DNA from: a virus
DNA length: 64,000 bases
Virus record (IMG/VR): IMGVR_UViG_3300032224_000809
Coordinates: 1-64,000 of that record
Reading direction: 5' to 3' (one strand)
In this document: positions 1 to 64,000 of the stretch, piece after piece
Layout of the letters: each line of letters opens with the position of its first letter
How positions within the stretch are numbered: position 1 is the first letter of the stretch
Position numbers and translations under genes: made by a program
The notes under the pieces: generated by a model
Databases searched by the model: none
What the model was told of the DNA's origin: nothing
The model's input: the letters and a program-made list of their open reading frames with translations, nothing else

Positions 1-131
1 ATCAGCAAATCCCCAATCCTCAAAACTGTTAAAAGTATTAACTGCGGATAGTGCGTCTGAGTAACGCCCTGTCCAATGTACGGGCTTGCTGTCATACGAT
101 ACTGTTACTGCGTATAGGTATTCATTTTCCA

Positions 132-284
132 TTAGTCGTTCTCCTTAGTGATAAATAATTGGTGAGGGTTACAATCGCAATTCTCTGTATCATAGTCTAT
201 ACCATTTCCAAAGAATAGCCAACCTGTGCCAAAGCATAGGTCGCAAGAAATTATTTCTGAGTATAACTCTTTCATCTTTCCCAT
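132..284 (-). CDS. small Cys-rich (CxxCxGxG...CDCNPH) early protein, 50 aa
   Basis: Manual translation MGKMKELYSEIISCDLCFGTG...CDCNPHQLFITKEND; paralogous to 2310..2465. Confidence 0.65.
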   Translation of the reverse strand: MGKMKELYSEIISCDLCFGTGWLFFGNGIDYDTENCDCNPHQLFITKEND

Positions 285-286
285 TA

Positions 287-496
287 TTATTCACCAACCT
301 TTACTGCGACAGTCGCATACTTATTTCGCAAGCCACGAGTATTTATTTCTACTAGATAGGCTTCTGTATTTTCTCCATACCAAATTGCTGGGTGAGCAGG
401 TTGGGCTGATACAATTACGCCCTCAAAGTGGCGAGTGCGTGAGCGATAGTTTTGACCAATTAGTAGGTCTGGTATTGTGTATAGTTTAGTAGCCAT
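287..496 (-). CDS. hypothetical early protein, 69 aa
   Basis: ORF track; RBS AAGAGG and promoter at 529-554 upstream. Confidence 0.7.
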   Translation of the reverse strand: MATKLYTIPDLLIGQNYRSRTRHFEGVIVSAQPAHPAIWYGENTEAYLVEINTRGLRNKYATVAVKVGE

Positions 497-528
497 TAGG
501 CAACCTCTTTCTTTTTGTTGATAATTCT

Positions 529-554
529 ATCCTACCATAGGGGACTGACATTTT
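529..554 (-). promoter_or_regulatory. leftward promoter, AAATGTCAG-N7-TGnTAnnnT class
   Basis: Minus strand reads AAAATGTCAG tccccta TGGTAGGAT; same geometry at 1632-1657 and 2868-2892. Confidence 0.65.
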
Positions 555-611
555 CGGTTAGACACGCCGTAGGTAAATAGACTTTCTTTATTTATTTTTT
601 CTTACTCTGTA

Positions 612-640
612 AGTCTATCTGATTACTCTAAAAATATCAA
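612..640 (-). promoter_or_regulatory. leftward sigma70-type promoter
   Basis: TTGATA-17 bp-TAGACT on the minus strand. Confidence 0.6.
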
Positions 641-681
641 CTTACTAGCCAGTAATCTTAAATAATGAGACGCTCAAAGGA

Positions 682-697
682 TGTGAGAAAAATCACA
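682..697. promoter_or_regulatory. CRP/GlxR-like site TGTGA-N6-TCACA
   Basis: TGTGAgaaaaaTCACA, perfect consensus; one of about 8 copies in 680-3180. Confidence 0.6.
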
Positions 698-737
698 CAG
701 TACGTAAACAAAAGCGACACGCCCGACAGCGCCGAGG

Positions 738-776
738 AAAATTTTGAGCAGTTTTAGATCTTGCTCAGGATTTTTT
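738..776. terminator. probable bidirectional intrinsic terminator
   Basis: ttttgagca...tgctcagga stem flanked by A and T runs, just downstream of the leftward ORF chain. Confidence 0.45.
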
Positions 777-779
777 GCG

Positions 780-941
780 TTAGGACTTCTGGGATTTAGT
801 TCGTGTTGCCCTTAATGCAATTTGTAGTCTGCGAATTTCTTTATGCTGTTCAATATTTTGTTTCCAAAATAAACACATCATTGTTAAAGACCCCACAAGT
901 GCAATTACAATTGCGATTAGTGTTCCAGTATCTAAAATCAT
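780..941 (-). CDS. small membrane protein, 53 aa
   Basis: Manual translation MILDTGTLIAIVIALAGSLTMMCLFWKQ...; one hydrophobic helix and a basic tail. Confidence 0.6.
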   Translation of the reverse strand: MILDTGTLIAIVIALVGSLTMMCLFWKQNIEQHKEIRRLQIALRATRTKSQKS

Positions 942-1138
942 TTACTCATCTCCAATTCTTTATAGCAAGCAAGCGCAAATTTAGTTGCGTCAAATCTTGG
1001 GTTATCAGTTTCAAACATTAAAGAAAATTCATCTACCAAATCAGCAAATAGCATTTCTCCTTGCTCATCAAAAATAGATGTAGCAAAATAGTTGCTAAGG
1101 ATTTCAGCAGTAGCAATGTAGTCTTTTCGTGTCATCAT
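938..1138 (-). CDS. hypothetical early protein (MTRKDY...DNPRFD type)
   Basis: ORF track 938..1195; the likely start is the TAATG-coupled ATG at 1138. Confidence 0.7.
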   Translation of the reverse strand: MMTRKDYIATAEILSNYFATSIFDEQGEMLFADLVDEFSLMFETDNPRFDATKFALACYKELEMSK

Positions 1139-1290
1139 TAGGCAGACACCAAACTTTCTGAAATCATTAAGTAAGCAGTTGCACAAACATAGCAAAACTT
1201 TTCTGTTGGTATTCCACCCAGCATAAAAGCGTCTACGCCTGAATAAACTAAGTTAGTATTTTCGCAATTCATTACTGCACAAGTTTTCAT
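1138..1290 (-). CDS. small Cys-containing protein, 50 aa
   Basis: Manual translation MKTCAVMNCENT...FCYVCATAY; TAATG overlaps on both sides. Confidence 0.6.
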   Translation of the reverse strand: MKTCAVMNCENTNLVYSGVDAFMLGGIPTEKFCYVCATAYLMISESLVSA

Positions 1291-1412
1291 TAGATAGCAC
1301 CTTCCTGAAATAAACCAATTTCAATGTCTAGTAATTCTTGAGGGGTAGCCTCAGATAAATCAACCCAACCAGCACCCTGTTCATTAAGGCGAAAGATTTC
1401 AATGTATCCCAT
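1290..1412 (-). CDS. small acidic protein, 40 aa
   Basis: Manual translation MGYIEIFRLNEQGAGWVDLSEATPQELLDIEIGLFQEGAI; TAATG overlaps. Confidence 0.6.
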   Translation of the reverse strand: MGYIEIFRLNEQGAGWVDLSEATPQELLDIEIGLFQEGAI

Positions 1413-1597
1413 TACAGAACCGCCTTTCCTCTAATTGTTCCACGAACGCTAAGAGCGTCGCAAGACATTTTAACAGAAACACCAACAGGCAGTTGGTCTG
1501 CGTAAGTGTTTATGAATTGAGCAACCGCACCTTTAGAAGGTAGAGCGATTTTTTTTGTAGAACCATTAAAGGTTTCTAGTGTTATAGTGTAAGTCAT
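1412..1597 (-). CDS. hypothetical early protein, probable paralog of 3788..3976
   Basis: ATG at 1597 with GAAAGGA RBS; shared pattern TL.T..G.TK...FI..Y...L..G..V. Confidence 0.7.
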   Translation of the reverse strand: MTYTITLETFNGSTKKIALPSKGAVAQFINTYADQLPVGVSVKMSCDALSVRGTIRGKAVL

Positions 1598-1631
1598 TTT
1601 TAGACTTCCTTTCGTTTTTAGTGATAAGACT

Positions 1632-1657
1632 ATCTTACCATTAGGGGCTGACATTTT
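1632..1657 (-). promoter_or_regulatory. leftward promoter, AAATGTCAG-N7-TGnTAnnnT class
   Basis: Minus strand AAAATGTCAG cccctaa TGGTAAGAT. Confidence 0.65.
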
Positions 1658-1663
1658 GGCTAC

Positions 1664-1715
1664 TTATTTGCTAAGGCTCACTGTGATACTAGTCACATTT
1701 ATTTGCTTAGGCTCA
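1664..1715 (-). repeat. paired TGAGCCT(T/A)AGCAAATAA boxes in an untranslated leader
   Basis: Two 17-nt copies (1664-1680, 1699-1715); homologous pairs at 3116-3165 and 3296-3351 on +. Confidence 0.75.
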
Positions 1716-1755
1716 TTAGCCAATTTGTCCTTTATTTAGTTTTTCTTATGTAGTA

Positions 1756-1784
1756 AGACTATCACACATACCCTGAAAAGTCAA
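1756..1784 (-). promoter_or_regulatory. leftward sigma70-type promoter
   Basis: TTGACT-17 bp-TAGTCT with extended TG. Confidence 0.7.
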
Positions 1785-1816
1785 GGCGACACGCCGTAGG
1801 CGTTGTGTGATTTACA

Positions 1817-1921
1817 TCACTTTTTTAGAGATTCAGCGTAGGCTGGGTCTGATACGCTTTCAGCGCCAAACTCCTCATAGATTTCTAGATAAATTTCATC
1901 ATAGTATTCGTTATAGTCCAT
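1817..1921 (-). CDS. small acidic peptide, 34 aa
   Basis: MDYNEYYDEIYLEIYEEFGAESVSDPAYAESLKK with AAAGGAG RBS and its own promoter. Confidence 0.6.
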   Translation of the reverse strand: MDYNEYYDEIYLEIYEEFGAESVSDPAYAESLKK

Positions 1922-1970
1922 TTGGACTCCTTTCAATTTGAGAACCTTTCTCAATTTTCTTTATACGAGA

Positions 1971-1999
1971 AGTATAGCATAGATAAGCCCAAAAGTCAA
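1971..1999 (-). promoter_or_regulatory. leftward sigma70-type promoter
   Basis: TTGACT-17 bp-TATACT with extended TG. Confidence 0.75.
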
Positions 2000-2065
2000 A
2001 TTTAGACACGCACAAAACGGACATTTTCAATGTGATTTACACCACAAAATCGCCCGAGGATTTTT

Positions 2066-2167
2066 TTACTCTTTTACGAATAAAATAAATCCCCAAGTTA
2101 AACAGATCATTGAAAACCAAAACAATGCGTTACCACTTACGAAAAAAGTTTGATAAAAAGAATTCAT
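2066..2167 (-). CDS. small membrane peptide, 33 aa
   Basis: MNSFYQTFFVSGNALFWFSMICLTWGFIFIRKE, follows the 2170 ORF. Confidence 0.5.
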   Translation of the reverse strand: MNSFYQTFFVSGNALFWFSMICLTWGFILFVKE

Positions 2168-2169
2168 TT

Positions 2170-2310
2170 TTATTTTTCCTCAATCTCTGCAACATAGACA
2201 GTGCTTCTATCTATGTTTCCGTGTTTTAATTTAAAATCAAATTCGTTAATTGCTTCATCATAGTTATCAGCAACGATGTCAATAAAAGTTGTAAATTCAA
2301 AAACTGGCAT
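2170..2310 (-). CDS. hypothetical protein, 46 aa
   Basis: ORF track; ATG at 2310 with GGAGG RBS and TAATG coupling. Confidence 0.65.
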   Translation of the reverse strand: MPVFEFTTFIDIVADNYDEAINEFDFKLKHGNIDRSTVYVAEIEEK

Positions 2311-2465
2311 TACGCAAACACCTCCATGCTTACATGATGAGGGTTGCAATCGCACCACTCAAAATCAAAGTCTCCATCTTGTGAAACCCATGCGTCAGTA
2401 ATTCCCTCACCTCCGCAGATTTCACAGTTAAGAACTGTGTCAATTAGTTGTTTCATGTATGACAT
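2310..2465 (-). CDS. small Cys-rich (CxxCxGxG...CDCNPH) protein, 51 aa
   Basis: Manual translation MSYMKQLIDTVLNCEICGGEG...WCDCNPHHVSMEVFA; paralog of 132..284. Confidence 0.65.
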   Translation of the reverse strand: MSYMKQLIDTVLNCEICGGEGITDAWVSQDGDFDFEWCDCNPHHVSMEVFA

Positions 2466-2635
2466 TATTTAACTCCTTCAAATAATTCTTTACACTTGTT
2501 AGGATTTTCCCACCAAGTAAATCCCTCATGGTAGAGAGCAGGTGCTTTAACTACCTGACCGCAAGGGCATAAATTCATGTACCCTGTAGGGTAGTTATTT
2601 ACTGTAGCCATAGGCTCAAATATTCTATTAGTCAT
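2465..2635 (-). CDS. hypothetical protein (CPCG motif)
   Basis: ORF track; likely start at the coupled ATG 2635. Confidence 0.6.
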   Translation of the reverse strand: MTNRIFEPMATVNNYPTGYMNLCPCGQVVKAPALYHEGFTWWENPNKCKELFEGVK

Positions 2636-2817
2636 TATTTGGAAACCATCCAATCTGACCAACCGCTTAAGCGGTCAGAGTCATAGTCCATATACCATGA
2701 CTCTATATTGTTTTCACATACTTCGCAGAATGTGTAGCATACATCATTATGAAATGACTTAGCAGATTTATTAGGTGTATGTGTTTTACATACTTCGATT
2801 ATTACATTTGAATTCAT
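2635..2817 (-). CDS. small Cys/His-rich protein, 60 aa
   Basis: ORF track; CxxH...CxxC; AAAGGA RBS; promoter at 2868-2892. Confidence 0.65.
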   Translation of the reverse strand: MNSNVIIEVCKTHTPNKSAKSFHNDVCYTFCEVCENNIESWYMDYDSDRLSGWSDWMVSK

Positions 2818-2867
2818 TTGAATTCCTTTCTAGTTCAATCACCTTGATTGACTTTCTTTATACTGTA

Positions 2868-2892
2868 AGTATAGCAGGGGGGTCTGACATTT
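2868..2892 (-). promoter_or_regulatory. leftward promoter, AAATGTCAG-N7-TGnTAnnnT class
   Basis: Minus strand AAATGTCAG acccccc TGCTATACT. Confidence 0.65.
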
Positions 2893-2943
2893 AGGGGGGT
2901 ACAATACGGACATTACGGACAAAAGGGATTGTGACTTACATCA

Positions 2944-2994
2944 TGTGGATAACTTGAGCGTGAATTAGGGGTGTGATGTGTATCATGTGGATAA
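2944..2994. promoter_or_regulatory. two consensus DnaA boxes (TGTGGATAA = rc TTATCCACA)
   Basis: Exact 9-mers at 2944-2952 and 2986-2994 between divergent promoters. Confidence 0.6.
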
Positions 2995-3048
2995 CCCCGA
3001 GGATCGGGCCGTGTGATGCGAATCACATACTAGATACGGCGTGTCGTC

Positions 3049-3077
3049 TTGACTTTTTGACATTTCTTTGCTATACT
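3049..3077 (+). promoter_or_regulatory. rightward sigma70-type promoter
   Basis: TTGACT-17 bp-TATACT with extended TG; GTGTC motif and TGTGA-N6-TCACA (3012-3027) upstream. Confidence 0.75.
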
Positions 3078-3115
3078 TCTAGTATAAGAAAATTAAATAG
3101 TGTTAAAAAGGTTAA

Positions 3116-3351
3116 TGAGCCTACCAAATAAGTCGAACAACTGTTCGAATGAGCGTAGCAAATAAGTGACCTAAATCACATAGCGTGAGCGTCTCAATAT
3201 CTGAGAATACTAGAAAGTAACTTGATATTTTTGACATTATCTGCTAAACTTACATAGTAAGAAAAATTAAATAAGGAAAAATCCTAGTGAGCCTCTGAGC
3301 CTACCAAATAAACCTAGCAATAGGGTGAGCGTAGCAAATAAGAGCAAATAA
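3116..3351 (+). repeat. TGAGC(C/G)TA(C/G)CAAATAA boxes, two pairs plus a partial copy
   Basis: Copies at 3116, 3150, 3296, 3326 and a partial at 3342. Confidence 0.8.
3222..3250 (+). promoter_or_regulatory. rightward sigma70-type promoter
   Basis: TTGATA-17 bp-TAAACT with extended TG. Confidence 0.65.
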
Positions 3352-3407
3352 CCTAGGTCAGCAAAAAGGTTAAAAGGTTTAGCCGAATTAAAAGAAAGGT
3401 TCATCAA

Positions 3408-3587
3408 ATGAACACTATATATAACGAAATAGCAGAAGAGTTTGGCTCATCTGCACTATCTATCAATAACCCTACTAACTATGCATTGACATTACGCCAA
3501 TGCGCCATACTAAACAATAAGTATGGTTTCGATAAGGCTAAGGTTATCGTTGAGCGATACATGGCTCTATCTAAGGTAGGTAAATAA
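3408..3587 (+). CDS. hypothetical protein, 59 aa
   Basis: Manual translation MNTIYNEIAEEFGSSALS...; GAAAGG RBS. Confidence 0.6.
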   Translation: MNTIYNEIAEEFGSSALSINNPTNYALTLRQCAILNNKYGFDKAKVIVERYMALSKVGK

Positions 3588-3787
3588 ATGATTATCTATA
3601 TATGCGACTCATGCGATACACTCGCCACAGTTATCCATGCGGATAACACAATAACAATTAACTCATGCAAATGTACTAAGGAGAATAACAAATGAGAATT
3701 ATATTTATTACAGTATGCCTATATGTAGCATATATTACATATCAAAATATAGCAGGGTATCTATCACAAAAGAAAGCAGATAAATAA

Positions 3788-3976
3788 ATGATTAAAGCAA
3801 CATTAACAAGTACATCAGGTACTACTAAAGAGATGAAATTCAATACTAAAGAACATCTATTAGAGTTCATTGAATTGTATAAGGCTACACTACATCAGGG
3901 CACAGCCGTGTGTATTGATGCACCATTGGTGGGCATACACTCTGGTTGGATACAGGGTACTGGTACTAAAAAATAA
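3788..3976 (+). CDS. hypothetical early protein, 62 aa
   Basis: ORF track; similar to 1412..1597. Confidence 0.7.
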   Translation: MIKATLTSTSGTTKEMKFNTKEHLLEFIELYKATLHQGTAVCIDAPLVGIHSGWIQGTGTKK

Positions 3977-3990
3977 ATAAGATCAATTAA

Positions 3991-4030
3991 GGTAGTGCAT
4001 CTATTATGGGCGCACTATCTTTTTTCTTTT
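3991..4030 (+). terminator. intrinsic terminator of the rightward early operon
   Basis: ggtagtgc/gcactatc stem followed by a long T run. Confidence 0.7.
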
Positions 4031-4094
4031 TATTTTTTAATTATACGTATCATACATCTGAACAAGATTTTCAGATTTGTGGTAAAATGGATCC

Positions 4095-4289
4095 ATGGGA
4101 ATTTTAGACAATCTAGAAAATGCCTGGGACTTCCCAGAACCAGAGAACCTGGCTGTAAAATTATTTTCAGAAACCTGCTGCTCAGGATGTACTTGTCAGC
4201 GGGAGTCAAAGGCTATTCCAGAAACAGACGCTATGGGCAGAGAAATCTTCTGGCTAGACATAGGTCGTAAATCCGAGGGGGATCAATAA
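4095..4289 (+). CDS. hypothetical protein (CCxxCxC), leaderless
   Basis: ORF track; TGGTAAAAT just upstream of the ATG. Confidence 0.6.
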   Translation: MGILDNLENAWDFPEPENLAVKLFSETCCSGCTCQRESKAIPETDAMGREIFWLDIGRKSEGDQ

Positions 4290-4465
4290 TGTCAGACAAT
4301 GAACTAACAACAGAACAACAAGCAATCATCATCGTAGAGAAACTATCTGCTGGTTTGAGAACACAGATTGCCAACGAAGTAGAGTTAGAGTTCCATGATA
4401 TCGATCATGATCTTGCTCATGCTATTGGTCAATTTATTCGTGAGGGTAAGCCTACCATCGCTTAG
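4289..4465 (+). CDS. hypothetical protein, 58 aa
   Basis: Manual translation MSDNELTTEQQAIIIVEKL...; TAATG coupling. Confidence 0.55.
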   Translation: MSDNELTTEQQAIIIVEKLSAGLRTQIANEVELEFHDIDHDLAHAIGQFIREGKPTIA

Positions 4466-4658
4466 GATGTTTATCGGTTTTATAAGACCTATATATCTGA
4501 AAATCGTTTAACGCTTGAATAATAATTTTTCGATCAACATTGCACATCTTGGCTAAGTCGTCAATAGATTTATTGTTGTCAACATATTGTTTTTCAAGCC
4601 AAGCCTTATCTTTATGGTTTGACATTACATGTTTTCGTGAGAAATACGATCTCTCCAA
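4452..4658 (-). CDS. small helix-turn-helix protein
   Basis: KAWLEKQYVDNNKSIDDLAKMCNVDRKIIIQAL pattern typical of small phage HTH proteins. Confidence 0.55.
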   Translation of the reverse strand: MERSYFSRKHVMSNHKDKAWLEKQYVDNNKSIDDLAKMCNVDRKIIIQALNDFQIYRSYKTDKHPKRW

Positions 4659-4770
4659 TATTTTTCAGAATTCTTACGTTCTTCTGCAAGTTTAATAATA
4701 TCTTCTTGTGTATCATCAGACCAAGCCTCAATATCGCAATTCATTAAATAAGGTCTAAAAGTTTCGGGGA

Positions 4771-4968
4771 TCAATTGATCACTCCATTTGCTTTGAGCGT
4801 ATCATACAACATACCATTAACAAAAACCATCTGCTCTCTGGCTGCAGCAATATACTGTTCTACTTGCTCAGAGTCGATTCCTTGCTGTTCTGCTTGGTAG
4901 CGATTAAATTCATCTACCGTACTTGTCATAAGTTCTACTGCTTCTGTTCTATCCATTTTGCTCTCCAA
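4771..4968 (-). CDS. hypothetical protein
   Basis: ORF track; part of a leftward chain. Confidence 0.6.
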   Translation of the reverse strand: MESKMDRTEAVELMTSTVDEFNRYQAEQQGIDSEQVEQYIAAAREQMVFVNGMLYDTLKANGVIN

Positions 4969-5203
4969 TTGGTTCGTAGTGTGTTGGTTCTAAATTTGTA
5001 AATGGCCATGGGTAATATGAAAAACCTAATTGCTCTGAAGCAATCTTATTTGCCATAAGTGTGATATCTGGATCAGCAGCAGCGATCATAGGTACAGTTG
5101 CTCCATTATTGGCCATATCTGCCTTCATACGGTTTGAAAGATCTTGAACTCTTTCAAAATATTGTATAACCTTAAGTCTGTGTTCTTCTGGAATACTTGC
5201 CAT
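4949..5203 (-). CDS. hypothetical protein
   Basis: ORF track. Confidence 0.6.
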   Translation of the reverse strand: MASIPEEHRLKVIQYFERVQDLSNRMKADMANNGATVPMIAAADPDITLMANKIASEQLGFSYYPWPFTNLEPTHYEPIGEQNG

Positions 5204-5204
5204 G

Positions 5205-5408
5205 CTACCACTTCCCCTTTGGACATTTTGCTTGTGCTAACTGGGTTTTCAATTTCATGAAACATCCGCATTGAACACATCTCTTTGTCATGGGTCTGAA
5301 AAACTCACAACCCTTACATATATTATACCTTATCGCTGCTTCTTCTTCAGATGCACGAGGAGATCCATTAATCATATCCCAAGGCTTTACATCTTCGCTC
5401 ATTACCAA
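5205..5408 (-). CDS. Cys-rich putative metal-binding protein (DUF6171-like)
   Basis: R..IC..C...C..CGCF...K......CP.GKW motif. Confidence 0.65.
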   Translation of the reverse strand: MVMSEDVKPWDMINGSPRASEEEAAIRYNICKGCEFFRPMTKRCVQCGCFMKLKTQLAQAKCPKGKW

Positions 5409-6169
5409 TCTACCTCCTGATCATACGTTATTGAATATTCCCCGCCAAAAATCTCAGCATATGAAATTATATCTTTATTATACCTTATTAACGTGTTTAT
5501 GCCAACTTTGTCACACATATATTTCTTGCCAGTTACAAGCGGTTCAAATGCTACCCCTTGCTCTTCAAATGCCGTATTTAGGGTTTGTATATATCGATCT
5601 TTGCCATATCGCTTAGATGTGAAGGATTGCTGAATATAGTCAAACCTTGCTTGCACATCATTCTCTCTTGCAATGTCCGAATTGTCTGTAATATACTTTA
5701 CTGCAGGATGTTCCATCCGTTTTGACCAATTAATCATGTTAGCGCTGTAAGACTCCATATTCTTAAGAGTTGAATCAGCGTATGCCATGCGGATAAGGTC
5801 AGAGTCGGAGGTTTGAACCTCTGTTGCAAACGAAATTAAAAATGCAGTTGCATATGGAAACTTGTCGCTATATGTCGAGACGCCGAAGTGAACATTCGGA
5901 TTAAAAGACTCAACCGACATACAATCATTTAACAGTCGCATATGATTTCCAAGTGACACATAATTTTGACGATTCATATCGCAATCAACAAACAAACATT
6001 CATATGGATTTACGCCATCTGCCAAACAAAGAATGTTCTTATCATACGTGCCAACTATTTTTGAACCGTTAAAACGATTTAATAACTGCGCCGACACCAA
6101 ACCATCCATATCTGGAGATATAATAATTTGTTTTGAAAACGACAGAGTGTCAAGTATGCTTTGTTTCAT
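5402..6169 (-). CDS. DHH-phosphoesterase-like protein (divergent)
   Basis: N-terminal SPDMDGLVSA (DxDG motif I), FVDCD, and GNH where DHH is expected. Confidence 0.45.
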   Translation of the reverse strand: MKQSILDTLSFSKQIIISPDMDGLVSAQLLNRFNGSKIVGTYDKNILCLADGVNPYECLFVDCDMNRQNYVSLGNHMRLLNDCMSVESFNPNVHFGVSTYSDKFPYATAFLISFATEVQTSDSDLIRMAYADSTLKNMESYSANMINWSKRMEHPAVKYITDNSDIARENDVQARFDYIQQSFTSKRYGKDRYIQTLNTAFEEQGVAFEPLVTGKKYMCDKVGINTLIRYNKDIISYAEIFGGEYSITYDQEVDW

Positions 6170-6202
6170 ATTTTTGAAAACACCCCTTATAATAATACAG
6201 TT

Positions 6203-6469
6203 ATGACAATTCAAGATTGGGCAGCCCTTGCCGTTTCCGTACTTTCAATTGTAGCAGTTCTTGCTGGTGCAATCAAGTGGCTCGTCAAACATTATCTCGT
6301 CGAACTTAAACCGAATTCTGGATCATCGATGAAAGACCAAATTTCAAGATTAGAAAACGCTTTGGACGAACAGAGAATTGATTCTATAAAATCTAGAGAT
6401 CGCCAAGAAAAGAAACTTGACGATATGTATAAAATTTTAATTGAGCATATTGAAAAACTTAATAAATAA
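6203..6469 (+). CDS. single-TM membrane protein, possibly holin or lysis associated
   Basis: N-terminal hydrophobic helix, PNSGSSMKD motif, coiled-coil tail. Confidence 0.55.
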   Translation: MTIQDWAALAVSVLSIVAVLAGAIKWLVKHYLVELKPNSGSSMKDQISRLENALDEQRIDSIKSRDRQEKKLDDMYKILIEHIEKLNK

Positions 6470-6668
6470 TTTGCTATATACTATATATAAGATATCTTCT
6501 ATATACAAACCTTAAAGATAGTTCTTTTCTCTTATATATATTTAAGTATACACTATCGCAATCCTGGCATAAAAGACTTATGGTAACAAAACGGACATTG
6601 TCAATTGTAACAATCTGGTAAACTTTAATATCATGTCTGTATTGTCCGTTTTATGGTATAATTTTAAA

Positions 6669-6720
6669 GACTAATACCTTGGTTGTCTTATACCCACCAC
6701 CTTGGTATTAGTCATTTTTT
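6669..6720 (+). ncRNA. candidate small hairpin RNA
   Basis: TGGTATAAT at 6654-6662, then a perfect 10-bp stem gactaatacc/ggtattagtc and a T run; no ORF. Confidence 0.4.
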
Positions 6721-6738
6721 ATGGTATAATCAAGTATT

Positions 6739-7152
6739 ATGAACTCCTCTTCTTATGGCCCTGAAATTTTTGGAGCAGACCCTGTAAATATTAAATGGTC
6801 TGTGGTTAGAGGAGATACATCCTCAATCACTGTTAGTTTTTTGCAAGATGATGAGGTTACCCCATATAATATCACTACTTGGGATTTTATTTCAACAGCA
6901 TATGAGAAGTCAACTGACCTAGTTGATATTTTAACTGTCACTAAGCCAGCCCCTGGAACTATTACTATTTCAGCACCTGCCTCTACAACTAAAGACTGGG
7001 GAACAGGTCGGGGATCGAAAGTTGGAGAATTAATGTTTGATCTTCAAGTAACAATTAATGGATCAACAGATGCTCTAGATGTTATCTGGACCCCCCTTAT
7101 TGGAACTATATCAGTAATTGGTGATATCACATATACTGGAGGATCTCTTTAA
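6739..7152 (+). CDS. virion structural protein, BppU-N/Ig-like family (paralog of 7975 and 13825)
   Basis: RGDT...FDLQ...GTISVIGDIT pattern. Confidence 0.6.
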   Translation: MNSSSYGPEIFGADPVNIKWSVVRGDTSSITVSFLQDDEVTPYNITTWDFISTAYEKSTDLVDILTVTKPAPGTITISAPASTTKDWGTGRGSKVGELMFDLQVTINGSTDALDVIWTPLIGTISVIGDITYTGGSL

Positions 7153-7252
7153 TGCCAGTAATTAAAGTTTCTGAAAATAAAAAGAATCTCCCTTCCGTAA
7201 TTAAAATAACATACCAATCTGGAAAGTCACAAACTTTTAAGGTTAAAAAATA

Positions 7253-7948
7253 ATGGCGTTAAGCAGAAGCACAGATTTTCCAGGTAGCAGAAAAACAAAT
7301 TATGCTGATCAAGTTCAGCAATCACAAGAAATAGGTTCTATAGACAGCAGCCTTTATATACCAGTTCAAGGTCCACAGGGACCCGCAGGACCTAGGGGAT
7401 TAGACGGCCAGGTGGGCCCACAGGGACCCGCAGGAGTTCAAGGTGAACGTGGACCAGCAGGCAAGGATGGAAAGTCTTTATTTGCCGATGGGTGGGCCAA
7501 TTACGATAATAGAAACTCTATAAACTTTTCACTTGGAGCAACACGGGGAGACGATGGTTGGGTAGATGTTTATGTTGATGCTCTGGGTAAAGGAACAAAT
7601 GAAAAATATTTGCCTAAAGATAACATAAGTTTATACAATCCAGAAACTCGTAGAATTAACTTAAAACATTTAGACATTGGGTCACAACTTAGAATTACAT
7701 ATACTTTTGATTTATCGACATATGGAAATAATACTGAGGTTTGGGCAAGATCCTATTTCCCAGATACTGGAAAAGCCGTTACAAGTTTTGTTGCAAACCT
7801 TAAATACCAATATGACTATGAACTGTCAACAACCCACTTGCTATACTTAGATGATAGCGTAGACAAGTCAAGTGGTATAGTTCCACAACTAAGAGCAGAC
7901 CTAGACTCCATGGCAGTATTGAAATCAATCTATCTTTCAACGTTCTAG
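7253..7948 (+). CDS. collagen-like repeat structural protein
   Basis: 12 Gly-X-Y triplets (7370-7477). Confidence 0.8.
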   Translation: MALSRSTDFPGSRKTNYADQVQQSQEIGSIDSSLYIPVQGPQGPAGPRGLDGQVGPQGPAGVQGERGPAGKDGKSLFADGWANYDNRNSINFSLGATRGDDGWVDVYVDALGKGTNEKYLPKDNISLYNPETRRINLKHLDIGSQLRITYTFDLSTYGNNTEVWARSYFPDTGKAVTSFVANLKYQYDYELSTTHLLYLDDSVDKSSGIVPQLRADLDSMAVLKSIYLSTF

Positions 7949-7974
7949 CATGGTATAATTAAGCAGGAGGAATA

Positions 7975-8322
7975 ATGGCATTTCCAGGCACATACAATAT
8001 TAACTATTATAAGGGTGATACCTATGATTTCAACATATACCCTAAAGATTCTTCTGGTGCCATTTTCTCACTTTCAAACTACGCAGCAACTTTTACTATA
8101 AGTACATCTCGTGGAGCAAACCCAGCATTTACTGTTGCTGCAACTGCAAACATTGCTTCAAATAACAGTTATATTACTTGTTCTATTTTGCCAGCAACAG
8201 GAAGAACTTTAACTGCTGGAACAGAATATGTTTATGATGTTCAAATTGCTCAAGGCTCAAATAAAATTTATACACTTCTAACTGGAACAGTCACTGTAAC
8301 AGCAGACGTAACTGGAGCATAA
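7975..8322 (+). CDS. virion structural protein, BppU-N/Ig-like family
   Basis: KGDT...YDVQI...GTVTVTADVT. Confidence 0.6.
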   Translation: MAFPGTYNINYYKGDTYDFNIYPKDSSGAIFSLSNYAATFTISTSRGANPAFTVAATANIASNNSYITCSILPATGRTLTAGTEYVYDVQIAQGSNKIYTLLTGTVTVTADVTGA

Positions 8323-8323
8323 T

Positions 8324-8902
8324 ATGGCAGAACTACTTTTATCGACAGATAACATTACTGTAATTGGTGGTCCAGATATAGTAAACTTAGATGTTGACTT
8401 TGGTCCATCAGGCACAAGAGGAAGCAAGATTTTTGCTTCAAACCAGAATCCAAATAACTCTGGGGCTTTAGGAAGCCAAGTTCCAAACATTGGAGACTGG
8501 GCAATAAATGTATCTAAGGCTGATTTAGAATATACTTATATGTATGAATACATCTCTGAGCCTGGCGGTAATACATGGACTTCAAGGCTTAAAGTTAATC
8601 CCGCAATTTATTCCGAAAATTTAGATGTTGCTTTTTCTGCAGGATCAAAAACAATAACTTTTAATGTTCAGAAGATTGCATCTTTGACAAATAATCAAAA
8701 TCTAACTGCTGCAAATTTTAATATTCAGCATAGCATTGTTGGCACTAATCCCATCGCTTCTTCTATTTCTGTTGGTGCAGTAACAGTTACAAATGATACC
8801 CTTACTTTGCCAATTACAATTAAAGCAGCAGAATTTTCAGGAGGGACATGGTCTCAGATAGCCGATACCCGTAAGGTTCATATTCTGATTACTGTGGTAT
8901 AA
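8324..8902 (+). CDS. putative structural protein
   Basis: ORF track; GPSGTRGS stub; context. Confidence 0.55.
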   Translation: MAELLLSTDNITVIGGPDIVNLDVDFGPSGTRGSKIFASNQNPNNSGALGSQVPNIGDWAINVSKADLEYTYMYEYISEPGGNTWTSRLKVNPAIYSENLDVAFSAGSKTITFNVQKIASLTNNQNLTAANFNIQHSIVGTNPIASSISVGAVTVTNDTLTLPITIKAAEFSGGTWSQIADTRKVHILITVV

Positions 8903-8920
8903 TCGAAAAGGTGAAAATAA

Positions 8921-9373
8921 ATGGCAAATAAAAATATAGATAATACAGATAATGGCACTGGAGTATTTAATACTAAGGTTCCTGGAATGGATGAGGCTGC
9001 AGATATTCAAGAAGCCCTTCGAATCTACCACTATGGATCAAAAACTCCTCCAGCATCAGAGGCAGACATTGTAAGGCCATCTCTTGTAGGTCATATTAAA
9101 GATATTAAAACAGATATTGCTACCATTAATGCAAAAGGTATTGGAAGCAAATACACAGCCAATGAACCATCATCTATTGTAGATGGAATGATCTGGGTAG
9201 ACTCTGATGTAACTGGTGGAAATGGAGTTCAGTTTGCAACCTCTCAATATCAAACAGCAACACCAACTACTGGTCTTGTTAATGGTTTAATCTGGATTAA
9301 AAAAGGAACTTCACCACTTGAGATGTGGGTTTATGATTCTTCTACTACTGCGTTTGTAAAGGTCGGTGCATAA
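8921..9373 (+). CDS. putative tail fibre connector protein
   Basis: Two P....G.IW motifs typical of phage fibres. Confidence 0.5.
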   Translation: MANKNIDNTDNGTGVFNTKVPGMDEAADIQEALRIYHYGSKTPPASEADIVRPSLVGHIKDIKTDIATINAKGIGSKYTANEPSSIVDGMIWVDSDVTGGNGVQFATSQYQTATPTTGLVNGLIWIKKGTSPLEMWVYDSSTTAFVKVGA

Positions 9374-10023
9374 TGCCAAAATCAATTGATTCAGAATCAA
9401 AAGTAGCATATATATATAGTTCAGAAACAGATAAGTGGCATCCAATTGCAGGAGCGGTTAATACTGGTGCAGCATATACCTGGTCAGCAGATCAGCGGTT
9501 TTCTACTTCTGTAACATTTGAATCTGTAGTTAAAGCAAAGGCTGGAGTAAATAATTTTTTAAACCCAGCAGCAAGAGATTTGGTTTTTACTGATATCTCA
9601 TCAGAAAATAAAAAAGGAATTGTCTGTTTTGTTAGAAATAATGCAGCAGGATTACCAATAAATCAAATTCAATATTTTGATGGAACTAATTGGAGATCAT
9701 ATTCTGATTCTACTTCACTGCTTTCAAAAACCAACACTGCAACATATACAATTGTTTTAGAAGATGCTGGTCGTACAATTATTGCAAACTCAGACACAGT
9801 AAATGAGATTGTTGTTCCAGCAAACAGCACTACTCCATTTGTTATTGGTCAAAGGCTTGACATTATTCGTTACGGCGTTGGAGTTACATCAATTTCTGGT
9901 GCAAACGGGGTAACTATTCAAAGCAAGAATTCTAATAAGAAGATTGCAGCAAGATACTCAGGAGCAACACTTATTAAATTAGAAGAGAACACCTGGATAC
10001 TTGTTGGCGATTTGATAGCGTAA
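9373..10023 (+). CDS. tail fibre/adaptor protein with C-terminal domain shared with 17489..18901
   Basis: C-terminal YT.VL.D.G...P.NS...F.IG..D....G.G....GVT...RYS.ATLIK...NTW...GDL.A. Confidence 0.7.
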   Translation: MPKSIDSESKVAYIYSSETDKWHPIAGAVNTGAAYTWSADQRFSTSVTFESVVKAKAGVNNFLNPAARDLVFTDISSENKKGIVCFVRNNAAGLPINQIQYFDGTNWRSYSDSTSLLSKTNTATYTIVLEDAGRTIIANSDTVNEIVVPANSTTPFVIGQRLDIIRYGVGVTSISGANGVTIQSKNSNKKIAARYSGATLIKLEENTWILVGDLIA

Positions 10024-10032
10024 GGTTTAAAA

Positions 10033-11412
10033 ATGCTGACCACACTAGGGCTATTTGGAAAAGGTATGGTATCAGTACCATCTTTAGTTGGTTTGTCAAA
10101 AACAGAAGCAGAGTTGACAATAACCGCAGCAGGATTGATTATTGGAAGTTCTGCATCAACAGATACAAATACACAGGCAGATAATTTAAAACTTTTTTCA
10201 CAAAATCCACCAAGTGGAACTGAGGTTGATTATGAAACCTCTGTTAGTTTTACTTATAAAACTTATGTTGCTCCAGTTATTAATACAATTAATACAATTA
10301 ATACAATTGATACTATTAACACAATAAATACTATCAACACTATTGCAACAATTAATACAATTAATACTATCGATACAATTAATACAGGACCACAGCCATG
10401 CTGCCAAGATGATGATGCTGGCTATTGTGTCAATGTGGGTTCAGATGGATATGGAACATGGATGCAATATCAATACGATCCATGTACTGCAAGTTCTTGT
10501 CCAGCAAGAAGCATGGGCAGAACATTCTGTGGAGTTCCTAACACAATTAACACAATTAACACAATTAACACAATTAACACAATTGATACAATTAACACAA
10601 TTAACACAATTAACACAATTAACACAATTAATGTGTGCTTGTCAGATGAAATTCCATCAGGAACTGCCTATCGTGCAGAGTGTTGTGGATATGCAGTTAG
10701 AGTTAAGGTTATAGGTTGCTCTGGAACACAAATTGGAACAGCATACTATTGCATTGATTCATGTGCAACTATCGATACTATCAACACTATTAACACTATT
10801 AACACAATTAACACAATCAATACAATCAACACTATTAACACTATCAACACTATTAACACTATCAACACTATTAACACTATCAACACTATTAACACTATTA
10901 ACACTATTAACACTATTGCTACTGGTGGATTCAGTGCTGGATGTTTGCTATACGAAACACCAATTTTGCTTGCCGACAGAACATATAAAAATATTGAAGA
11001 TTTAGAAGTTGGAGATGAACTACTTTCTTTAAATATTTTATCTATACCAGATGAAGAATATCCTACAATACTAGAGTCTTGGAGATCAGATAACATTGAT
11101 GATTCTGTTTTTACAACAACATTTGTAACAGATATAAAGAAAGCAACAAATCCAGGTTATTATTTATTAAATAATAAATTAAAGGTTACCTATGAGCATA
11201 CAATGTTAGTAAAAAGATCCGATGTTTGGATGTTTGTTTCTATGGAGCACGTTGTTGTTGGAGATTATATGGTTGATAGTGAAGGCGATACTATTCGTGT
11301 AGACTCTATTGATTATGATGACTCTGTTGTTAATGTTATTTCTATTGATACAGAAGTAAAAGATATGTATTTTGCAGCAGATATCTTAGTTCACAATATG
11401 TATGCAAAATAA
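10033..11412 (+). CDS. PASTA + (TIN)n arrays + Cys-rich minidomains + C-terminal Hint/BIL domain protein
   Basis: VPSLVG...SQNPPSGT PASTA pattern; G|CLLYETPILLAD...IEDLEVGD block A; TYEH block B; YFAADILVHN terminus. Confidence 0.85.
   Translation: MLTTLGLFGKGMVSVPSLVGLSKTEAELTITAAGLIIGSSASTDTNTQADNLKLFSQNPPSGTEVDYETSVSFTYKTYVAPVINTINTINTIDTINTINTINTIATINTINTIDTINTGPQPCCQDDDAGYCVNVGSDGYGTWMQYQYDPCTASSCPARSMGRTFCGVPNTINTINTINTINTIDTINTINTINTINTINVCLSDEIPSGTAYRAECCGYAVRVKVIGCSGTQIGTAYYCIDSCATIDTINTINTINTINTINTINTINTINTINTINTINTINTINTINTINTIATGGFSAGCLLYETPILLADRTYKNIEDLEVGDELLSLNILSIPDEEYPTILESWRSDNIDDSVFTTTFVTDIKKATNPGYYLLNNKLKVTYEHTMLVKRSDVWMFVSMEHVVVGDYMVDSEGDTIRVDSIDYDDSVVNVISIDTEVKDMYFAADILVHNMYAK
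10279..10923 (+). repeat. three in-frame 9-bp tandem arrays encoding TI(N/D/A): 11, 10 and 17 units
   Basis: 10285-10383, 10543-10632 (near-perfect acaattaac) and 10768-10920. Confidence 0.95.
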
Positions 11413-12001
11413 AATGATAAAGACAGAATACTTTCCTGGGGTAGTTGGATACTCTGGATTAATTCCAGAATCTATTGGTTATGTTGAAGATATTGTTGAT
11501 CTTGCAAATAAAGAACTTATATCTTGGCATAAAACAACAACTGGTCGTGGCAATGTAAATGCTGCAACAGTGATACCAGAATTGCGTCAAGGCTCAGTTA
11601 TTGGTCTTAATGGAATTAGTAAAGAAGAAAAAGTATTTTTGGCGGTATCTACTTTAAAAAATGCAGCAAATCTTGCAGTAAAAGAATGTCTTAATGACTA
11701 TCAAAATAGTTATGGATATTTTGATTTAGAAGGAGAAGGTTGGGCCCTATTAAAGTATGAAGTTGGAGATTTTTTTAAATTGCACACAGATGCCTCTAGG
11801 GCATATCCAAGACAAGTATCTACGGTATACTATATTAATGATGACTACCTTGGAGGAGAAATAAATTTTAAATATATAGACTTAGAATTAAAACCAAAAA
11901 AAGATGAGTTTTTAGTTTTTCCATCAACAAACCTATTTTCTCATTATGCAAAAGAAGTGATAGCGGGTACAAAATATTCAATGCCAAACTGGTTTAGATA
12001 A
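11402..12001 (+). CDS. 2OG-Fe(II) oxygenase (prolyl-4-hydroxylase-like)
   Basis: HTD...YYINDDYLGGE...FPS...H...KY. Confidence 0.88.
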   Translation: MQNKMIKTEYFPGVVGYSGLIPESIGYVEDIVDLANKELISWHKTTTGRGNVNAATVIPELRQGSVIGLNGISKEEKVFLAVSTLKNAANLAVKECLNDYQNSYGYFDLEGEGWALLKYEVGDFFKLHTDASRAYPRQVSTVYYINDDYLGGEINFKYIDLELKPKKDEFLVFPSTNLFSHYAKEVIAGTKYSMPNWFR

Positions 12002-12010
12002 GGATAAAAA

Positions 12011-12604
12011 ATGGAAAAAACAATATTAGGTGATAAGATAGTGGTATACCACAATATATCTAAAACCCCAATGGTAATTATTGATGCAGCCAATGAAATC
12101 ACCAATAAATATCCAAATGTTGGATTTAAAAATGCCACAATTAATAATCATCAATATGATACAAGTTTAAGATCTTGTACCGTTTTTAGTTTATTTCCAG
12201 ACAAATCTGATAAGTCACTTGCTGGAGTAAATGCAAGATTAGAAAAGGTAAAACTTAATCAAAAAATAATTAGCCAAACATCCCTTGCATTGATTGATTT
12301 TATTAAAGAATACGGATTCAAGATTATAGAAAGAGAAGCCTGGGAATTGTTATCATATGAAGAAACTCAAAAACTTACCTGGCACTCAGATAATGGAGAT
12401 CCACACCCTTGCCTAGTTTCCCTGGTTTATTATTTAAATGATGACTATGAGGGTGGAGAGGTGGAGTTTAAAGACCATATAGGTACTCCTTTTAAACCCT
12501 CTGCAGGAGATCTTTTGATCTTTCCATCATCAGTAGAATATGTTCATAGGGTTCTTCCAATAACAAGTGGAAGAAAATATGCTGCTATCTCCTTTTGTAA
12601 GTAA
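12011..12604 (+). CDS. 2OG-Fe(II) oxygenase (prolyl-4-hydroxylase-like)
   Basis: HSD...YYLNDDYEGGE...FPS...HRVLPITSGRKY. Confidence 0.9.
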   Translation: MEKTILGDKIVVYHNISKTPMVIIDAANEITNKYPNVGFKNATINNHQYDTSLRSCTVFSLFPDKSDKSLAGVNARLEKVKLNQKIISQTSLALIDFIKEYGFKIIEREAWELLSYEETQKLTWHSDNGDPHPCLVSLVYYLNDDYEGGEVEFKDHIGTPFKPSAGDLLIFPSSVEYVHRVLPITSGRKYAAISFCK

Positions 12605-12606
12605 AA

Positions 12607-13161
12607 CTACTTAGGAAACTTTAACATCCACTCTTTAGTCTTAGCAGTAATGCCCTTCCAAGAAGACCAGTTCTCCCCACCATTAGACATGTAGTATGCT
12701 ATTTCGGCATTTTTGACGGGATTGAAAAGTTCAGCATTAGATTCAATATCAAACTTGTCTCTACGATCAGGACCAAGAGAGTCAATCATATTGATCTGAA
12801 ACATTCCGTATGAAGAGTCTCCTGTTTTGTGATTGCCATTAAAAGCCAGTGGACGGCCATTAGATTCCTTCTTTGCAATAGCCCAAGCCACGACTAGATC
12901 ATTGCCCTTAAAACCAACAAGGCCAAGAAGTTCCTTAAGTTCTAAATCTGTTAGAGATGTCTTATTTTCAAAACTCTCTAGTCTTTTTGCCTTAGAAACC
13001 AAAAAAACCTCTTTCGAGGCGTTTTGTGATGACTGAGCCTGTTCCAGGCTTAGGTTATTTTTTGTATTATTAGCATTAGCAGCGTTTATTGATGTTCCAA
13101 CCAACAGACTAATACTGAGTATGCTGATGATTTCCTTGTTTCTTTCGATCCATTTAATCAT
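12607..13161 (-). CDS. lysozyme-like lytic transglycosylase with N-terminal signal/TM segment
   Basis: AIAKKESNG catalytic Glu, SYGMFQIN, WSSW; AAGGAGG RBS before ATG 13161. Confidence 0.85.
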   Translation of the reverse strand: MIKWIERNKEIISILSISLLVGTSINAANANNTKNNLSLEQAQSSQNASKEVFLVSKAKRLESFENKTSLTDLELKELLGLVGFKGNDLVVAWAIAKKESNGRPLAFNGNHKTGDSSYGMFQINMIDSLGPDRRDKFDIESNAELFNPVKNAEIAYYMSNGGENWSSWKGITAKTKEWMLKFPK

Positions 13162-13275
13162 AGTTTCCTCCTTAGAAAACAATAACACCCTGGTAGGTGT
13201 CTACTGATAAGTATAACATAATTTTACTAGGTTTGGCAGCAAAAGTCAAGTTTAAGCGTGGTATAATTATTTATC

Positions 13276-13806
13276 ATGGCAAAAGACTCAGTTAAATATT
13301 CAATACCTTATCCAGAGGACTCTGATCCTGTTGATATAACTAATGATATTAAAGTTATTGTTGATAGATTAGAAACAATTCTTCCACCCCTTGGTGTCTC
13401 ATATTTTGAGATTCTTGTAAGAAATGAAACAGGTAATACAATTCCTGCGGGGTATCCAGTTTATGCAGTAGGATCAAATGTAGATTCAAATAGTACTGTA
13501 AGAACTAAGATTGCTCTTTCTACTCCAGTAATAACAAAGCCAATTTTAGGTTTAACAAAAACATCTCTTGGAAATAATTCTAATGGCGTTGTAGTTGTTG
13601 CTGGTGTTGTTGAAGGAGTAAACACAAGTTCATTTTTAGCAGGAGATGTTTTATACGTTGCAAATGGCGGGGGACTAACAAAGACTCGTCCTGACTCTGG
13701 TGGAGCAGCAGTAGGAATTGTAGGACATGCAGCAACTACAGGAGTAGTAATAGTTCAAGCAAAAGGAAACGGTACATGGGGCGCACTTGCTGCTGGCCTC
13801 TCGTAA
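13276..13806 (+). CDS. putative structural protein
   Basis: IPYP..SDPV N-terminus; GDVLYV...GGLT motif seen in phage decoration and tail proteins. Confidence 0.55.
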   Translation: MAKDSVKYSIPYPEDSDPVDITNDIKVIVDRLETILPPLGVSYFEILVRNETGNTIPAGYPVYAVGSNVDSNSTVRTKIALSTPVITKPILGLTKTSLGNNSNGVVVVAGVVEGVNTSSFLAGDVLYVANGGGLTKTRPDSGGAAVGIVGHAATTGVVIVQAKGNGTWGALAAGLS

Positions 13807-13824
13807 TCGTGGTATAATCTAAAT

Positions 13825-14232
13825 ATGCCAACATTAAGAACAACTACAGTCACATCATCTCAGGCAACTAATGCCAATGGCGAGATTGAAATTGGAGCAA
13901 CTCCTCCAATTGTAAGATGGACTGTTGTAAAAGGCGATAGCGCATCATTTAGAATTTATGTTGAAGATGATAAGCAGGTTGCTATTAACCCAGATGATTA
14001 TTCAATTAAAGCAGACTTTAGACGTGGATCTTCTTTGCTATTTTCAGTTTTTCCCTCAAAAACAGCATTTGATCTTGCAGGAGAATTTACAGTTTATTTA
14101 GCACCAGGGCAAGCCAAACTTTTATCAACAGGAGATATCTTTGATGTACAGTTAACAGACCCAGTAGTGGTTTGGACTGTTTGCAGAGGCGTTATGAACG
14201 TTATTGCAGAAGTCACTGATAGAACGGTTTAA
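13825..14232 (+). CDS. virion structural protein, BppU-N/Ig-like family
   Basis: KGDS...FDVQL...GVMNVIAEVT. Confidence 0.6.
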   Translation: MPTLRTTTVTSSQATNANGEIEIGATPPIVRWTVVKGDSASFRIYVEDDKQVAINPDDYSIKADFRRGSSLLFSVFPSKTAFDLAGEFTVYLAPGQAKLLSTGDIFDVQLTDPVVVWTVCRGVMNVIAEVTDRTV

Positions 14233-14489
14233 TGGCAAAAAGACTTGTTTCTACAATTCTCCCAGCCGTTGCCCTTGGTTTAATAAATCTTAATCCCGTT
14301 GCAGATTTAACAATTAACAAAGCAAACAATATTGCTTTTGAAGTAGCATCAGTACCAAAAAAAGTATTGGTAAATGAAAGTTTACCTTTCAGACTGCGTA
14401 TATCTAACATAGGTTTAGATGGGTATACAAGGCAGAATCCAGCACCGATAGGAGTAGCAATTATTGGCTACAGCAATTATATTCTGTAA
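14232..14489 (+). CDS. hypothetical protein
   Basis: ORF track; TAATG coupling. Confidence 0.6.
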   Translation: MAKRLVSTILPAVALGLINLNPVADLTINKANNIAFEVASVPKKVLVNESLPFRLRISNIGLDGYTRQNPAPIGVAIIGYSNYIL

Positions 14490-14511
14490 AAAATAATGCT
14501 ATAATAACAAC

Positions 14512-14958
14512 ATGGCCCAAATATCACTCACAGCACTTAAGCAAAAATTCCAGACTGGTGATCGCCCATCACAGGCAGATTACGAAGATCTAATTGACAC
14601 TACCGCAGCACAAGCAACACGTGCAGGCGTATTTGGCAATAATGACAATACCATCTACGGTATTGAAAATGCATCAGTAATTGATAACTTTGATGCAACT
14701 GAATGGAGAATGGTTAAGTACCTTATCTCTATATCTAAGAATTCTGGTGGCGTAAATAAATACTATGCTACAGAAATGACCATCTTGGTTGACGGAGTAA
14801 ATGTATCTGTTAACGAATTTGGAACTATCGACAACGATGGGAATATGGGAACCATTACTGTCTCTCGCACTGGAAATACCGTAACTTTAACAGTTACTCC
14901 AGACCCTGCGATCAAGCCAATCACTGTACGTTATGCACGTATGGGATTAAAGGCATAA
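14512..14958 (+). CDS. putative tail fibre-associated protein
   Basis: LK.KFQTGDRP...Y.DLID N-terminus; beta-rich C-terminal domain resembling the end of 14975. Confidence 0.6.
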   Translation: MAQISLTALKQKFQTGDRPSQADYEDLIDTTAAQATRAGVFGNNDNTIYGIENASVIDNFDATEWRMVKYLISISKNSGGVNKYYATEMTILVDGVNVSVNEFGTIDNDGNMGTITVSRTGNTVTLTVTPDPAIKPITVRYARMGLKA

Positions 14959-14974
14959 TAAGGAGATATAAAAA

Positions 14975-16942
14975 ATGGCATCTACAGTAAATAAAGATTT
15001 TAAGATCAAGAATGGTCTTATCGTTGAAGGCGCATCCGCAACAGTCGGTGGCTCAGACGTATTAACAAAGAAGCAGGCAGACATTGATTACATTGTTTCA
15101 CTTGCAGGTGGCGGAGCAGATTCTGCTAACGTTGCAAACAAGGTAGTAAAGCGTGATGCATCAGGTAACTTTGCAGCAGGAACAATCACTGCAGCACTAA
15201 CTGGTAACGCATCAACAGCATCTACACTTGCTACACCAAGAGCAATTGCACTTTCAGGTGATGTTTCTGGTACAGCAAACTTTGATGGTTCAGCAGGAAT
15301 CACAATTACAACAACTCTTAACACAGCATTTGCTACAGATGCAGAAGTTGCTACAGCAAAGTCAGAGGCTATTGCTTCAGCAGCATCAGATGCAACTACA
15401 AAGGCTAATAATGCTAAGTCTGGAGCAGAAGCAACCGCAGCATCTGCACTTTCAACACACGAAGCAGATACAACAAATATTCATGGAATTGCAGATACTG
15501 CACTTCTTGCAACAAAGTCTTATGCTGATGGAAAGGCTTCAGATGCACAAGCAGCAGCAACAACCGCTGCAGCAACAGATGCTACAACTAAGGTTGCAGC
15601 CGAAGCAACTGCACGGGCAACAGCCGTTACAAATGCAATTTCTACTGCTGCATCAGATGCAACTTCTAAGGTTGCAGCAGAAGCAACCGCTAGAGACACA
15701 GCAATTGGAACAGCAATTTCAACAGAAGTTACAAACCGTAACTCTGCTATCTCTTCAGCAATTTCAACAGAAGTTACAAACCGTAACTCAGCAATTTCTA
15801 CTGCAGTTGCAGCCGTTGTTGACTCAGCACCTGCAATGCTTGACACATTGAACGAACTTGCAGCAGCACTTGGAAATAACCCAAATGTTATTACAAACTT
15901 AACCACTACTATTGGAACTAAACTTCCTCTCGCTGGTGGAACACTAACTGGAGCACTTGTTCTTTCAGGTGCACCAACAGCAGATCTTCAAGCAGCAACT
16001 AAGGGCTATGTTGATACAGCAAATACAAATCAGTCAACAACTCTTACAACAGCAATTGCAACTGCAAAGTCAGAAGCAATTTCTACTGCTTCATCAGATG
16101 CTACAACAAAGGCTAACGCAGCCCAGTCTGCTGCAACAACAGCAGCAGCAACAGATGCTACAACAAAGGCTGACGCAGCAAAGGCTTTTGCTACAGCAGC
16201 AGATACAACACTTCGCACAGCAGTAACATCTGATATTGCAACTGCAAAGTCAGAAGCAATCACTGCAGCAGCATCAGATGCTACAACTAAGCGTGATGCA
16301 GCAAAGACTTATGCTGACGGACTTATTGCAACAGAAGTTACTAACCGTAACTCAGCAATCACAGCAGCAACTGGAGCGCTATCAACTTCAACAATTGCAG
16401 AAGGTACAAATAAGTACTTTACAGATGCTAGAGCAGTCGCAGCAGTATCTGGTGCAATTACAGCAGCAGTTGACGCAATCAATACAGATGCAATTGAAGA
16501 AGGTACTTCAAACCTTTACTTCACAAATGCTCGTGCACTAACAGCAGTTGGTGGATCAGTAACAACAGCAATTGCAAATGGTGATTCAACAGCATCACCA
16601 ACATATCTTGCTGTAAAGTTGGGAACACTTGCAAAAGAGTTTGCAGCAACAGTTAACGTACCAACAGCATCAACAGCAACAGCATATTCATGGCCAATTG
16701 CAGATTTCAGATCTGCAAAGGTACTTGTAAAGACCAAGAATGGAACACACACTGAAATTTCAGAGTTACTCCTAACACTTGATACTTCAAACAACATTGC
16801 TATTACAGAATACGCACTTGTTGGAACAAATGGCACACTTGCCACAGTTACAGCAGACGTAAACGGTACTGACGCAAGAATTCGGGTAACAACAATCAAT
16901 GCATCATCAGATGTATACGTTGTTGGAACTCTTATTGCTTAA
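14975..16942 (+). CDS. long Ala/Thr-rich tail fibre
   Basis: DATTKA and EVTNRN repeats, LDTLNELAAALG, EGTNKYFT motifs. Confidence 0.8.
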   Translation: MASTVNKDFKIKNGLIVEGASATVGGSDVLTKKQADIDYIVSLAGGGADSANVANKVVKRDASGNFAAGTITAALTGNASTASTLATPRAIALSGDVSGTANFDGSAGITITTTLNTAFATDAEVATAKSEAIASAASDATTKANNAKSGAEATAASALSTHEADTTNIHGIADTALLATKSYADGKASDAQAAATTAAATDATTKVAAEATARATAVTNAISTAASDATSKVAAEATARDTAIGTAISTEVTNRNSAISSAISTEVTNRNSAISTAVAAVVDSAPAMLDTLNELAAALGNNPNVITNLTTTIGTKLPLAGGTLTGALVLSGAPTADLQAATKGYVDTANTNQSTTLTTAIATAKSEAISTASSDATTKANAAQSAATTAAATDATTKADAAKAFATAADTTLRTAVTSDIATAKSEAITAAASDATTKRDAAKTYADGLIATEVTNRNSAITAATGALSTSTIAEGTNKYFTDARAVAAVSGAITAAVDAINTDAIEEGTSNLYFTNARALTAVGGSVTTAIANGDSTASPTYLAVKLGTLAKEFAATVNVPTASTATAYSWPIADFRSAKVLVKTKNGTHTEISELLLTLDTSNNIAITEYALVGTNGTLATVTADVNGTDARIRVTTINASSDVYVVGTLIA

Positions 16943-16964
16943 AAAATTAAAATAATAAAGGGGC

Positions 16965-17429
16965 GTGATCACTTTGGCTACAGTCAATAAAGACTTCAAA
17001 GTAAAAAATGGACTACAGGTCGCAGGAACTGCAGTTTTCGGGGGAACAGTACAGGTAGCAACACCAGTATCTGCTTCTGATGCAGCAACAAAGGCATATG
17101 TAGATTCAAAATCAAGTCAAATGGCTTCAGGTGCAATCGCTCCTTCCAACCCAACAGCGGGTGCACTTTGGCTAGACTCTCTAACTAATAGAGTTAATGT
17201 TTATTCTTCAGCAGGATGGGTAACACTTGCTGCAATTGATGACACATTAGATCTACCACAGCACATCCACGATACAGCAATCGATGGTACAGGATTTATT
17301 GTTTCACAATTCCGCAGTGGCGGAAGTTTCAATAGTCCGCAAGGATCAGGTCTCGATGGAGGATCTCCAAGTTCAACTACTTGGGACGTTTCATTCGATG
17401 GTGGTTCAGCAGTAGATAACTTCAATTAA
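16965..17429 (+). CDS. short tail fibre-associated protein
   Basis: N-terminus TVNKDFKVKNGL shared with 14975; AATKAYVD. Confidence 0.65.
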   Translation: MITLATVNKDFKVKNGLQVAGTAVFGGTVQVATPVSASDAATKAYVDSKSSQMASGAIAPSNPTAGALWLDSLTNRVNVYSSAGWVTLAAIDDTLDLPQHIHDTAIDGTGFIVSQFRSGGSFNSPQGSGLDGGSPSSTTWDVSFDGGSAVDNFN

Positions 17430-17488
17430 AAATTGATGTTATAATAGTACAGAAAGACATCCGCAGAACGGATAAAAGGAGAATATAA

Positions 17489-18901
17489 ATGGCAACTAGA
17501 ATGCAACAGCGCAGAGGAACTGCAGCCCAATGGACGGCAGCAGATCCAATTTTAGCAGCAGGAGAAATTGGGTTTGAAACAGACACCAGCCAGTTCAAAA
17601 TGGGCGATGGCGTTAATGCATGGTCAACTCTCTCCTACTTTAAGAACTTAGAAGACTTGGGTGGTACTCTTGATGATTACATCCCACTAACCCAAAAGGG
17701 TGCAACCAATGGTGTAGTCCCTCTTGATGGCTCAGGTAAGATTCCAATTGGATACCTTACAAACCTTATTGCAAACGCACCAGAAGCACTTGATACACTT
17801 AAAGAACTTGCAGATGCAGTTACTTATGTTACAAATCAAGTTTCTGGACATAATGGAACAACAACAAATGTTCACGGTATCGCAAATACAGGAGCACTTG
17901 CTACAACTACAGCAGTTACTACAGCAATTGCGACACACGAAGCAGATACAACAAATGTTCACGGAATTGCAGATACATCAGTACTTGAAACAACATCTGG
18001 AGCACAAACTAAGGCCAATGCAGCAGCACTTGCTGAAGTAAATGCTCACAAGGTAATCACAACTTCAGTACACGGAATTGCTGATACAGCACTTCTTGCT
18101 ACAAAGGTATATGCCGATGCAGTAGGAACAACAGAGGCTTCAAGCCGTGCAACAGCAATCTCAACACATAATTCAGCAACAGCAAACGTACACGGAATTT
18201 CTGATACATCTGCTCTTGCTACAAAGACATATGCTGATGGTAATGTTACAACACACAACTCAGCAACAACAAGCGTACACGGAATTGCAGATACTTCACT
18301 TCTTGCAACTAAGTCATACGTAGATACAGCAGATGCTCTTAAGGCAGCGCTTGCATCACCAGCATTCACTGGCACACCAACTGCTCCAACAGCAACAGCA
18401 GGAACAAATACTACACAGGTAGCAACAACAGCGTTCGTAGGAACAGCAGTTTCAGCACTCGTAGCATCTGCTCCAGCAGCACTTGACACACTTAATGAGT
18501 TGGCAGCAGCGCTTGGTAGCGATGCAAACTTCTCAACAACAATGACAAATGCTCTTGCTCTAAAGGCAAGCAAGGCTGAACTTTCAGCAGCAACTGTCGC
18601 ATCATTTAATAACAAGACAACTTCTTACACACCAGTACTTTCAGATGAAGGAAATGTAATTGAAATGGATTCTGCTTCAGCAAATTCTGTTACAATTCCA
18701 CCAAACTCATCAGTAGCATTTACAATTGGTTCATCAATCGATGTATTCCAAAAGGGTACAGGCCAGACAACAATCGTTGCAGGTGCAGGAGTTACAGTTC
18801 TTAATACACCAGGACTCAAGTTCCGTGATCGTTACTCAATGGCAACATTGATCAAGCGTGATACAAATACTTGGATCGTTTCTGGCGACTTGACAGCGTA
18901 A
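17489..18901 (+). CDS. tail fibre with Mtd_N/hyaluronidase-N-like start, HGIADT repeats and shared C-terminal domain
   Basis: QRRGTAAQW...GEIGFETDT..FK.GDG; five H-x7-HGI repeats; ends ATLIKRDTNTWIVSGDLTA. Confidence 0.8.
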   Translation: MATRMQQRRGTAAQWTAADPILAAGEIGFETDTSQFKMGDGVNAWSTLSYFKNLEDLGGTLDDYIPLTQKGATNGVVPLDGSGKIPIGYLTNLIANAPEALDTLKELADAVTYVTNQVSGHNGTTTNVHGIANTGALATTTAVTTAIATHEADTTNVHGIADTSVLETTSGAQTKANAAALAEVNAHKVITTSVHGIADTALLATKVYADAVGTTEASSRATAISTHNSATANVHGISDTSALATKTYADGNVTTHNSATTSVHGIADTSLLATKSYVDTADALKAALASPAFTGTPTAPTATAGTNTTQVATTAFVGTAVSALVASAPAALDTLNELAAALGSDANFSTTMTNALALKASKAELSAATVASFNNKTTSYTPVLSDEGNVIEMDSASANSVTIPPNSSVAFTIGSSIDVFQKGTGQTTIVAGAGVTVLNTPGLKFRDRYSMATLIKRDTNTWIVSGDLTA

Positions 18902-18932
18902 TACAAATTTAATAAGAAAAAAGGAGATATAA

Positions 18933-20288
18933 ATGGCAACTATTCGTAGAGGTGGTAAAGCAGGTAAATCTGCTAAGGCTGCAGTAAGTTTTTGGGGAGT
19001 AGCCCCAGGGCAACCTTACATCGTAAGCGTAGTCCCAGGTTTTGGTGGAGCATATTTCTCATCAACAGCCGTGATTACATTCAATAAGAATGCTATGGGT
19101 GCCACTCCTTCTTCTTATACAATTTTCGCTAACTCAGTATATGGAACTACTACATTCACAGCAACGTCTTCACCATTTACAGTTACAGGTTTAAGAGCAG
19201 GTACAGCATACGCATTCACAATTCTTGCAAATGCTCCAGTTGGTCAGGCAGCAACAGCAACAACATCTGTAGCGTCTTCACAGAGTAACGCAGATATAAA
19301 GTCTGTTCCTGATGCTCCAACAGGAGTTACAGCATCATCACCATCAGGTGCAACATATGACACAGTGTCATGGTCAGCACCAGCAGATAACGGTGGAGAA
19401 GCAATTACTAACTATCAGATTGAATCTTCTGACGGAAAGTCTGCTACAGTAAATGCTCTTACAACAAATATTGCACAAGAAGCAGGAACAGCACAGACAT
19501 ACCGTGTTAGAGCCTACAATGCTCAGGGTTGGTCAGAATGGTCTGCATGGTCAGCATCTGTTACAACATTCTCATTTGTGCCGTTCTCAGTATTCGGATT
19601 CTCCCCATTCGGAGTATTTGGATTCTCACCATTCGGCGTGTTCGGATTCTCTCCATTCGGATTCTCTCCGTTCGGTGTATTCGGATTCTCTCCGTTCGGT
19701 GTATTTGGGTTCTCACCATTTGGTTTCTCACCATTCGGAGTATTTGGATTCTCACCATTCGGTGTATTCGGATTCTCTCCAGGAGGAGGATGTATTGCTC
19801 CTGATACACTAGTATCAGTTGTTGGTCCAGAAGACACATACATTCAGATTCCTGCAAAGGATGTTGTTACTGGACAAGAAGTATGGGCACACTCATTTGA
19901 TGAAATGATAGATGAAACTGTTGCTGATCCAATGACACTTGCTTTTGATAAATTGACAAACCAAGCAATTGTTAAGACAAACGTTGCATCTGTTGTTGAA
20001 AAAGAAATGCCAGCAACATTGACAATTAACGGGGACTCAACAAAGAAGTATTCAACTGTACAGGGAATTCTATATAAGCGTAATGGAATCTATGGATACA
20101 TTAGTACAGGACTTCTAGAAGTTGGAGACTATGTAATGGAATATGATTACAATTTTCATGCTTTCAATGAGATTCTAGTAACATCAATTGAAATTGATGA
20201 AACTCCATCAACAGTTTATAAGTTTGACATGGAACCAGCAGATACATTTATTGCTGGAAACATGGTAGTACACAATCGTAAGTCATGA
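18933..20288 (+). CDS. FN3 domains + FSPFGVFG array + C-terminal Hint/BIL domain protein
   Basis: PDAPTGV...WSAPADNGG.AITNY...YRVRAYN FN3; GGG|CIAPDTLV; TFIAGNMVVHN terminus. Confidence 0.85.
   Translation: MATIRRGGKAGKSAKAAVSFWGVAPGQPYIVSVVPGFGGAYFSSTAVITFNKNAMGATPSSYTIFANSVYGTTTFTATSSPFTVTGLRAGTAYAFTILANAPVGQAATATTSVASSQSNADIKSVPDAPTGVTASSPSGATYDTVSWSAPADNGGEAITNYQIESSDGKSATVNALTTNIAQEAGTAQTYRVRAYNAQGWSEWSAWSASVTTFSFVPFSVFGFSPFGVFGFSPFGVFGFSPFGFSPFGVFGFSPFGVFGFSPFGFSPFGVFGFSPFGVFGFSPGGGCIAPDTLVSVVGPEDTYIQIPAKDVVTGQEVWAHSFDEMIDETVADPMTLAFDKLTNQAIVKTNVASVVEKEMPATLTINGDSTKKYSTVQGILYKRNGIYGYISTGLLEVGDYVMEYDYNFHAFNEILVTSIEIDETPSTVYKFDMEPADTFIAGNMVVHNRKS
19569..19790 (+). repeat. FSPFG(VFG) peptide array with 8-8-5 higher-order period
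   Basis: Nine FSP units; synonymous codons differ between units. Confidence 0.95.
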
Positions 20289-20293
20289 TGTAA

Positions 20294-21010
20294 TTGCTTT
20301 ACCATCATCATGCGCCAAGGACTTCAGGCCTATTCATTAGATCTGCGGTCCATTTGGCTTTTCAGACCAATAAACTAAAATCAGCAATTGTTTATCATGA
20401 TAGGGCCATTAGTCCAGACATGTTTAAAGATGTTGAGTTTATTTCTGGACACTTAGGGAACTATCCTAATCTATTTATTAAAGATTTAAAATCTTTTACA
20501 ATATTAAGAGATCCAGTTGAGAGGTTTATTAGTTGGTTCTTTTTCATGTATGAAAACTCCAGAAGTTTTGAGGAACTTGAAAAAATATTTGACCAGTGGC
20601 TATATAACCCAGAGATATATCCATACCTTTCAGACATGCAAACAAAATTTTTGACGGGAACTGTAGATGAAGCAGGATTTAACAGCACTAAAAGCATAAT
20701 GGATAAAACCATGAATGAGTGGTTTCTTAAAGATTATTCGTTTGATGAGTCAGTAATGCAGGACAAAGTTGACTCTATTGGTTGTTATACAGTGGAGACC
20801 AGAGATATACTATTAGATGACATAATTAGGTATATGGGTAAAACATATGGCTTTGTCCCAAACTTTCAGCACAGACATATGATGTTTAACTCAAGCACAT
20901 CTAAAAGGTTTGACATAACTGATAAAATGATTAACAGGATTAAAGAACTAAACCAGCATGATATAATTTTATATGAGATGGCAAAAAAGTCTAATCCAAA
21001 GCCACTTTAA
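20294..21010 (+). CDS. sulfotransferase-family protein
   Basis: HAPRTSG (HIPKTAG-like 5'-PSB loop), SGH, LRDPVERFISWF (3'-PB), ELNQHDIILY. Confidence 0.75.
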   Translation: MLYHHHAPRTSGLFIRSAVHLAFQTNKLKSAIVYHDRAISPDMFKDVEFISGHLGNYPNLFIKDLKSFTILRDPVERFISWFFFMYENSRSFEELEKIFDQWLYNPEIYPYLSDMQTKFLTGTVDEAGFNSTKSIMDKTMNEWFLKDYSFDESVMQDKVDSIGCYTVETRDILLDDIIRYMGKTYGFVPNFQHRHMMFNSSTSKRFDITDKMINRIKELNQHDIILYEMAKKSNPKPL

Positions 21011-21050
21011 GCAATATGGTATACTAGTATAAATAGCAAAGGGAGCAGTA

Positions 21051-21716
21051 ATGAACATGAATCAATATCCAACCGATATTCAGAGTGTGAGCAAGTCCAC
21101 TCAGCCACATAAGTTTTTTGAAAGATATCTTAACAATAACCTATCGGTCCTAGCATCAGAACTACAGGATAGATATGAAAAGATTGAAAAAGCAAAAGTT
21201 GTAGGCGTAACTCCAGTAGGTGCTAACGAAGCCTGGAAGCAGTCAAATAGTGTATCAACAATGAAGTGGAGACAGTATAATGTTTTCCAATTCCACTCAA
21301 CTGGTATTTATAATTTGTACAAATCGGTAAAAGATATGACAATTGAAGCATGCGACTACTACGGTATTGATTTTGAAAAAGAAAAGTTTATGCTTCAGGG
21401 ATGGTTTAATATTACTCATGCTGGTAAGGGTAAACTTGATTGGCATGATCATGGTCCAACTGGTGCTCCAAACTTTCATGGGTACTACTCTGTAAGTGCA
21501 GAGCCTTCAATTACCTACTACAAGGTTTTTGATAAGGAGATTGAGAATCATAACAAGAATGATCGTGCAATCCTTTCTGAAATGGGGCATCCACACTCTA
21601 TGGCCGATTGGGACTGGGAAGGTCCAAGAATTACAGTTGCCTATGACGTTATTCCATTAAGAGATATTCAAAAGTTTGGAATGGATCAAGAGCAACATTG
21701 GATTCCACTAGCATGA
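21051..21716 (+). CDS. putative 2OG-Fe(II) oxygenase (TIGR02466-like cupin)
   Basis: WFN...HDH...GYY...H...RITVAYD. Confidence 0.7.
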   Translation: MNMNQYPTDIQSVSKSTQPHKFFERYLNNNLSVLASELQDRYEKIEKAKVVGVTPVGANEAWKQSNSVSTMKWRQYNVFQFHSTGIYNLYKSVKDMTIEACDYYGIDFEKEKFMLQGWFNITHAGKGKLDWHDHGPTGAPNFHGYYSVSAEPSITYYKVFDKEIENHNKNDRAILSEMGHPHSMADWDWEGPRITVAYDVIPLRDIQKFGMDQEQHWIPLA

Positions 21717-22348
21717 TAGCAATGGCAAAACCAAGTCACAAGTTTTTTGAAAGACATTTAAGTCTAGATCTTCCAAAACTCGAAACATCTCTTTTGAGTC
21801 TTAAAGAAAGACTTTCTTCTGAAAATGTTCCAGGGGTAAAAAATAAAGACTATGAGTCAGTAGATAAAGCATCATTTACTACTCAACTAGGAGAGAAGTA
21901 TAATATCTTTCAGTTTCATGATGAGAATATTAGAGCACTTTATTCTTCAATTAGAGACATGGTTTTAGAAGCCTGTGACTACTATGGTATTAATGCTAAA
22001 GATCAAAACTATATGATTCAGGGATGGTTTAATGCTGATAAAAATAGCAAGCCAGAGCCACTACCAAATACATATCTTCATGACCATTTAAACGGTCAAG
22101 GAGCACCAGATTTTCATGGATACTACTGCGTTAATGCAGAGCCTTCATATACAAAGTATATGATTTCAGGAGAGACAGAGTTTTTGAATGTTAATGTTAA
22201 TAACCGTGCAATCCTTTCTGAAACTGGACATGCTCATGGTATTAGCAACTGGCCTTTTGAAAAAGACAGAATCACAATTGCTTATGATGTGTCTCCATTG
22301 CAAAATATGAAAGGCTCACCAGAACAGCATTGGGTTCCAATCCTATGA
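21713..22348 (+). CDS. putative 2OG-Fe(II) oxygenase, paralog of 21051
   Basis: Same HKFFER, YN.FQFH, HDH, RAILSE, RITIAYD and EQHW blocks; ATGA overlap. Confidence 0.7.
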   Translation: MIAMAKPSHKFFERHLSLDLPKLETSLLSLKERLSSENVPGVKNKDYESVDKASFTTQLGEKYNIFQFHDENIRALYSSIRDMVLEACDYYGINAKDQNYMIQGWFNADKNSKPEPLPNTYLHDHLNGQGAPDFHGYYCVNAEPSYTKYMISGETEFLNVNVNNRAILSETGHAHGISNWPFEKDRITIAYDVSPLQNMKGSPEQHWVPIL

Positions 22349-22488
22349 TTAAAAACTTTATTCGTCATCTATTAGGATACAGATCAATAGTACAAAAATG
22401 TCCTGTAACTGGAATAGAACAAACTATAACATTTAATAAACTTACTAAAAAAACAAAAGATGCACACAGAGGTATGAGTTTTAACTAA
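22345..22488 (+). CDS. small basic protein with CPVTG motif, 47 aa
   Basis: Manual translation MIKNFIRHLLGYRSIVQKCPVTGIEQ...; ATGA overlap with the upstream oxygenase. Confidence 0.5.
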   Translation: MIKNFIRHLLGYRSIVQKCPVTGIEQTITFNKLTKKTKDAHRGMSFN

Positions 22489-22577
22489 CTCTCAATAACA
22501 CCTTTAGGTAGAGTTTTGTTTTTTTGAAAACTCTGCTATACTTAACACTTAATCCGTTTTTGAAAGGACGATAATAC

Positions 22578-24608
22578 ATGTCAGATTTCTTTAGTTTTAG
22601 GCTTCCAGAAGACTTTGTTGAAAAATATAAAAGCGTTGAAAGCCCTTTTGGCTTTAAAGATGCAGCAGAGAATTCACTTGGAGAGATCACCTTTATCAGG
22701 ACATACTCCAGAATGAAAGAAGATGGAACTAAAGAGCGATGGCACGAAGTTTGTCGTCGAGTAATCGAGGGTATGTATTCAGTTCAAAAGAATCATGCTA
22801 AAGAGAACCGTTTACCCTGGAATGATTATAAGGCTCAGAAATCTGCACAAGAGGCTTTTGATAGAATGTTTAATTTAAAGTGGACTCCACCAGGACGTGG
22901 TATGTGGGCTTTTGGTACTCCCATGGTTATGGAAAAGAAAAATTCAGCAGCACTTCAAAATTGTGCAATGGTTTCAACAAAGGACCTTGACAAAAATGAT
23001 CCAGGGGCTTTGTTTGCTTGGGTTATGGATGCCCTTATGCTTGGTATTGGTGTAGGATTTGATACAGTTGGACAGGATAAGAATTTCTCAATCTATGCCC
23101 CGACAGAACCTGAACAGGTGTTTGAAATTCCAGACACTCGTGAAGGCTGGGTCGAGTCAGTTAGAATTCTTATCAACTCCTATTTAAGAGCAAATCAAAG
23201 TATTCAAAAGTTTAACTACGACCTCATCAGACCCCTTGGTTCGGCCATTAAGGGCTTTGGAGGCGTTGCATCAGGGCCTGCACCTCTTATCAAGTTGCAT
23301 GACCATATAGACCGTGTAATCGGCTCCAGAGCAGGTGAAACACTAGACTCTCGTGCCATTGTAGATTTAGTAAATCTTATTGGTACTTGCGTAGTATCAG
23401 GCAACGTTCGCAGATCCGCAACCCTTGCCTTGGGGAGTGAGGGGGATGAAACATTCATGAACTTAAAGAATTCAGAAATGTTCCCAGAGCGTAATTCATT
23501 TGATTCAGATAATCCAGGATGGGCATGGATGTCTAATAATTCTATTTCAGCAGAAGTAGGAACAAAGTATGAAGACTATGTAGATTTAATTACAGAAAAC
23601 GGAGAACCAGGTTTTATCTGGCTTGACGTTGCTCGTAATTATGGCAGACTAAAGGATGCGCCAGATGGAAAAGACTATCGTGTGATGGGCTTTAATCCAT
23701 GTGCGGAGCAGCCATTAGAGTCTTACGAATTATGTACACTTGTAGAAGTGCATTTAAATCGTCATGACTCTAAGGAGGATTTCCTGCGTACCCTGAAGTT
23801 TGCATACCTATATGGAAAAACTGTAACTCTTGTTCCAACACATTGGCAACAGACAAACGGAATTATGCAACGTAATCGTCGCATTGGTACATCGCTCACA
23901 GGCATTGCATCTTTTGCAGATCTAAAGGGCTTGCCAACAGTTCGTGAATGGATGGATGAGGGATATAACAAAATTCGTCATTACGACAATCAGTATTCTG
24001 AATGGCTATGTGTTCGTGAATCAATTCGTGTAACAACAGTCAAGCCATCAGGATCAGTTTCAATTCTTTCTGGTGCAACTCCTGGAGTTCACTGGGGTCC
24101 TGGAGGAGAGTTCTTCCTTCGTGCTATTCGTTTTGGAAATACAGATCCAATGGTTCATTTGTTTAAAGCAGCGGGATACAAGATTGAAAATGATGTAGTG
24201 TCAGCAAATACATCCGTAGTATATTTCCCAATTAAGTCAGGTCATCCAAGATCTGAAAAAGATGTTACTTTATTTGAGAAGATTGCTCTTGCAGCAACTG
24301 CTCAGAAGTACTGGTCTGATAATGGGGTTTCTGTAACACTTTCATTTGACAAGGAAACAGAGTCAAAGCATGTTGTTCCAGCACTACATATGTACGAGGG
24401 ACAATTAAAGGCAGTATCATTCCTTCCAATGGGAAATCACACATACCCACAACAACCATATACTCAGATCTCTGAACAGGAGTATAATAGTCACGTAGGT
24501 AAGTTAAAGCATATTGACTTTGGGGCAATTTACGATGGTGTAGACAACCTAGAAGCAATGGGCGAGGCATACTGTACAACAGACTACTGCGAGATAAAGG
24601 TGAAATAA
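22578..24608 (+). CDS. nrdJ: class II (adenosylcobalamin-dependent) ribonucleotide reductase
   Basis: PPGRG, NC, GNVRRSA, NPCAEQ.L...ELC, TVKPSG, C-terminal CTTDYC. Confidence 0.93.
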   Translation: MSDFFSFRLPEDFVEKYKSVESPFGFKDAAENSLGEITFIRTYSRMKEDGTKERWHEVCRRVIEGMYSVQKNHAKENRLPWNDYKAQKSAQEAFDRMFNLKWTPPGRGMWAFGTPMVMEKKNSAALQNCAMVSTKDLDKNDPGALFAWVMDALMLGIGVGFDTVGQDKNFSIYAPTEPEQVFEIPDTREGWVESVRILINSYLRANQSIQKFNYDLIRPLGSAIKGFGGVASGPAPLIKLHDHIDRVIGSRAGETLDSRAIVDLVNLIGTCVVSGNVRRSATLALGSEGDETFMNLKNSEMFPERNSFDSDNPGWAWMSNNSISAEVGTKYEDYVDLITENGEPGFIWLDVARNYGRLKDAPDGKDYRVMGFNPCAEQPLESYELCTLVEVHLNRHDSKEDFLRTLKFAYLYGKTVTLVPTHWQQTNGIMQRNRRIGTSLTGIASFADLKGLPTVREWMDEGYNKIRHYDNQYSEWLCVRESIRVTTVKPSGSVSILSGATPGVHWGPGGEFFLRAIRFGNTDPMVHLFKAAGYKIENDVVSANTSVVYFPIKSGHPRSEKDVTLFEKIALAATAQKYWSDNGVSVTLSFDKETESKHVVPALHMYEGQLKAVSFLPMGNHTYPQQPYTQISEQEYNSHVGKLKHIDFGAIYDGVDNLEAMGEAYCTTDYCEIKVK

Positions 24609-25138
24609 TGGAGGACTACGTGTCACAGATACATCACATTAAAGGTTTTATGAATGCAGATGATGCTGCAAAGATTTATGATCATGCAAAAAAATTTCCT
24701 GATGGGTTTACAATGCATGGAAATAATGAAAAAGAATTTAAGGTCTATACGTATCATGGAATTGAAGCAAATGATCCAGCAATCTTAGAGTTAATGCAAG
24801 AGTATGCCTTAAAAGTTTATGATCATGTTTTGACAACCTATGGAGAATCTTTTGAACCATTTAATCCTCACAAGACGCATATTGCAAAGTTTGAAGAAGG
24901 TCATGGAATGCATGAGCATTTTGACTCTTCAAGACCAAACGACATAGCCACTCTTGTGTATTTAAATGATGACTATGAAGGTGGAGAAATTTATTTCCCA
25001 GATTATCAAATTTCCATTAAACCAGAGCCAGGAGATTTACTTTGTTTTCCAGATCAGCCTAGATATGTTCATGGGGTAAAAGAAATAATTTCTGGAACAA
25101 GGTTCACAACACCACGTTGGTTTACCCGCATTGTGTGA
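24608..25138 (+). CDS. 2OG-Fe(II) oxygenase
   Basis: HFD...YLNDDYEGGE...HGV...R. Confidence 0.88.
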   Translation: MEDYVSQIHHIKGFMNADDAAKIYDHAKKFPDGFTMHGNNEKEFKVYTYHGIEANDPAILELMQEYALKVYDHVLTTYGESFEPFNPHKTHIAKFEEGHGMHEHFDSSRPNDIATLVYLNDDYEGGEIYFPDYQISIKPEPGDLLCFPDQPRYVHGVKEIISGTRFTTPRWFTRIV

Positions 25139-25159
25139 TAAAATAGACTAGGAGAACCT

Positions 25160-28100
25160 ATGTCTAACCCATCAAATATCTATGCAGAAAAGATTTATTC
25201 TGAGCAGCCAACAGCAATGTGGTCGCTTGATGATACAGCAGACTACATTTCTTTTGTTAGTTCAGAGTTAAAAAGATCAGTACATCTTTGGGATATAGAA
25301 AACGGATCTGGAGTAGTTGGAACATCTGAAAATGAGCCATTCCCAGATAGTGTGGTTTCAAGTTTAAATGGTCAAATAAATAAGACATACGTTAAAGCAA
25401 CTAGCCCAGACTTTGCTAAATTTACAGATTTTGATCAAGATCTAAAAGTATTCTCTATTGGCGCATACGTCTATTCTCCAAGCACGTATTTAAGTAGCAT
25501 TGAAATTGGGTATGAGTATTCCGATTCTACATCTGGAACAACAGAATCTGTGTCTAAAGTATTTAACATTAACATAGGAGAGAAGTGGCTCAATGTTTCT
25601 GATACGTTTATAATTCCAAGACAGGATGTATATTTTAATCCGTTCATAAAAATATCCTATATTCCTGGCGGAGTAGTAAATGACTATAAGTTTTTGGTTA
25701 ATGGTTTAACTGTTGGTCAATGGAATGAGGAGTTTAGTGCAAAATCTTTAGGTGTTACTAAGATTCAAGTTCCATCAACTGTTAGATTGTTAGCAGGTCA
25801 TGATGCAATCGAAGCCCCTTCGTATGGATTGCAAAATGATCCAGGATATTATCTTGTAAATAATAATAGACTGCTTGCACAAAATTCTGGAATTCCATTA
25901 GTTTTTGGATCATCAAATGTAACTCATATTGTTCAAAATAGTGATGGCTTGCCATCTTTTATATTTCCAGGATGTGGATTTTTAAATGAGTCTGGAAAAT
26001 ATGAAGAAAAAACTTTAGAGTTTTGGCTAAGAATTTTTGCAGATTGTTCGACTCCAAAAAGACTTGTTGGTCCAGTAGCATCAGAAGATGGTCTGTATGC
26101 ATATAAGAATAATTTAATTTTAAAGGTTGGTGAATATACTAAGTCATATGGAATAGATGAGTGGTATAGGCCAATGCTTGTTGACTTAAGAATGGGAATA
26201 AATAATACAAGTCTATTGATTAATGGCGATGAGGTTATTTCAATTTCTATCGATATTGATACTATTTCTTTACCAGACAAAATTACAAAAATAGGAAATA
26301 CTTACTTTAATAATGACTGGATCGGGTTCTATTCATACGAAGAAGTTACTCAGTTTGATATTGATACAATTGCTATATATCCATACAAAGTCCCATCTTT
26401 GGTTGCAAAAAGAAGATTTGTGTACGGTCAGGGAGTTGAATATCCAGAAATTCTTAACTCCGCATATGGTGGCACATCTACTGTAATTGATTATCCATTT
26501 TCTAAATACACCAATAACTATTCCTACCCAGACCAAGGATCTTGGGCAAGTGGATATTTCACAAACCTATCAGTAACAAATAATACTCTGTCAACTCCAA
26601 ACTACAAGTTACCTGATTTTGTTTTTTCTAACAAAAGTTACGATAATTTTTATCTTGATAATTCTACAATTCAGAACGATAGCGATGGCAATTTTTTAAC
26701 GTTGAGGCCTTCAGCAGGTTGGTCATCAACAGATGGATATATTCATTTTGATAAGTTAAATATTCTAACAGATAGAACAGAAGCAGTCTATGGAGTATTT
26801 AAGATTGCAGAGCATAAAAGTTACGCTCAGGTTTTAATTCGAATTGAAGACTCCTCTAATGGAAATTATTTTTCTTTAGAGTTAGTTGGAGAAACTTTAA
26901 GGTATAAATTTAAAAATGGAGACAGTATTTCAACAGTGTACTCTGCAGAAGGAATTCTTACAGGATCTCTTTTTATTGCTGGAATTAGTATTGATAAATT
27001 TATAGATGCTTTTGGAAGTAGTGCTGCTTCACTTTTTGGCAATAGGGCTGCTCTTTCAGTTTATATTGCTGGAACAAAAGAGTTTGCAAGCACTTTTAGT
27101 GGAAAAATATTTGGAATTCATTTTGCAAATAAAGACACCCTTGACTTAATATCATATGGCTTTTCAGATAGGGGCGTTCCATTAGATTATGAAAACGTAT
27201 TTAATGACTATTCCACTGGCTCAGAAGTTGGAGAATCTGATTATGATGCACGGTTTTATAATACAAATTTTTGGTCAAGTTTGGCAGACGGGGGAAGTGT
27301 ATCCTCTTACATATCTTCAAGAATTGGTTCAGTAGTAAGTTCATACTCTTTACTTCCTCAATATTTTATGGGGTCATTTAAAATTGATATTGGATGCCAC
27401 GGATACTGGAAGACAACCCTGCCGTTAACCTATTTTGGTAAATATGTAAATGACTCATACGGGGATTCATATTATGATCTTGACTTTTTACAATTTAATA
27501 TTTCTGTTCCATCTCCAAGCAAGTTTGTTACAATTGAAAGCACTGGCTCTTGGAAATATGAAGACTTAAAACAAGCATACAGTAATGAAGAGTTTAATAG
27601 TTATGCCTATTTAAATAATCAACTTTATACTAACTATAATGACTATTTAGACTTAAAAAACAGATCTGAAAAAACATATTCGTATGATACATCAGAAAAT
27701 CCAATAAGAACTAGAGTAACCTTTGAATACACTGAGGCATCTGGTCAAACTCCAGACTCAGCATATGTTAACCAAATTGCACCAGATAAAAATGGAACAG
27801 TAAGAGTAGGCTCAGAGTGGATAAATACAGCCTATGAGGTTGTTGATGGAATGATTATTTATCCACCATCTGACGTAAATTTTGAAGATGTGTCAATCTC
27901 TGTTTCAGTAGATATGGTCACAAGATCAATGCTATCTTTGCCAATGTCAATAAAACAGTTACAGTTATCATCTCAGTCATTTAGCGAAGATGGCTTCAAT
28001 CCTATTGGAACAAAGTTTGGAACAGATATTTATCCATATACAAAGTCTGGACTTTATTATGATTACAAAACTGCAAACCCATATAGCATTTATAAGAAAA

Positions 28101-28867
28101 GTACTCCATATCTATATCTAACAAGAGATAGTGGCATTTCTATTAAAGGTGATTTTAAAGATGGCTCTGATAGAGGTATAGCAATTCCTATTAATTCCTC
28201 TAAGTCATCTTCATATAATTTAATGGCAGCACAATTCTCATTAAGATATGATTATGAGTTTTTCCCATTTTCTCCAATTAAAATTTTAAGTTTTGACAAT
28301 GGAACTAGGTTTATAGATATCTTCTTAGTTGCAAATACAACAGATGGAAAACGTGCAAAACTTTATGCAGTAAATGCTGCAACAGGAATTGTAGAAAGTG
28401 GTATTGCTTTTTATGTTAATGGAATTGTTAGCCGTGAGCCAGTTATTCAGGCTGGACACTGGGATATGCTGGGTATCTATTTTTCAGATCTTCTAAATCT
28501 AAAAAGTATTAATGGAAAAATGTCGGTATCAGGACCAGTAACAATTAATAACATATCTTTATATGATGCAAGTAGGCTTTCAGAAGTAAGAGATTTGCAG
28601 ACTAGACCTTGGTTTAGGGTTAAGGTTACTAATGACCCAGAAGATCTTTATGAGTGGACCTTCTGGGATCTAGACTTTAACTGGGACGAGGTATTAGTTA
28701 TTGCAACAACAAGCCTTTATGGGGTAGACCCAGAAACACTGTATAAAACCTTTATAGGCACAAATAGATTTATTGTTGATGATTCTTTGCCGTTATTGGT
28801 TGGAAATTATCAATATTCTATAAACTCGGATGTTAGATGGCAACAGGGAGTACAGACTTCTACGTAA
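25160..28867 (+). CDS. large virion structural protein (LamG/concanavalin-like segments), 1235 aa
   Basis: P.A.W.LDD start, TLEFW motif, beta-rich; context. Confidence 0.55.
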   Translation: MSNPSNIYAEKIYSEQPTAMWSLDDTADYISFVSSELKRSVHLWDIENGSGVVGTSENEPFPDSVVSSLNGQINKTYVKATSPDFAKFTDFDQDLKVFSIGAYVYSPSTYLSSIEIGYEYSDSTSGTTESVSKVFNINIGEKWLNVSDTFIIPRQDVYFNPFIKISYIPGGVVNDYKFLVNGLTVGQWNEEFSAKSLGVTKIQVPSTVRLLAGHDAIEAPSYGLQNDPGYYLVNNNRLLAQNSGIPLVFGSSNVTHIVQNSDGLPSFIFPGCGFLNESGKYEEKTLEFWLRIFADCSTPKRLVGPVASEDGLYAYKNNLILKVGEYTKSYGIDEWYRPMLVDLRMGINNTSLLINGDEVISISIDIDTISLPDKITKIGNTYFNNDWIGFYSYEEVTQFDIDTIAIYPYKVPSLVAKRRFVYGQGVEYPEILNSAYGGTSTVIDYPFSKYTNNYSYPDQGSWASGYFTNLSVTNNTLSTPNYKLPDFVFSNKSYDNFYLDNSTIQNDSDGNFLTLRPSAGWSSTDGYIHFDKLNILTDRTEAVYGVFKIAEHKSYAQVLIRIEDSSNGNYFSLELVGETLRYKFKNGDSISTVYSAEGILTGSLFIAGISIDKFIDAFGSSAASLFGNRAALSVYIAGTKEFASTFSGKIFGIHFANKDTLDLISYGFSDRGVPLDYENVFNDYSTGSEVGESDYDARFYNTNFWSSLADGGSVSSYISSRIGSVVSSYSLLPQYFMGSFKIDIGCHGYWKTTLPLTYFGKYVNDSYGDSYYDLDFLQFNISVPSPSKFVTIESTGSWKYEDLKQAYSNEEFNSYAYLNNQLYTNYNDYLDLKNRSEKTYSYDTSENPIRTRVTFEYTEASGQTPDSAYVNQIAPDKNGTVRVGSEWINTAYEVVDGMIIYPPSDVNFEDVSISVSVDMVTRSMLSLPMSIKQLQLSSQSFSEDGFNPIGTKFGTDIYPYTKSGLYYDYKTANPYSIYKKSTPYLYLTRDSGISIKGDFKDGSDRGIAIPINSSKSSSYNLMAAQFSLRYDYEFFPFSPIKILSFDNGTRFIDIFLVANTTDGKRAKLYAVNAATGIVESGIAFYVNGIVSREPVIQAGHWDMLGIYFSDLLNLKSINGKMSVSGPVTINNISLYDASRLSEVRDLQTRPWFRVKVTNDPEDLYEWTFWDLDFNWDEVLVIATTSLYGVDPETLYKTFIGTNRFIVDDSLPLLVGNYQYSINSDVRWQQGVQTST

Positions 28868-28885
28868 TATGGTATACTAATGGTT

Positions 28886-29272
28886 ATGGATTCATTAATT
28901 AACCCCGAAACTGGCGAGCCGATAGTAAAGAATGTAAGACGACAAGTCATCGACAAGATGTACGACTGGGGTTTATACGTATATAAGAAGTCTGATGGTA
29001 AATGGTTTACAGACGGCACTGGCTCTGTTTTAAATATACCAGCAATGAAAAACGACATAGGAAGAATCTCCGAGTTAAAGAAAGCAGCAATGCACTATGG
29101 GGATGACGGACAAGGAACAGCAGTATTTGTTCCAGGTCTGACAAGAGTTTCAGAAGAAGAATATTCAGAACAAGTTGATCGCTTTAAGTCTGGACTTATT
29201 CCATCAATGAATGACCTTGGCGCAGTCCAAGCAGCAAAAGACACAATCGCTCTTTATGGAGATGAGGAATAA
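28886..29272 (+). CDS. hypothetical protein upstream of portal
   Basis: ORF track; leaderless start after TGGTATACT. Confidence 0.7.
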   Translation: MDSLINPETGEPIVKNVRRQVIDKMYDWGLYVYKKSDGKWFTDGTGSVLNIPAMKNDIGRISELKKAAMHYGDDGQGTAVFVPGLTRVSEEEYSEQVDRFKSGLIPSMNDLGAVQAAKDTIALYGDEE

Positions 29273-30888
29273 TGGATAATGATGATATCTTAGTTGGTGC
29301 AAGAATTGACCAAATTCAAGATGAAAGAAATGCTTTTGTAACAAGCGATCCATTCAATAAATCGTGGGATGATCTTAAAAATTTGTCGGGACTATCAAAT
29401 AACTTTAAACGTAGAGCAGCCAGACTATCTAAGATGGAAGTAACAGATCAATATCTAGAAGACTCAGGATCTGGAAAAGTTGGTGTTGGTGGTGCTAAAT
29501 CAAAAGAAATTAATCCAGGATCAGTATTTAGAAATGCGTATGGTCTCTTTGATGTAATTACTCCGCCATGGAACGTTTATGAGTTGGCAAATTATTATGA
29601 TACTTCGTTTGCAAATCATGCAGCAATTGATGCTAAAGTTGAAAATATTGTAGGGCTAGGTTATGACTTTAAGGTTTCTCCAAGAACAATGCTGAAGTTA
29701 GAATCATCAACAGACACTGGAGCAACAGACCGTGCAAGAAAAAGAATTGAAAGAGCAAAGATTGAAATGAGAGACTGGTTAGAATCTCTTAATGATGACG
29801 ATTCGCTTACTGGCACAATGGAAAAAGTGTATACAGATGTTCAAGCAATCGGTAATGGTTATTTAGAAATTGGAAGAACCACACGTGGGGAGATTGGGTA
29901 TGTAGGGCATATTCCAGCAACCACAATTAGAGTAAGACGATTAAAAGATGGATACATTCAGATTATTGGAAACAAAACAGTTTACTTTAAAAATTTTGGG
30001 GCAACAAATCAAAACATGGTTACTGATGATCCAAGACCAAATGAGATCATACACTTTAAGCAATACTCACCATTAAATACATTCTATGGCGTACCAGACG
30101 TAATGTCTGCAATATCTTCACTTATTGGTGATCAACTGGCTTCACAATATAATATTGACTATTTCTCAAATAAGGCTGTCCCTAGATATGTTGTTACATT
30201 AAAGGGTGCAAAGTTATCTGCAGATGCAGAAGACAAAATGTTTAGATTTTTACAGACAGGCCTTAAAGGACAGTCTCACAGAACTCTTTATATTCCACTT
30301 CCTCCAGACTCAGATACAAACAAGGTTGAATTTAAGATGGAGCCAATTGAGGCAGGAATTCAGGAAGGCTCATTTAAAGAATATCGTAAACAAAATCGTG
30401 ACGACATTCTGGTAGCACATCAGGTTCCACTTTCAAAACTTGGAGGATCCGATTCTTCTGCTATTGCTGCAGCACTTGCTCAGGATAGAACATTTAAGGA
30501 GCAGGTTGCAAGACCAGCACAAGCACAACTTGAAAAAATGATCAATAAAGTTATTAAAGAAAAAACAGATATTCTTGAGTTTAAGTTTAACGAGTTGACA
30601 CTTACTGATGAAATTACTCAGTCTCAAATACTTGAGAGGTACGTAAAGAATCAGGTTATGACACCAAATGAAGCACGTATTGCTTTAGGTATGCCAGTAA
30701 GAGAAGGTGGCGATGAGCCACTAGACCTAAAGCCTCAGCAAGCAGCAGATGCCACAGCCAACAGGGCTAGAGATGGTGAGAGAGTAAATAATAACTCTGA
30801 CAGTCCTACAACAGTTGCTGGTCGTAATCCTAAAGGACAAGGAAGAAAGTTTGATGATTTACTTGAACTATCCGAATTGTCCGAATAG
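29272..30888 (+). CDS. portal protein
   Basis: GNGYLE, EIIHFK, FYGVP, YFSNKAVP, DDILVAHQVP, MTPNEAR..LG. Confidence 0.9.
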   Translation: MDNDDILVGARIDQIQDERNAFVTSDPFNKSWDDLKNLSGLSNNFKRRAARLSKMEVTDQYLEDSGSGKVGVGGAKSKEINPGSVFRNAYGLFDVITPPWNVYELANYYDTSFANHAAIDAKVENIVGLGYDFKVSPRTMLKLESSTDTGATDRARKRIERAKIEMRDWLESLNDDDSLTGTMEKVYTDVQAIGNGYLEIGRTTRGEIGYVGHIPATTIRVRRLKDGYIQIIGNKTVYFKNFGATNQNMVTDDPRPNEIIHFKQYSPLNTFYGVPDVMSAISSLIGDQLASQYNIDYFSNKAVPRYVVTLKGAKLSADAEDKMFRFLQTGLKGQSHRTLYIPLPPDSDTNKVEFKMEPIEAGIQEGSFKEYRKQNRDDILVAHQVPLSKLGGSDSSAIAAALAQDRTFKEQVARPAQAQLEKMINKVIKEKTDILEFKFNELTLTDEITQSQILERYVKNQVMTPNEARIALGMPVREGGDEPLDLKPQQAADATANRARDGERVNNNSDSPTTVAGRNPKGQGRKFDDLLELSELSE

Positions 30889-30920
30889 TGAGATATCAAT
30901 AAAAAGGGGTTTATAATATA

Positions 30921-32357
30921 ATGGTGAACAGTCTATCTAAAGCCCATTGGAATTCGGATGGGGAAAATCTGCGTCTCTCGATGCCATTCTCAAAAGTTGA
31001 TGAGAATAGAAGAACGGTATCTGGATTTGCATCACTTGATAATATTGACAAGCAGGATGATATTGTAACTGCCGAAGCATCAATGGAAGCATTTGCCAAG
31101 TTTCGTGGGAACATTAGAGAAATGCATCAACCATTAGCAGTAGGCAAAATGATTTCATTTAAAGCAGACAAATATTTTGATCCAGAAACAAAGAAATTTT
31201 ATAATGGAGTCTATGTATCTGCATATGTTTCAAAGGGTGCACAAGATACTTGGGAAAAGGTTCTTGATGGAACACTTCAAGGTTTTTCTATCGGTGGAAA
31301 AATGAATAAATGGGATGATGGTTATGACGAGAAATCGGATAAAGCAATTAGAATTATTAAGCAATATGATTTGGTAGAGTTGAGTCTTGTTGATTCACCA
31401 GCAAATCAATTTGCAAACATTATGTCTGTAGAAAAAGTTGATGGAATAAATGTTATTAAAGCAGACGAAACAGTATTAGAAAATGTATTTTATGATAAAG
31501 AATCTGGTATCGTTATGGTTTCTGAAAATGAAAATGAGTTAAGCCCAACAACAGGAAGTCAAATGGAAAACATAGGATTCGTTGAAAAAACGGATAACGA
31601 AAAGGTAACAATGATAAAATTCTTAGTTGATAGTGCTAAAGGCATTAATACTTCTAAGATTAACAAGGAGGAAAACCTTATGGCAAAATCAACAAAAAAC
31701 ACAGTTGAAGAGATCGTAGAGAAATCTGATATTGCAGTTGAAATAACAGAGGTCGCTCCAGTAGCAGAAAATGAAGTTACAAAGGCTTCAACATGTCCAG
31801 ATTGCGGAAAATCTATGGACGCATGCAAATGCGATTCAAAGGCTGATGCAGCAACATGTCCAGATTGCGGAAAGGCTATGGACGCATGCGAATGTGCTTC
31901 AAAGTCAGATGCAGAAACAGAAAAGGCTGCAAAGCCAAAGGCTGGCGAAGAGTCTGCTGCTCATGAAGGAACTGAATCAACAGATGTTGAAGCAGAAGAA
32001 GACAAGAAGAAGCCTATGGCTCCTAAGTCAGATGTTGTAGAAACAAATGACGGTCTTGAAAAAGCCTTTAGCGATCTAGTAGAAATAGTCAAGTCATTGC
32101 AATCAGAAGTAGAACTTTTAAAGTCTACTAAGGTTGACATTGAAGTGGCACAAAATTCATTTGAAGCAGTTGCAAAAGATATTGCATCAGCAACAAATGT
32201 ATTTAATGAATTTGGAAAGCGTGTAGAACTTGTAGAGCAAGATACTGCATTCCGAAAGTCTGGTGATCTCGGAGAGATTATTCAGGATCAGCCTGAAATG
32301 GTTGAAAAATCCCTATGGGGCGGGAGTTTCCTCAAAACAACCGATCTATTTAAGTAA
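30921..32357 (+). CDS. prohead maturation protease fused to scaffolding region
   Basis: GFAS...D.Q.D, EMH, GFSIGG, ELSLVDSPAN (HK97-type protease); acidic coiled C-terminal half. Confidence 0.88.
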   Translation: MVNSLSKAHWNSDGENLRLSMPFSKVDENRRTVSGFASLDNIDKQDDIVTAEASMEAFAKFRGNIREMHQPLAVGKMISFKADKYFDPETKKFYNGVYVSAYVSKGAQDTWEKVLDGTLQGFSIGGKMNKWDDGYDEKSDKAIRIIKQYDLVELSLVDSPANQFANIMSVEKVDGINVIKADETVLENVFYDKESGIVMVSENENELSPTTGSQMENIGFVEKTDNEKVTMIKFLVDSAKGINTSKINKEENLMAKSTKNTVEEIVEKSDIAVEITEVAPVAENEVTKASTCPDCGKSMDACKCDSKADAATCPDCGKAMDACECASKSDAETEKAAKPKAGEESAAHEGTESTDVEAEEDKKKPMAPKSDVVETNDGLEKAFSDLVEIVKSLQSEVELLKSTKVDIEVAQNSFEAVAKDIASATNVFNEFGKRVELVEQDTAFRKSGDLGEIIQDQPEMVEKSLWGGSFLKTTDLFK

Positions 32358-32381
32358 GAAAGTCACTTGGAGGTGAAATAA

Positions 32382-33518
32382 ATGTCGGAACAAAATATAG
32401 AAAAGAATCAACCAGGAACTTCTGGTAACGTGGGCGGAACAGCCCCAGGACTCTACCAAGGCCAAGGATCATTCGTATCAGGTGGTATTGGCGGAGTTTC
32501 TAACCCAGGAGCAAGCACATTGGGTAACACCCCAGTGGCAACCCTAGGTTCAAACTCTGGTTCCAATGCCGTAAACCCTTCTGGGACTACTGCAGCATCT
32601 GGAATTTTGCGCCCTGAACAGGCACGTCGTTTTATTGACTATGTTTGGGATGCAACTGTACTTGCAAATGATGGCCGTAAGGTCACAATGCGAGCAAACA
32701 CTATGGAACTTGAAAAGGTAAACGTAGGAGAACGTGTAATTCGTTCAGCAGCACAGGCTGACGGTACATATACAAACACAGGAGCGACATTCTCAAAGGT
32801 CGAATTAACTACAAAGAAGATTCGTCTTGACTGGGAAGTATCTGCTGAAGCACTTGAAGATGGCGTAGAAGGAGATGCTCTTGAGGATCACCTAGTACGT
32901 TTGATGACAAATGCGTTTGCAAATGATATCGAAGACCTTGCAATCAATGGTGATGGTTCAACATCCCCATTCCTTAACATCATGACTGGTTTCGTAAAGA
33001 AGACCAAGACTAACGGATTCGCACATGAGTCAGTTGTAACCGTAGCAGATAATGCTTGGACACCTGAAGTTATGCAGGGAATCATCAATGTAATGCCACG
33101 TAAGTACCGTGCACTTAAGAACAATCTTAAGTTCTACGCAGGTACAGATGTATTCGGAGGAATCGTTAAGAACAACGGTACCCTTGCAGATGCAGTTGCA
33201 GAAGCATTTACTGGTCGTATGCCAGGAAGCACACAAGCAAACCGTCAGAACTATCTAGACGGACTTGGACAGACATTTGGTGGAGCACGTACAACTCGTG
33301 TTCTCGGAATTGAAGTTCAGGAAGTCCCTTACTACCCAGCAGGATACGTCGACTTGACATTCCCTGCTAACCGTGTATGGGGTATGCAACGTGACATCAC
33401 TGTAAACCGTGAATACGTAGCAAAGAAGGACACAATTGAATACACAGTATTCGTCCGCTTTGGTATTCAGTGGGAAGAAGAAGATGCAATTGCATTCGCT
33501 GACGCTGCTGCAGAGTAA
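32382..33518 (+). CDS. major capsid protein
   Basis: Position after protease; GILRPEQA..FID, FANDIEDLAINGD HK97-fold pattern; strong RBS and terminator. Confidence 0.88.
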   Translation: MSEQNIEKNQPGTSGNVGGTAPGLYQGQGSFVSGGIGGVSNPGASTLGNTPVATLGSNSGSNAVNPSGTTAASGILRPEQARRFIDYVWDATVLANDGRKVTMRANTMELEKVNVGERVIRSAAQADGTYTNTGATFSKVELTTKKIRLDWEVSAEALEDGVEGDALEDHLVRLMTNAFANDIEDLAINGDGSTSPFLNIMTGFVKKTKTNGFAHESVVTVADNAWTPEVMQGIINVMPRKYRALKNNLKFYAGTDVFGGIVKNNGTLADAVAEAFTGRMPGSTQANRQNYLDGLGQTFGGARTTRVLGIEVQEVPYYPAGYVDLTFPANRVWGMQRDITVNREYVAKKDTIEYTVFVRFGIQWEEEDAIAFADAAAE

Positions 33519-33539
33519 TCTGTAAACAGTACCTTTAAT

Positions 33540-33573
33540 GGGGGGCGGGAGTTCACTCTCCTGCCCCCTTATT
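33540..33573 (+). terminator. hairpin terminator after capsid gene
   Basis: gggggcgggag/ctcctgccccc stem. Confidence 0.7.
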
Positions 33574-33621
33574 AAATTTATAATGATATAATACAATTAA
33601 CACTACAAGGAGGGCATACTT

Positions 33622-34176
33622 ATGTCAGAAGAACTAAATAACGAAATTGCTGGGACATTTTCAGAAGAAGAACTATCTTCTATTGTTGAAGAAAACCCAG
33701 AAGTTTTAGAAGTACCAGAACCACCTGCACCAGCAATGAGTGAAGAAGATCAAGCAATGGTTGATGAAGTTAACGATGTAGAATTACTTGAACTTGAAGA
33801 TGCACCACAATGGAAAGACCCAGAGCCTTTCCTTTACGTTCATCCAGGAGAGCCAGGATCAGATGATCATGTTATAGGTTCACCAGAAACACCAGAGGTC
33901 GCACCACAGCCATCACTTGGCTACAACGATAATGGAGTTTTAGGATCGACTGCACCAGTTGAACAAGAAGTTCATGCAGCACCTGCTGCACCATCTGCAC
34001 CACTTACATCAGACAAGGTTGCAGTATTTTCTACAAGAAACGCATCATGGGGAGAATTTGGCAAGGTCTATAATGGCTACAACATTCTTTCTCCAAAGGC
34101 AGCCGAGGCTTGGTTGACAAGAGATCACTGCAGAATTGCTACACCAGAAGAAGTTGCGAAGGAATTCGGTAACTAA
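33622..34176 (+). CDS. acidic Pro/Glu-rich protein
   Basis: ORF track; compact C-terminal domain GYNI...W..R...RIATPEEVAKEFG. Confidence 0.7.
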   Translation: MSEELNNEIAGTFSEEELSSIVEENPEVLEVPEPPAPAMSEEDQAMVDEVNDVELLELEDAPQWKDPEPFLYVHPGEPGSDDHVIGSPETPEVAPQPSLGYNDNGVLGSTAPVEQEVHAAPAAPSAPLTSDKVAVFSTRNASWGEFGKVYNGYNILSPKAAEAWLTRDHCRIATPEEVAKEFGN

Positions 34177-34179
34177 TTC

Positions 34180-35088
34180 ATGGAGGTAATGAGAGTTCCA
34201 CCTTATCCTATTACAACTACTTGGACACTACCTATAGCCAACTATAACTATGTTCAAGTTGTTGAGGATTTGGTGGATCACTCAGTAGTAGAGACTACAG
34301 TACATTCAGATGCTCATGGCATTGTTACATATGTGCTACCACTAGACAAAGTAAGTTTTGATAGAAAGTTTTACATTAAGTTTTATGACACAGCAAAAGT
34401 TAATGTTTTGTATGAAGAAAACCTAGATATTATTAGACCATATGTGAATGCAAACAAGATTGGTGATACTGCTTCAGAAGTTGCAGAGTATAGAATGCAT
34501 GAACTTTTTGCTAGAGCAATTATTGATACTATTATTCCAAATGGATTCTATAACCATAAACAAATTATTCAGACAGTTGGACAAGGAACAGATTACTTCC
34601 CACTATGGGCCGACACAAATAAAATTTTAAAAGTATATGAAAATAACGTTTTAGTTTATGATGTAGAAACACCACAAACAAATATACATAATTATATGAT
34701 TACTCTTGATAACTCTGCAGTTCAAAGAGTTGTAAATGAAATGTGGAATCGTGCAGAATATCAAATGCCTAACCTACCGATCTCAAGAGGAGACCTTGGA
34801 TATTTTGGATATGAAACAGTAGGGTTCCCATCAGGATGGGATTATACATTTATTGTTGATAGCGGATATAAAACTATTCCATCAGATGTAGAGGTTGCAA
34901 CTAAAGCACTTATTGAAGATATAAAATGTGGAAAATTAGACTATTATAAAAGATATGTAAAATCATATAATACAGATCAATTTACAATTGAATTTGATCC
35001 AGCAATACTTAGCGGAACAGGAAATATGTTTGTAGATAAGATTTTAGATAAGTATGCTAATACTATTCTAAAGCCAGGGATAATCTAA
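34180..35088 (+). CDS. head-tail adaptor/connector
   Basis: Synteny; GY..IP.DV..A motif, ILDKY terminus. Confidence 0.65.
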   Translation: MEVMRVPPYPITTTWTLPIANYNYVQVVEDLVDHSVVETTVHSDAHGIVTYVLPLDKVSFDRKFYIKFYDTAKVNVLYEENLDIIRPYVNANKIGDTASEVAEYRMHELFARAIIDTIIPNGFYNHKQIIQTVGQGTDYFPLWADTNKILKVYENNVLVYDVETPQTNIHNYMITLDNSAVQRVVNEMWNRAEYQMPNLPISRGDLGYFGYETVGFPSGWDYTFIVDSGYKTIPSDVEVATKALIEDIKCGKLDYYKRYVKSYNTDQFTIEFDPAILSGTGNMFVDKILDKYANTILKPGII

Positions 35089-35534
35089 TGTTATGCGAAA
35101 TTTCAGATTTTACTTTCCCACTATTGGCTGATGTTTATTACCCAATCGTTACACAAGGAGACCTTGGAGAAGTAAAAAAGCAGTGGCTAATAGACAAGAC
35201 AATTGCTTGTAGCCTATCTTATGCGGGACTTAAAGCAAAAGAAGAAATAACCCCAAACCCAATTATCACACATAGTTCAGTACTATACGGAAGAACAAAA
35301 AACGATATTAGAATCTCAGAACGACAAGAAGCCACCTCTATTACAAATATTGTACTAACAAACATAAGAGATTCATCTGGAACACCAATATATACAGAGA
35401 CAGCAGGAGTTAGAGCAGGCAAGTCAACAATATTTGAAATTGCTACTAGTGAGCCTTTTGTTGGGCCCTTCGGAGGAATTGAATATTATAAATTAGTTGT
35501 TAGAAGATCTGAAAACCAGGTGTCAACAATATGA
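35088..35534 (+). CDS. head closure/stopper-like protein
   Basis: Synteny and size. Confidence 0.5.
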   Translation: MLCEISDFTFPLLADVYYPIVTQGDLGEVKKQWLIDKTIACSLSYAGLKAKEEITPNPIITHSSVLYGRTKNDIRISERQEATSITNIVLTNIRDSSGTPIYTETAGVRAGKSTIFEIATSEPFVGPFGGIEYYKLVVRRSENQVSTI

Positions 35535-36211
35535 TAAGCCTTAAGTTTAATACAGCAGCATTTAATAAAGAAATGAAAAACATAATGGACTACTCATTTG
35601 GATTTCTTGAAGGACTTGAATACGGTAAAACAGAAATGTATAGAAACTTAGGACCAGAAATTACAGATATTGTTTATTCATACATAGACTCAAATGCAAG
35701 GGTAAGCCCACAAACACTTCATCACATATATGAGTGGTATCAGATAGGAAGCCCAGAGTCACGACTATACGACATAAACTACTCAATAACATCAACAGGT
35801 TTAAAATTCTCTAGTAACTTTAAACAATCAAACACTATAAAAGATGGATCTAAAGTACCCTTCTATAGCAAGGCGCAGATTATGGAAAGCGGAACTCCTG
35901 TTACCATAGCACCTAGAAAAGCAAAGGTTTTAGCATTCGATATTGATGGACAGACAATATTTACTCCAAACTCAGTTACTATTGATAACCCTGGAGGTCA
36001 GTCACAAGGTCAATTTGCAAAAGTTTTAGATTCATTTTTTAGTGTTTATTTTAAACAATCATTTTTAAAGGCAAGCGGTTTATCAGATCACTTCAAGAAT
36101 GCTAAAGTATTTAAAGAAAATATTCGTGCAGGTGCAAGAGGTGGAAGGTCAGTCGGAGTATCAACTGGATCTCGCTGGGTAGCAACTGCATCAATTGGAA
36201 AGGTATCATAA
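35531..36211 (+). CDS. neck/tail completion protein
   Basis: Synteny; I.P.KAKVLAF motif. Confidence 0.5.
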   Translation: MISLKFNTAAFNKEMKNIMDYSFGFLEGLEYGKTEMYRNLGPEITDIVYSYIDSNARVSPQTLHHIYEWYQIGSPESRLYDINYSITSTGLKFSSNFKQSNTIKDGSKVPFYSKAQIMESGTPVTIAPRKAKVLAFDIDGQTIFTPNSVTIDNPGGQSQGQFAKVLDSFFSVYFKQSFLKASGLSDHFKNAKVFKENIRAGARGGRSVGVSTGSRWVATASIGKVS

Positions 36212-36831
36212 TGCAAGAACCTAATGACACAATATCAAAGAGAGTAAACTCTCCTTTTCATATAGCAGATGGAAAAGATTATATCCATATGCCACCAGCA
36301 ATAATTAATGCATATATAAAGGATGTAGTTACGCCAGACCTTAATATTGCAGTAGAGTTTGTTCCAACAATGCCTACAGATATTGATGCATTTACTGAGC
36401 AATTTCCTGGAGGGCCTTTAGGGGCACTTGGAGTATATGACAGAATGTTTAGAATGCGTAGACTTCCTTTCCCACATATAAAATGCGAACAACTTCTATA
36501 TTATTTTTATGCAAGAGAGATAACAGATTTATATGCTATTCAAGAGTTATTTCTTGAGCACTTTGATGAGGGTGTTGATTCCGCAGAAAACATCAATAGG
36601 TGGTACGCAGCAAACGCTATCAATGTGCCAGCAAAATATAGAACAAGTCTTACCTTCCATAGTTTTAAGATATACCAACTTAATGAAAGCCGAGATATTA
36701 TTGACTTTGGAACAGCAAGAACTTGGTCTGGAAATAAGATAATTATCGAGTATGACTACCATCACAAGAAGTCCGATGACCCCACATACGATCCAACCCG
36801 CCCCAATTACCTTGCCAATCGCCTCAACTAA
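36211..36831 (+). CDS. putative tail terminator
   Basis: Position immediately before the tail tube gene. Confidence 0.4.
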   Translation: MQEPNDTISKRVNSPFHIADGKDYIHMPPAIINAYIKDVVTPDLNIAVEFVPTMPTDIDAFTEQFPGGPLGALGVYDRMFRMRRLPFPHIKCEQLLYYFYAREITDLYAIQELFLEHFDEGVDSAENINRWYAANAINVPAKYRTSLTFHSFKIYQLNESRDIIDFGTARTWSGNKIIIEYDYHHKKSDDPTYDPTRPNYLANRLN

Positions 36832-36905
36832 TCGGTAAAAACACTGTTATAATTAATACGAGGAAACAAGCCCTTTATTTCATATAAAGGAAAAGGTGAA
36901 AAAAT

Positions 36906-37547
36906 ATGGCATATTCAAGAGGAAGTAACGCTAACATCATCGTTGGCGCAGCAGCGCTCTTCACATACGAAGACGGTGCCCTTACACCATCTACTTCGGT
37001 TCCAGCATTCGTGTCTGGTACAAAGTACACAGAAACTCTTTCAGCATCAGCCAACACTGCAAAGTGGCGTAACGTAGGTTATACCAGCAATGGTCTAGAA
37101 CTACAGTTCCAGCCAGATTTCGGTGAAGTTGCAGTTGATCAGGTTCTTGACGTAGCAAAGTTGTTCAAGCAAGGTATGAAGGTCAATCTAAAGACATCAT
37201 TCGCTGAAGCAACAATGGAAAACCTTCTAGTTGCATTAGCAGCAAAAGATTCTAACTTGTCTACAGTTGCGGGAAACCCAACACTTAACCTATCTGCAGG
37301 AGACTTGGGCGACGTCCCAGTTGAAGCAGGTTTAATTGCTGTCGGTCCAGGATCTGGCGACGCAGCGGTTCACAAGGAGCGTATCTACACAGCATACCGT
37401 GCACTTTCAATTGAAAGCGTAACAGTATCTGCAAAGCGTGATGCTGCTTCTATGTTTGAAGTTTCATTCCGTCTACTTCCAGATGATTCATCTGGTTCAT
37501 ACGGAAAGATTGTTGACCGTACCGTTGGTACATCAGGCCCAGCATAA
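36906..37547 (+). CDS. major tail (tube) protein
   Basis: IIVGAA, VGYTSNG.E, VDQ, EATMENL; own promoter and terminator. Confidence 0.8.
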   Translation: MAYSRGSNANIIVGAAALFTYEDGALTPSTSVPAFVSGTKYTETLSASANTAKWRNVGYTSNGLELQFQPDFGEVAVDQVLDVAKLFKQGMKVNLKTSFAEATMENLLVALAAKDSNLSTVAGNPTLNLSAGDLGDVPVEAGLIAVGPGSGDAAVHKERIYTAYRALSIESVTVSAKRDAASMFEVSFRLLPDDSSGSYGKIVDRTVGTSGPA

Positions 37548-37576
37548 TCTTCAAAATATAACTTAATAATAGAATT

Positions 37577-37609
37577 GGCCTCATCCTAACGGATGGGGCT
37601 TTTTCTTTT
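37577..37609 (+). terminator. intrinsic terminator after tail tube gene
   Basis: ggcctcatcc/ggatggggct stem plus T run. Confidence 0.75.
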
Positions 37610-37620
37610 GGTATACTTAT

Positions 37621-38304
37621 ATGATGGCAACAAAAATATATGAATCGGGACAAGTAGAATTACTAAATGGAGTTATAGTTGAAGCAGTACCATTAAAGAT
37701 AAAATATTTAAGAGAGTTAATGGATGCTTTTGAACTTGTTAAAAATTCTGATGGTGATGATGAGGCAATGACTAATCTTGCTTTATGTGCTTCTATAGCA
37801 TTAAAACAATACTGCCCAGAGTTTTATCCAGAGGCAGAAGATATATGCAATATGCCAATTGTGTACAAACTCCTCAACTATGCTGCAGGTATTAAAGTAA
37901 ATAAAGATTCAGAAGAATCTGTAAAAAAGCAAGCAGTTGATAGTGGATCTTCTTGGGAAGAATTAGATTTAGCAAAGATAGAATCAGAAGTATTTTTGCT
38001 GGGGATCTGGAAAGATTATCTAGAACTAGAAAAATCAATGTCTATGCCAGAGATACTTGCAACTCTCAGTGTTAAAAGAGAATTAGATCATAACGAAAAA
38101 AAATTTATAGCAGCAATGCAAGGAGTGGATTTAGATGCTGGCTCTGGTGGCGGTCAGCAAGAATGGGAAGACATGAAGGCCAGAGTATTCAGTAAAGGTC
38201 AGGCAGTTGATGGAAATGACATTCTTGCATATCAAGGTGCAACTGCATCAAAGGCAGGGTTTGGTGTCGGTATGGGCATAGATTACGAAATTGTAGAGGG
38301 CTAA
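37621..38304 (+). CDS. tail assembly chaperone, long (GT-like) form
   Basis: N-terminal ~90 aa homologous to 38359..38688, followed by an extra ~130 aa. Confidence 0.65.
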   Translation: MMATKIYESGQVELLNGVIVEAVPLKIKYLRELMDAFELVKNSDGDDEAMTNLALCASIALKQYCPEFYPEAEDICNMPIVYKLLNYAAGIKVNKDSEESVKKQAVDSGSSWEELDLAKIESEVFLLGIWKDYLELEKSMSMPEILATLSVKRELDHNEKKFIAAMQGVDLDAGSGGGQQEWEDMKARVFSKGQAVDGNDILAYQGATASKAGFGVGMGIDYEIVEG

Positions 38305-38358
38305 AAAAACACGCTTGCTGTGGTATAATTAATTTAACAATCCACAGGAGGAAATACT

Positions 38359-38688
38359 ATGGCAGACAAAGCCACAACAGATAAAAAGCACGTAGTTTTA
38401 ATTGACGGTACAAAGGTAACAGTACAACCACTAAAGATTTCACTACTAAAGCCATTCATGCAGAAGTTCCAAGAACTAAGCACAGTGGCAGATAACAATG
38501 AAAAGTCTATGGACATTCTTCTCGATTGCGTACAAATCGCATTCAAGCAGTACAATCCAGAACTCGCAGACGATAGAGCAGCACTAGAAGAAAACATCGA
38601 CCTACCTACAGTATACGAAGTAGTAGATGCAGCCTCTGGAATCCAACTTGCTGATCCAACTGCATTAGTTAATTCTTTAACTAAGTAA
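38359..38688 (+). CDS. tail assembly chaperone, short (G-like) form
   Basis: Between tail tube and tape measure; PLKI..L..FM...IA.KQY.PE...P.VY. Confidence 0.7.
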   Translation: MADKATTDKKHVVLIDGTKVTVQPLKISLLKPFMQKFQELSTVADNNEKSMDILLDCVQIAFKQYNPELADDRAALEENIDLPTVYEVVDAASGIQLADPTALVNSLTK

Positions 38689-38715
38689 AAACAATGTAAA
38701 GAGGTGGAATGAAAC

Positions 38716-41700
38716 GTGTCTGATGTAAATGCTAATATAGGCATACATTTTGATACGGCCACGGCTCTTTCAGAATTAAGAAGGCTTCAGGCTGGTCTAA
38801 GCAAGTTTAACCAATCCTTAACACAAGGAAACATTGCTGCTGAAAATGCACAAAAGGGTTTAAACAGTCAACTCATTCAGTCGATTAATCAAACTGGAAA
38901 GTTTATTGCTAGCCAAAAGGATGTCCATACATCTACTGCAGCCTTCACCTCTGCGCTGGAAAAGAACCAGTTAAGCCTTAAACAATACTTTAGATATACC
39001 GCTGCAGCCACCTCATTAAACAGTAATGTCTTAAAAAACTTTTTTGCTCAAGAAAAAGAAATTCTTCAACGTGCAAGTAAAGATAGAGTAAAGACTCTTC
39101 AAAGCCAGTATATCCAGTTAACAAATGCTAATGGTCAATTAGTAAAAACTCTTCAGGTAATGCCAAAGCATCTACAGATGACTGGTGGAGCATACACAGA
39201 TTATGCAACACGAATACAAATGGCTGCACAAAGACAACAGTTCTTGAATCAACTATTAAAGCAGGGTTCAACACAACTACTAAACTTTGGTAAAAATACT
39301 CAATGGGCAGGCCGTCAGTTGATGGTTGGTTTAACAATTCCTTTGACAATGCTTGGATCATTTGCTGCTAAAACATTTAAAGAGATGGAAGAGGCAACTG
39401 TAAAGTTCCAGCGTGTATATGGAGATATGGCAACAAGCGTTGCAGAAACAGACAAGGCTGTTGCTGGAATTAAAAGACTTGCTAGCGAGTTCACAAAGTA
39501 TGGTGTTGCAGTAAAAGATACAATGAACATGGCTGCAGATGCAGCAGCAGCAGGTTATTCTGGCGCAGCCCTTACCGCTCAAGTAACGCAGGCAACTAGA
39601 CTTGCAGTTCTTGGTCAAGTGGATCAACAGCAAGCATTAGAAACAACTATTTCTTTACAGAATGCCTTTGGAATATCTTCTGAACAATTAGCAACCAAGA
39701 TTAACTTCCTCAACGCTGTAGAAAACCAAACAGTTTTGTCTATTGAAGATTTAACTATTGCAATTCCAAAAGCAGCCCCTGTTGTAAAACAACTTGGAGG
39801 ATCTGTTGAAGACCTAGCCTTCTTCCTTACAGCAATGAAGGAAGGTGGAATCAACGCATCAGAAGGTGCCAACGCACTTAAGTCTGGCCTTGCAGCAATG
39901 ATCAATCCTTCTAAGAAAGCATCAGATATGCTTGCTGGTCTTGGAATTAATATTAAGGGAATTGTTAATAATAATGCGGGGGATTTAAAAGGCACCGTAG
40001 TAGGATTTGCAAGAGCACTAGATACACTAGATCCTCTTAACCGTGCTAAAGCAATTGAGCAGATGTTTGGCAAGTTCCAGTTTGCCCGTCTATCAACATT
40101 ATTCCAGAACATAACAAAAGATGGCAGTCAGGCTTCTAGAGCACTAGGTTTGGCAGGTGCTTCTATGGAAGAGTTAGCAATCTTGGCAGAGCGAGAAACA
40201 GCAAAGATTGAAAATGCAACTGGTAAGAAATTCCAAAAAGCAATTGAAGATATGAAGGTTCAGTTGATGCCTTTGGGTAAGGCATTCCTTGAGGCTGCAA
40301 CTCCTATTGTAAAATTTGTTGGAAATATATTAGAAAAATTTAATAACCTAAGCGATGGAACAAAAAAGATCATAACAACTATCGTTGGAGTGGTTGGAGG
40401 TTTGGCCCCAGTAGCACTTATGGCATTTGGTTTACTTGCTAACGGAACTGCAAACGTAATCAAGTTCTTTGCAATGCTTCGTGGAGGAATGGCAAAACTT
40501 AATGGACAAAGCAACGTCCTTGGTGCAGGCTTTGACTATATGACTCAGCAACAGATCGAAAGTCTTGCTCAGTCTAATGCCCTTCATACATCACATCAAA
40601 AATTAATTGAAACATTTAATGTTGAAGCAGGAGCAGCAAATGCACTAGCAGCAGCATATGGAAATGCAGCATCACAAGCAAGAGCACTCTCAATGTCCTC
40701 TCCAGGATTGTTTAATGCAGCACCAGGAGCAGCAGGGGCAACATCAGGTCTTTCTCCAAGAAAGAAATATGCAGAAGGTGTATTTAGTGTTCCAGGATCA
40801 GGAACTGGAGATACTGTTCCAGCAATGCTGACTCCAGGAGAAACAGTTGTATCAAAAAAGAATACAGATAAATATGGACCACTTCTTAAAGCAATTGGAA
40901 ATGATTCTGTTCCAGGATATGCAAATGCAGGAATGGTTGGTGCAGATGGACAAAGAATTTCATTTAATGGTCAGAGTTATGAAATACCAAATAGATCAAC
41001 ACCACAAAGCGCTAACCTTGCATTAATTTCAGAACTATCTAAGTTTAGCAAGGATGTAGAGGGTGTCTCTCGTGTATTAAAAATGCTTGAAGCCCAAGCC
41101 AAAATAGCAGGGGATGGATTTAAAAAATTATCTGGGGAAACAATAAAGACTATTCTCGAACAAGAAGGTGTATTAAGAAATAGACCAAAGGGAACTTCTG
41201 CAACAACGTACAATGGAGAAAATTATGTGTTTGCACATGGACAGTCTCCTGGCGCCCCAATAAGAGATCCACAAGAATTGCAAAGACTTGCAGATATGGC
41301 AACATCAAAAACATCTGGAGTTGGAAAACACCTACAGTCTTCGGCAGATGCTGCTAAGGCAGGAGATCCAAACGGATATGCTAGACAGTTTAGCAACTTT
41401 GGATTTATGCTACCAGAAAAAGCAAACAAGGGACAAATGTCCCCTACAGATCTTGCATCTAAATTTGGTGGAAAAGATATGGCAGTCACCATGGCCCCAA
41501 TGTATGATCAGTATGCAAGGTCAATGGGTATGTCACTTGAAGAAGCACTTAATAATCCTGCTGTCGCTGCACAAATGCATACAGACATGCAAACATTTGC
41601 AAGTAGAATTTCAAGCGAAGTTTCAAAAATTCCAACAGAGTTTGTTAATGATCCAGAATTTTACGCAGCAGTAAAGCAAGCACAATCCCAACTTGGAGAT

Positions 41701-44700
41701 TCTGTTAGTGGAATGATGAAACAGGCAATTGCTGATGCTAAAGCAACTTCTGTTGTTGGAACATTTGGTGGAGAAGCAAACCGTGGATCAGAAGGACAAA
41801 GAATATCTTTGGCAGGAAAAGAAACAGCATTAAGAACAGAGTTAGGGGCTTCATCAAACGCAAAGCCATACAGAAAGAGAAACCCAGAATTTGTAAAAGC
41901 ATCAACAGAGATTAGTGATGCACTCGATAAAGACTTAACAAGAGCAGAAAAGCAAATTGCTCAAACAGCATCTCCATCAAAGAGAACTAAGAAACTAGGG
42001 CAAGATATTGGAGATGGTTTATCTCAAGGTCTTGCCTCAAAGGCTAGTGCTGTATCAGCACAGTCAGATAAATTAAAGAAGGCTGCAAAAGTTGATACAG
42101 GTAATAAACAGTTCTATGATGATATTAATACTCCAGATATGAGAGACCAAAGACAGGTCCTTAAATCTCTTGATAGAAGAAGAAGAGATGGCAAGGGGTC
42201 ACTATCTTCTGGCGCAGGCTCAGGCGGAATTGATAAAACATCTGCAACATTAACATTACAGATGGGCAAACTTTCTAAAGCAACTGGGGATTCACTAGAG
42301 GCACAGAGAAGACATCAAGATAACATAGTAACAGCGTCAGATCTTGCTAAAGCAACAGCAAACAGTTCACAACAAATTGCTAATGCAGCAGATCAAACAG
42401 CAAATGCACAACAAAACTCATCAATGCTTGCAGATCAAATTTCAAAGAAAGATCGTGAAATTCTTGCAGAGAAAGAAAAAGAACTTGCTGCACTTCGTGC
42501 AAAAATTAACTCATCAGCATCACAATCTCAAAACCTTGATACCAGAATGACAAAAGAACAAGCGCTCAAAGAAGCCTCTGGATATGCTCGTGAAGATGGC
42601 AAAGTATTTATTGATCCAGGTACAGGCGACCCAATGGACAAGAAAACATACAACAAGATGAAGCGTGGTATGCGTAGAGAAAAGGTTGGAAAGTTCTCTG
42701 GTAAGGCTGCAGGAGGCCTAGGAATTGCCACTATGGTTGCAGGCGCAGTGGGGGCACCACCAGCAGTAACAGGAGCACTTGGAGCAGCATCCACAGTTGC
42801 ATCTATTGCCCCAGCCCTAGCAGGTATGGGACCAGTTGGTTGGACTGTTGCAGGAATAGCAGCACTTGGTGCTGGAGCATATATGCTAAATAAACATTTT
42901 GAAAATGCAGCAAAAGAAACTGCAAAATTTGTAACTGCAACATCTGCTACATCTGATTTAATGAAAAAGATTGGTCAAGAAACTGGTCTTGTTGGTGCAT
43001 CTGAAATTATGAATAAGAGAAGAGGAAATGGACTCCTCTCTGGATATAATGAAGCAGCACGTAAAGGAACCATGGAGGGCGAGAAGTTTATGGGGTCTGC
43101 AACTGGTAAAGAGTTGACAGCCACATATACAAAGAACGCAAATCAAAATGGTTCAGAAGTAGCAGCACAACAGTTTGCAATGCAGTTGGCAGCAGCCGTT
43201 TCTGATGGAACAATGAGTGCAGATCTTGCAAGTCAGGTTGCATATCAACTAGGAGTTAACCTAAAAGACTCTAGTATTTCTATGAAAGTTGATGGACAAT
43301 TAAGAAATCTCATTGGACCAAATGGAGAAGATTTAACAAGAGATCCATTAACAGTTAGAACACGTCTTGCAGTTATTGCAGGAGCAAGATCTGGTCAAAT
43401 AGTTAATGGTCTAGATGAGGCTTTAGCAAAGGGCAATAGTGGAAGAACTGAAGCAGCAGCCCTTGCAGCAGCAGGAACAAACGCAGTTGAGATGGCCCAG
43501 ATGCAAGCCGATGGAATGGCAAGATATTATGAAGATCAATTAAAATCTTTGACAGCACAACGTGCAGCAACTACCGATAAAGCAAAACAGTTAGAACTTG
43601 ATACCCAAATTAAAGCAATGCAGGATAAACAAATAGCGGGTATGGAAACAATGAATAGGCTTGTTTCTGCTCAGATTGCAAAGCAAGAAGCATTTGTAGC
43701 AGATAAGGTAATTGGAGCATACACTGGAACAGCAAAAGAAGATGCATATTTTGATGCAAATAAGGCTGATGTAAAAGCAAAGTATAAAGGTACAGCATAT
43801 GAGGCATCGGCACAAAGAGTGCTTAATGTTGGTGCACGTGCCGATGAAGATAAATCTTTTGGCAGCGTAAAGGCTGGTAGAGTATTTGAAGCAAAAATTC
43901 AAATGCTTATGGCTTCTGGTCAGTTGAATCCTAATCAAATGGAAACAATGCTAAAAATATTTGATGGCAATCTTGCAAGCATGGATGTTGCTTTAAATGT
44001 TGGAATTAGAAAACAGGGCGCTACAAAGGTAGCAGAACTTACATCTCTCCTCTCTGGAATGAAAAATAAAACAACAGCGCAAAGTATTGTTTTAAATATG
44101 GTTAGAAAGAGTCCAGCAGAGTTTGATAGAGTTGGCAAGGCTCTAGCATTACTTCAAGCCTCTGATGGCCTAGAGGTAGATATGAGCGCTTACATAGATA
44201 CAGTTGGTTTACCAGGTCTTGAAAAACTTGCAAAAAATCTTGATCTAATTGAAGCAATGAAAACCCCTATTACAAAAGAAGCAGTTATTCAATTTGGAAA
44301 AGATACATTAACTAATATGCAGGGGGTTATTGACAATTGGGACTATTTTAGTAAATTAAAAGACCCAGTACAAAAAGAAGCCATTCAAACATACACAACA
44401 CTTTATGATACTTTAATACATTTTGAAAATGAAGATGCACGTCGTGCTTGGGCAGATAAAATGGCAAAAGACGAAGCAGGCCTGTATGGTAAACCAGGTT
44501 CAACTGAATATACAACTGTCTATAATACTAAGTTTAATGCGTTAACTTCTGGAACACTTAATGATCCAGCAGCAGCAGCAAAACTTGCTTTTGATATGGA
44601 TCAGGCAAAATACGGAAAAGATCCTGTAATTGCTTCAAAGCCTGCAGGTCCAGCAACCGACACTGGCTCAGGTAATAAACCAGCAGACCCATATGCAGAT

Positions 44701-47304
44701 TTACTCAAGAGACTTAAAGAGGTTCGCCTTGCTTCTATAGATGCAGAAGGTGGAATCAAGGCTTTAAATAAGGCACTTCTAGCAGCAAAGAAGGGCGGTA
44801 TTGGAGATGCATATAAGGGTATTAAAGAGCAAATGCTTGACCTTGGAAAGAACTCACAATTCATGGACTTTATTAATGGTCTTGATCCAAAAGAACAAGC
44901 AAAGTTTATGCGTACAGCCAAAGCGGGAACTGGCAAGAATAAAGGTAAAGCAATTGACCCATTCACTGGTAAGGTTATTAAAGATGGAAAAGTTGGAGAT
45001 GTTGTATTTAGTAAGAATGCACAATCAGTAGAGGCTGGACTTAATAAAGCAATCACTGGAGATTTTATTGTTGCACAAAAATCAATCATTAAAAATTTTA
45101 ATGAACAAGAAATTGTAACAAAGAAGTTGGCTGCACTTGGAATGTCTAATACTGAAATTCAACAAGTACTTTCAGATGAAGCAATGACAACAGTTATTGC
45201 CACTGGTAAGATTACAGACAAAGAACTGCAAACAAATATAGCACTAGAAAAACAAAGAGTTGCACGAGAGAAGATTAATGAATTAATTAATACTGGCAAG
45301 GCTGCAATTGAAGAACAAAATAACAATGCAAAGATTCCACAAGTCTTAGAGTTCTTTGCTAAGAATGGCCCAGCCATGTCTCCAAAGGCATTAAACTCTT
45401 TGATCTCAGATCCAAAATCTCTTGCAGCAGCCATCGCAGCAATGGAAGAATATGGAACAGATTCAGAAAAGGCTAAAGAACATGTTGAAGGAATTGTAAA
45501 GGGCCTAGAAGCAGTACAAGCAAATTCAACAATTAAGATTGCACTTGAATATGCAAATTCTGATTTAAAGGGCAAGGCTACAAAGGGTCTTGAGGCTGCA
45601 CAAAAGATTATGAATGTTAGAAAAACTGCATACTCTAACATGTCAATAAACGAATTACGCAAGGCTCAGACATCAGATAACACTGCTCTTGGTGGAAAGG
45701 CTTCTTGGAATGTTGGAGAGGCTGGATATCAAGCAGCAATTTCAAAATCTGGAGCATTAGGTGGCGTGGCTCCAGGAGAAGCAATGATGGGTAAGTCGTT
45801 GGCAAGTATTCAAAAATCTCGTGCATCACTGGCACAAGCAATTGGTGTTGCAACAGCACGAACAAGTGCACTTGAATCACAACTTACAGTAGCCCAGAAT
45901 AAACTTTCTAAAGACTTAGAGGCAAACGCCAAAAAATATGAAGGTTTCATTAAGACACAAGAAGATGATATTAAAAGAAAACAAGACTTTATCAAGAAAA
46001 ACTTTGAAGATCCAGCAAAGGCTTTGGGTGTTGAGTCTAATAAGATTTCAAATGATCTTGCGGTCATGTCTCATGCAGCGGATGAAATTAATAAGAAATA
46101 TGATGCTCAGGCAGAAGCCCTTGCAAATGTTCAGCGTATTAATGAAAACATAATTAGACAACAGCAACAACAATTAGGTCTTGCAGATGCGCTTTCATCT
46201 GGAGACATCGCAGCAGCAGCCAAGGCAGCACAAGATATGAGGGCAGCAGATGCTGCCAACTATGCTGGTGGAGTATCTTCTGCAATGGATCAAGCACGTA
46301 ATAATGAAATTAAAAATCTTAAAAATAGTTCTGGTCAAAATCAAGAGCAATTACAAGAAAGACAATATCAAATTTCTCAAGAATTATTTGCACTTGAAAC
46401 AGACCCACGAAGAGTTGCTGCTGAAAAGGCAATTGAAGATGCACAGGCTTCTATTGCAAAATATCAACAGGATCAAATTGATGAGGCTGCTGCATTACAA
46501 ACTGCATTTGATAAATTAAATGCAACTATAGTTAAACAACTTGCTGATCAAAAAGACATTGTTGACAATTTACAGGCGCAGGATGCACAACTTGCATTAG
46601 AAGAAATATCTGCTCAAGCAGTTGTAGATCAAATTGTTGCTATGGATGACAGTTCTGGTCATACACTTTCAGAGTGGGAAGATATAGTTGCAAAGATGGA
46701 CGAAGGAGACCCGCTAGCAGAAGCGTATGCAGTAGCCATGGAAGCAGCAGCAGATTCAGCGCTAAGCAATAAGCAGAGTTGGGTTTCAATTCTTGACACT
46801 ATGAACAAAATTCCTAAGAGCCTATACACAAAACATGTTTATGATGAAATCCACAATATAACAAACTATGTTACTAACTATGTAACAAGTGTTTCTTCTG
46901 GCTCATCAGGAAGTAGTGGCTCATCAGGAAGTAGTGGCTCATCAGGAAGTGGATCGGGAAGTTCTGGCGGTGGGGGCAGGGGGTCTTCCTATCTTTACTC
47001 ATCTGGTGGTATGATTCCAAGATATTTTGCTAAGGGTGGATTTAATATGTTGCCTATTGGAACTGATACAATTCCAGCAATGTTAAGTCCTGGAGAATTT
47101 GTTGTAAGTAAGTTTGCAGTAGATAACTTTGGAGCAGATAAACTAAAGTCAATAAATTCTGGTAATACAGACCTTGGCTCAGTGTATAATTATAACCTAA
47201 GCGTTAATGTTAAATCTGATGCAAATCCAAATGATATAGCCCAGACAATCATTGAACAAATTAGGCAAGTAGATAATCAAAGAATTAGGAGCAACAGACT
47301 ATAA
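38716..47304 (+). CDS. tape measure protein, 2862 aa
   Basis: Ala-rich helical; TP901-type core (GINASEGANALKS); two PAML(T/S)PGE motifs. Confidence 0.92.
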   Translation: MSDVNANIGIHFDTATALSELRRLQAGLSKFNQSLTQGNIAAENAQKGLNSQLIQSINQTGKFIASQKDVHTSTAAFTSALEKNQLSLKQYFRYTAAATSLNSNVLKNFFAQEKEILQRASKDRVKTLQSQYIQLTNANGQLVKTLQVMPKHLQMTGGAYTDYATRIQMAAQRQQFLNQLLKQGSTQLLNFGKNTQWAGRQLMVGLTIPLTMLGSFAAKTFKEMEEATVKFQRVYGDMATSVAETDKAVAGIKRLASEFTKYGVAVKDTMNMAADAAAAGYSGAALTAQVTQATRLAVLGQVDQQQALETTISLQNAFGISSEQLATKINFLNAVENQTVLSIEDLTIAIPKAAPVVKQLGGSVEDLAFFLTAMKEGGINASEGANALKSGLAAMINPSKKASDMLAGLGINIKGIVNNNAGDLKGTVVGFARALDTLDPLNRAKAIEQMFGKFQFARLSTLFQNITKDGSQASRALGLAGASMEELAILAERETAKIENATGKKFQKAIEDMKVQLMPLGKAFLEAATPIVKFVGNILEKFNNLSDGTKKIITTIVGVVGGLAPVALMAFGLLANGTANVIKFFAMLRGGMAKLNGQSNVLGAGFDYMTQQQIESLAQSNALHTSHQKLIETFNVEAGAANALAAAYGNAASQARALSMSSPGLFNAAPGAAGATSGLSPRKKYAEGVFSVPGSGTGDTVPAMLTPGETVVSKKNTDKYGPLLKAIGNDSVPGYANAGMVGADGQRISFNGQSYEIPNRSTPQSANLALISELSKFSKDVEGVSRVLKMLEAQAKIAGDGFKKLSGETIKTILEQEGVLRNRPKGTSATTYNGENYVFAHGQSPGAPIRDPQELQRLADMATSKTSGVGKHLQSSADAAKAGDPNGYARQFSNFGFMLPEKANKGQMSPTDLASKFGGKDMAVTMAPMYDQYARSMGMSLEEALNNPAVAAQMHTDMQTFASRISSEVSKIPTEFVNDPEFYAAVKQAQSQLGDSVSGMMKQAIADAKATSVVGTFGGEANRGSEGQRISLAGKETALRTELGASSNAKPYRKRNPEFVKASTEISDALDKDLTRAEKQIAQTASPSKRTKKLGQDIGDGLSQGLASKASAVSAQSDKLKKAAKVDTGNKQFYDDINTPDMRDQRQVLKSLDRRRRDGKGSLSSGAGSGGIDKTSATLTLQMGKLSKATGDSLEAQRRHQDNIVTASDLAKATANSSQQIANAADQTANAQQNSSMLADQISKKDREILAEKEKELAALRAKINSSASQSQNLDTRMTKEQALKEASGYAREDGKVFIDPGTGDPMDKKTYNKMKRGMRREKVGKFSGKAAGGLGIATMVAGAVGAPPAVTGALGAASTVASIAPALAGMGPVGWTVAGIAALGAGAYMLNKHFENAAKETAKFVTATSATSDLMKKIGQETGLVGASEIMNKRRGNGLLSGYNEAARKGTMEGEKFMGSATGKELTATYTKNANQNGSEVAAQQFAMQLAAAVSDGTMSADLASQVAYQLGVNLKDSSISMKVDGQLRNLIGPNGEDLTRDPLTVRTRLAVIAGARSGQIVNGLDEALAKGNSGRTEAAALAAAGTNAVEMAQMQADGMARYYEDQLKSLTAQRAATTDKAKQLELDTQIKAMQDKQIAGMETMNRLVSAQIAKQEAFVADKVIGAYTGTAKEDAYFDANKADVKAKYKGTAYEASAQRVLNVGARADEDKSFGSVKAGRVFEAKIQMLMASGQLNPNQMETMLKIFDGNLASMDVALNVGIRKQGATKVAELTSLLSGMKNKTTAQSIVLNMVRKSPAEFDRVGKALALLQASDGLEVDMSAYIDTVGLPGLEKLAKNLDLIEAMKTPITKEAVIQFGKDTLTNMQGVIDNWDYFSKLKDPVQKEAIQTYTTLYDTLIHFENEDARRAWADKMAKDEAGLYGKPGSTEYTTVYNTKFNALTSGTLNDPAAAAKLAFDMDQAKYGKDPVIASKPAGPATDTGSGNKPADPYADLLKRLKEVRLASIDAEGGIKALNKALLAAKKGGIGDAYKGIKEQMLDLGKNSQFMDFINGLDPKEQAKFMRTAKAGTGKNKGKAIDPFTGKVIKDGKVGDVVFSKNAQSVEAGLNKAITGDFIVAQKSIIKNFNEQEIVTKKLAALGMSNTEIQQVLSDEAMTTVIATGKITDKELQTNIALEKQRVAREKINELINTGKAAIEEQNNNAKIPQVLEFFAKNGPAMSPKALNSLISDPKSLAAAIAAMEEYGTDSEKAKEHVEGIVKGLEAVQANSTIKIALEYANSDLKGKATKGLEAAQKIMNVRKTAYSNMSINELRKAQTSDNTALGGKASWNVGEAGYQAAISKSGALGGVAPGEAMMGKSLASIQKSRASLAQAIGVATARTSALESQLTVAQNKLSKDLEANAKKYEGFIKTQEDDIKRKQDFIKKNFEDPAKALGVESNKISNDLAVMSHAADEINKKYDAQAEALANVQRINENIIRQQQQQLGLADALSSGDIAAAAKAAQDMRAADAANYAGGVSSAMDQARNNEIKNLKNSSGQNQEQLQERQYQISQELFALETDPRRVAAEKAIEDAQASIAKYQQDQIDEAAALQTAFDKLNATIVKQLADQKDIVDNLQAQDAQLALEEISAQAVVDQIVAMDDSSGHTLSEWEDIVAKMDEGDPLAEAYAVAMEAAADSALSNKQSWVSILDTMNKIPKSLYTKHVYDEIHNITNYVTNYVTSVSSGSSGSSGSSGSSGSSGSGSGSSGGGGRGSSYLYSSGGMIPRYFAKGGFNMLPIGTDTIPAMLSPGEFVVSKFAVDNFGADKLKSINSGNTDLGSVYNYNLSVNVKSDANPNDIAQTIIEQIRQVDNQRIRSNRL
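46899..46950 (+). repeat. 18-bp tandem repeat x3 encoding a GSS linker in the TMP
   Basis: tggctcatcaggaagtag units. Confidence 0.9.
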
Positions 47305-47924
47305 TGGCAACCGCATCATATATGTCAGGACGCAAGAAGTGGGGAAGACCCCAAGCGTTGCTTTGGTCTGAAAATTCAGGTAAGTTAGATAATGGACTAT
47401 ACGTACCAAATGGATTAGAGAAAGGTGCAACAGCAACAACAGATACCCTGGTTGATCAGTTTATTGTTTTATCGGATCATGGTAGAGCCCCTATTGATAT
47501 ATCAACAGAAAGAATTGAGAAACGTGAAAGAACTGTAAATGGTAAATCAAGATCTTATCATATTGCAGACAAGAATAAGTTTACTGTTTCGTGGACAGGT
47601 CTTCCATCAAGAGCATTTTCAGATGCCCCAGAGTTTTCTGTAAATGGGAAAAAGACTAGCGCTGGTATTGGGTTTACTGTAGATGGTGGAGCAGGCGGAG
47701 TAGAACTATTAGATTGGTATGAAAACCATAAAGGATCTTTCTGGATGTTTTTATCATACGATAAATATAATACCTTTGGTTCTAACTCAGAAGCCAAGAT
47801 GCATTTACAACAGTATAACGATGTTGTTGAAGTATACATATCAAACTTTAACTATAAGGTTGGCAAGCGTGGACAGACACTACATGATTTTTGGGATATT
47901 ACGGTAACCCTGGAAGAGGCGTAA
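47304..47924 (+). CDS. distal tail/hub-like protein
   Basis: Directly after TMP; R.RT.NG..R, W..LP, WDITVTLEE. Confidence 0.6.
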   Translation: MATASYMSGRKKWGRPQALLWSENSGKLDNGLYVPNGLEKGATATTDTLVDQFIVLSDHGRAPIDISTERIEKRERTVNGKSRSYHIADKNKFTVSWTGLPSRAFSDAPEFSVNGKKTSAGIGFTVDGGAGGVELLDWYENHKGSFWMFLSYDKYNTFGSNSEAKMHLQQYNDVVEVYISNFNYKVGKRGQTLHDFWDITVTLEEA

Positions 47925-50900
47925 TGTTTAAAAATGCAGAACTGAATCAGCATTTATTATCTTCTTCTGTAGTTCAAACAAACTCTTTAGTTGTTGCAGA
48001 GTGGAACCTTAACATTCCAACAAACATTAAACAAATAGGAAACTACAGATATAGGCCAACAGACCAAACATCTCCATACAATAATATTGTATCTTCTTTT
48101 GACATTAATGATGCTGGTAATCATTACACAGATGCAACAGATTCCGATATAACAATTGATGGCGGATATACAGATAATAATCTTCCAACTACACTTACAA
48201 AAACAAAAGATAAGTTAAAAATGCTATATTCTTTAGAGTCTTGTTTTCAACAGTTTAGACCAAGATCTGGAATTAATAAGGCATCGTACCTACCTGGAAG
48301 ATACCTTCACAGTCAGAATATAAACATGGCACGTAGACCAAGATACTATATGCCTGATAAAAATGATAAATTTAAATATTGGACTTCTTTGAGAACCGAA
48401 GGTAATACTGAGTATGGAATTTCTTTCCTATCTTCTAGTGGACAATATGCAATTAATGATTCAGCCCCTTATATTGTTTATGAAGAAGAGGTTCCAGCAA
48501 ACCGTGTAGTAGTTAAATTACAAACGCATTCTGGTAATGTAGACCTTGGCCCCTTTTCAAATGCAACAGGAACTTATTCTGATCCACTATATGGTGATGC
48601 TAATAAAAGTGTTCCGTTAAGGTGGAAAGTCCAGGGGCTCAAGAATAATACCTGGGTAGACCTAGTATCATTTACAGAAACATCATTAAGACAAGACGGA
48701 ACTCCAGTAATAAAAACAGATGGATATGTTGAGTTAGCCTATGGATTAAAAATACCCAATAGATATAGGGATATCTTTATTTATGCAGATACCTATACCT
48801 CTGAAGACTTCTTGCCAGATGAGTCAGTAAATGGATACTCTTATTTTATCAAGCAGTCAGAAACTGATATCGGATATTATGTTATATTTATAAATGGAAA
48901 CAAAGAAACATTTGTTCCAGAGTATGGTTGGTACTTAGAGGAAGATTCTGTTGATAGACTCACAAACTTTGTTACAGACACTACCTCTCCAGTTAAATTT
49001 ACAACTACAACAAATAGTGGATACAAGTACCGTGAGTTTGACTACGTTGGTGGATTAAGAGTAGTTGCACAAACAATGAATAAAATTGGAGCAACACTAG
49101 ACCTTATTGAACTATCCCCAAGACTGTCTGTAAATGTTTCAGACAAGGTCACTACGCTAAACCTAAAAAAGAGTGCCTCTGATCTGGGTTCTAGTGGATT
49201 GCCAGTAGGTCAACTCTTAGCCTCAACAGGATCTTTATCTTTATTTGATTTTGATGATGCCTTTAGTGCTAATAATGATAGTAGCATTCTTTCTAAATAT
49301 GTTACTAATCATATACAGTTTAAAATTTATGATGTAACTGTAAATTTAAATGGCTATGACTATATGGTGCCAATTAAAACAATGTATTCTGAAGGTTTTC
49401 CAAAGTATGAAATTACTAATAAAAAACTTACAGTAGACCTTAGAGATCTATTCTTTTACTTTGAATCATTAACTGCACCACAAACATTATTTAGAGATGT
49501 CAGCCTTAGTGCTGCAGTATCATTTTTACTTGACTCTATTGGATTCTCTAACTATTCTTTTAAAAGAGTTGCTGGAGAAGTAGATCTAGTTATTCCGTTC
49601 TTCTTTATTCCAACAGATAAAAACATTGCAGAAATATTACAAGACCTTGCAAGATCCACTCAGACAGCAATGTTCTTTGATGAGTACAATAATTTTATCT
49701 GCATGAGTAAGTCTTACATGATGCCAACAGAAGCAGAGAGAGCGTCTGACGTTACGTTATCAAAAGAATTTAACATTATTGATGTATCTTCAAAAAATAA
49801 TTCAGTTTATAACAATGGATATCTTAATTACGAGACAAGGTCAATACAAAAAAACTACGGATCAATTAAACAAGCAAGCCTAATTGATTCTGATAAAACC
49901 TGGATATACAAACCAGTTCTTTTATGGGAAGTAACTGGAACAGAAAATACAAAAACGTCTACTGGCCAAATAACAAACCAGTCAGACTACACCCTCAGCG
50001 CAATACCCTTAAATTCAAACCTATCGGCTACAGTTCCATATGTAAAAAATAATATAGTTGTTGATAATATTATTGATTTTGGAGAAGGAGTTTATTGGAT
50101 ATCAAGATATAATGGATATTTTTACTCTAATGGAGAAATTATTAAATATGATGCTGTAGAGTACAGCGTCTCTGGACAAGGAAATGTTTGGATATCTAGC
50201 ACACAAGAGTATTCTAATTATTTTTCTAAAATATCTTTTAATGGAAAACTTTATCCAACTGGAAGAGTTAGAATCTATTCTCTTCCTAAATATGAAACTG
50301 TACAAGGTGTTTTAAAATTAAAAAACGGAGTAGTTGAAGAGCATGGTCGTGGACAGTTTGGCACCGCTATTGTTGCACACAATGCAGCCATATCAGATCA
50401 CTGGCTAGACGCAGCCAACGTAAGAGGTTGCGATATGAATTCAGACTACTTATTTAAGACCGATTATGGAGTAGCAACTGGCACTGTTGCTGCAGCAGGA
50501 GTAAATTCTGCTACTGCTCAAAAAAGTGGAAGAACTAATATAATTAAAAACTTTTTATCAACAACATTTGTAGATGAAAAAACTATTAACTCAATAAGGT
50601 CAACACAAACTGGAACAGTTCAGTCGTCAGCACTTATTTTATCTGGCCCAAGTTTTTCTGCACAAGAAACTCCAATTAACTTTTTGTCATATGTTAAAAA
50701 ACCATTAACAGATAAGTTTAAACATTTTGGAACAAGAATGAGAATTATTGGAAAAGTTGAAAGTGGTCTATCTAATTCACAGTCAGCAGTTGGAAATACA
50801 ACGTACTACGTTGTTCCAGGAACTACACCAGATAAAAATATTAACGTTTCAGGAGGATCTGGGGGGCTTGCAGTTTTGTTAAACCCAGAAACAAATGTGG

Positions 50901-52144
50901 GATATTATTTTGAAATTATAGCATTGGGATCAAATAATATCAGTTCTAATTCAAAAGCAAATGTAAACAATATTATGTTTTATAAAATACAAAAAGACTC
51001 ATCTAGTGATAAAGCAGTTCCAATTAAACTTTGGGAAGGCCTAGGTAATATAATTGTAGACAATGGGTTATTTACTGGTCAATATAGAATGGCGTCTGAG
51101 CAGAACCCAACAGTTTATGATCTTGCAGTTGAGTATATAGATATTGGAAACATTAGAAGGTTTTACTTATATATAAACGGGGTATTAATAAAAACCGTTG
51201 ACGATGCATCTCCACTACCAACATATAACAACATGGCTTTATTTACCCGTGGCTCATCAAAGATGATGTTTGAAAATATATATGCGTTAACAACAAACTA
51301 TAGTCAAAACACCTCTAACATTCTTGAAACGCCAGTTCAATCTGTATATGGGGATGATGCTGTGGATGTTCATGAGTCATTTAAAAAATATGCCTTAAGT
51401 GGTATGATTCAAAATACCTATCTTTCAGGTATTGATCCATCACAACCACCAAAATATAATATATACTTTGAAGAGTTTGGAACAATCATGAGAGAGTGTG
51501 CAACATTTAATGTTAAATATGATAAGGCTTATCCAGCGCTTTACGCAAAACTATCTCCAACCTTTAACTCATTAAAAACATATTCGGTATCTGGATTTAG
51601 GGCTGGATCGTACGGCGCTGAGTTTATGGTATTTAATGCAACAGATACTGCAATCAGTTTAGATTCATCAAGTGGAAACTATCTAAGAATACAGGGTGTA
51701 ACATTTACGCAGCAAAGTACTAACAAATTGACAGTCGATGAATTTTTTAATAAGGGTAGTGATTTTTCTGATCCACAGTTTGCTGGCTCAAATCTTGTGT
51801 CATCTCCATTTAAAGTAAAGAAACAATATGAAGGAATTAAACTAAGTAGAATGCTTCATGGTAATAAAGATTTTTCTTTAGATGTTCCCTATGTTCAATC
51901 TTCAGACGAAGCAAACTCTTTAATGTCCTGGCTAACACAAAGAATCATGAAACCTAGAAATTCTATTGGACTTAAGATTTTTTCATTGCCAACAATGCAA
52001 CTAGGAGATATTGTAAAGATTGATTATTTAGATAATAATATTGATGTCTTAGACTCAAAAGATAAGCGATATGTTGTATATAGCATAGACTATGCTAGAT
52101 CTATAGCAGGTCCAGAGATGACAGTATACTTGGGGGAAATATAA
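47924..52144 (+). CDS. large tail tip/baseplate hub protein
   Basis: Synteny; ILQDLA...AMFFDEY and MQLGDIVKI motifs. Confidence 0.7.
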   Translation: MFKNAELNQHLLSSSVVQTNSLVVAEWNLNIPTNIKQIGNYRYRPTDQTSPYNNIVSSFDINDAGNHYTDATDSDITIDGGYTDNNLPTTLTKTKDKLKMLYSLESCFQQFRPRSGINKASYLPGRYLHSQNINMARRPRYYMPDKNDKFKYWTSLRTEGNTEYGISFLSSSGQYAINDSAPYIVYEEEVPANRVVVKLQTHSGNVDLGPFSNATGTYSDPLYGDANKSVPLRWKVQGLKNNTWVDLVSFTETSLRQDGTPVIKTDGYVELAYGLKIPNRYRDIFIYADTYTSEDFLPDESVNGYSYFIKQSETDIGYYVIFINGNKETFVPEYGWYLEEDSVDRLTNFVTDTTSPVKFTTTTNSGYKYREFDYVGGLRVVAQTMNKIGATLDLIELSPRLSVNVSDKVTTLNLKKSASDLGSSGLPVGQLLASTGSLSLFDFDDAFSANNDSSILSKYVTNHIQFKIYDVTVNLNGYDYMVPIKTMYSEGFPKYEITNKKLTVDLRDLFFYFESLTAPQTLFRDVSLSAAVSFLLDSIGFSNYSFKRVAGEVDLVIPFFFIPTDKNIAEILQDLARSTQTAMFFDEYNNFICMSKSYMMPTEAERASDVTLSKEFNIIDVSSKNNSVYNNGYLNYETRSIQKNYGSIKQASLIDSDKTWIYKPVLLWEVTGTENTKTSTGQITNQSDYTLSAIPLNSNLSATVPYVKNNIVVDNIIDFGEGVYWISRYNGYFYSNGEIIKYDAVEYSVSGQGNVWISSTQEYSNYFSKISFNGKLYPTGRVRIYSLPKYETVQGVLKLKNGVVEEHGRGQFGTAIVAHNAAISDHWLDAANVRGCDMNSDYLFKTDYGVATGTVAAAGVNSATAQKSGRTNIIKNFLSTTFVDEKTINSIRSTQTGTVQSSALILSGPSFSAQETPINFLSYVKKPLTDKFKHFGTRMRIIGKVESGLSNSQSAVGNTTYYVVPGTTPDKNINVSGGSGGLAVLLNPETNVGYYFEIIALGSNNISSNSKANVNNIMFYKIQKDSSSDKAVPIKLWEGLGNIIVDNGLFTGQYRMASEQNPTVYDLAVEYIDIGNIRRFYLYINGVLIKTVDDASPLPTYNNMALFTRGSSKMMFENIYALTTNYSQNTSNILETPVQSVYGDDAVDVHESFKKYALSGMIQNTYLSGIDPSQPPKYNIYFEEFGTIMRECATFNVKYDKAYPALYAKLSPTFNSLKTYSVSGFRAGSYGAEFMVFNATDTAISLDSSSGNYLRIQGVTFTQQSTNKLTVDEFFNKGSDFSDPQFAGSNLVSSPFKVKKQYEGIKLSRMLHGNKDFSLDVPYVQSSDEANSLMSWLTQRIMKPRNSIGLKIFSLPTMQLGDIVKIDYLDNNIDVLDSKDKRYVVYSIDYARSIAGPEMTVYLGEI

Positions 52145-52145
52145 T

Positions 52146-52637
52146 ATGGCAGTAGACGCATCATCAGCAACACCTGCAACAGTTAGCGCAGCATCTCAAA
52201 GTGCTGTAAAGATACCAACACCAGACCTGGTTCTTTTTAATACTGCCCCAATGCCAATTGAGGTAATGACCGATTTAATATTTGAAGATATTGGCGGTAT
52301 AGAGTTACTAAGCCTATCAAGATCAGACATGGTAAATGGACAAGATATTTTATACTCTCCAATTAGGAATTTAAGCAGCATATTCTTTCAGTATAATCCC
52401 TTAAACTTGATTGCAATGCAAGGAACAATTCAATCAACATTTGATGCCTTTCCTATAAAGTTTGAGCAGTATGTTCCTGAAAATGGCAATGGCCCAGACG
52501 GGGCTTCTGTCTATATTGATAGTACTACTGGGGACCTAATTGTCAATGTTGTTAATTTAGGAAATGATGAAAATGTTCGTGTTGAAATACAGGTAAATGG
52601 AACCAAGTATAATGATACAATATATAGGGCGGAATAA
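52146..52637 (+). CDS. minor tail protein
   Basis: ORF track; context. Confidence 0.5.
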   Translation: MAVDASSATPATVSAASQSAVKIPTPDLVLFNTAPMPIEVMTDLIFEDIGGIELLSLSRSDMVNGQDILYSPIRNLSSIFFQYNPLNLIAMQGTIQSTFDAFPIKFEQYVPENGNGPDGASVYIDSTTGDLIVNVVNLGNDENVRVEIQVNGTKYNDTIYRAE

Positions 52638-52639
52638 AT

Positions 52640-53842
52640 ATGATAACTAATACTGGCAAAAACATACTAGCAAAATACCTTATAGGGCAGGCACCAGCCT
52701 ATGCCTCATATATTGCTATAGGCTGTGGACCAAAACCTGTTGACACTAGTCATGCATTTACAAATCAGGAAGTATCTGATATGAGCAATAAGACTAGCCT
52801 TGATTTTGAGATGCAGAGAGTTCCGATTACATCAAGAGGATATGTCAAAGAAAATGGTGTCTCTAAAATTGTATTTACTGCAGAACTAGACTCAACTCCA
52901 AGATACGAAATATCAGAAGTTGGAGTATTTTCTGTTGGATCTAATACTGCTAACGGAGCATATGATAGTAAATCTTTATTCTCTTGGGCTAATAACGAAA
53001 ACTGGAAACTATATAGTCCTTCATCTGGCTCAGGAACAATTACAGAAATTCCACAAATACTAGACCCGCTTAGTACTAATGCAGTCACAAGCGCTGTGAC
53101 AAATAATATTCTTGGTTCATACAATGTCGGAACAAATGGAGCACTTGTTGAATGCCCAGTAATAAAGACAAGTGCAGAAAATACTATCTTTAACTCAAGC
53201 GTAAGAATTGCAAGGAATGAAAGATCTAGATTTTTAAATGAAACAGTTTTGGTGCGGGGAGATTCTGCAACAATAACAAAAGCAAGTGGGAGACTCTCAG
53301 CGTCTGCAACATCTAAATGTTTAATATATACTGGAGTCTCTATTGACCTAACAAGAAACTCATCGGTTGATGAGTTAAAACTTGCTTTTTCTATTGTTAA
53401 CAAAAATGAAACTGGGTTAGATCCAGAAAAATTTAAAATCATTCTAGAGTTTGCATCAACAGATGGAACTCAAACTGCAAGAATGGAAATTGACTCAGAC
53501 GATATGTCAATAGATCTTTCTTCAAATAGATATTTTGTTGTAACAAAGCAATTGCAGGAGTTATTCTATAACTCTGGGTCAACTCCATTTTCTTGGAATT
53601 CCGTTAATTTAGTAAAGGCCTATGCTTCTGTATTTAGAAAAAATTCAAGTAATGCTTATGTTGTTTCATCAGACTACTATGTATCCTTTGATGGATTGAG
53701 ACTAGAAAATAAGTCTACATCAAACCCACTTTATGGACTTACTGGTTACTCTATTGTTAAAAATATAGATGCAAAGCCAATTGTTAAGCAGACAGCATAT
53801 TCTGGTTATATTGAATTTAGATTTGCTATTGAGGTGCAATGA
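52640..53842 (+). CDS. minor tail/baseplate protein
   Basis: MITNTGK...YIAIGCG...ISEVGVF pattern. Confidence 0.6.
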   Translation: MITNTGKNILAKYLIGQAPAYASYIAIGCGPKPVDTSHAFTNQEVSDMSNKTSLDFEMQRVPITSRGYVKENGVSKIVFTAELDSTPRYEISEVGVFSVGSNTANGAYDSKSLFSWANNENWKLYSPSSGSGTITEIPQILDPLSTNAVTSAVTNNILGSYNVGTNGALVECPVIKTSAENTIFNSSVRIARNERSRFLNETVLVRGDSATITKASGRLSASATSKCLIYTGVSIDLTRNSSVDELKLAFSIVNKNETGLDPEKFKIILEFASTDGTQTARMEIDSDDMSIDLSSNRYFVVTKQLQELFYNSGSTPFSWNSVNLVKAYASVFRKNSSNAYVVSSDYYVSFDGLRLENKSTSNPLYGLTGYSIVKNIDAKPIVKQTAYSGYIEFRFAIEVQ

Positions 53843-54285
53843 TGGCAACACCAGATCCAGGCATCAAAAATATTATAATTCAAAAAAAAGATCTACCAGC
53901 CTACGATGGTAAAAATAGTTCTTATACAATAAGGTATAAGATAGTTTCTTCTGATGGAAATAGATCATCACATTGGTCTCCACAAAGAACCATGATCGTT
54001 GCAAAACCATTAAATACGAATTTTAATGTTGCAGTATCTGGTCCAAATGTTGTAGCAGTTTGGGATCATTCAAGTGGAAATATTTCTGATAAATTTGATG
54101 TTTATGTTAAATGGTCTGGAGATACAGAATGGTCTTTTGTTACTACAGTATCTTCATCTTATTTTGTAACATTAAAGAAACAGGCTAAAACAACTATTCA
54201 GGTTGCAGTACAACAGGAGACATATCAAAAACAAAGATTTAATAATTCTACCTTATGGGAAAGCGGAGTTATATCACTGGCTTAG
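53839..54285 (+). CDS. FN3/Ig-like structural protein
   Basis: Y.IRY.IVS.D.NR.SHWSP; beta-rich. Confidence 0.5.
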   Translation: MMATPDPGIKNIIIQKKDLPAYDGKNSSYTIRYKIVSSDGNRSSHWSPQRTMIVAKPLNTNFNVAVSGPNVVAVWDHSSGNISDKFDVYVKWSGDTEWSFVTTVSSSYFVTLKKQAKTTIQVAVQQETYQKQRFNNSTLWESGVISLA

Positions 54286-54299
54286 TGGTATAATTAAGT

Positions 54300-54746
54300 A
54301 TGGCACAACTTCCCCTACCTGAGCGTGGTCAACCACTAGATGTAACATATGTCTATCAGATGGCTAATGCTATTAATTATCTTGACTCAGCAATATCGGT
54401 TCCATCAACGTATAAGTATGTTACTGTGGATGCAGGTCCAGCAGGAAAGCAAAGCGTAAGAACGTCAGAAGCAAGAATTATTGGTGGATATGTTTCTATT
54501 AATAATAATACATCTGTAACTGCTTCAGAAGAAAAAGATTTTTCATATGATTTTTCAACAGATTTTAAATATGCTCCAATAGTTGTTGCAACTGTTGTGA
54601 ATGCGGGAGGAACCGATGCTGGCCGTGATATGTCAGTAATCATCAAGCCACCATCTACTAACAAAGTAGAAGGGTCTGTTAGATTTAACAAAGGTGGCAT
54701 TGTAACCGCTGGAGTTAATCTTATTATCATCGGCATACCAAATTAA
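54300..54746 (+). CDS. minor tail protein (H-type-lectin/gp53-like C-terminus)
   Basis: F...FKYAPIVVAT...VNLIIIG. Confidence 0.5.
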   Translation: MAQLPLPERGQPLDVTYVYQMANAINYLDSAISVPSTYKYVTVDAGPAGKQSVRTSEARIIGGYVSINNNTSVTASEEKDFSYDFSTDFKYAPIVVATVVNAGGTDAGRDMSVIIKPPSTNKVEGSVRFNKGGIVTAGVNLIIIGIPN

Positions 54747-54937
54747 TGTTAAGATGCTTAAAATGCAAAGGAAGAATGTTCTTAGACAGGATATATTCAT
54801 CCCCAATGCATCTCGAATCATATTGCATGCTCTGTGGATCTAGAAGGTTTTTTAATCCACCCAATAGTTCGGAAGAAGGAAGATGGCTACTAAAAAAGGA
54901 ACTACAGAGGTCGAAGGCTACAATCTCCTCCCTGTAA
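54746..54937 (+). CDS. zinc-ribbon protein
   Basis: CLKCKGRMF...YCMLCG. Confidence 0.65.
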   Translation: MLRCLKCKGRMFLDRIYSSPMHLESYCMLCGSRRFFNPPNSSEEGRWLLKKELQRSKATISSL

Positions 54938-55428
54938 TTCCTGGCAATAAAAAAGTTTGGTTTTTAAATAAAGATCTTGTTCGTATTTATCACTACAACC
55001 AGTCCAATGGAATAATGTCTGTTTACAATATTACTAAAGATCAAATCGAAAGTTGTTTAATTAGTGATTTTAAAAATAAAAGAGAGAGAGCATATACGGT
55101 AGGCCAGACTGCTGATTTAGTTAATCGTCATAAAAAATATATGCCATCATTAATGAAACGAGGAGTCATTCCATTTCCTACAGGATCACAAAAAGGCGGG
55201 GATAGAGGATGGCAAGTAAGATCATACTACTCAGAATCCCAAGTAAGAGAGATACGTGATATACTTGCTACACACCATATTGGTAGACCAAGAAAAGATA
55301 ATTTAATAACAAATGATATAACACCCACAAAGGCTGAATTGACAAGGCGAATGGGGGATGGTATACTTAAATATACGAAAACTGAAGATGGACGATTTAT
55401 TCCAATTTGGAACGAATCAATTAATTAA
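54883..55428 (+). CDS. MerR-like HTH DNA-binding protein
   Basis: YTVGQTADLVNR...GVIP.P...RSYYSESQV. Confidence 0.6.
   Translation: MATKKGTTEVEGYNLLPVIPGNKKVWFLNKDLVRIYHYNQSNGIMSVYNITKDQIESCLISDFKNKRERAYTVGQTADLVNRHKKYMPSLMKRGVIPFPTGSQKGGDRGWQVRSYYSESQVREIRDILATHHIGRPRKDNLITNDITPTKAELTRRMGDGILKYTKTEDGRFIPIWNESIN
55339..55367 (+). promoter_or_regulatory. consensus promoter inside the HTH gene, upstream of the replication operon
   Basis: TTGACA-17 bp-TATACT with extended TG. Confidence 0.7.
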
Positions 55429-55438
55429 GGGGTATAGG

Positions 55439-55645
55439 ATGAATAACGAAGAAACCAAGGTATCTGTAACATTGGGGTACACGCTTAATCTGGGAAATTT
55501 TCAGTCGCTTAGACTGGATCTTGGGGTTGTTGAAAATCGCAAAAATGGAGAAACAATTGACCAAGCCTTTGAGCGTGTTTATAAGTTTGTTGAAGACAAA
55601 CTGACTACTAAAATTAACGAAGCAAAGTCTGAAATAAACGAGTAA
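55439..55645 (+). CDS. hypothetical protein
   Basis: V.VTLGYTLNLGNFQSLRLD motif; likely start 55439. Confidence 0.7.
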   Translation: MNNEETKVSVTLGYTLNLGNFQSLRLDLGVVENRKNGETIDQAFERVYKFVEDKLTTKINEAKSEINE

Positions 55646-55953
55646 TGGCCGAACGCAAAGACCGAATGGCTTTGCTTTCAAGATACAGTAAGTATCATAC
55701 AGCAAGGTACGAGTCAAAGCCATCACTGAACTTAAACGTTGAGCAATGGGCTTCCGACGCACTTGTAGAGTCCTATGGAATAGGAGAATGCTATGATTTA
55801 CTTGAGTACTATTTTAGTGTTGCTTCCTCTCCTTCTTGGAATTACTTTGCATACAATGCAGAAAAAATACTACAAGCAAGACTAGATAAGAAAAAAGACG
55901 ACAAAGAACGATTAGAGCGCAGAGCAAAAGCAAAGGAGTGGCTAAGTGAGTAA
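55645..55953 (+). CDS. hypothetical replication-associated protein
   Basis: Coupled to the helicase gene. Confidence 0.6.
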   Translation: MAERKDRMALLSRYSKYHTARYESKPSLNLNVEQWASDALVESYGIGECYDLLEYYFSVASSPSWNYFAYNAEKILQARLDKKKDDKERLERRAKAKEWLSE

Positions 55954-57166
55954 TACAGAATCAAAATTAATTTCTGCAGTATTAAAAGACAAACAAGCCC
56001 ACGTTCTGCTTCAAGCCAATATTGATTCAATTCTCAGAACCCACGGAGACATCTGGACATTTATTCGAAAGTACTTTGAGGCTAATGGATCTACTCCGCC
56101 AGTCAGTTTGGTTGTAGAGAAGTTTAGAGATTTTATTCCAACAGAAGAGATTGGTGCAACAAAGCACCACCTAGAAGAGTTACGTGCAGAGTATTTAACA
56201 GATAGCCTTAAAGATATAATAAGATCAGCAGCATCGGATGTTCAGTCTGGTAATGGTCCAGAGGCTCTAGACTCTTTAATCACATCTACATCAGCATTAA
56301 AAAAGAATACATCCGCAATCCGTGATATTGATGTTACTGACCTAGAGTCTGCAGTCGCATACTTTGAAAATGTAAAGAAGATGCAGGCTTTGGGACATGT
56401 AGGCATTAAGACTGGTCTTCCTGGTTTTGATAACTACCTTCCAGCAGGAATCATGCCAGGGCAGTTAGGAGTCTTCCTTGCATACCCAGGTATTGGAAAG
56501 TCCTGGTTGGCTCTCTACTTCGCTGTACAAGCCTGGAAACAGGGTCGTAGCCCCATGGTCATCAGCCTTGAAATGAGTGAGACAGAGGTTCGTAACCGTG
56601 TGTTTACTATTATGGGTGAGGGCCGTTGGTCACACAGAAAAATTAGTAATGGAGAAATTGAGATTGACATGCTTAAAGAGTGGCATGCAAAGAATCTTCA
56701 GGGAAAGCCAGAGTTCCATATTATTTCAAATGATCAGGGTGGAGAAATTAATCCATCCGTTATTCGTGGAAAGATTGATCAGTATAAGCCAGACTTTGTA
56801 ATCGTTGACTACCTTCAGTTAATGGCTCCTAATCAGAAGTCAGATAATGAAACGGTAAGAATGAAGAACCTTTCACGAGAACTTAAACTTATGGCAATTG
56901 GTGAAGAGGTTCCTATTATTGCTATCTCATCTGCAACCCCAGATGATGTAAATGACCTATCAACTGTTCCAACTCTTGGACAGACTGCTTGGTCAAGACA
57001 GATTGCCTATGATGCTGACTGGGTGCTTGCTCTTGGTCGTGGAACTAATAGTGACATTATTGAATGCGCTTTTCGTAAAAACCGTAATGGATATATGGGA
57101 GACTTCTTAGTCCAGTGTGATTTTGACAAGGGATACTACAGATACAAAGACTTTGAGGATAAGTAA
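55946..57166 (+). CDS. dnaB: replicative DnaB-like helicase
   Basis: AYPGIGKS Walker A, SLEM, IVDYLQLM, YDAD, KNR. Confidence 0.92.
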   Translation: MSNTESKLISAVLKDKQAHVLLQANIDSILRTHGDIWTFIRKYFEANGSTPPVSLVVEKFRDFIPTEEIGATKHHLEELRAEYLTDSLKDIIRSAASDVQSGNGPEALDSLITSTSALKKNTSAIRDIDVTDLESAVAYFENVKKMQALGHVGIKTGLPGFDNYLPAGIMPGQLGVFLAYPGIGKSWLALYFAVQAWKQGRSPMVISLEMSETEVRNRVFTIMGEGRWSHRKISNGEIEIDMLKEWHAKNLQGKPEFHIISNDQGGEINPSVIRGKIDQYKPDFVIVDYLQLMAPNQKSDNETVRMKNLSRELKLMAIGEEVPIIAISSATPDDVNDLSTVPTLGQTAWSRQIAYDADWVLALGRGTNSDIIECAFRKNRNGYMGDFLVQCDFDKGYYRYKDFEDK

Positions 57167-57187
57167 ACATATGGGTATAATTAATGT

Positions 57188-57532
57188 ATGGCAAGCGTAC
57201 ACCACAAACCAATTAAAAGGTTTAATCTCTCAGGGATTATTCATGATGAGTCAGCCCTAGGCAGGCTTAAACTGGAGTATGCCAGATTATTAGTATCAGA
57301 AATGAAACTGACAGGGTACGTTCCAAGGTTTGACATAGAAGTAGATTTTACGGTAGACTATAATAGTAAGAAGAAATATTTTGAGTTTGAAATCACGGTA
57401 CATGGAATATACGTAGGAAGAAGGCAGAGCGAATGGATAGATGGAATAGACGGGCACAAGGTGATTTATACACCGCCGAACAAATTAAAAGAGTCCTCAC
57501 GGGCGCAGGTATTGAAGTCGAATCTGACTTAG
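57188..57532 (+). CDS. hypothetical protein
   Basis: ORF track; leaderless start. Confidence 0.65.
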   Translation: MASVHHKPIKRFNLSGIIHDESALGRLKLEYARLLVSEMKLTGYVPRFDIEVDFTVDYNSKKKYFEFEITVHGIYVGRRQSEWIDGIDGHKVIYTPPNKLKESSRAQVLKSNLT

Positions 57533-58377
57533 ATTTAAACTACATTATATTTTGCCCTTTCCATAATAACAGTCGCACACCAGCAGGAGAGGTTCACAAA
57601 GAGAATGGATTGTTTTTCTGTTTCTCTTGTCAAAAGACCGCACCTCTTATTGAGGTTGTCATGCATTCATCTGGCAGATCATATTTTGAGGCAGCAAGAT
57701 TTATAAAATCAAAAGAAGGTGAAACTAACCTTGAAGCAGAAGTACAAAAACAACTATACGCAAAACCAGAGTTCCTTCCATTTGACGAGGTAGTCTTAAA
57801 GCGTTTATACAATGGGTTGCTAGTTTCCGATAGAGCAAAAAACTATTTTAAATATAGAAAAATAAATACAGAATCCTGGTCAAAGTTTTCTTTGGGCTAC
57901 TCTATCAAGCAGGATATGGTTACAGTCCCAGTACACAGTCCAGACGGAATGCCTATAGGTTTTGTTGGAAGATCTGTTGAGGGTAAAGAGTTTAAGAATA
58001 CTCCAGGTCTACCAAAAGCAAAGACTTTATTTAATTTGCATAGAGTAAAGACATCTGATAATGTCTATATAGTTGAGTCATCATTTGACGCTATTAGGTT
58101 AGATCAGGTTGGAATCCCATCAGTAGCAACTCTTGGGGCAAACGTGTCTAAAGCACAAGTAGAATTGCTTCAGAAATATTTCAACAACATTATAGTTGTT
58201 GCAGATAATGATGAAGCGGGAGGAAATATGAAAGACAGGATAATTGAAAAACTTGGATCTCGTGTTTCCGTTATAAAGTTAGATAAACAATATAAAGACA
58301 TAGGCGACATGGATGACGATTCAATTGCTGGGTTACAGTTCCAGTTTGACAAATCTATCATGTCTATGCTAAACTAA
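57433..58377 (+). CDS. dnaG: DNA primase (CHC2 zinc finger + TOPRIM)
   Basis: CPFH...CFSC, GFVGR, VESSFDA, DNDEAG, KD. Confidence 0.92.
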   Translation: MDRWNRRAQGDLYTAEQIKRVLTGAGIEVESDLDLNYIIFCPFHNNSRTPAGEVHKENGLFFCFSCQKTAPLIEVVMHSSGRSYFEAARFIKSKEGETNLEAEVQKQLYAKPEFLPFDEVVLKRLYNGLLVSDRAKNYFKYRKINTESWSKFSLGYSIKQDMVTVPVHSPDGMPIGFVGRSVEGKEFKNTPGLPKAKTLFNLHRVKTSDNVYIVESSFDAIRLDQVGIPSVATLGANVSKAQVELLQKYFNNIIVVADNDEAGGNMKDRIIEKLGSRVSVIKLDKQYKDIGDMDDDSIAGLQFQFDKSIMSMLN

Positions 58378-58401
58378 GATAACAACACAAAGGAGAATAA
58401 T

Positions 58402-59058
58402 ATGAGCGTAGTAAAGGGACTAAAAGCAATCAATGCCCTGCTCGATAAGCCAAAGTATGATGAAAACTCACCGAAGGTAAAGTGGCTAAAACTTGCTGAC
58501 GGTCAAGCAGTAAAGATTCGTTTCATTGAAGAATTAGACGATGAATCTGCAAACTACAATGAAAGTCGTGGACTTGCACTTGTAGTTAAGGAACACACAA
58601 ATCCAAAGGACTACAAGCGCAAGGCTGTAGACACAATGGAATCAGAAGGCCGTGACTGGGCTGAAGAAATGCACCGCAAGGATCCAAAGGCTGGATGGCG
58701 AGCACGTCTTCGTTTCTATTGCAACGTTCTTGTTGACGATGGAATTGAAAAGCCATATGTTGCAATTTGGTCAATGGGTGTTAGTAAGCAATCAGCATTC
58801 AATACAATTCGTGAGTATGCCCTAGAAACAGGAAGCATCTCCAATCTTGTTTGGAAGGTAAAGCGTAATGGTCAGGGAACTGAAACAAGTTACACTTTGA
58901 TTCCATCTGCTCCAGATAAGGAACCATTCAACTGGGAAGGCACAGAGCCATATCCTCTTGAACTTGCACTTCGTAACATTCCTTACGCAGAACAAGAAGC
59001 ATTCTACTTGGGCTTTGATGGCCCAACAACCACATCTGCAACAAACGCAGACTGGTAA
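58402..59058 (+). CDS. single-stranded DNA-binding protein (gp32-like)
   Basis: KL.DG...IRF, KRNGQG..TSY; lies between primase and polymerase. Confidence 0.65.
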   Translation: MSVVKGLKAINALLDKPKYDENSPKVKWLKLADGQAVKIRFIEELDDESANYNESRGLALVVKEHTNPKDYKRKAVDTMESEGRDWAEEMHRKDPKAGWRARLRFYCNVLVDDGIEKPYVAIWSMGVSKQSAFNTIREYALETGSISNLVWKVKRNGQGTETSYTLIPSAPDKEPFNWEGTEPYPLELALRNIPYAEQEAFYLGFDGPTTTSATNADW

Positions 59059-59060
59059 GA

Positions 59061-62000
59061 ATGAACTACGTAGGTTTACACGTCCACACACACTATTCAT
59101 TATTTGATGGTGTTGCTACTCCAGAAGAATACGTTGACCGTGCAGTTGAGTTGGGGATGCCAGCAATTGCTATCACCGACCACGGTACTTTATCTGGGCA
59201 CAGGGAACTGCACCGTGTTGCAAAAGCAAAGGGCGTTAAACCGATTCTAGGTCTAGAAGGATACATGTGTGCAGATATATCTGATACACGAGATAAATCT
59301 GAAAGAGAAGGTCAACAAGATCTTGTCTACAATCACATTATCCTTCTAGCCAAGAATAAAATTGGCTTAGAGAATTTGAATAAGATTAGCGAACTATCTT
59401 GGACTGATGGATTCTTTAAGAAGCCAAGGTTTGACTTTACAGTATTAGAAAAATATAAAGAAGGAATTATTGTAACTTCTGCATGCCCAAGTAGTGTTTT
59501 GGTCAAAGCCTTAGAAGAAGAAGAGTTTGCACTTGCCAAGAAGTACATCTCCTGGTTTAAAGATCGTTTTGGAGATGACTACTACATTGAAGTAATGCCT
59601 CATAATGAAGCAAGTATAAATAAGCATCTCATTGCCTTGGCAGATGAATTTAATATTAAAGTTGTTGTGACTCCAGATTGTCACCATGTTGACCCATCAC
59701 AAAAAGAAATTCAAGAGTTTAAATTATTAATGAACACCCACGGCAAAATAAGTAAAGATACAACCTATGCAAAGTCAGCAAAGATTGAATCTATGATGGA
59801 GCGCCTTGACTACCTATATGGGGAAGATCGTCAAATAACATTTAATAAATTTGATATTCACCTTCTATCCTATGAAGAGATTAAGACTGCCATGGAATCG
59901 CAGGGGATAGACAGAGCAGACATCTACTCAAACACATTACTATTATCAGATACAGTGGAAGACTACGGCATAGAAGAAGGCTTAAATTTGCTTCCAGTGC
60001 AGTATAAGAGTCCAGACAAGCAATTGCGAAAGATTGCATTTGAAGGTTTAGAGTTAAAAGGTTTGTCAGATAATGAAGAATATGTTGCTAGAGTTGAAGA
60101 AGAATTAGAGATTATTAAAAATAAGAAGTTTGCTCCGTACTTCCTTGTTGTTCAAAGCATGATTGCTTGGGCAAAGAAGGAAGGAATTATGGTTGGTCCT
60201 GGCCGTGGCTCTGCAGCAGGTTCTTTAGTATGCTACGCACTTGGAATAACAGATGTTGATCCATTAAAGTATGGACTACTGTTCTTTCGTTTTATTAATC
60301 CAGAACGTAACGATTTCCCAGATATTGACACGGACATTCAAGATTCTCGCCGTGATGAGGTTAAAGACTATTTAGTTAGACAGTATAGACACGTTGCATC
60401 TATTGCTACCTTCTTACAGTTTAAAGATAAAGGAGTCGTACGAGATGTTGCACGAGTATTAAATATTCCATTAACAGATGTTAATAAGGTTCTGAAGATG
60501 GTTGATACCTGGGATGAATACTGTACCTCAAAATCAACTAGAGAGTTTAGAGATAAATATCCAGAGGTGGAGATGTATGGAGAACAACTACGTGGTCGAA
60601 TTAGGGGTACTGGTATTCACGCTGCAGGAGTTGTTACTAGTAAAGATCCAATCTTTAGGTATGCGCCGATGGAAACTCGCTCTTCTCCTGGATCTGACGA
60701 TAGGATTCCAGTGGTTGGCGTTGACATGGAAGAAGCGGAAAGAATTGGTCTAATTAAGATTGACGCACTTGGATTAAAAACGCTAAGCGTTATTCAAGAT
60801 GCAGTTGCAATGATTAAAGAAAACCACTATAAGGATATTAATTTAGATTCTCTTGATCTTGCAGATCCAAAAGTTTATGAAATGCTTTCTGATGGATATA
60901 CTAAAGGTGTATTCCAGTGTGAAGCAACTCCATATACAAACCTTCTTGTAAAAATGGGGGTAAAGAATTTTAACGAACTTGCTGCATCTAACGCACTAGT
61001 TAGACCAGGAGCAATGAATACAATTGGCAAGGACTATATTGCACGTAAGCATGGCAAGCAAAATGTTTCTTATAGTCATCAAATTATGAAACCATTCACG
61101 GAGGATACCTATGGCTGCATCCTATACCAGGAGCAAGTTATGCAAGCATGCGTACACCTTGGACAAATGTCCATGTCGGAAGCAGATAAAGTTAGAAAAA
61201 TCATTGGAAAGAAAAAAGATGCTAAAGATTTTGACGAGTTCAAAGAAAAGTTTGTCGAGGGTGCTTCTGCCTTTATTAGTCCCAATCAGGCTCGTGATCT
61301 ATGGCATGACTTTGAAGCACATGCTGGGTACTCGTTCAACAAGTCTCATGCGGTTGCTTACTCTACGCTCTCGTATTGGACGGCGTGGCTAAAGTATTAT
61401 TATCCACTTGAGTTTATGTTTGCTCTTCTAAAGAATGAGAAGGATAAAGACAATAGAACTGGATATCTTATTGAGGCAAAACGTATTGGTATTTCAATAA
61501 AACTTCCACACATTAACGACTCCGACTTTGACTTTAAAATTGAAGGCAAGGGCATTAGGTTTGGACTTACTGCAATTAAGTATATTTCTAATAACATTGC
61601 TGAAAAGTATATTGCTGCTAGACCTTTTAAATCTTATAAAGAAGTAGAAGAGTTTACTTTTACAAAAGGTAATGGAGTTAACAGCCGTGCACTACAGGCT
61701 ATGAATATGATTGGCGCACTAACATTTCCAGACAATGAAAGAAATGATACTCAGATTAAAGAAAACCTTTATGAGTATTTAAACCTTCCAGAATTTAATA
61801 TCACTATCCCCTCACACTATTACGCATTTATTCAGGAAGTATGTGATTTTGAAGAGAAGGGATCTTATATACTTCTAGGCATGGTTAAAGCAATTAAACG
61901 AGGAACTGGCTGGTCAAGAGTTGAGGTATTAGATAAGACTGGCAGTGTTGGAATCTTTGATGATGAGGGAACAACTATTGAGACTGGTCGTACTTACCTA

Positions 62001-62336
62001 ATTCTTGCAAATGATAATAGGATTGTTTCTGCAGTTCCTGCTGATGAAATAAAAACATCAAGCAACGCATTAGTAAAATTTCTTAGTTACAAGCAGTTAC
62101 CCTTTACCGAAGAGGAAATGTTTGTGGTATCCTTTAAGCCAAGGATTACAAAAACTGGAAAAAAGATGGCATCATTAACACTTGCTGATACATCTAGAGA
62201 TCTTCACTCTATCACAGTATTCCCTACATCTTTTGCTAGAGCATACATGAATCTAGAAGAAGGAAAATCTTATAAGTTTAGTTTTGGAAAGACAAAAGAC
62301 GGGACAGTTACATTGGAGGATATACATGTCGGTTAG
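59061..62336 (+). CDS. dnaE: DNA polymerase III alpha subunit
   Basis: PHP HVHTHYS/TDHG, GRGSAAGS, PDIDTD, HAAG, KIDALGL, YSFNKSHA. Confidence 0.96.
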   Translation: MNYVGLHVHTHYSLFDGVATPEEYVDRAVELGMPAIAITDHGTLSGHRELHRVAKAKGVKPILGLEGYMCADISDTRDKSEREGQQDLVYNHIILLAKNKIGLENLNKISELSWTDGFFKKPRFDFTVLEKYKEGIIVTSACPSSVLVKALEEEEFALAKKYISWFKDRFGDDYYIEVMPHNEASINKHLIALADEFNIKVVVTPDCHHVDPSQKEIQEFKLLMNTHGKISKDTTYAKSAKIESMMERLDYLYGEDRQITFNKFDIHLLSYEEIKTAMESQGIDRADIYSNTLLLSDTVEDYGIEEGLNLLPVQYKSPDKQLRKIAFEGLELKGLSDNEEYVARVEEELEIIKNKKFAPYFLVVQSMIAWAKKEGIMVGPGRGSAAGSLVCYALGITDVDPLKYGLLFFRFINPERNDFPDIDTDIQDSRRDEVKDYLVRQYRHVASIATFLQFKDKGVVRDVARVLNIPLTDVNKVLKMVDTWDEYCTSKSTREFRDKYPEVEMYGEQLRGRIRGTGIHAAGVVTSKDPIFRYAPMETRSSPGSDDRIPVVGVDMEEAERIGLIKIDALGLKTLSVIQDAVAMIKENHYKDINLDSLDLADPKVYEMLSDGYTKGVFQCEATPYTNLLVKMGVKNFNELAASNALVRPGAMNTIGKDYIARKHGKQNVSYSHQIMKPFTEDTYGCILYQEQVMQACVHLGQMSMSEADKVRKIIGKKKDAKDFDEFKEKFVEGASAFISPNQARDLWHDFEAHAGYSFNKSHAVAYSTLSYWTAWLKYYYPLEFMFALLKNEKDKDNRTGYLIEAKRIGISIKLPHINDSDFDFKIEGKGIRFGLTAIKYISNNIAEKYIAARPFKSYKEVEEFTFTKGNGVNSRALQAMNMIGALTFPDNERNDTQIKENLYEYLNLPEFNITIPSHYYAFIQEVCDFEEKGSYILLGMVKAIKRGTGWSRVEVLDKTGSVGIFDDEGTTIETGRTYLILANDNRIVSAVPADEIKTSSNALVKFLSYKQLPFTEEEMFVVSFKPRITKTGKKMASLTLADTSRDLHSITVFPTSFARAYMNLEEGKSYKFSFGKTKDGTVTLEDIHVG

Positions 62337-63336
62337 TTTAGAAGAAGCGTTTGCACAACTAGATCCAAAGTTGAGAAAGAAATTAGGCAATGGTGTTGGA
62401 GTTTCGTATGAGTTTCAGCCAACGCCAAGTTTTGGATTAAATAAGGCTCTAGGCGGTGGCTTGCCATACGGAAGACAAGTTCTTATCTGGGGATCAAAGT
62501 CCTCTGCAAAGTCCTCTATGTGCCTTCAGATGATTGCTCTAGCACAGTCAGAAGGAAAGTTATGTGCTTGGATTGATTCAGAAATGTCATACTCAGAAGG
62601 CTGGGCCAGACAACTTGGGGTAGATCCAGAAAAATTAATTTACTCACAGGCAAGAACTATCAGTGATATGGTAGATGTTGGTGTAGGTCTAATGAATGCA
62701 GGAGTTGATTTAATCGTGGTAGACTCTATTACATCAATGCTTCCTGCAATTTATTTTGAAAAGGACACTGATGAGATGAAGGCTTTAGAAAATACAAAGC
62801 AGATTGGAGCAGAATCCCGTGACTTTAGCAATGCATGGAAGATGCTTAACTATGCTAATAATAAAGTTAAGCCTACTTTGCTTGTCCTTATTAGCCAGTC
62901 TCGTAATAATATTAATGCTATGTATACTAGCCAGCAGCCTTCTGGTGGTCAGGCTACTAAGTTTTATTCCTCTTGCATTATTAAGTTATTTAGTTCCGAG
63001 TCCGACAATCAGGCGATTAAAGGAAAGATTAAAGTAGGAGATAAATTGATTGAGGAAAAGGTTGGAAGAAAAATTAAGTGGGAACTTCAGTTCTCAAAAA
63101 CTTCCCCAGGATTTCAATCAGGAGAATATGATTTCTATTTCAGAGGAGACTCAATCGGCTTAGATGCAGTTGGAGATCTTGTTGATACAGCAGAATTAGT
63201 TGGCCTAGTTGAAAGAACTGGGGCTTGGTACTTGTTGCCAGACGGAACTAAAGTTCAGGGTAGAGATGGATTTATTAATCGTGTTAGAGAAGATCTTGAT
63301 TTACAAGATGATCTTAAAAGAAAGTTGTCTTCATGA
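62326..63336 (+). CDS. recA: RecA/UvsX-like recombinase
   Basis: LGGGLPYGR, WIDSE, VVDSI, ISQ.R, GG...KFY, GAWY; variant Walker A GSKSSAKS. Confidence 0.88.
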   Translation: MSVSLEEAFAQLDPKLRKKLGNGVGVSYEFQPTPSFGLNKALGGGLPYGRQVLIWGSKSSAKSSMCLQMIALAQSEGKLCAWIDSEMSYSEGWARQLGVDPEKLIYSQARTISDMVDVGVGLMNAGVDLIVVDSITSMLPAIYFEKDTDEMKALENTKQIGAESRDFSNAWKMLNYANNKVKPTLLVLISQSRNNINAMYTSQQPSGGQATKFYSSCIIKLFSSESDNQAIKGKIKVGDKLIEEKVGRKIKWELQFSKTSPGFQSGEYDFYFRGDSIGLDAVGDLVDTAELVGLVERTGAWYLLPDGTKVQGRDGFINRVREDLDLQDDLKRKLSS

Positions 63337-63884
63337 TAAAATCTGCATTTGTTTTAAAAAATATATTCTCTGCCGAAGAGGTTGAAAAATTAAAAAGTTT
63401 TATTCAAATTCAGAGTGAGGGTAGAGAAACTTTAAATTTTCTCAACCCAGAGCCAGTAGATCCAGATAAGGCAAATCATATAAAGATATATTCAAAATGG
63501 GGAAGAAGAGATATTCCCCAGGTTAGGTTACCATCACAAGTTACAGATAGAGTACAGAAAATTATTAATGATACCTTTACTGATGGAAAATACTTTGTTA
63601 ATTCAAATGAAATATTAGTTTCAACATACTCAGCAGAATACGGTACTCCAAACCTGCAAGGACACAAAGATGGTGGCACCTCTTCATTTTTAGTTGACTA
63701 CCAACTAGACTCCAACACCAACTGGGATATTACTGTTGACGGAAAAGATTATTCTATTAGCAATAACGATGCCGTAGTTTTTAATCCAGTAAAATTTGAA
63801 CACTCAAGACCATCTAAGATTTTTTCTGATCGTGAATTTATTACTATGATTTATTTTAGGTTTACTAGACAAGGCGATAAGTAA
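63333..63884 (+). CDS. putative 2OG-Fe(II) oxygenase
   Basis: P.L..HKD...DYQL..N..W...HSR...MIYF. Confidence 0.6.
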   Translation: MIKSAFVLKNIFSAEEVEKLKSFIQIQSEGRETLNFLNPEPVDPDKANHIKIYSKWGRRDIPQVRLPSQVTDRVQKIINDTFTDGKYFVNSNEILVSTYSAEYGTPNLQGHKDGGTSSFLVDYQLDSNTNWDITVDGKDYSISNNDAVVFNPVKFEHSRPSKIFSDREFITMIYFRFTRQGDK

Positions 63885-63885
63885 C

Positions 63886-64000
63886 TTGGCATCTTATACA
63901 GTTTATTCTGGTCAATGGCCTTGCCATACCTGTAAAACAGTAGTCTTAACGCTAAGATGTTATGCTGAGACAAAGACGCTGACCTGGATGTGTAAAGATA
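63886..64000 (+). CDS. partial Cys-containing protein (runs off the window)
   Basis: TTG start, ...WPCHTCK...WMCKD. Confidence 0.45.
   Translation, partial: MASYTVYSGQWPCHTCKTVVLTLRCYAETKTLTWMCKD

Follow-up and report, generated by a model that had tools for sequence, protein, structure and literature searches.

Two repeat array-Hint cassettes with adjoining enzyme genes in the tail-fibre region of an uncultivated aquatic phage, a probable protein-modification system

The tail-fibre region of an uncultivated aquatic phage contains two cassettes (A and B), each ordered as a repeat array, a Hint domain and a set of enzyme genes. The window analysed here is a stretch of 64,000 nucleotides (positions 1 to 64,000 of IMG/VR record IMGVR_UViG_3300032224_000809), and the open reading frame positions of the original prediction were all confirmed on its sequence. 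Proteins A and B are the only products within the window with strong tandem peptide repeats. The features of the two cassettes are as follows.

9373..10023, + strand, adaptor-like fibre protein, 216 aa; PHROG tail and virion families match its C-terminus
10033..11412, + strand, protein A, 459 aa: PASTA, TIN arrays, two 6-Cys modules, Hint, tail MYAK
nt 10069-10254, + strand, PASTA domain of protein A (Pfam, 29.2 bits, cutoff 23.2)
nt 10285-10383, 10543-10632 and 10768-10920, + strand, TIN arrays of protein A
nt 10942-11397, + strand, Hint domain of protein A, C304-N455
11402..12001, + strand, P4H-like 2OG-Fe(II) oxygenase 1, HTD128...H...K (PF13640, E 4e-13)
12011..12604, + strand, P4H-like 2OG-Fe(II) oxygenase 2, HSD125...H...R/K (PF13640, E 2e-14)
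17489..18901, + strand, tail-fibre protein, 470 aa: Mtd_N N-terminus (Pfam, E 5e-13), repeated shaft, shared C-terminal domain
18933..20288, + strand, protein B, 451 aa: two FnIII domains, F/S/P/G/V array, Hint, tail RKS
nt 19566-19790, + strand, array of protein B, aa 212-286
nt 19791-20276, + strand, Hint domain of protein B, C287-N448
20294..21010, + strand, sulfotransferase-like protein, 238 aa (PF03567, 25.4 bits, cutoff 22)
21051..21716, + strand, 'HDH' oxygenase-fold protein 1, 221 aa, predicted 2OG-oxygenase fold
21698..22348, + strand, 'HDH' oxygenase-fold protein 2, paralogue of 21051 (42% identity, E 1e-56)
22345..22488, + strand, 47-aa ORF (CPVTG), conserved

The genes upstream of the two repeat-Hint genes end in the same domain, as had been proposed: the C-terminal ~95 aa of the adaptor (nt 9736-10020) and of the fibre at 17489 (nt 18617-18898), the latter a protein matched by many PHROG tail-fibre families, share 43% identity over 95 aa (BLASTP, E 8e-20). 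Most of the Hint genes surveyed have a homologous domain upstream, and in the relative L101 the adaptor-like and repeat-Hint proteins are fused into one. The three-part order of a fibre or adaptor with this domain, a repeat-Hint protein and enzymes is conserved far beyond the window genome, and the layout of a repeat-Hint protein followed by tailoring enzymes is present in dozens of related phage contigs.

Protein A contains exactly 38 TI[N/D/A] triplets, the number originally counted, in arrays of 11, 10 and 17 that are split by the two 6-Cys modules; the last array is followed by TGGFSAG/C304, and the Hint ends in VHN455-MYAK. Its orthologues P0001-P0006 have FSVFAFTP or Pro-Thr arrays at the same linker positions. 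In protein B, two FnIII domains (Pfam; Foldseek E 6e-11) precede a 75-aa array composed only of F, G, P, S, V and T, with eight FSPFG units, leading to GGG/C287 and a Hint ending in VHN448-RKS. An AF2 model gives pLDDT values of ~85-92 for FnIII and Hint and ~31 for the array, which is predicted to be disordered.

Pfam searches of proteins A and B missed the Hint domains, which are nonetheless borne out in both: a profile of the two C-termini matches solved Hint-fold chains (6tmm/6y75, E 2.8e-7; BIL domain 2lwy, E 1.4e-6), and hhalign aligns Hint A with Hint B at a probability of 99.3%. Neither Cys1 nor the terminal His-Asn varies down to 32% identity, 71 of the 74 long representatives carry the Hint at their extreme C-terminus, and aromatic/Pro tandem repeats abut Cys1 in most of these; an array adjoining the Hint is a hallmark of the family. 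In both window proteins the array ends 3-7 residues before Cys1, as first noted, whereas the glycine noted immediately before Cys1 holds for the window's lineage only, relatives having F, Y, W, S, A, V or G. The block-B His usually assists the N-S acyl shift, and Hint B lacks it, having STVQ instead of TxxH.

With Cys1, a terminal His-Asn and no +1 nucleophile, the Hint domains of A and B fit the type-A BIL domains (Amitai 2003 and Dassa 2004, as reviewed in PMC4031507). Like these, of which 2lwy is a solved example, they are small (~155-165 aa), have no endonuclease and no +1 Cys/Ser/Thr, and occur in variable surface-type proteins. Unlike them, the phage Hints sit at the very C-terminus of fibre-module proteins with a tail of only 3-4 aa, directly after a tandem peptide array and beside tailoring-enzyme genes, and the B family usually has Gln where the block-B His is expected. 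Hedgehog Hog/Hint proteins share the C-terminal placement, the Gly/Cys junction (in the window) and an N-terminal product that leaves with an activated C-terminus; the phage Hints differ in lacking a sterol-recognition region, in keeping the intein-type His-Asn terminus and in the variable residue before Cys among relatives.

These comparisons bear on two other readings. In one, the Hint would be a ligase whose Cys1 thioester joins the modified array by its C-terminus to an outside nucleophile, such as a host peptidoglycan amine (giving covalent adsorption, with PASTA or FnIII for targeting), another virion protein or a Hedgehog-like lipid. The invariance of Cys1 and His-Asn is compatible with this, as are the PASTA domain of protein A, a Lys conserved two positions (+2) after His-Asn in the B family, the occurrence of a Lys near the C-terminus of A-type tails, and the array that always abuts Cys1, such that the activated group would be the array's own C-terminus; type-A BILs are also able to ligate through free amines, although cleavage dominates among the products of those characterised (PMC4031507). 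No sterol- or adduct-recognition region is present C-terminal of the Hint, however, the block-B His is missing from Hint B, and the thioester would probably be resolved by cytoplasmic thiols or water before assembly, so we regard ligation as unlikely. In the other, the Hints are decaying selfish inteins and the repeats slippage products, both functionless. The arrays are indeed DNA tandem repeats (75-95% matches between units) and differ in length among relatives, but a homing endonuclease is absent, the Hint is at the extreme C-terminus instead of embedded within a conserved host protein, a family of at least 55-257 clusters at 50% identity shows no variation in the catalytic termini, and array composition is strongly constrained (six residue types only in B); this reading is already disfavoured and is highly improbable.

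Downstream of array A, the PF13640 matches and the HTD/HSD...H...K/R motifs agree with the earlier assignment of two P4H-like 2OG oxygenases. The TIN array has no proline, so the adjoining enzymes cannot be its prolyl hydroxylases and a prolyl target is ruled out; we know of no precedent for action of this P4H subfamily on Thr, Ile or Asn. Wherever a TIN-Hint gene has sequence downstream of it (11 genes), the next genes are P4H-like members of the family to which the window's pair belongs. Orthologues of 12011 were found in nine of ten TIN relatives, at 84-96% identity in L003, L005, L096 and L098 and at 54-60% in L101-L105, where the gene sits directly downstream of a distant TIN-Hint gene with a Hint only 48% identical and with three differing N-terminal architectures; 12011 is, of the window's pair, the oxygenase that recurs beside TIN arrays in close and distant relatives alike. 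Close TIN-type relatives have the 11402 gene, as does L105 at 48% identity, and the FSVF-type relatives lack it. In these (four close relatives), FSVFAFTP/Pro-Thr arrays replace TIN and the oxygenase pair is missing. The DNA of one of them, L008, is 92-96% identical to the window as far as nt 10080 and from nt 12605 onwards; in the stretch between, only the Cys module and the Hint align (74-76%), the TIN arrays are replaced and both oxygenase genes are gone. Array, Hint and oxygenases were swapped as a single block, and the cassette moves as a unit. A tree of the Hint domains places the FSVF type as a single clade inside TIN, so one switch suffices to explain the change of array and enzymes, and their co-variation rests on few independent events.

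Other arrays have other neighbours. Pro-Thr linkers lie beside a GT60-type GlcNAc transferase gene in L007, L099, L101, L102 and L105, Ala-Pro-rich arrays are found with P4H and sugar enzymes in L027, and L021 has a Ser/Thr/Arg-rich array with a radical SAM gene. The pairing of a P4H-like gene with a PF11397 GlcNAc transferase beside Pro-Thr-rich linkers (L101, L102 and L105) resembles the Skp1 prolyl-hydroxylase/Gnt1 (GT60, PF11397) pathway, although the target would be long linkers as opposed to a single Pro, and the window has no glycosyltransferase. The P4H of chlorovirus PBCV-1, which acts on Pro-Ala-Pro-Lys repeats (PMC3634087), is a precedent as a viral P4H-family enzyme paired with viral short tandem repeats, but it is a single enzyme of a eukaryotic algal virus with proline substrates and no Hint. 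A third P4H-like gene in the window (24608) adjoins a ribonucleotide reductase (RNR) gene and no repeat gene, indicating that not every phage oxygenase needs a repeat substrate. We know of no reported adjacency of the PBCV-1 P4H gene to those of its substrates.

In cassette B, 20294 gives a marginal match to Sulfotransfer_2; its PRTSG and RDPxxRxxS motifs do not vary among homologues at 34% identity. Among 48 viral contigs that carry a 20294 homologue, 47 encode an FnIII-(aromatic/Pro repeat)-Hint protein immediately upstream of it, the intergenic gap being -7 to +19 nt. With the loci clustered at 80% identity, 21 of 22 clusters show this adjacency, which spans eight clusters at 60% identity, and oxygenase-like genes are downstream of near-full-length homologues in every locus (59/59). 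Neither 21051 nor 21698 has a Pfam match, nor do any of 966 homologues of 21051 in a public protein collection of genomes and metagenomes carry a Pfam domain. The AF2 model of 21051 is a 2OG-oxygenase jelly-roll (pLDDT 82.5; Foldseek E 8e-6) matching 2rg4, 3bvc, PHD1/2 and P4H at TM ~0.6, in agreement with the two paralogous HDH-type oxygenases first proposed. In the family alignment (A2) H132/D133/H134, H143, H180 and H182 are invariant, and the canonical HxD...H triad is absent. The C-terminal half of the CPVTG ORF is invariant in relatives sharing only ~85% DNA identity; the ORF is conserved, yet nothing ties it to the pathway, of which it is only a candidate member. Elsewhere in the family, xFFAPP or FFPP arrays occur with sulfotransferase, AspH-like, five or six P4H-like and DUF6065 genes, and the P4H-like genes of the FFAPP clusters share no more than 27-37% identity with the window's pair. 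In the B family, the effects of array type and enzyme set are confounded with those of phylogeny. Two cassettes are present in the window, as originally described, but complete genomes of the related FFAPP-type lineage contain one.

Enzymes and arrays are not associated at random in relatives, the finding that would have spoken against the original prediction; enzyme type follows repeat type. We weighed whether the enzyme genes are auxiliary and have nothing to do with the arrays, their products working on host proteins, small molecules or nucleotides, and were merely gathered in a recombination hot spot by the fibre genes, with the arrays as plain flexible spacers. The fibre regions of phages are mosaic; neither L008 nor L009, with their Pro-Thr and FSVFAFTP arrays, has an adjacent enzyme, and they show otherwise no visible change; 24608 lies beside RNR; and a role in secondary metabolism was earlier assigned to the tandem dioxygenase arrays of cyanophage Syn9 (PMC2938197). 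The near-constant, near-zero-gap pairing of Hint and sulfotransferase-like genes, the window-family P4H-like genes behind every TIN-Hint gene with downstream DNA, the persistence of 12011 orthologues despite changed N-terminal architecture, and the joint replacement of array and enzymes as one block all argue against this, and we consider it quite unlikely. The recurrence of the array-Hint-enzyme layout in dozens of related contigs indicates instead that the repeats are probably enzyme substrates, in what is probably a phage protein-modification system new to description. We found no published description of a repeat-Hint architecture with tailoring enzymes, nor a cultured phage carrying such an enzyme cluster. 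Bacterial operons combining a beta-hydroxylase, a PhyH-type dioxygenase and a sulfotransferase with collagen-like or tail-collar proteins have been described, for which hydroxylation and then sulfation of those proteins is a prediction only (Iyer et al. 2010, PMC2938197). As predicted there, a repeat or fibre-like protein would be the substrate of adjacent dioxygenases and the new hydroxyls would then be sulfated; unlike the phage cassettes, those operons have no Hint and no aromatic/Pro or TIN arrays, and lie outside a virion fibre module.

The label RiPP-like fits only loosely. In a true pathway of that kind each array would serve as a multi-core precursor; once it was modified, Hint cleavage and further proteolysis would set free small bioactive peptides for release. 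Short repeated units do adjoin tailoring enzymes, including the radical SAM gene of L021, and Hint cleavage would free one end, but there is no protease, cyclase, transporter, export gene or leader/recognition element, the repeat units are contiguous without spacers, and the carriers are multidomain fibre-module proteins with PASTA or FnIII, one of them fused to the adaptor (L101). For these reasons a decorated appendage is favoured, and the strict released-peptide reading is unlikely, indeed very much so. Both repeat-Hint genes lie among fibre genes, and the Hint homologues of Erwinia and Dickeya jumbo phages carry annotations as virion or tail-fibre proteins. Peptidase_S74-type domains, C-terminal intramolecular chaperone and autocleavage modules of phage tailspikes and fibres, are self-removing C-terminal fibre modules like the proposed Hint, although their fold is unrelated and they use a Ser-Lys dyad as opposed to a Cys thioester. 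To our knowledge they are not associated with repeat arrays or tailoring enzymes.

From the domain identities, gene order, conservation and co-variation observed here we infer array modification, Hint cleavage, a virion location and a function. The favoured explanation is that the tail-fibre region of a siphovirus-like phage of ~112 kb holds a pair of paralogous appendage modules, and as a whole, with appendage modules, array modification and Hint self-removal taken together, we judge it somewhat more probable than its negation. Each module would comprise a fibre or adaptor ending in the ~95-aa domain, a modular repeat-Hint protein and array-modifying enzymes. The modular protein probably sits by its N-terminus on the shared domain, with PASTA or FnIII as a wall- or glycan-binding part, then the low-complexity arrays, then the C-terminal type-A BIL/Hint. 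Adjacent enzymes would hydroxylate the repeats, which could then be sulfated or glycosylated: in cassette A both P4H-like oxygenases would hydroxylate the Thr-Ile-Asn arrays at a residue other than proline, and in cassette B the two HDH proteins would hydroxylate the F/S/P/G/V array and the sulfotransferase would sulfate the resulting hydroxyls. The Hint, which before its departure may serve as a cis handle or solubility cap for a disordered, hydrophobic array, would form a thioester at Cys1, and self-cleavage at its N-terminal end would then free it from the array. At the C-terminal junction, cyclisation of the Asn would set the 3-4-aa tail free, and this tail might then be joined back to the array, a reaction of which type-A BILs are capable. 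The result would be a flexible, chemically decorated filament at the fibre tip for host-surface adhesion.

Both repeat-Hint cassettes sit within a fibre-like gene block. The window covers the opening 64 kb of a 74.6 kb IMG/VR record that is estimated to be 69% complete, and complete relatives are 112–116 kb long. It encodes a portal, a head protease, a major capsid protein, DnaB and a DnaE-type polymerase, and the relationships of the polymerase together with the PASTA domain of protein A suggest an actinobacterial host, plausibly among the aquatic low-GC Actinobacteria. Megablast found no DNA-level match between the region and cultured phages. The genes and features discussed here are as follows.

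7253, collagen-like protein of the fibre block
9373, adaptor upstream of cassette A
10033-11412, protein A (PASTA, Thr-Ile-Asn [TIN] array, Hint)
11402 and 12011, P4H-like oxygenase genes of cassette A
12607-13188, convergent, SLT lysozyme-like gene of the fibre block
14975, fibre of the fibre block
17489, fibre with an Mtd_N N-terminus, in the fibre block upstream of cassette B
18933-20288, protein B (FnIII, array, Hint)
20294, sulfotransferase-like gene of cassette B
21051 and 21698, HDH genes of cassette B
38716-47304, 2862-aa ORF, putative tape-measure protein from its size and position
59061-62336, DnaE-type polymerase, 55% identical to those of Streptomyces phages BillNye, Circinus and others (~127-kb siphophages)

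The layout originally noted for the two repeat-Hint proteins is borne out, and no other protein in the window shows strong tandem peptide repeats. Protein A has a PASTA domain in its N-terminal part (29.2 bits, Pfam cutoff 23.2), followed by 38 TI[N/D/A] triplets split into arrays of 11, 10 and 17 with two six-Cys modules between them; the last array leads through TGGFSAG into C304, the first residue of a ~152-aa domain that runs to VHN455 and is followed by MYAK. Protein B begins with two FnIII domains (fn3 48 bits, Pfam cutoff 25; Foldseek matches to the tandem pair at E 6e-11), continues with a 75-aa array built only of F, G, P, S, V and T, and passes through GGG into C287, its sole cysteine, with a domain ending at VHN448 and then RKS. 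An AF2 model of protein B has folded FnIII and Hint domains, and the array between them is predicted to be disordered (pLDDT ~31). A reading of TIN as an N-glycosylation sequon was dropped, as N-T-I does not fit N-x-S/T. Other-frame and opposite-strand ORFs over the repeat arrays encode LIV and NPNTPNGE repeats, and the ORFs at 10746-11096 (-), 19523-19843 (-) and 10343-10714 (+) were taken as repeat artefacts rather than genes. The genes upstream of the two proteins share a C-terminal domain, first estimated at ~90 aa and found to span 95 aa (43% identity, E 8e-20). A predicted complex of the adaptor C-terminal domain, the PASTA N-terminus and Hint A scored 0.01, which speaks neither for nor against binding.

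Pfam detects neither Hint domain, and a single-sequence search of the PDB is marginal (best E 0.5). A profile of the A and B C-termini together matches Hint-fold chains at E 2.8e-7 and the bacterial intein-like (BIL) domain 2lwy at E 1.4e-6, a B-only profile ranks the BIL domain and inteins at the top (best E 1.1e-3), and the two domains are homologous by hhalign (probability 99.3%). Hint B is modeled at pLDDT ~90; a Foldseek search with the full protein B model returned FnIII matches only, and because these dominated the search no structural match to the Hint fold was obtained. The position-1 nucleophile (Cys1; C304 and C287) is invariant in our alignments A1, A4 and A7, and the His-Asn of the VHN|MYAK and VHN|RKS C-termini is likewise invariant. 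At the block-B TxxH motif Hint A reads TYEH and Hint B reads STVQ, with S-L-E-Q (in most cases) or S-L-E-H at this site in the B family. The residue following His-Asn in the relatives is M, F, Y, R, K, G, A, L or V, and His-Asn lacking a Cys, Ser or Thr at +1 is the criterion that sets type-A BILs apart from inteins and type-B BILs. Type-A BILs as quoted in PMC4031507 have Cys1, a C-terminal His-Asn and no +1 nucleophile, and under that definition both Hint domains are type-A BILs by sequence, with predicted cleavage or ligation activity. Members of the B-type Hint family invariably have a lysine two residues past the terminal His-Asn (window 20277-20285; alignment A7), and A-type tails (window 11398-11409) also have a lysine near the C-terminus; it may act in Asn cyclisation or as an internal nucleophile.

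The two P4H-like 2OG-Fe(II) oxygenases proposed for cassette A are well supported. The products of 11402 and 12011, which are 34% identical to each other, match PF13640 at 50.5 and 54.6 bits (cutoff 27) and retain the iron motif (HTD128 and HSD125, with a distal His) and the K or R that binds 2OG. Proline is absent from the TIN arrays, so 'P4H' names the fold family only, and the residue hydroxylated within Thr-Ile-Asn would not be proline. The cassette B protein 20294 is a marginal match to Sulfotransfer_2 (PF03567, 25.4 bits, cutoff 22), and its homologue in L028, one of the related viral contigs, falls under the cutoff at 18.3 bits. Among homologues at 34% identity PRTSG and RDPxxRxxS are invariant, and we take these as the putative PAPS-binding 5′-PSB and 3′-PB motifs. 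The 21051 and 21698 products are paralogues (42% identity) for which neither a Pfam search nor a search of PDB sequences with an HDH profile gave a match. A 21051 AF2 model (pLDDT 82.5, pTM 0.84) adopts the DSBH jelly-roll fold of 2OG oxygenases, with Foldseek placing first the uncharacterised marine proteins 2rg4 and 3bvc (E ~1e-5, TM 0.61-0.68) and then PHD and P4H enzymes. The prediction of HDH-type oxygenases holds as to paralogy and, from the 21051 model, fold, but the invariant residues (H132-D133-H134, H143, H180 and H182) have a spacing unlike that of the canonical HxD/E...H triad.

Two further features lie to the right of these genes. A 47-aa ORF (22345-22488) overlaps the second HDH gene at its stop codon, and relatives with ~85% DNA identity keep the C-terminal half of this ORF, QKCPVTGIEQT.TFNKLTKKTKDAHRGMSFN, unchanged. 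Beyond it are a class II (B12-type) ribonucleotide reductase gene and a third P4H-like oxygenase gene (22578-25138 together); the start of the latter (24608-25138) overlaps the reductase stop, and the pair is kept in the related loci L030-L038.

A search of viral contigs seeded with the sulfotransferase-like protein yielded 66 loci; of the 48 that include upstream DNA, 47 have a Hint-terminated ORF directly 5′ of the sulfotransferase-like gene, with gaps of -7 to +19 nt. When the homologues are clustered at 80% identity, 21 of 22 clusters obey the rule; at 60% identity there are eight clusters. These Hint proteins share a common plan of FnIII, tandem array and Hint, with array types that include xFFAPP, FFPP/FFP, YFPP, PIIAT and FSPFGVFG, and are preceded by a fibre gene that often carries the shared C-terminal domain. 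In most lineages the sulfotransferase-like gene is followed by an AspH-like gene, five to six P4H-like genes and one to two DUF6065 genes, and the window lineage has the two HDH genes instead. Several of the arrays are almost wholly Phe and Pro and would become sulfotransferase acceptors only after hydroxylation, which fits the presence of oxygenase-like genes 3′ of the sulfotransferase-like gene at all 59 loci with a near full-length homologue. The sole exception to the Hint-upstream rule (L041, 4369-7259) has a Gly-rich 174-aa ORF and a 227-aa ORF upstream, the latter DUF6065-like by eye although searches gave no match, and an AspH-like gene downstream, a layout reminiscent of the glycine-rich-peptide operons in Iyer et al. 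2010. One cassette is present in complete FFAPP-type genomes and two in the window lineage. No counterparts of protein B, the L028 sulfotransferase-like homologue or DUF6065 were found in cultured phages by tblastn.

Orthologues of protein A are of two types, with either TIN arrays or FSVFAFTP-type/Pro-Thr-rich segments (FSVF type) at identical linker positions. All 11 TIN-Hint genes with downstream DNA (those of the window, L003, L005, L096-L098 and L101-L105) lead directly into P4H-like genes that belong to the family of the window pair, and no such genes follow the FSVF-type gene at any of four loci (L007, L008, L009 and L099). In place of the P4H-like genes, L007 and L099 carry a GlcNAc transferase of the GT60 type (PF11397), and L008 and L009 have no adjoining enzyme gene. 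The survey of related contigs for covariation of array and enzyme, suggested with the original prediction, thus gives a non-random association both in this comparison (11/11) and for the Hint-sulfotransferase adjacency (47/48).

The clearest evidence in the cassette A comparison is an apparent block replacement. The window and L008 are 92–96% identical in DNA on both flanks, to nt 10080 on one side and from nt 12605 on the other, and between these coordinates only the Cys module and the Hint align (74–76%), L008 having different arrays and lacking both oxygenase genes. The TIN-type L003 and L005 are 85% identical to the window throughout, such that the window backbone is nearer to L008, which argues that array, Hint and oxygenases move together as a single recombination unit. 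This comparison carries a caveat: the Hint tree places the FSVF type as one clade nested inside the TIN type, so a single switch suffices for the close relatives. The distant clade L101-L105 has Hint domains 48% identical to that of the window and varied N-terminal architectures, including PASTA and Pro-Thr linkers in L102 and a protein of 1255 aa in L103. A TIN array nonetheless abuts Cys1 in this clade too, and the gene that comes next is clearly orthologous to 12011 (54–60% identity); P4H-like genes beside other array types are 27–37% identical to the window pair. A reading in which the enzymes are auxiliary genes unrelated to the arrays is hard to square with the 47/48 adjacency, with the way 12011 orthologues persist next to TIN arrays, and with the block replacement.

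L101 also bears on the relationship to the fibre. A single ORF (285-3074) joins an adaptor-like protein to Pro-Thr linkers, Cys-rich modules, a TIN array and a Hint domain, and its adaptor-like part is homologous to window 8921 and includes the shared fibre C-terminal domain. This fusion is a Rosetta-stone hint that adaptor and Hint protein are contiguous in the fibre.

A Hint profile search over 1.84 billion representative proteins shows the family to be large, with 55 clusters passing E <= 1e-30 and 257 passing E <= 1e-10. Of 74 long members, 71 carry the Hint at the extreme C-terminus, and most have aromatic/Pro tandem arrays running up to Cys1 (e.g. YFPP, FGFSP, YSFTP, WFPP, YYAP, PVAPP). 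L027 combines an Ala-Pro-rich array-Hint protein with P4H, epimerase and O-FucT-like genes, and in L021 (6410-8936) another Ser/Thr-rich ORF and a radical SAM gene (PF04055 E 1.3e-6, slightly below the cutoff) come after a Ser/Thr/Arg-rich repeat protein ending in GGGFY|C-Hint. A different Hint-plus-oxygenase arrangement is present in L022 (988-3192) and L024 (5618-7822), where a 734-aa protein with an N-terminus that is ATP-grasp-like by eye and three tandem Hint domains (PT-HINT E 4.5e-29) is followed by three P4H-like oxygenase genes. Cultured phages have bare Hint domains only, in fibre modules of Erwinia and Dickeya jumbo phages and Phage NCTB, without tailoring enzymes or repeat arrays of the window type. 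Erwinia phage pEa_SNUABM_5 (L114, 4035-5468) and Phage NCTB (L115) have collagen-like repeats and a C-terminal Hint that is 28–32% identical to Hint A, with no adjoining tailoring enzymes, and C-terminal Hint domains on fibre proteins thus extend beyond the enzyme-linked system. When 185,579 prokaryote genomes were scanned, a B-type Hint profile found no relative, with just two weak and unrelated MAG matches, and so provides no prophage or host clue.

From comparative genomics we infer a system of array modification and cleavage. The repeat-Hint protein would ride on the preceding fibre, as the L101 fusion suggests, and the co-encoded enzymes would modify its array. The Hint would then remove itself via the Cys1 thioester, and the short tail would come off by Asn cyclisation at the C-terminal junction, perhaps to be joined back onto the array; type-A BILs are capable of tail re-ligation (PMC4031507). 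The FSVFAFTP arrays of relatives without adjacent enzymes resemble the FSPFGVFG array, and the cassette B enzymes may also serve FSVFAFTP arrays in the same genome. In a less likely ligase variant, the Cys1 thioester would be captured by a nucleophile of the host wall or virion. The label 'RiPP-like' given to these cassettes is apt only in the loose sense that repeat arrays lie beside tailoring enzymes; there are no leaders, spacers, protease or export functions. A strict RiPP pathway is unlikely: the carriers are multidomain structural proteins of 451–459 aa, the repeat units are contiguous, and no protease or transporter gene is present in 9373-22488.

The individual parts (type-A BIL/Hint domains, P4H- and AspH-type oxygenases, and sulfotransferases) are known singly. 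We did not find described their combination, in which a hypervariable array abuts a C-terminal Hint within a fibre module, closely linked to array-specific enzymes, and which is conserved in a large group of uncultivated phages. Our literature search found no account of Hint-terminated phage fibre proteins with tailoring enzymes, the phage 'Hint' mentions recovered being inteins in terminases. To our knowledge the substrates of the many 2OG-Fe(II) oxygenases of aquatic-microbe phages, some in long tandem arrays, are essentially unknown. Iyer et al. 2010 (PMC2938197) suggested secondary metabolites, noted unexplained tandem dioxygenase arrays in cyanophage Syn9, and predicted bacterial hydroxylate-then-sulfate operons with collagen-like or tail-collar proteins; a viral P4H of PBCV-1 acts on viral repeats (PMC3634087).

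The repeat arrays described here are a concrete candidate substrate encoded beside the oxygenases, backed by the 47/48 rule and the cassette swap. The large BIL/Hint family in phage fibre modules, its domains typically placed right behind hypervariable aromatic/Pro or TIN arrays, points to a role for Hint chemistry in virion maturation or adsorption, of which we found no description in the literature. We give only a small chance to a broader proposal, that these loci represent a widespread new class of phage virion maturation in which the Hint is a cis-acting, self-removing handle that presents a hypervariable array to dedicated enzymes, its thioester then coupling the decorated array to the host wall or virion. 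Were it true, protein-scale RiPP-like chemistry and Hedgehog-like ligation would occur at the phage fibre tip, and the tandem 2OG oxygenase arrays of these aquatic phages would gain a concrete protein substrate. If the arrays are hydroxylated and sulfated they would constitute a new kind of phage surface polymer, one that could find a use in self-cleaving, enzyme-decorated protein tags and could matter for host recognition.

Follow-up and report, generated by a model that had tools for sequence, protein, structure and literature searches.

A phage fibre-region protein with Thr-Ile-Asn repeats and a predicted Hint cap is encoded beside an oxygenase clade that travels with this repeat type

An uncultured phage encodes, beside its tail-fibre genes, a cell-wall-binding-type protein whose long Thr-Ile-Asn (TIN) spacers end in an intein-like (Hint) cap that is inferred to be self-processing, and a 2OG-Fe(II) oxygenase of one clade accompanies this proline-free repeat type in many phages. 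The association points to an undescribed protein modification of phage fibres, although the chemistry itself is inferred from sequence, a predicted fold and gene association. The gene lies in the window analyzed here, a 64,000-nucleotide stretch of virus record IMGVR_UViG_3300032224_000809 (positions 1 to 64,000). The features considered below are as follows.

9373..10023 (+), upstream fibre-region gene (216 aa), whose residues 122-216 (nt 9736-10020) form a conserved tip domain with an invariant Lys (Lys202)
10033..11412 (+), precursor open reading frame (459 aa)
10069..10254 (+), PASTA domain (residues 13-74)
10285..10383 (+), TI(N/D/A) array 1, 11 units (residues 85-117)
10399..10530 (+), six-Cys module 1 (residues 123-166; begins CCQDDDAGYC)
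10543..10632 (+), TI(N/D) array 2, 10 units (residues 171-200)
10636..10764 (+), six-Cys module 2 (residues 202-244)
10768..10920 (+), TI(N/D/A) array 3, 17 units (residues 246-296), abutting the Hint junction
10921..10941 (+), Gly-rich junction TGGFSAG, with Gly303 as the -1 residue
10942..11397 (+), predicted BIL-type Hint domain, Cys304 to Asn455
11398..11409 (+), four-residue tail MYAK, ending in Lys459
11402..12001 (+), 2OG-Fe(II) oxygenase a, overlapping the precursor's stop codon
12011..12604 (+), 2OG-Fe(II) oxygenase b

We first examined whether the architecture described in the initial annotation, namely a PASTA-like N terminus, TI(N/D/A) arrays of 11, 10 and 17 units, two six-Cys spacers and a Hint domain with Cys304, TYEH, a terminal His-Asn and the tail MYAK, was present in the sequence, and every detail of this observation was confirmed. 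The open reading frame is the longest at this position. The three arrays comprise 38 units in all and contain no Pro. Cys residues were placed at 123, 124, 132, 151, 156 and 166 in the first spacer, at 202, 217, 218, 229, 240 and 244 in the second spacer, and at 304, while TYEH is at 386-389 and His454-Asn455 precede the tail. Tandem Repeats Finder identified 9-nt periods at 10279-10386, 10539-10631 and 10777-10917, with scores of 118-212. Codons within the arrays vary at synonymous sites (ACA/ACT, ATT/ATC/ATA and AAT/AAC), as expected for selection on the peptide. The unit numbers are those of the assembled sequence, but each array is only 93-153 nt long, and the same architecture was assembled independently in a related locus, L004, and in three metagenomes with identical proteins (loci L008, L009 and L010). 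In-frame TIN-type arrays of 5-31 units also occur in more than 15 further viral contigs. A megablast search of 15 kb of the window against cultured phages returned no match.

To assign the individual domains, we combined Pfam searches with structure prediction by AF2. The N terminus matched PASTA (PF03793, residues 13-74) with an E value of 9e-7 and 29.2 bits, above the 23.2-bit cut-off, and with 32 bits when only the N-terminal 120 aa were searched. AF2 predicted this region with a pLDDT of about 80, with one helix and several strands. Six-Cys module 1 was predicted as three strands with a pLDDT of 59-70 and recurs, once to several times, in other family members and in P0008, a protein that lacks a Hint domain. 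Module 2 was predicted with low confidence, but all six of its Cys residues are at least 90% conserved in an alignment of close relatives. Searches of Pfam and the ESM Atlas gave no family for the six-Cys module.

Pfam searches with the query alone missed the Hint domain at an E value of ≤0.1, and against the curated models Hint_2, PT-HINT and Intein_splicing the query itself scored only below threshold (E values of 0.02-0.05). Of 42 relatives, 27 matched Intein_splicing, 21 matched PT-HINT and 15 matched Hint_2 at an E value of ≤1. We therefore turned to a family profile and to fold comparison. The C-terminal 152 aa were predicted as a Hint fold (the horseshoe, all-beta fold) with a pLDDT of 91.4 and a pTM of 0.86, and Foldseek returned 65 PDB matches with E values of ≤1e-3, those listed being BIL domains, inteins and Hedgehog Hint. 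The closest solved structures were BIL domains, namely, Tetrahymena BIL2 (6y75; E = 2.5e-11) and Clostridium thermocellum BIL (2lwy; E = 4.9e-9), followed by Hedgehog (1at0; E = 1.5e-6), and a search of the family profile against PDB sequences likewise matched 2lwy best (E = 8e-13). Absence of a Hint fold, which had been named beforehand as a finding that would refute the annotation, was thus not observed. The domain is a mini domain without a homing endonuclease, and its conserved C-terminal His-Asn is followed by a non-nucleophilic Met, as in A-type BIL domains. The features of a canonical intein were not found, because the C-extein is only four residues long, the +1 residue is Met and the domain is terminal. 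Likewise, there is no sterol-recognition region of the Hedgehog/Hog type, since the protein ends four residues after Asn455.

Next, we asked how widely this arrangement is distributed. The protein belongs to a very large, almost purely viral family of 1433 clusters, with variable N-terminal binding domains, a hypervariable short-peptide repeat, a Gly-rich junction before Cys1, a C-terminal Hint domain and a tail of 1-15 aa. TIN arrays are one recurrent type of this repeat. Only 3 pattern-confirmed loci were found in 185,579 species genomes. Among 46 family members, 31 start with PASTA and 7 carry FN3. Protein lengths in the family range from 150 to 3400 aa. The catalytic positions are kept across deep divergence in two co-varying classes, one with Gly before Cys1, TxxH and HN (23 relatives) and one with Lys before Ser1, SxxH and HD-Ser (about 25 relatives). 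The Hint domain lies within 15 aa of the C terminus in 131 of 149 diverse representatives, and Gly is the -1 residue in 75 of 141 junctions. A Lys is present in 142 of 148 tails, against 28.5 expected, whereas a Cys, Ser or Thr at +1 is present in only 10 of 148. Lys459 is invariant in the alignment of close relatives. A relative from a cultured phage, AD1_108 of Dickeya phage AD1, has the same Gly/Ser|Cys junction, THEH, His-Asn and a Lys-bearing tail.

The genomic context is consistent with a virion component, although this location is inferred from neighbours and annotations only. The window contains tail-fibre-like genes and genes for a portal, a protease and a capsid protein, and relatives in cultured jumbo phages are annotated as tail or virion proteins. 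The gene directly upstream, 9373-10023, has PHROG tail or virion hits, and its tip domain is 43% identical to the C terminus of gene 17489-18901 (E = 8e-20), so that the domain occurs twice in this window. In 35 of 47 loci, the tip domain lies in the gene 0-25 nt upstream of the Hint gene. This arrangement raises the possibility that a thioester made by the Hint domain is resolved in trans, with the C-terminal Gly303 of the stalk being ligated by an isopeptide bond to a lysine of another virion protein, most simply the invariant Lys of the tip domain, so that the adhesin would be welded covalently to the fibre tip in the manner of Hedgehog or BIL2. In line with this idea, the N-terminal domains vary while the Hint end is constant, and BIL2 conjugates its N-extein to lysines of other proteins (PMC8616854). 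However, there is no evidence of contact between the two proteins (a predicted complex of the tip and Hint domains gave an ipSAE of 0.00 in two runs without controls, which says nothing either way), an invariant Lys can be purely structural, and the near-universal tail Lys suggests a built-in, cis acceptor instead. We therefore consider trans ligation unlikely, though possible.

We then examined the two oxygenase genes downstream. Both products matched PF13640, a prolyl-hydroxylase-like family, with 50.5 bits (E = 4e-13) for oxygenase a and 54.6 bits (E = 2e-14) for oxygenase b, against a cut-off of 27, and the HxD...H iron triad and the basic G-x-K/R motif for 2OG binding are kept in all 20 aligned oxygenases. 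Oxygenase a is an extra paralogue found only in the query, L004 and L008 lineage. A 2OG oxygenase was present in 14 of 14 TIN-type loci, compared with 17 of 21 Pro-rich, 3 of 11 Phe-rich and 8 of 15 other loci. One specific clade, which includes oxygenase b, occurs in every TIN-type locus and is exclusive to such loci (a clade of 13, all from TIN loci; support 100/99). A blind DNA-pattern scan recovered 15 extra TIN proteins, all of which have the same order of array, Gly run and Cys1, and the oxygenase is directly downstream in each case. The oxygenase clade follows the repeat type and not the Hint lineage, as the TIN Hint domains are not one clade (AU p 0.004) and are interleaved with alleles that lack or replace that oxygenase. 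Within the query's own phage lineage, TIN alleles carry two oxygenases, whereas alleles with FSVFAFTP or Pro-Thr repeats carry none or, in locus L006, a Gnt1-family GlcNAc-transferase (PF11397; E = 8e-19). The co-variation nevertheless rests on few independent events, about four TIN lineages against three non-TIN lineages inside one Hint clade, and could therefore reflect cassette co-inheritance.

Because the oxygenases are of a prolyl-hydroxylase-like family but none of the TIN-type arrays of 14 proteins contains Pro, proline cannot be the hydroxylated residue in the paired repeat, and the true target could lie elsewhere. In such a scenario, the enzymes would act on host metabolism, nucleic acid or another virion protein, such as the collagen-like protein 7253-7948 encoded 2 kb upstream, and their adjacency would be cassette hitch-hiking. 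Yet the collagen-like gene is also present, 94-99% identical, in loci L005-L007, which lack the oxygenases, the oxygenase clade sorts perfectly with repeat type, and the oxygenase start overlaps or abuts the precursor's stop codon in most loci. This alternative thus appears unlikely. We regard as very unlikely a RiPP-like reading, in which the repeats are a polyprecursor cut into small modified peptides after Hint processing. Tailoring enzymes do sit directly beside a repetitive peptide-coding gene, twice in the window, but no protease, cyclase or exporter lies in the cassette, folded binding domains are interspersed with the repeats, and the gene sits inside the tail-fibre block, after a fibre gene.

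The interpretation offered in the initial annotation was only partly supported. The PASTA N terminus and an intact Hint domain of BIL type rather than a canonical intein were borne out, and the proposal that the arrays are an oxygenase substrate gained real comparative support, at the level of gene association only. In contrast, the suggestion that the arrays form a beta-solenoid, amyloid-like or ice- or mineral-binding stalk was not supported. AF2 gave all three arrays a pLDDT of 26-33 and no secondary structure, close homologues with 90-99% identical flanking genes hold unrelated repeats (FSVFAFTP and Pro-Thr) at the same positions, unit number drifts among close relatives (38, 27 and 35 units), and nothing links the phage to ice. 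In favour of this idea, in which the oxygenases would be unrelated to the stalk, the arrays have perfect three-residue periodicity with a hydrophobic residue at every third position, and some family members, for example AD1_108 of Dickeya phage AD1 and P0076, have true collagen-type repeats before the Hint domain, so trimeric period-3 stalks exist in the family. A trimeric fibrous form is therefore not excluded, but we consider a functional TIN structure of this kind doubtful. A search for WhiB as an actinophage marker gave 17.2 bits, below the 23.6-bit cut-off, and thus did not identify a host.

Taken together, we favour, with moderate confidence, a model in which the gene encodes the precursor of a tail-fibre-associated appendage or adhesin of a tailed phage, with a PASTA domain and two small, putatively disulfide-bonded modules as its working end, spaced by three low-complexity stalks and capped by a BIL-type Hint autoprocessing domain. 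The sequence analyses establish the architecture, the Hint fold (as predicted), the intact catalytic positions, the membership of a huge viral family with this layout and the conserved gene order of fibre with tip domain, repeat-Hint protein and oxygenase, whereas cleavage, ligation, hydroxylation and ligand binding by the PASTA domain are inferred. In this view, Cys304 would attack the Gly303 carbonyl in an N-S acyl shift to make a thioester, which would be resolved either by water or, as in Tetrahymena BIL2, by a lysine epsilon-amine, for which the tail Lys459 is the obvious candidate, and cyclization of Asn455 would then free the Hint domain. Before or after this, oxygenase b, and perhaps oxygenase a, would hydroxylate the arrays on a residue other than proline. 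Asn/Asp at the third position is the most economical guess, because N and D interchange there while Thr is fixed. The stalk would then display the PASTA domain at a distance from the fibre.

A more far-reaching possibility, which we consider tentative, is that phages use a BIL-type Hint cap as a one-shot, ATP-free protein ligase that forms an isopeptide bond to its own tail lysine or to the invariant lysine of the tip domain, thereby attaching a stalk that a dedicated 2OG oxygenase clade has hydroxylated on non-proline residues (Asn/Asp, Thr or Ile). That would be a virion-building chemistry and a protein modification not described for any virus. Literature searches for a C-terminal Hint domain on phage structural proteins and for phage P4H acting on virion proteins found only ordinary inteins in terminase or RNR genes and general reviews, and we found no paper describing this system. 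2OG-Fe(II) oxygenases are widely annotated in aquatic phages, but we found no paper assigning them a protein substrate. This locus offers a concrete, testable candidate, a tripeptide polymer that cannot be a prolyl-hydroxylase target, so that new chemistry is implied. If the tail lysine acts as proposed, the Hint cap would extend the unusual lysine-directed BIL2 mechanism from one ciliate locus to more than a thousand viral protein clusters, and it may explain how hypervariable adhesin stalks are matured or welded onto fibres. The natural alleles within one phage lineage provide ready-made controls, and compact C-terminal BIL domains with a built-in lysine acceptor could also be useful protein-ligation tools.

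Among known systems, the best structural match is the BIL2 domain of the Tetrahymena thermophila BUBL1 locus (PDB 6Y75 and 6TMM; TM 0.74-0.80; profile E = 1e-10), which also has Cys1, a block-B His and a terminal Asn, lacks a canonical +1 nucleophile route and resolves its thioester into an isopeptide through a lysine (PMC8616854). BIL2, however, sits between two ubiquitin-like domains in a eukaryote and dispenses ubiquitin-like proteins, whereas here the domain is the last domain of a phage fibre-region protein, preceded by a peptide-repeat stalk and followed by only 1-15 residues. A-type bacterial BIL domains, such as that of C. thermocellum (PDB 2LWY), are the best sequence-profile match and share the mini Hint without endonuclease, Cys1, TxxH, a conserved C-terminal His-Asn, the lack of a +1 nucleophile and the location in hypervariable, non-conserved proteins (PMC7765530), but differ from the family described here in its strictly C-terminal position, Lys-bearing mini-tail, poly-Gly -1 region and viral distribution. 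The Hedgehog/Hog autoprocessing domain (PDB 1AT0) follows the same logic of a C-terminal Hint that cleaves between Gly and Cys and leaves an activated N-terminal product, yet here no sterol-recognition region follows, the terminal His-Asn that Hog domains lack is kept, and the sequence is much closer to BILs. The chlorovirus PBCV-1 prolyl 4-hydroxylase, with that virus's Pro-rich repeat proteins, likewise pairs a virus-encoded P4H-family 2OG oxygenase with a repetitive protein substrate, and the Gnt1-family enzyme of L006 recalls the Skp1 PhyA/Gnt1 pathway, but with no proline in the arrays the chemistry here cannot be prolyl hydroxylation of the array. Finally, the C-terminal intramolecular chaperone domains of phage tailspikes and fibres (Peptidase S74 type) are a functional analogy, being self-removing C-terminal domains on phage fibre proteins, but their fold and chemistry are unrelated, a Ser-Lys dyad protease as opposed to a Hint thioester, and no S74 match was seen in the Pfam search.

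We first confirmed that the open reading frame (ORF) at 10033-11412 on the plus strand encodes a protein of 459 aa and that it contains every element listed in the initial annotation. A script-based count of residues placed these elements as follows.

Residues 85-117, TI(N/D/A) array of 11 units
Residues 171-200, TI(N/D/A) array of 10 units
Residues 246-296, TI(N/D/A) array of 17 units
The two spacers between the arrays, exactly six Cys each
Residue 304, the next Cys (Cys304)
Residues 386-389, TYEH
Residues 454-455, His454-Asn455, followed by the tail MYAK

The arrays contain no Pro. Tandem Repeats Finder identified three 9-nt arrays, and synonymous codons vary inside them, so that the peptide rather than the DNA repeat is what is kept. 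Pfam placed a PASTA domain at residues 13-74, above its gathering score. The observation made in the initial annotation therefore held in full.

The window is the first 64 kb of a 74.6-kb IMG/VR viral contig that was estimated to be 69% complete. Around the gene lie tail-fibre-like genes, a collagen-like gene and an SLT-type lysozyme, and further on RNR, portal, protease and capsid genes. Two giant ORFs of 2862 aa and 1417 aa lie downstream of the head genes, at 38716-52144. No cultured phage matched at the DNA level in a megablast search with 15 kb of the window. Outside the window (G000:C1:67400-67465), a weak WhiB-like match inside a 278-aa frame scored 17.2 bits, below the 23.6-bit cut-off, which is not enough to call an actinobacterial host.

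To determine whether the C-terminal region is a Hint domain, we combined profile searches with structure prediction, because Pfam alone missed the domain and the query matched the solved BIL domain 2LWY only weakly (E 0.059). An alignment of the C-terminal domain from 42 relatives matched 2LWY at E 8e-13, Tetrahymena BIL2 at 1e-10 and mini-inteins at 1e-8. In addition, many individual relatives hit Pfam Intein_splicing, PT-HINT, Hint_2 or Hint. AlphaFold2 on the same alignment gave a model with a pLDDT of 91.4, for which Foldseek returned BIL2 (E 2.5e-11, TM 0.74-0.80), the C. thermocellum BIL, mini-inteins and Hedgehog Hint. The absence of a Hint fold, which had been named beforehand as grounds for rejecting the annotation, was therefore not what we found, and the BIL-type reading is the best fit.

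Next, we examined how widely this architecture is distributed. An exhaustive phmmer search with the last 163 aa found 1433 clusters at E <= 1e-3, and the projected domain end lies within 15 aa of the C-terminus in 131 of 149 listed representatives, in proteins of 150-3400 aa. A scan of viral contigs gave 83 loci, whereas a scan of 185,579 species genomes gave three, one in a Saccharibacteria MAG and two in Streptomyces. The full ORFs share one layout, in which variable N-terminal binding-type domains (PASTA in 31 and FN3 in 7 of 46), sometimes with copies of the six-Cys module, are followed by a hypervariable short-peptide repeat (TIN, FSVFAFTP, Pro-Thr, NPGF, NPPVYS, PFF, FGFTP, VSPVG, YYAP or true collagen triplets) and by a junction directly onto the Hint domain. 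The six-Cys module that lies at 10399-10530 in the window and starts with CCQDDDAG(Y/F)C is a mobile unit that recurs in other family members (loci L022, L023 and L025-L032 of the viral-contig scan). A 728-aa protein without a Hint domain (P0008) carries related Cys-rich modules several times, and no Pfam or Atlas family matched the module. A cultured jumbo phage, Dickeya phage vB_DsoM_AD1, has a family member (AD1_108, at 4026-5465 of locus L084) with collagen-type triplets, then Ser-Gly before Cys, THEH, His-Asn and a Lys-rich tail, followed by two annotated tail-fibre genes, and offers an experimental handle.

Two co-varying catalytic classes exist within the family. Class 1, which includes the query, has a Gly-rich stretch before Cys1, TxxH, His-Asn and a short tail. 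Class 2 (loci L014, L022 and L037-L077) has Lys before Ser1, SxxH and His-Asp followed by an invariant Ser (tails SSAI, SFSI and SVAI), which is a canonical-looking splice junction with a C-extein of only 4-6 residues. Three or four small ORFs separate class 2 genes from a PF13640 oxygenase. In class 1, 142 of 148 tails of 1-15 aa hold a Lys, against 28.5 expected from composition, and only 10 have Cys, Ser or Thr at +1. Gly is the -1 residue in 75 of 141 junctions, and Lys459 of the query is invariant among its close relatives. The structure providers of BIL2, the closest fold, report that it splices through a lysine epsilon-amine to give an isopeptide (PMC8616854, section 2.4), and A-type BILs are described as cleaving without a +1 nucleophile (PMC7765530). 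The kept catalytic residues and the kept tail lysine argue for an active cap that would remove itself, with hydrolysis or lysine aminolysis as the inferred resolving step, although no chemistry has been shown.

We then asked what the TIN arrays are. In homologous proteins P0001-P0006 and loci L005-L007 the flanking genes are 90-99% identical to those of the window, yet the positions of the arrays hold FSVFAFTP and Pro-Thr repeats instead. Unit numbers also differ among the TIN-type relatives (38, 27 and 35). Full-length AlphaFold2 prediction from a 12-sequence alignment folded the PASTA domain (pLDDT about 80), the first Cys module (pLDDT 59-70, three strands) and the Hint domain (pLDDT about 85), while all three arrays stayed at pLDDT 26-33 without secondary structure. 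There is thus no support for a monomeric solenoid or an ice-binding face, although a trimeric form is not excluded. Proteins P0011-P0014, which are unrelated, are 350-460 aa long and have long tracts in which every third residue is Ile, Leu or Val (such as DTINTVGTIQKINPQ), matched the query only through the repeats and may represent another period-3 stalk.

The arrays are nevertheless not a one-off. A blind scan of viral contigs for five back-translated TIN units gave 68 stretches, and of the 21 ORFs over 300 aa that read the array in frame, 19 end in this Hint domain. In 15 further unique proteins (371-1533 aa), a (Thr-Ile/Val-Asn/Asp)n array abuts GGGG followed by Cys1. The DNA pattern also occurs in AT-rich giant-virus MAGs (among contigs L086-L153), but there it lies in short ORFs or other frames and is probably plain low-complexity DNA.

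To test the proposal that the arrays are an oxygenase substrate, we compared the genes next to the repeat-Hint gene across loci. In the window, these are two PF13640 2OG-Fe(II) oxygenases with intact HxD...H triads.

11402-12001, oxygenase gene overlapping the precursor's stop codon
12011-12604, second oxygenase gene

An oxygenase homologue lies directly downstream of the repeat-Hint gene in about 22 unique loci and within 2.7 kb in about 14 more, and its presence differs by repeat type.

Loci with an oxygenase, by repeat type
TIN, 14/14
Pro-rich, 17/21
Phe-rich, 3/11
Other, 8/15

All 15 extra TIN proteins have an oxygenase immediately downstream on the same strand, 48-58% identical to gene 12011. 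In a maximum-likelihood tree, 13 oxygenases form one clade with 100/99 support; all 13 come from TIN-type loci, and gene 12011 is among them, while gene 11402 is a lineage-specific extra paralogue. As a control, we built a tree of the Hint domains, in which TIN-type proteins fall in at least three groups. These are interleaved with Pro-rich alleles (L015-L021), whose oxygenases belong to another deep clade, with Phe-rich alleles (L005-L007), which have no oxygenase, and with other alleles (L024, L041 and L079), which have none. An AU test rejected TIN monophyly (p 0.004). Thus, wherever the array type changed, the oxygenase changed or vanished with it.

Within the query's own phage lineage, three states sit between the same flanking genes: TIN with two oxygenases, FSVFAFTP/Pro-Thr with nothing (L005 and L007), and FSVFAFTP/Pro-Thr with a Gnt1/Skp1-type GlcNAc-transferase in place of the two oxygenases (L006:5915-6871, PF11397, E 8e-19). 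The upstream collagen-like (Gly-X-Y) gene at 7253-7948, which lies in the same structural block, is present and 94-99% identical in relatives with and without the oxygenases, so it is not what the oxygenases follow. Together, these results give real, though correlative, support to the idea that the arrays are an oxygenase substrate, with the reservation that the independent events are few. Because the arrays lack Pro, the modified residue must be another one. Asn/Asp is the economical guess, since N and D interchange at position 3, but this is inference.

We also identified a candidate upstream partner. Two genes of the window share a C-terminal domain of about 95 aa (43% identity, E 8e-20), and the second of them opens another cassette with the same logic, at 17489-21010.

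9373-10023, gene upstream of the repeat-Hint gene, with the shared domain
17489-18901, fibre gene with the same tip domain
18933-20288, second repeat-Hint gene, with FN3, FSPFGVFG repeats and GGG before the Cys of a Hint domain that ends HN-RKS and has the block-B His replaced by Gln
20294-21010, Sulfotransfer_2-like gene (E 1.8e-5, above cut-off)
21051-21716 and 21698-22348, ORFs with no Pfam hit at E <= 0.01

A profile of the shared domain found it in the gene ending 0-25 nt upstream of the repeat-Hint gene in 35 of 47 loci with enough sequence. The domain has an invariant Lys and a W...GDL end, and PHROG matches call it a tail or virion protein end. This fits a fibre whose tip would receive the repeat-Hint protein, by docking or by covalent ligation, but binding stays a hypothesis, on which a single complex prediction gave no verdict.

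The interpretation offered in the initial annotation is therefore supported in part: BIL-type processing and an oxygenase substrate gain support, whereas a solenoid or ice-binding stalk does not. The architecture, the gene associations and the match of the predicted fold to BIL domains come from the analysis itself, while self-removal of the cap, modification of the arrays and attachment to the fibre tip are inferred from them. In the literature that we could search, we found no description of a strictly C-terminal BIL cap with a Lys mini-tail on phage fibre-region proteins, of the hypervariable peptide-repeat stalk in front of it, of a dedicated oxygenase clade paired with a proline-free polymer, or of the conserved fibre-tip gene in front. 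The protein chemistry that these features suggest is testable and potentially new. The cap is a member of the Hint superfamily that, by inference, would work most like A-type BIL and BIL2 domains. It does not qualify as a canonical intein, given its four-residue C-extein and the Met at +1, or as a Hog domain, since it has no sterol-recognition region.

Follow-up and report, generated by a model that had tools for sequence, protein, structure and literature searches.

An open reading frame in the tail-fibre region of an uncultured phage encodes two FN3-type domains and a tract built from only five kinds of residues, and it closes with a Hint-like domain in which expected catalytic residues appear altered. 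Hint chemistry is familiar from inteins, Hedgehog proteins and bacterial BIL domains, and to our knowledge it has not been recognised as a regular part of the maturation of phage tail-module proteins. The locus therefore raises the question of what such a domain does at the end of a phage protein: whether it removes itself, links the protein to another molecule, activates an enzymatically modified peptide, or is a structural remnant. The window referred to below is the whole stretch of DNA that was analysed, 64,000 nucleotides in length, and its relevant features are collected in Table 1.

Table 1. Features of the window around the Hint-capped genes; slots A and B are the two positions at which such genes occur, and residue numbers refer to the 451-aa precursor.
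Feature	Position	Strand	Evidence or remark
Slot A gene, after adaptor gene 9373-10023	10033-11412		PASTA, (Thr-Ile-Asn)n with Cys-rich inserts, Hint
Upstream fibre gene, Mtd_N-type tail fibre, precedes slot B	17489-18901	+	
~95-aa C-terminal domain of this fibre gene	18614-18898	+	Nearly always precedes a Hint gene
AAGGAG, Shine-Dalgarno-like, 7 nt 5' of the ATG	18921-18926	+	Read directly from the sequence
ORF, 451-aa precursor	18933-20288	+	Tail-fibre region, uncultured phage; IMGVR_UViG_3300032224_000809
Basic N-terminal peptide, residues 1-19, MATIRRGGKAGKSAK...	18933-18989	+	pLDDT <50; motif kept in slot-B homologues
First FN3-like beta-sandwich, ~residues 26-122	19008-19298	+	Pfam fn3 E=3.7e-5 (fragment query)
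Second FN3, residues 127-207	19311-19553	+	PF00041 E=1.5e-12, 48 bits; phrog_6977 minor tail protein
Uncharged Phe/Gly/Ser/Pro/Val repeat, residues 213-286, GGG end	19569-19790	+	Composition, TRF
BIL-like Hint domain, Cys287-Asn448, 162 residues	19791-20276	+	AF2, Foldseek, profile
Cys287, predicted N-terminal nucleophile (Hint Cys1)	19791-19793	+	C in 159/168 relatives, S in 5
Block B, S374-T375-V376-Q377 where T-x-x-H is expected	20052-20063	+	Family and profile alignments
Asp437 at the block-F His position of inteins/BIL domains	20241-20243	+	Aligned to His of 2lwy and Pho RadA intein
His447-Asn448, block-G end of Hint	20271-20276	+	H 161/168, N 160/168
Arg-Lys-Ser tail, 3 residues, with Lys450 of the HN-x(0-4)-K motif	20277-20285	+	Family-wide Lys count
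Sulfotransferase	20294-21010		PF03567 25.4 bits; phrog "galactose-3-O-sulfotransferase"
HDH1/HDH2 paralogues, oxygenase-like	21051-21716, 21698-22348		Follow the Hint gene in 73/80 loci

The precursor and its repeat tract

The precursor starts with a short peptide that is predicted to be disordered, followed by two FN3 domains that AF2 modelled at pLDDT 80-96. The strands of the first sandwich reached pLDDT 80-92, and Foldseek returned tandem-FN3 matches for it. Such matches dominated the Foldseek search with the whole-protein model, and the Hint domain was folded separately instead. The chain ends in H447-N448-R449-K450-S451.

Between the second FN3 domain and the Hint domain lies a tract of 74 residues (213-286), which consists of 27 Phe, 18 Gly, 11 Ser, 10 Pro and 8 Val and contains no other residue. 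Its units run FSFVP, FSVFG, then units of eight (FSPFGVFG) and five residues (FSPFG) in the order 8-8-5-8-8-5-8-8, and finally FSPGGG, with the GGG (284-286) immediately before Cys287. In the DNA, TRF detected periods of 24, 15 and 63 nt. The six copies of FSPFGVFG are the same in protein sequence and differ in DNA at synonymous third positions only; selection thus acts on the peptide and not on the DNA repeat. These results bear out an earlier note on this DNA, written from the letters alone, which had described about 70 residues of F, S, P, G and V with an 8-8-5 period, had attributed them to selection on the protein rather than slippage, and had placed GGG directly before Cys287 and HN-RKS at the end of the chain; both of the latter are read in the 451-aa translation.

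The tract is conserved in hundreds of homologues, far beyond what would be expected by chance. Its composition across the family is 35% Phe, 17% Gly, 15% Pro, 15% Ser and 8% Val, and it is free of charged residues in 58 of 100 members. Its length varies from 17 to 220 aa family-wide and still spans 32-90 aa where homologues share more than 85% identity, so that copy number shifts quickly while composition is held. More distant members of the family carry FFxPP, PFFPYF, FPWFPPW or FTPYS repeats at the same place, and in sister proteins the tract is exchanged for FFxPP, FTPYS, TIN, QNT or Thr/Pro repeats. AF2 assigned no structure to it (pLDDT <50), and it is predicted to be disordered.

The tract had been likened to FG nucleoporins, and as far as composition goes the likeness stands: it abounds in Phe-Gly dipeptides, carries no charge and is predicted to lack order; cohesion is conceivable. 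It fails for the spacing, however, as the FG motifs of nucleoporins are separated by hydrophilic spacers, whereas the phage tract, with its 35% Phe, has no such spacers. There is no homology between the two. No paper containing the repeat motifs of the tract was found in the literature.

Fold and junctions of the Hint domain

Folded in isolation from a 51-sequence alignment, the Hint domain was modelled by AF2 at pLDDT 96. A Foldseek search of this model against the PDB gave 54 matches at E<=1e-3, and among the matches listed all were inteins, BIL domains or Hedgehog proteins, with TMt values of 0.7-0.8. The top match was BIL2 of Tetrahymena BUBL (6y75, E=8e-8, TM ~0.7), and others included the DnaB, RadA and RecA inteins, the BIL domain 2lwy and Hedgehog 1at0. 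At the sequence level, a family profile searched against PDB sequences recovered 2lwy, the C. thermocellum BIL domain (E=9e-11), the Pho RadA intein (2e-9) and KlbA (2e-8), while the single Hint sequence reached the C. thermocellum BIL domain at E=0.05 only. Among curated Hint/intein models, PF14890 scored 15.6 bits against a cut-off of 35.8 and NCBIfam gave no match; a precomputed PF14890 match is present in a few relatives. Judged by model and profile, the HINT fold of the C-terminal domain is genuine.

Its active site departs from that of its structural relatives. Of two catalytic histidines of canonical inteins, that of block B is Gln here and that of block F is Asp. The replacement of TxxH by STVQ, which the earlier note had suspected, was found in the family alignment and again when the profile was aligned with inteins and BIL domains of known structure. 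A canonical (class 1) intein interrupts its host protein, and the C-extein behind it begins with Cys, Ser or Thr; here, only RKS follows Asn448. Of the features that mark type-A BIL domains, the protein has the first Cys/Ser and the His-Asn with a non-nucleophilic next residue, and it lacks the block-B Thr-x-x-His.

Homologues of the whole protein number more than 590 in metagenomes, and the Hint domain alone is represented by 135 sequences at 50% clustering. Residue counts were taken from 168 near-complete Hint domains. The Cys1 column holds 159 Cys, 5 Ser and 3 Val, Cys or Ser thus occurring in 164 of 168 domains. Thr292 is found in 160 of the 168 and Asn366 in all of them; Asp437, His447 and Asn448 are found in 153, 161 and 160, respectively. 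The first residue of block B is Ser (150) or Thr (18), and the position of the block-B "His" is occupied by Gln (89), Glu (46) or His (33), and by nothing else. With a mean column identity of 19-34%, the junction residues are conserved far above background. Loss of Cys1 and the terminal His-Asn across homologues had been named beforehand as the sign of a purely structural remnant; this was examined, and Cys1 is kept in 159/168 and His-Asn in ~160/168.

The eight residues most often seen after His-Asn are K, R, L, A, G, P, I and Y, none of them Cys, Ser or Thr. All 155 of the 155 relatives that end in HN have a Lys in the tail, which is mostly 1-5 aa long, with the Lys usually at +1 to +3. A group of ~25 distinct variants begins with Ser1. 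All of these keep the block-B His, and their terminal His-Asn is replaced by His-Asp or Phe-Asp with a longer acidic tail. Cys1 variants, on the other hand, have Gln, Glu or His in block B and a C-terminal His-Asn. This co-variation of Ser1 with His is the pattern that would be expected under selection on chemistry.

The residues before Cys1 are much more variable. Position -1 is Gly in 57 of the 168 domains, Arg in 30, Ser in 20, and Ala and Phe in 14 each, with others making up the rest; position -2 is Gly (34), Ser (27), Pro (26) or others; and in homologues above 85% identity Cys1 is preceded by GRG, GGA or GRGG. Given this variability, the ubiquitin-like C-terminal Gly-Gly proposed earlier is a local accident, specific to the near relatives of the protein in the window. 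Inteins can compensate for losing the block-B His, and those that naturally lack it are active (PMC6333167). The one compensation published, a steric one by a bulky residue at -1 (PMC6333167), was considered for the phage family and was discarded, since 46 of the 89 Gln-type members have Gly at this position.

Genomic setting and exchange of modules

In the window lie the structural and replication genes of a large phage of siphovirus-like type, with a portal, a protease and a major capsid protein, an ORF of 2862 aa, and both a DnaE-type polymerase and a class II RNR. The closest isolates by capsid protein are Streptomyces phages of ~130 kb, at 41% identity. For comparison, we used 80 IMG/VR loci, which together form a single syntenic clade of ~110-125 kb phages. 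Each phage has at most two Hint-capped genes, in slot A and slot B; the gene at 18933-20288 occupies slot B. Of the non-edge Hint ORFs in these loci, 98 of 100 directly follow an ORF that ends in the ~95-aa domain. In the window, the copy of this domain in the fibre gene and the C-terminal end of gene 9373-10023 share 43% identity (E=8e-20).

Proteins with the FN3-FN3-repeat-Hint layout are frequent among uncultured phages. Among GenBank phages (50,697 records), no homologue of the Hint domain was found even at E<=1, the sole match being to the FN3 in Streptomyces phage Scap1, and relatives in UniProt and BFVD are automatically named proteins of "uncultured Caudovirales phage". Four MAG contigs match as well and are assigned to several different taxa; they are probably mis-binned phage, and give no basis for naming a host. 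No paper describing the FN3-FN3-repeat-Hint architecture was found in the literature, and the only inteins named in the papers on phiCbK and CBB are those of terminase or RNR.

The slot-A Hint domain of the window has TYEH in block B and ends in HN-MYAK. Repeats in slot A are of the TIN, QNT, Thr/Pro-rich or FG type, and are exchanged even between near-identical phages. Where they are polar or Thr/Pro repeats, they are directly followed by PF13640 oxygenases (9/9), which is the case for none of the 12 FG-type repeats. Between the window and locus L001, whose flanks are 90-94% identical, two oxygenase genes (11403-12605) form a clean indel alongside a swap of TIN for FG. The clearest link between an enzyme and a repeat belongs to slot A, and not to slot B.

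That the repeat docks onto the fibre domain encoded upstream was also considered, and is unlikely: the window and L001 share ~90% identity in the adaptor gene, whereas their slot-A repeats are of the TIN and FG type, respectively. Complex prediction for the fibre C-terminal domain with the full precursor gave a score of 0.00, which weighs neither for nor against binding.

Two loci (L073, 1559-2416, and L078, 10007-10849) carry alleles that consist of FN3-FN3-repeat, with a stop directly after the repeat and no Hint domain; the next gene begins ~45 nt downstream. On a tree of the FN3 region these alleles need two separate changes, having arisen as two losses, and the allele of L073 is nested in Hint-bearing relatives (support 100/96). 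From natural alleles of this kind it follows that FN3-FN3-repeat is a functional end product, and that the Hint domain is dispensable. Ser1-type and Cys1-type Hint domains are interleaved on the same tree, which means that the cap is exchanged as a module.

Possible roles of the Hint domain

Our preferred reading, to which we give a probability of roughly 0.6, is that the protein is an accessory protein or adhesin of the tail-fibre module with a greasy tail, capped by a BIL-like Hint domain that removes itself. Its fold, the conservation of its junctions, the co-variation of active-site residues, the Lys in the tail, the Hint-less alleles and the position in the fibre block all argue for such a cap, and dispensability of the Hint domain is what a self-removing cap predicts, as judged from the natural alleles. 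Maturation would start with an attack of Cys287 on the carbonyl of Gly286, an N-S acyl shift that would give a thioester. The acyl group could then be released by hydrolysis, or via the amine of Lys450 in the tail, coupled to cyclisation of Asn448; the latter route would amount to a BIL/BUBL-like "splicing" without a +1 nucleophile. The Hint domain would thereby depart and leave a mature chain of FN3-FN3-repeat, with or without an RKS stub. As a cap, it may keep the greasy repeat soluble or unexposed until assembly, and the repeat itself may be a length-variable, sticky or cohesive tail, selected for its composition. BIL domains without a +1 nucleophile have been reported to yield mainly products of N- and C-cleavage (PMC7664689). 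Counted against a self-removing cap are the replacement of both catalytic histidines without a bulky -1 residue to compensate, the scores below the Pfam and NCBIfam thresholds, and the strict conservation of His-Asn and Lys, which removal alone leaves unexplained unless the tail takes part.

Several known systems resemble this arrangement in part. Type-A BIL domains (Amitai 2003; Dassa 2004; 2lwy) share the small HINT fold without endonuclease, the N-terminal Cys, the C-terminal His-Asn and the non-nucleophilic +1 residue; they are likewise set in variable surface-type proteins, and give the best sequence-profile match to the phage domain. The phage domain differs in being strictly C-terminal, behind a low-complexity repeat in a phage tail module and with a Lys-containing tail of 1-5 aa, and in having Gln or Glu for the block-B His in ~80% of members and Asp for the block-F His. 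Hedgehog/Hog proteins (1at0) also have a C-terminal Hint domain that cleaves at X|Cys and, by way of a thioester, sets free an N-terminal "adduct" domain. The phage protein, which ends 3 residues past the Hint domain, has no sterol- or adduct-recognition region, and no lipid acceptor is implied. Hog domains also lack the His-Asn end that the protein in the window has, although the Ser1 subclade with His and without the Asn is Hog-like and would use the N-terminal junction only. The intramolecular chaperone domains of phage tailspikes and fibres (Peptidase S74 type) offer a functional analogy, as a C-terminal module that aids maturation and then cuts itself off. They do so by a Ser-Lys dyad protease rather than a Hint acyl shift; fold and chemistry are unrelated, and no sequence or fold match to them was found.

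The thioester may instead be used for ligation, a reading that we regard as rather unlikely. The Hint domain would then transfer FN3-FN3-repeat to an amine outside the chain, be it a Lys in the upstream fibre or in another virion protein or an amine of the host envelope, leaving a covalent (iso)peptide link, as BIL2 of BUBL does with ubiquitin-like domains. BIL2, the best structural match of the phage domain (6y75/6tmm), forms isopeptide products with Lys and conjugates its N-extein to other proteins (PMC8616854), and the way in which it resolves its thioester, with the epsilon-amine of a Lys as acceptor, may serve as a model for the invariant Lys in the tail of the phage protein. The invariance of His-Asn and of a nearby Lys also fits, as does the strict adjacency of Hint genes to genes ending in a common fibre domain, which occurs twice in the phage of the window. 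This adjacency could be plain synteny, however, in 80 loci of one clade. Hint-less alleles occupy the same slot and have the same fibre domain upstream, conservation is lacking at positions -1 and -2, and the conserved Lys lies in cis, favouring an intramolecular reaction. BIL2, moreover, sits between ubiquitin-like domains of a eukaryotic poly-protein, keeps its catalytic His69 and is ~16% identical to the phage Hint domain, which has neither a ubiquitin-like fold nor a conserved Gly-Gly upstream. The conjugation through a thioester that the earlier note had put forward thus has its precedent in BUBL and agrees with the invariant Lys, but to judge from the Hint-less alleles it is not essential to the function of the protein. 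With similarly low odds, the cap may be a lysine-directed ligase in a broader sense, its thioester being captured by the tail Lys, by a Lys of the adjacent fibre or by a host-envelope amine, resulting in an isopeptide-linked or "harpooned" adhesin without ATP or enzymes. If so, BUBL-like chemistry would exist in viruses, on a histidine-free (Gln/Asp) active site.

Compatible with a self-removing cap, and in itself improbable, is a tailored-peptide cassette, in which the repeat would be hydroxylated and sulfated by the products of the sulfotransferase gene and the two oxygenase-like genes, and the Hint domain would release or activate the product in a RiPP-like manner. The genes at 20294-22348 directly follow the Hint gene, with homologues of HDH1/HDH2 in 73 of the 80 loci, and the likeness of these paralogues to PF13759 oxygenase clusters lies in language-model features only; in slot A, oxygenases and non-FG repeats are paired in all nine cases, and the oxygenase pair was gained or lost together with TIN between phages 90-94% identical. 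Yet, because the whole clade is syntenic, the adjacency of HDH1/2 and the sulfotransferase carries little weight. Just 21 of the 80 loci have the sulfotransferase, and the families that it matches are those of carbohydrate sulfotransferases. In four loci with FG or FY repeats, an unrelated ~245-aa protein takes the place of HDH1/2, and FG-type repeats in slot A are never adjacent to an oxygenase (0/12). Sulfation of Phe is, in addition, impossible without prior hydroxylation. The idea that the repeat offers sites for hydroxylation and sulfation by the downstream enzymes is not supported by these results for the FG tract. A difference between Phe and Tyr repeats does not account for the presence of HDH1/2 either, since two loci with Phe repeats (L075 and L079) also lack these genes.

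Least probable of all, in our estimate, is a dead Hint domain, a structural remnant that may serve in anchoring or oligomerisation and no longer processes itself after losing the His of blocks B and F: the changes of TxxH to STVQ and of the block-F His to Asp, the subclades without His-Asn (tails YN-AYP, CC or FD) and the scores below threshold with curated Hint models speak for it, but Cys1/Ser1 is kept in 164/168 and His-Asn in ~95% of the domains, the Ser1/His co-variation and the tail Lys present throughout would be difficult to account for if there were no catalysis, and inteins naturally without the block-B His are active (PMC6333167).

If the Hint domain is indeed a self-removing cap, the family would be a natural test bed for alternative acyl-shift catalysis without the "essential" block-B His, and might supply compact tags for self-cleavage or ligation. 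The mature protein would form a greasy, length-variable appendage of the virion, possibly directed at the actinobacterial cell wall. The family has hundreds of members in lake and other metagenomes; in these, adhesin-type domains bear low-complexity tails that can replace one another (Phe/Gly, Phe/Pro, Tyr/Thr/Pro, Thr-Ile-Asn and Gln-Asn-Thr) and that are capped by a Hint domain, and the same Hint was found capping PASTA, FN3, Ig-like and Flg_new modules.

The Hint-capped protein of slot A

Slot A, the phage's other position for a Hint gene besides the one holding the FN3-FN3-Phe/Gly repeat-Hint gene (slot B), encodes a second Hint-capped protein, in which the PASTA domain is followed by three (Thr-Ile-Asn)n arrays with two Cys-rich inserts between them, and then by GGFSAG|Cys and the Hint domain. 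The latter has a classical block B (T-Y-E-H) and ends in HN-MYAK.

Features of the window, all on the plus strand
Feature	Positions	Strand	Detail
~95 aa C-terminal domain, two copies	9742-10020 and 18614-18898	+	43% identity, E=8e-20
Second Hint-capped protein	10033-11412	+	PASTA domain PF03793, E=6e-7
Two PF13640 (P4H-like) 2OG-Fe(II) oxygenase genes	11402-12604	+	
Fibre proteins	17489-18901 and 14975-16942	+	many T-T-N-V-H-G-I-A-D-T-x-x-L-A-T-type motif copies
Sulfotransfer_2-like gene	20294-21010	+	TTG start, 5 nt past Hint-gene stop
Tandem paralogues HDH1/HDH2	21051-21716 and 21698-22348	+	H-D-H...G-H-x-H motifs
2862-aa ORF, tail region	38716-47304	+	GTG start

The oxygenase pair forms a clean indel of ~1.2 kb, being absent from the related locus L001 (L001:3504-3518) between flanks that are 90-94% identical, and slot A of that locus carries an FG-type repeat in place of the Thr-Ile-Asn repeat of the window. 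Across loci, a PF13640-type oxygenase directly followed slot-A repeats of the polar or Thr/Pro type in 9/9 cases and those of the FG type in 0/12.

Within one subclade of related loci (L071:3674-4972, L074:10001-11356, and L076:5965-7284), the Hint domain was found to end in ...IAGDIVCC or ...IIAC, located at the exact position expected for His-Asn. Related phages also encode PASTA/Cys-rich proteins in slot A that lack a Hint domain (L074:338-1195 and L078:1659-2909), and these too have an Ala-Cys C-terminus.

Genes downstream of the slot-B Hint gene

The product of the Sulfotransfer_2-like gene is of the carbohydrate-sulfotransferase type, and its gene was present only in the 21 loci closest to the window. 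The tandem paralogues HDH1 and HDH2 had no Pfam match, and by ESM features they resembled clusters of PF13759 (2OG-FeII_Oxy_5). HDH1 is far more highly conserved than the preceding Hint gene (65-99% versus 36-55%). In four related loci, both paralogues are swapped for a single gene of ~245 aa, which bears a weak resemblance to DUF6065.

Upstream domain, fibre, and tail-region genes

The two copies of the ~95-aa domain form the C-terminal ends of the genes immediately 5' of both Hint genes in the window, and a gene ending in this domain precedes 98 of 100 Hint ORFs in related loci. Both fibre proteins contain long coiled segments rich in Ala/Thr, and an Mtd_N domain (E=5e-13) lies at the beginning of the gene at 17489-18901. 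The 2862-aa ORF presumably encodes the tape measure protein.
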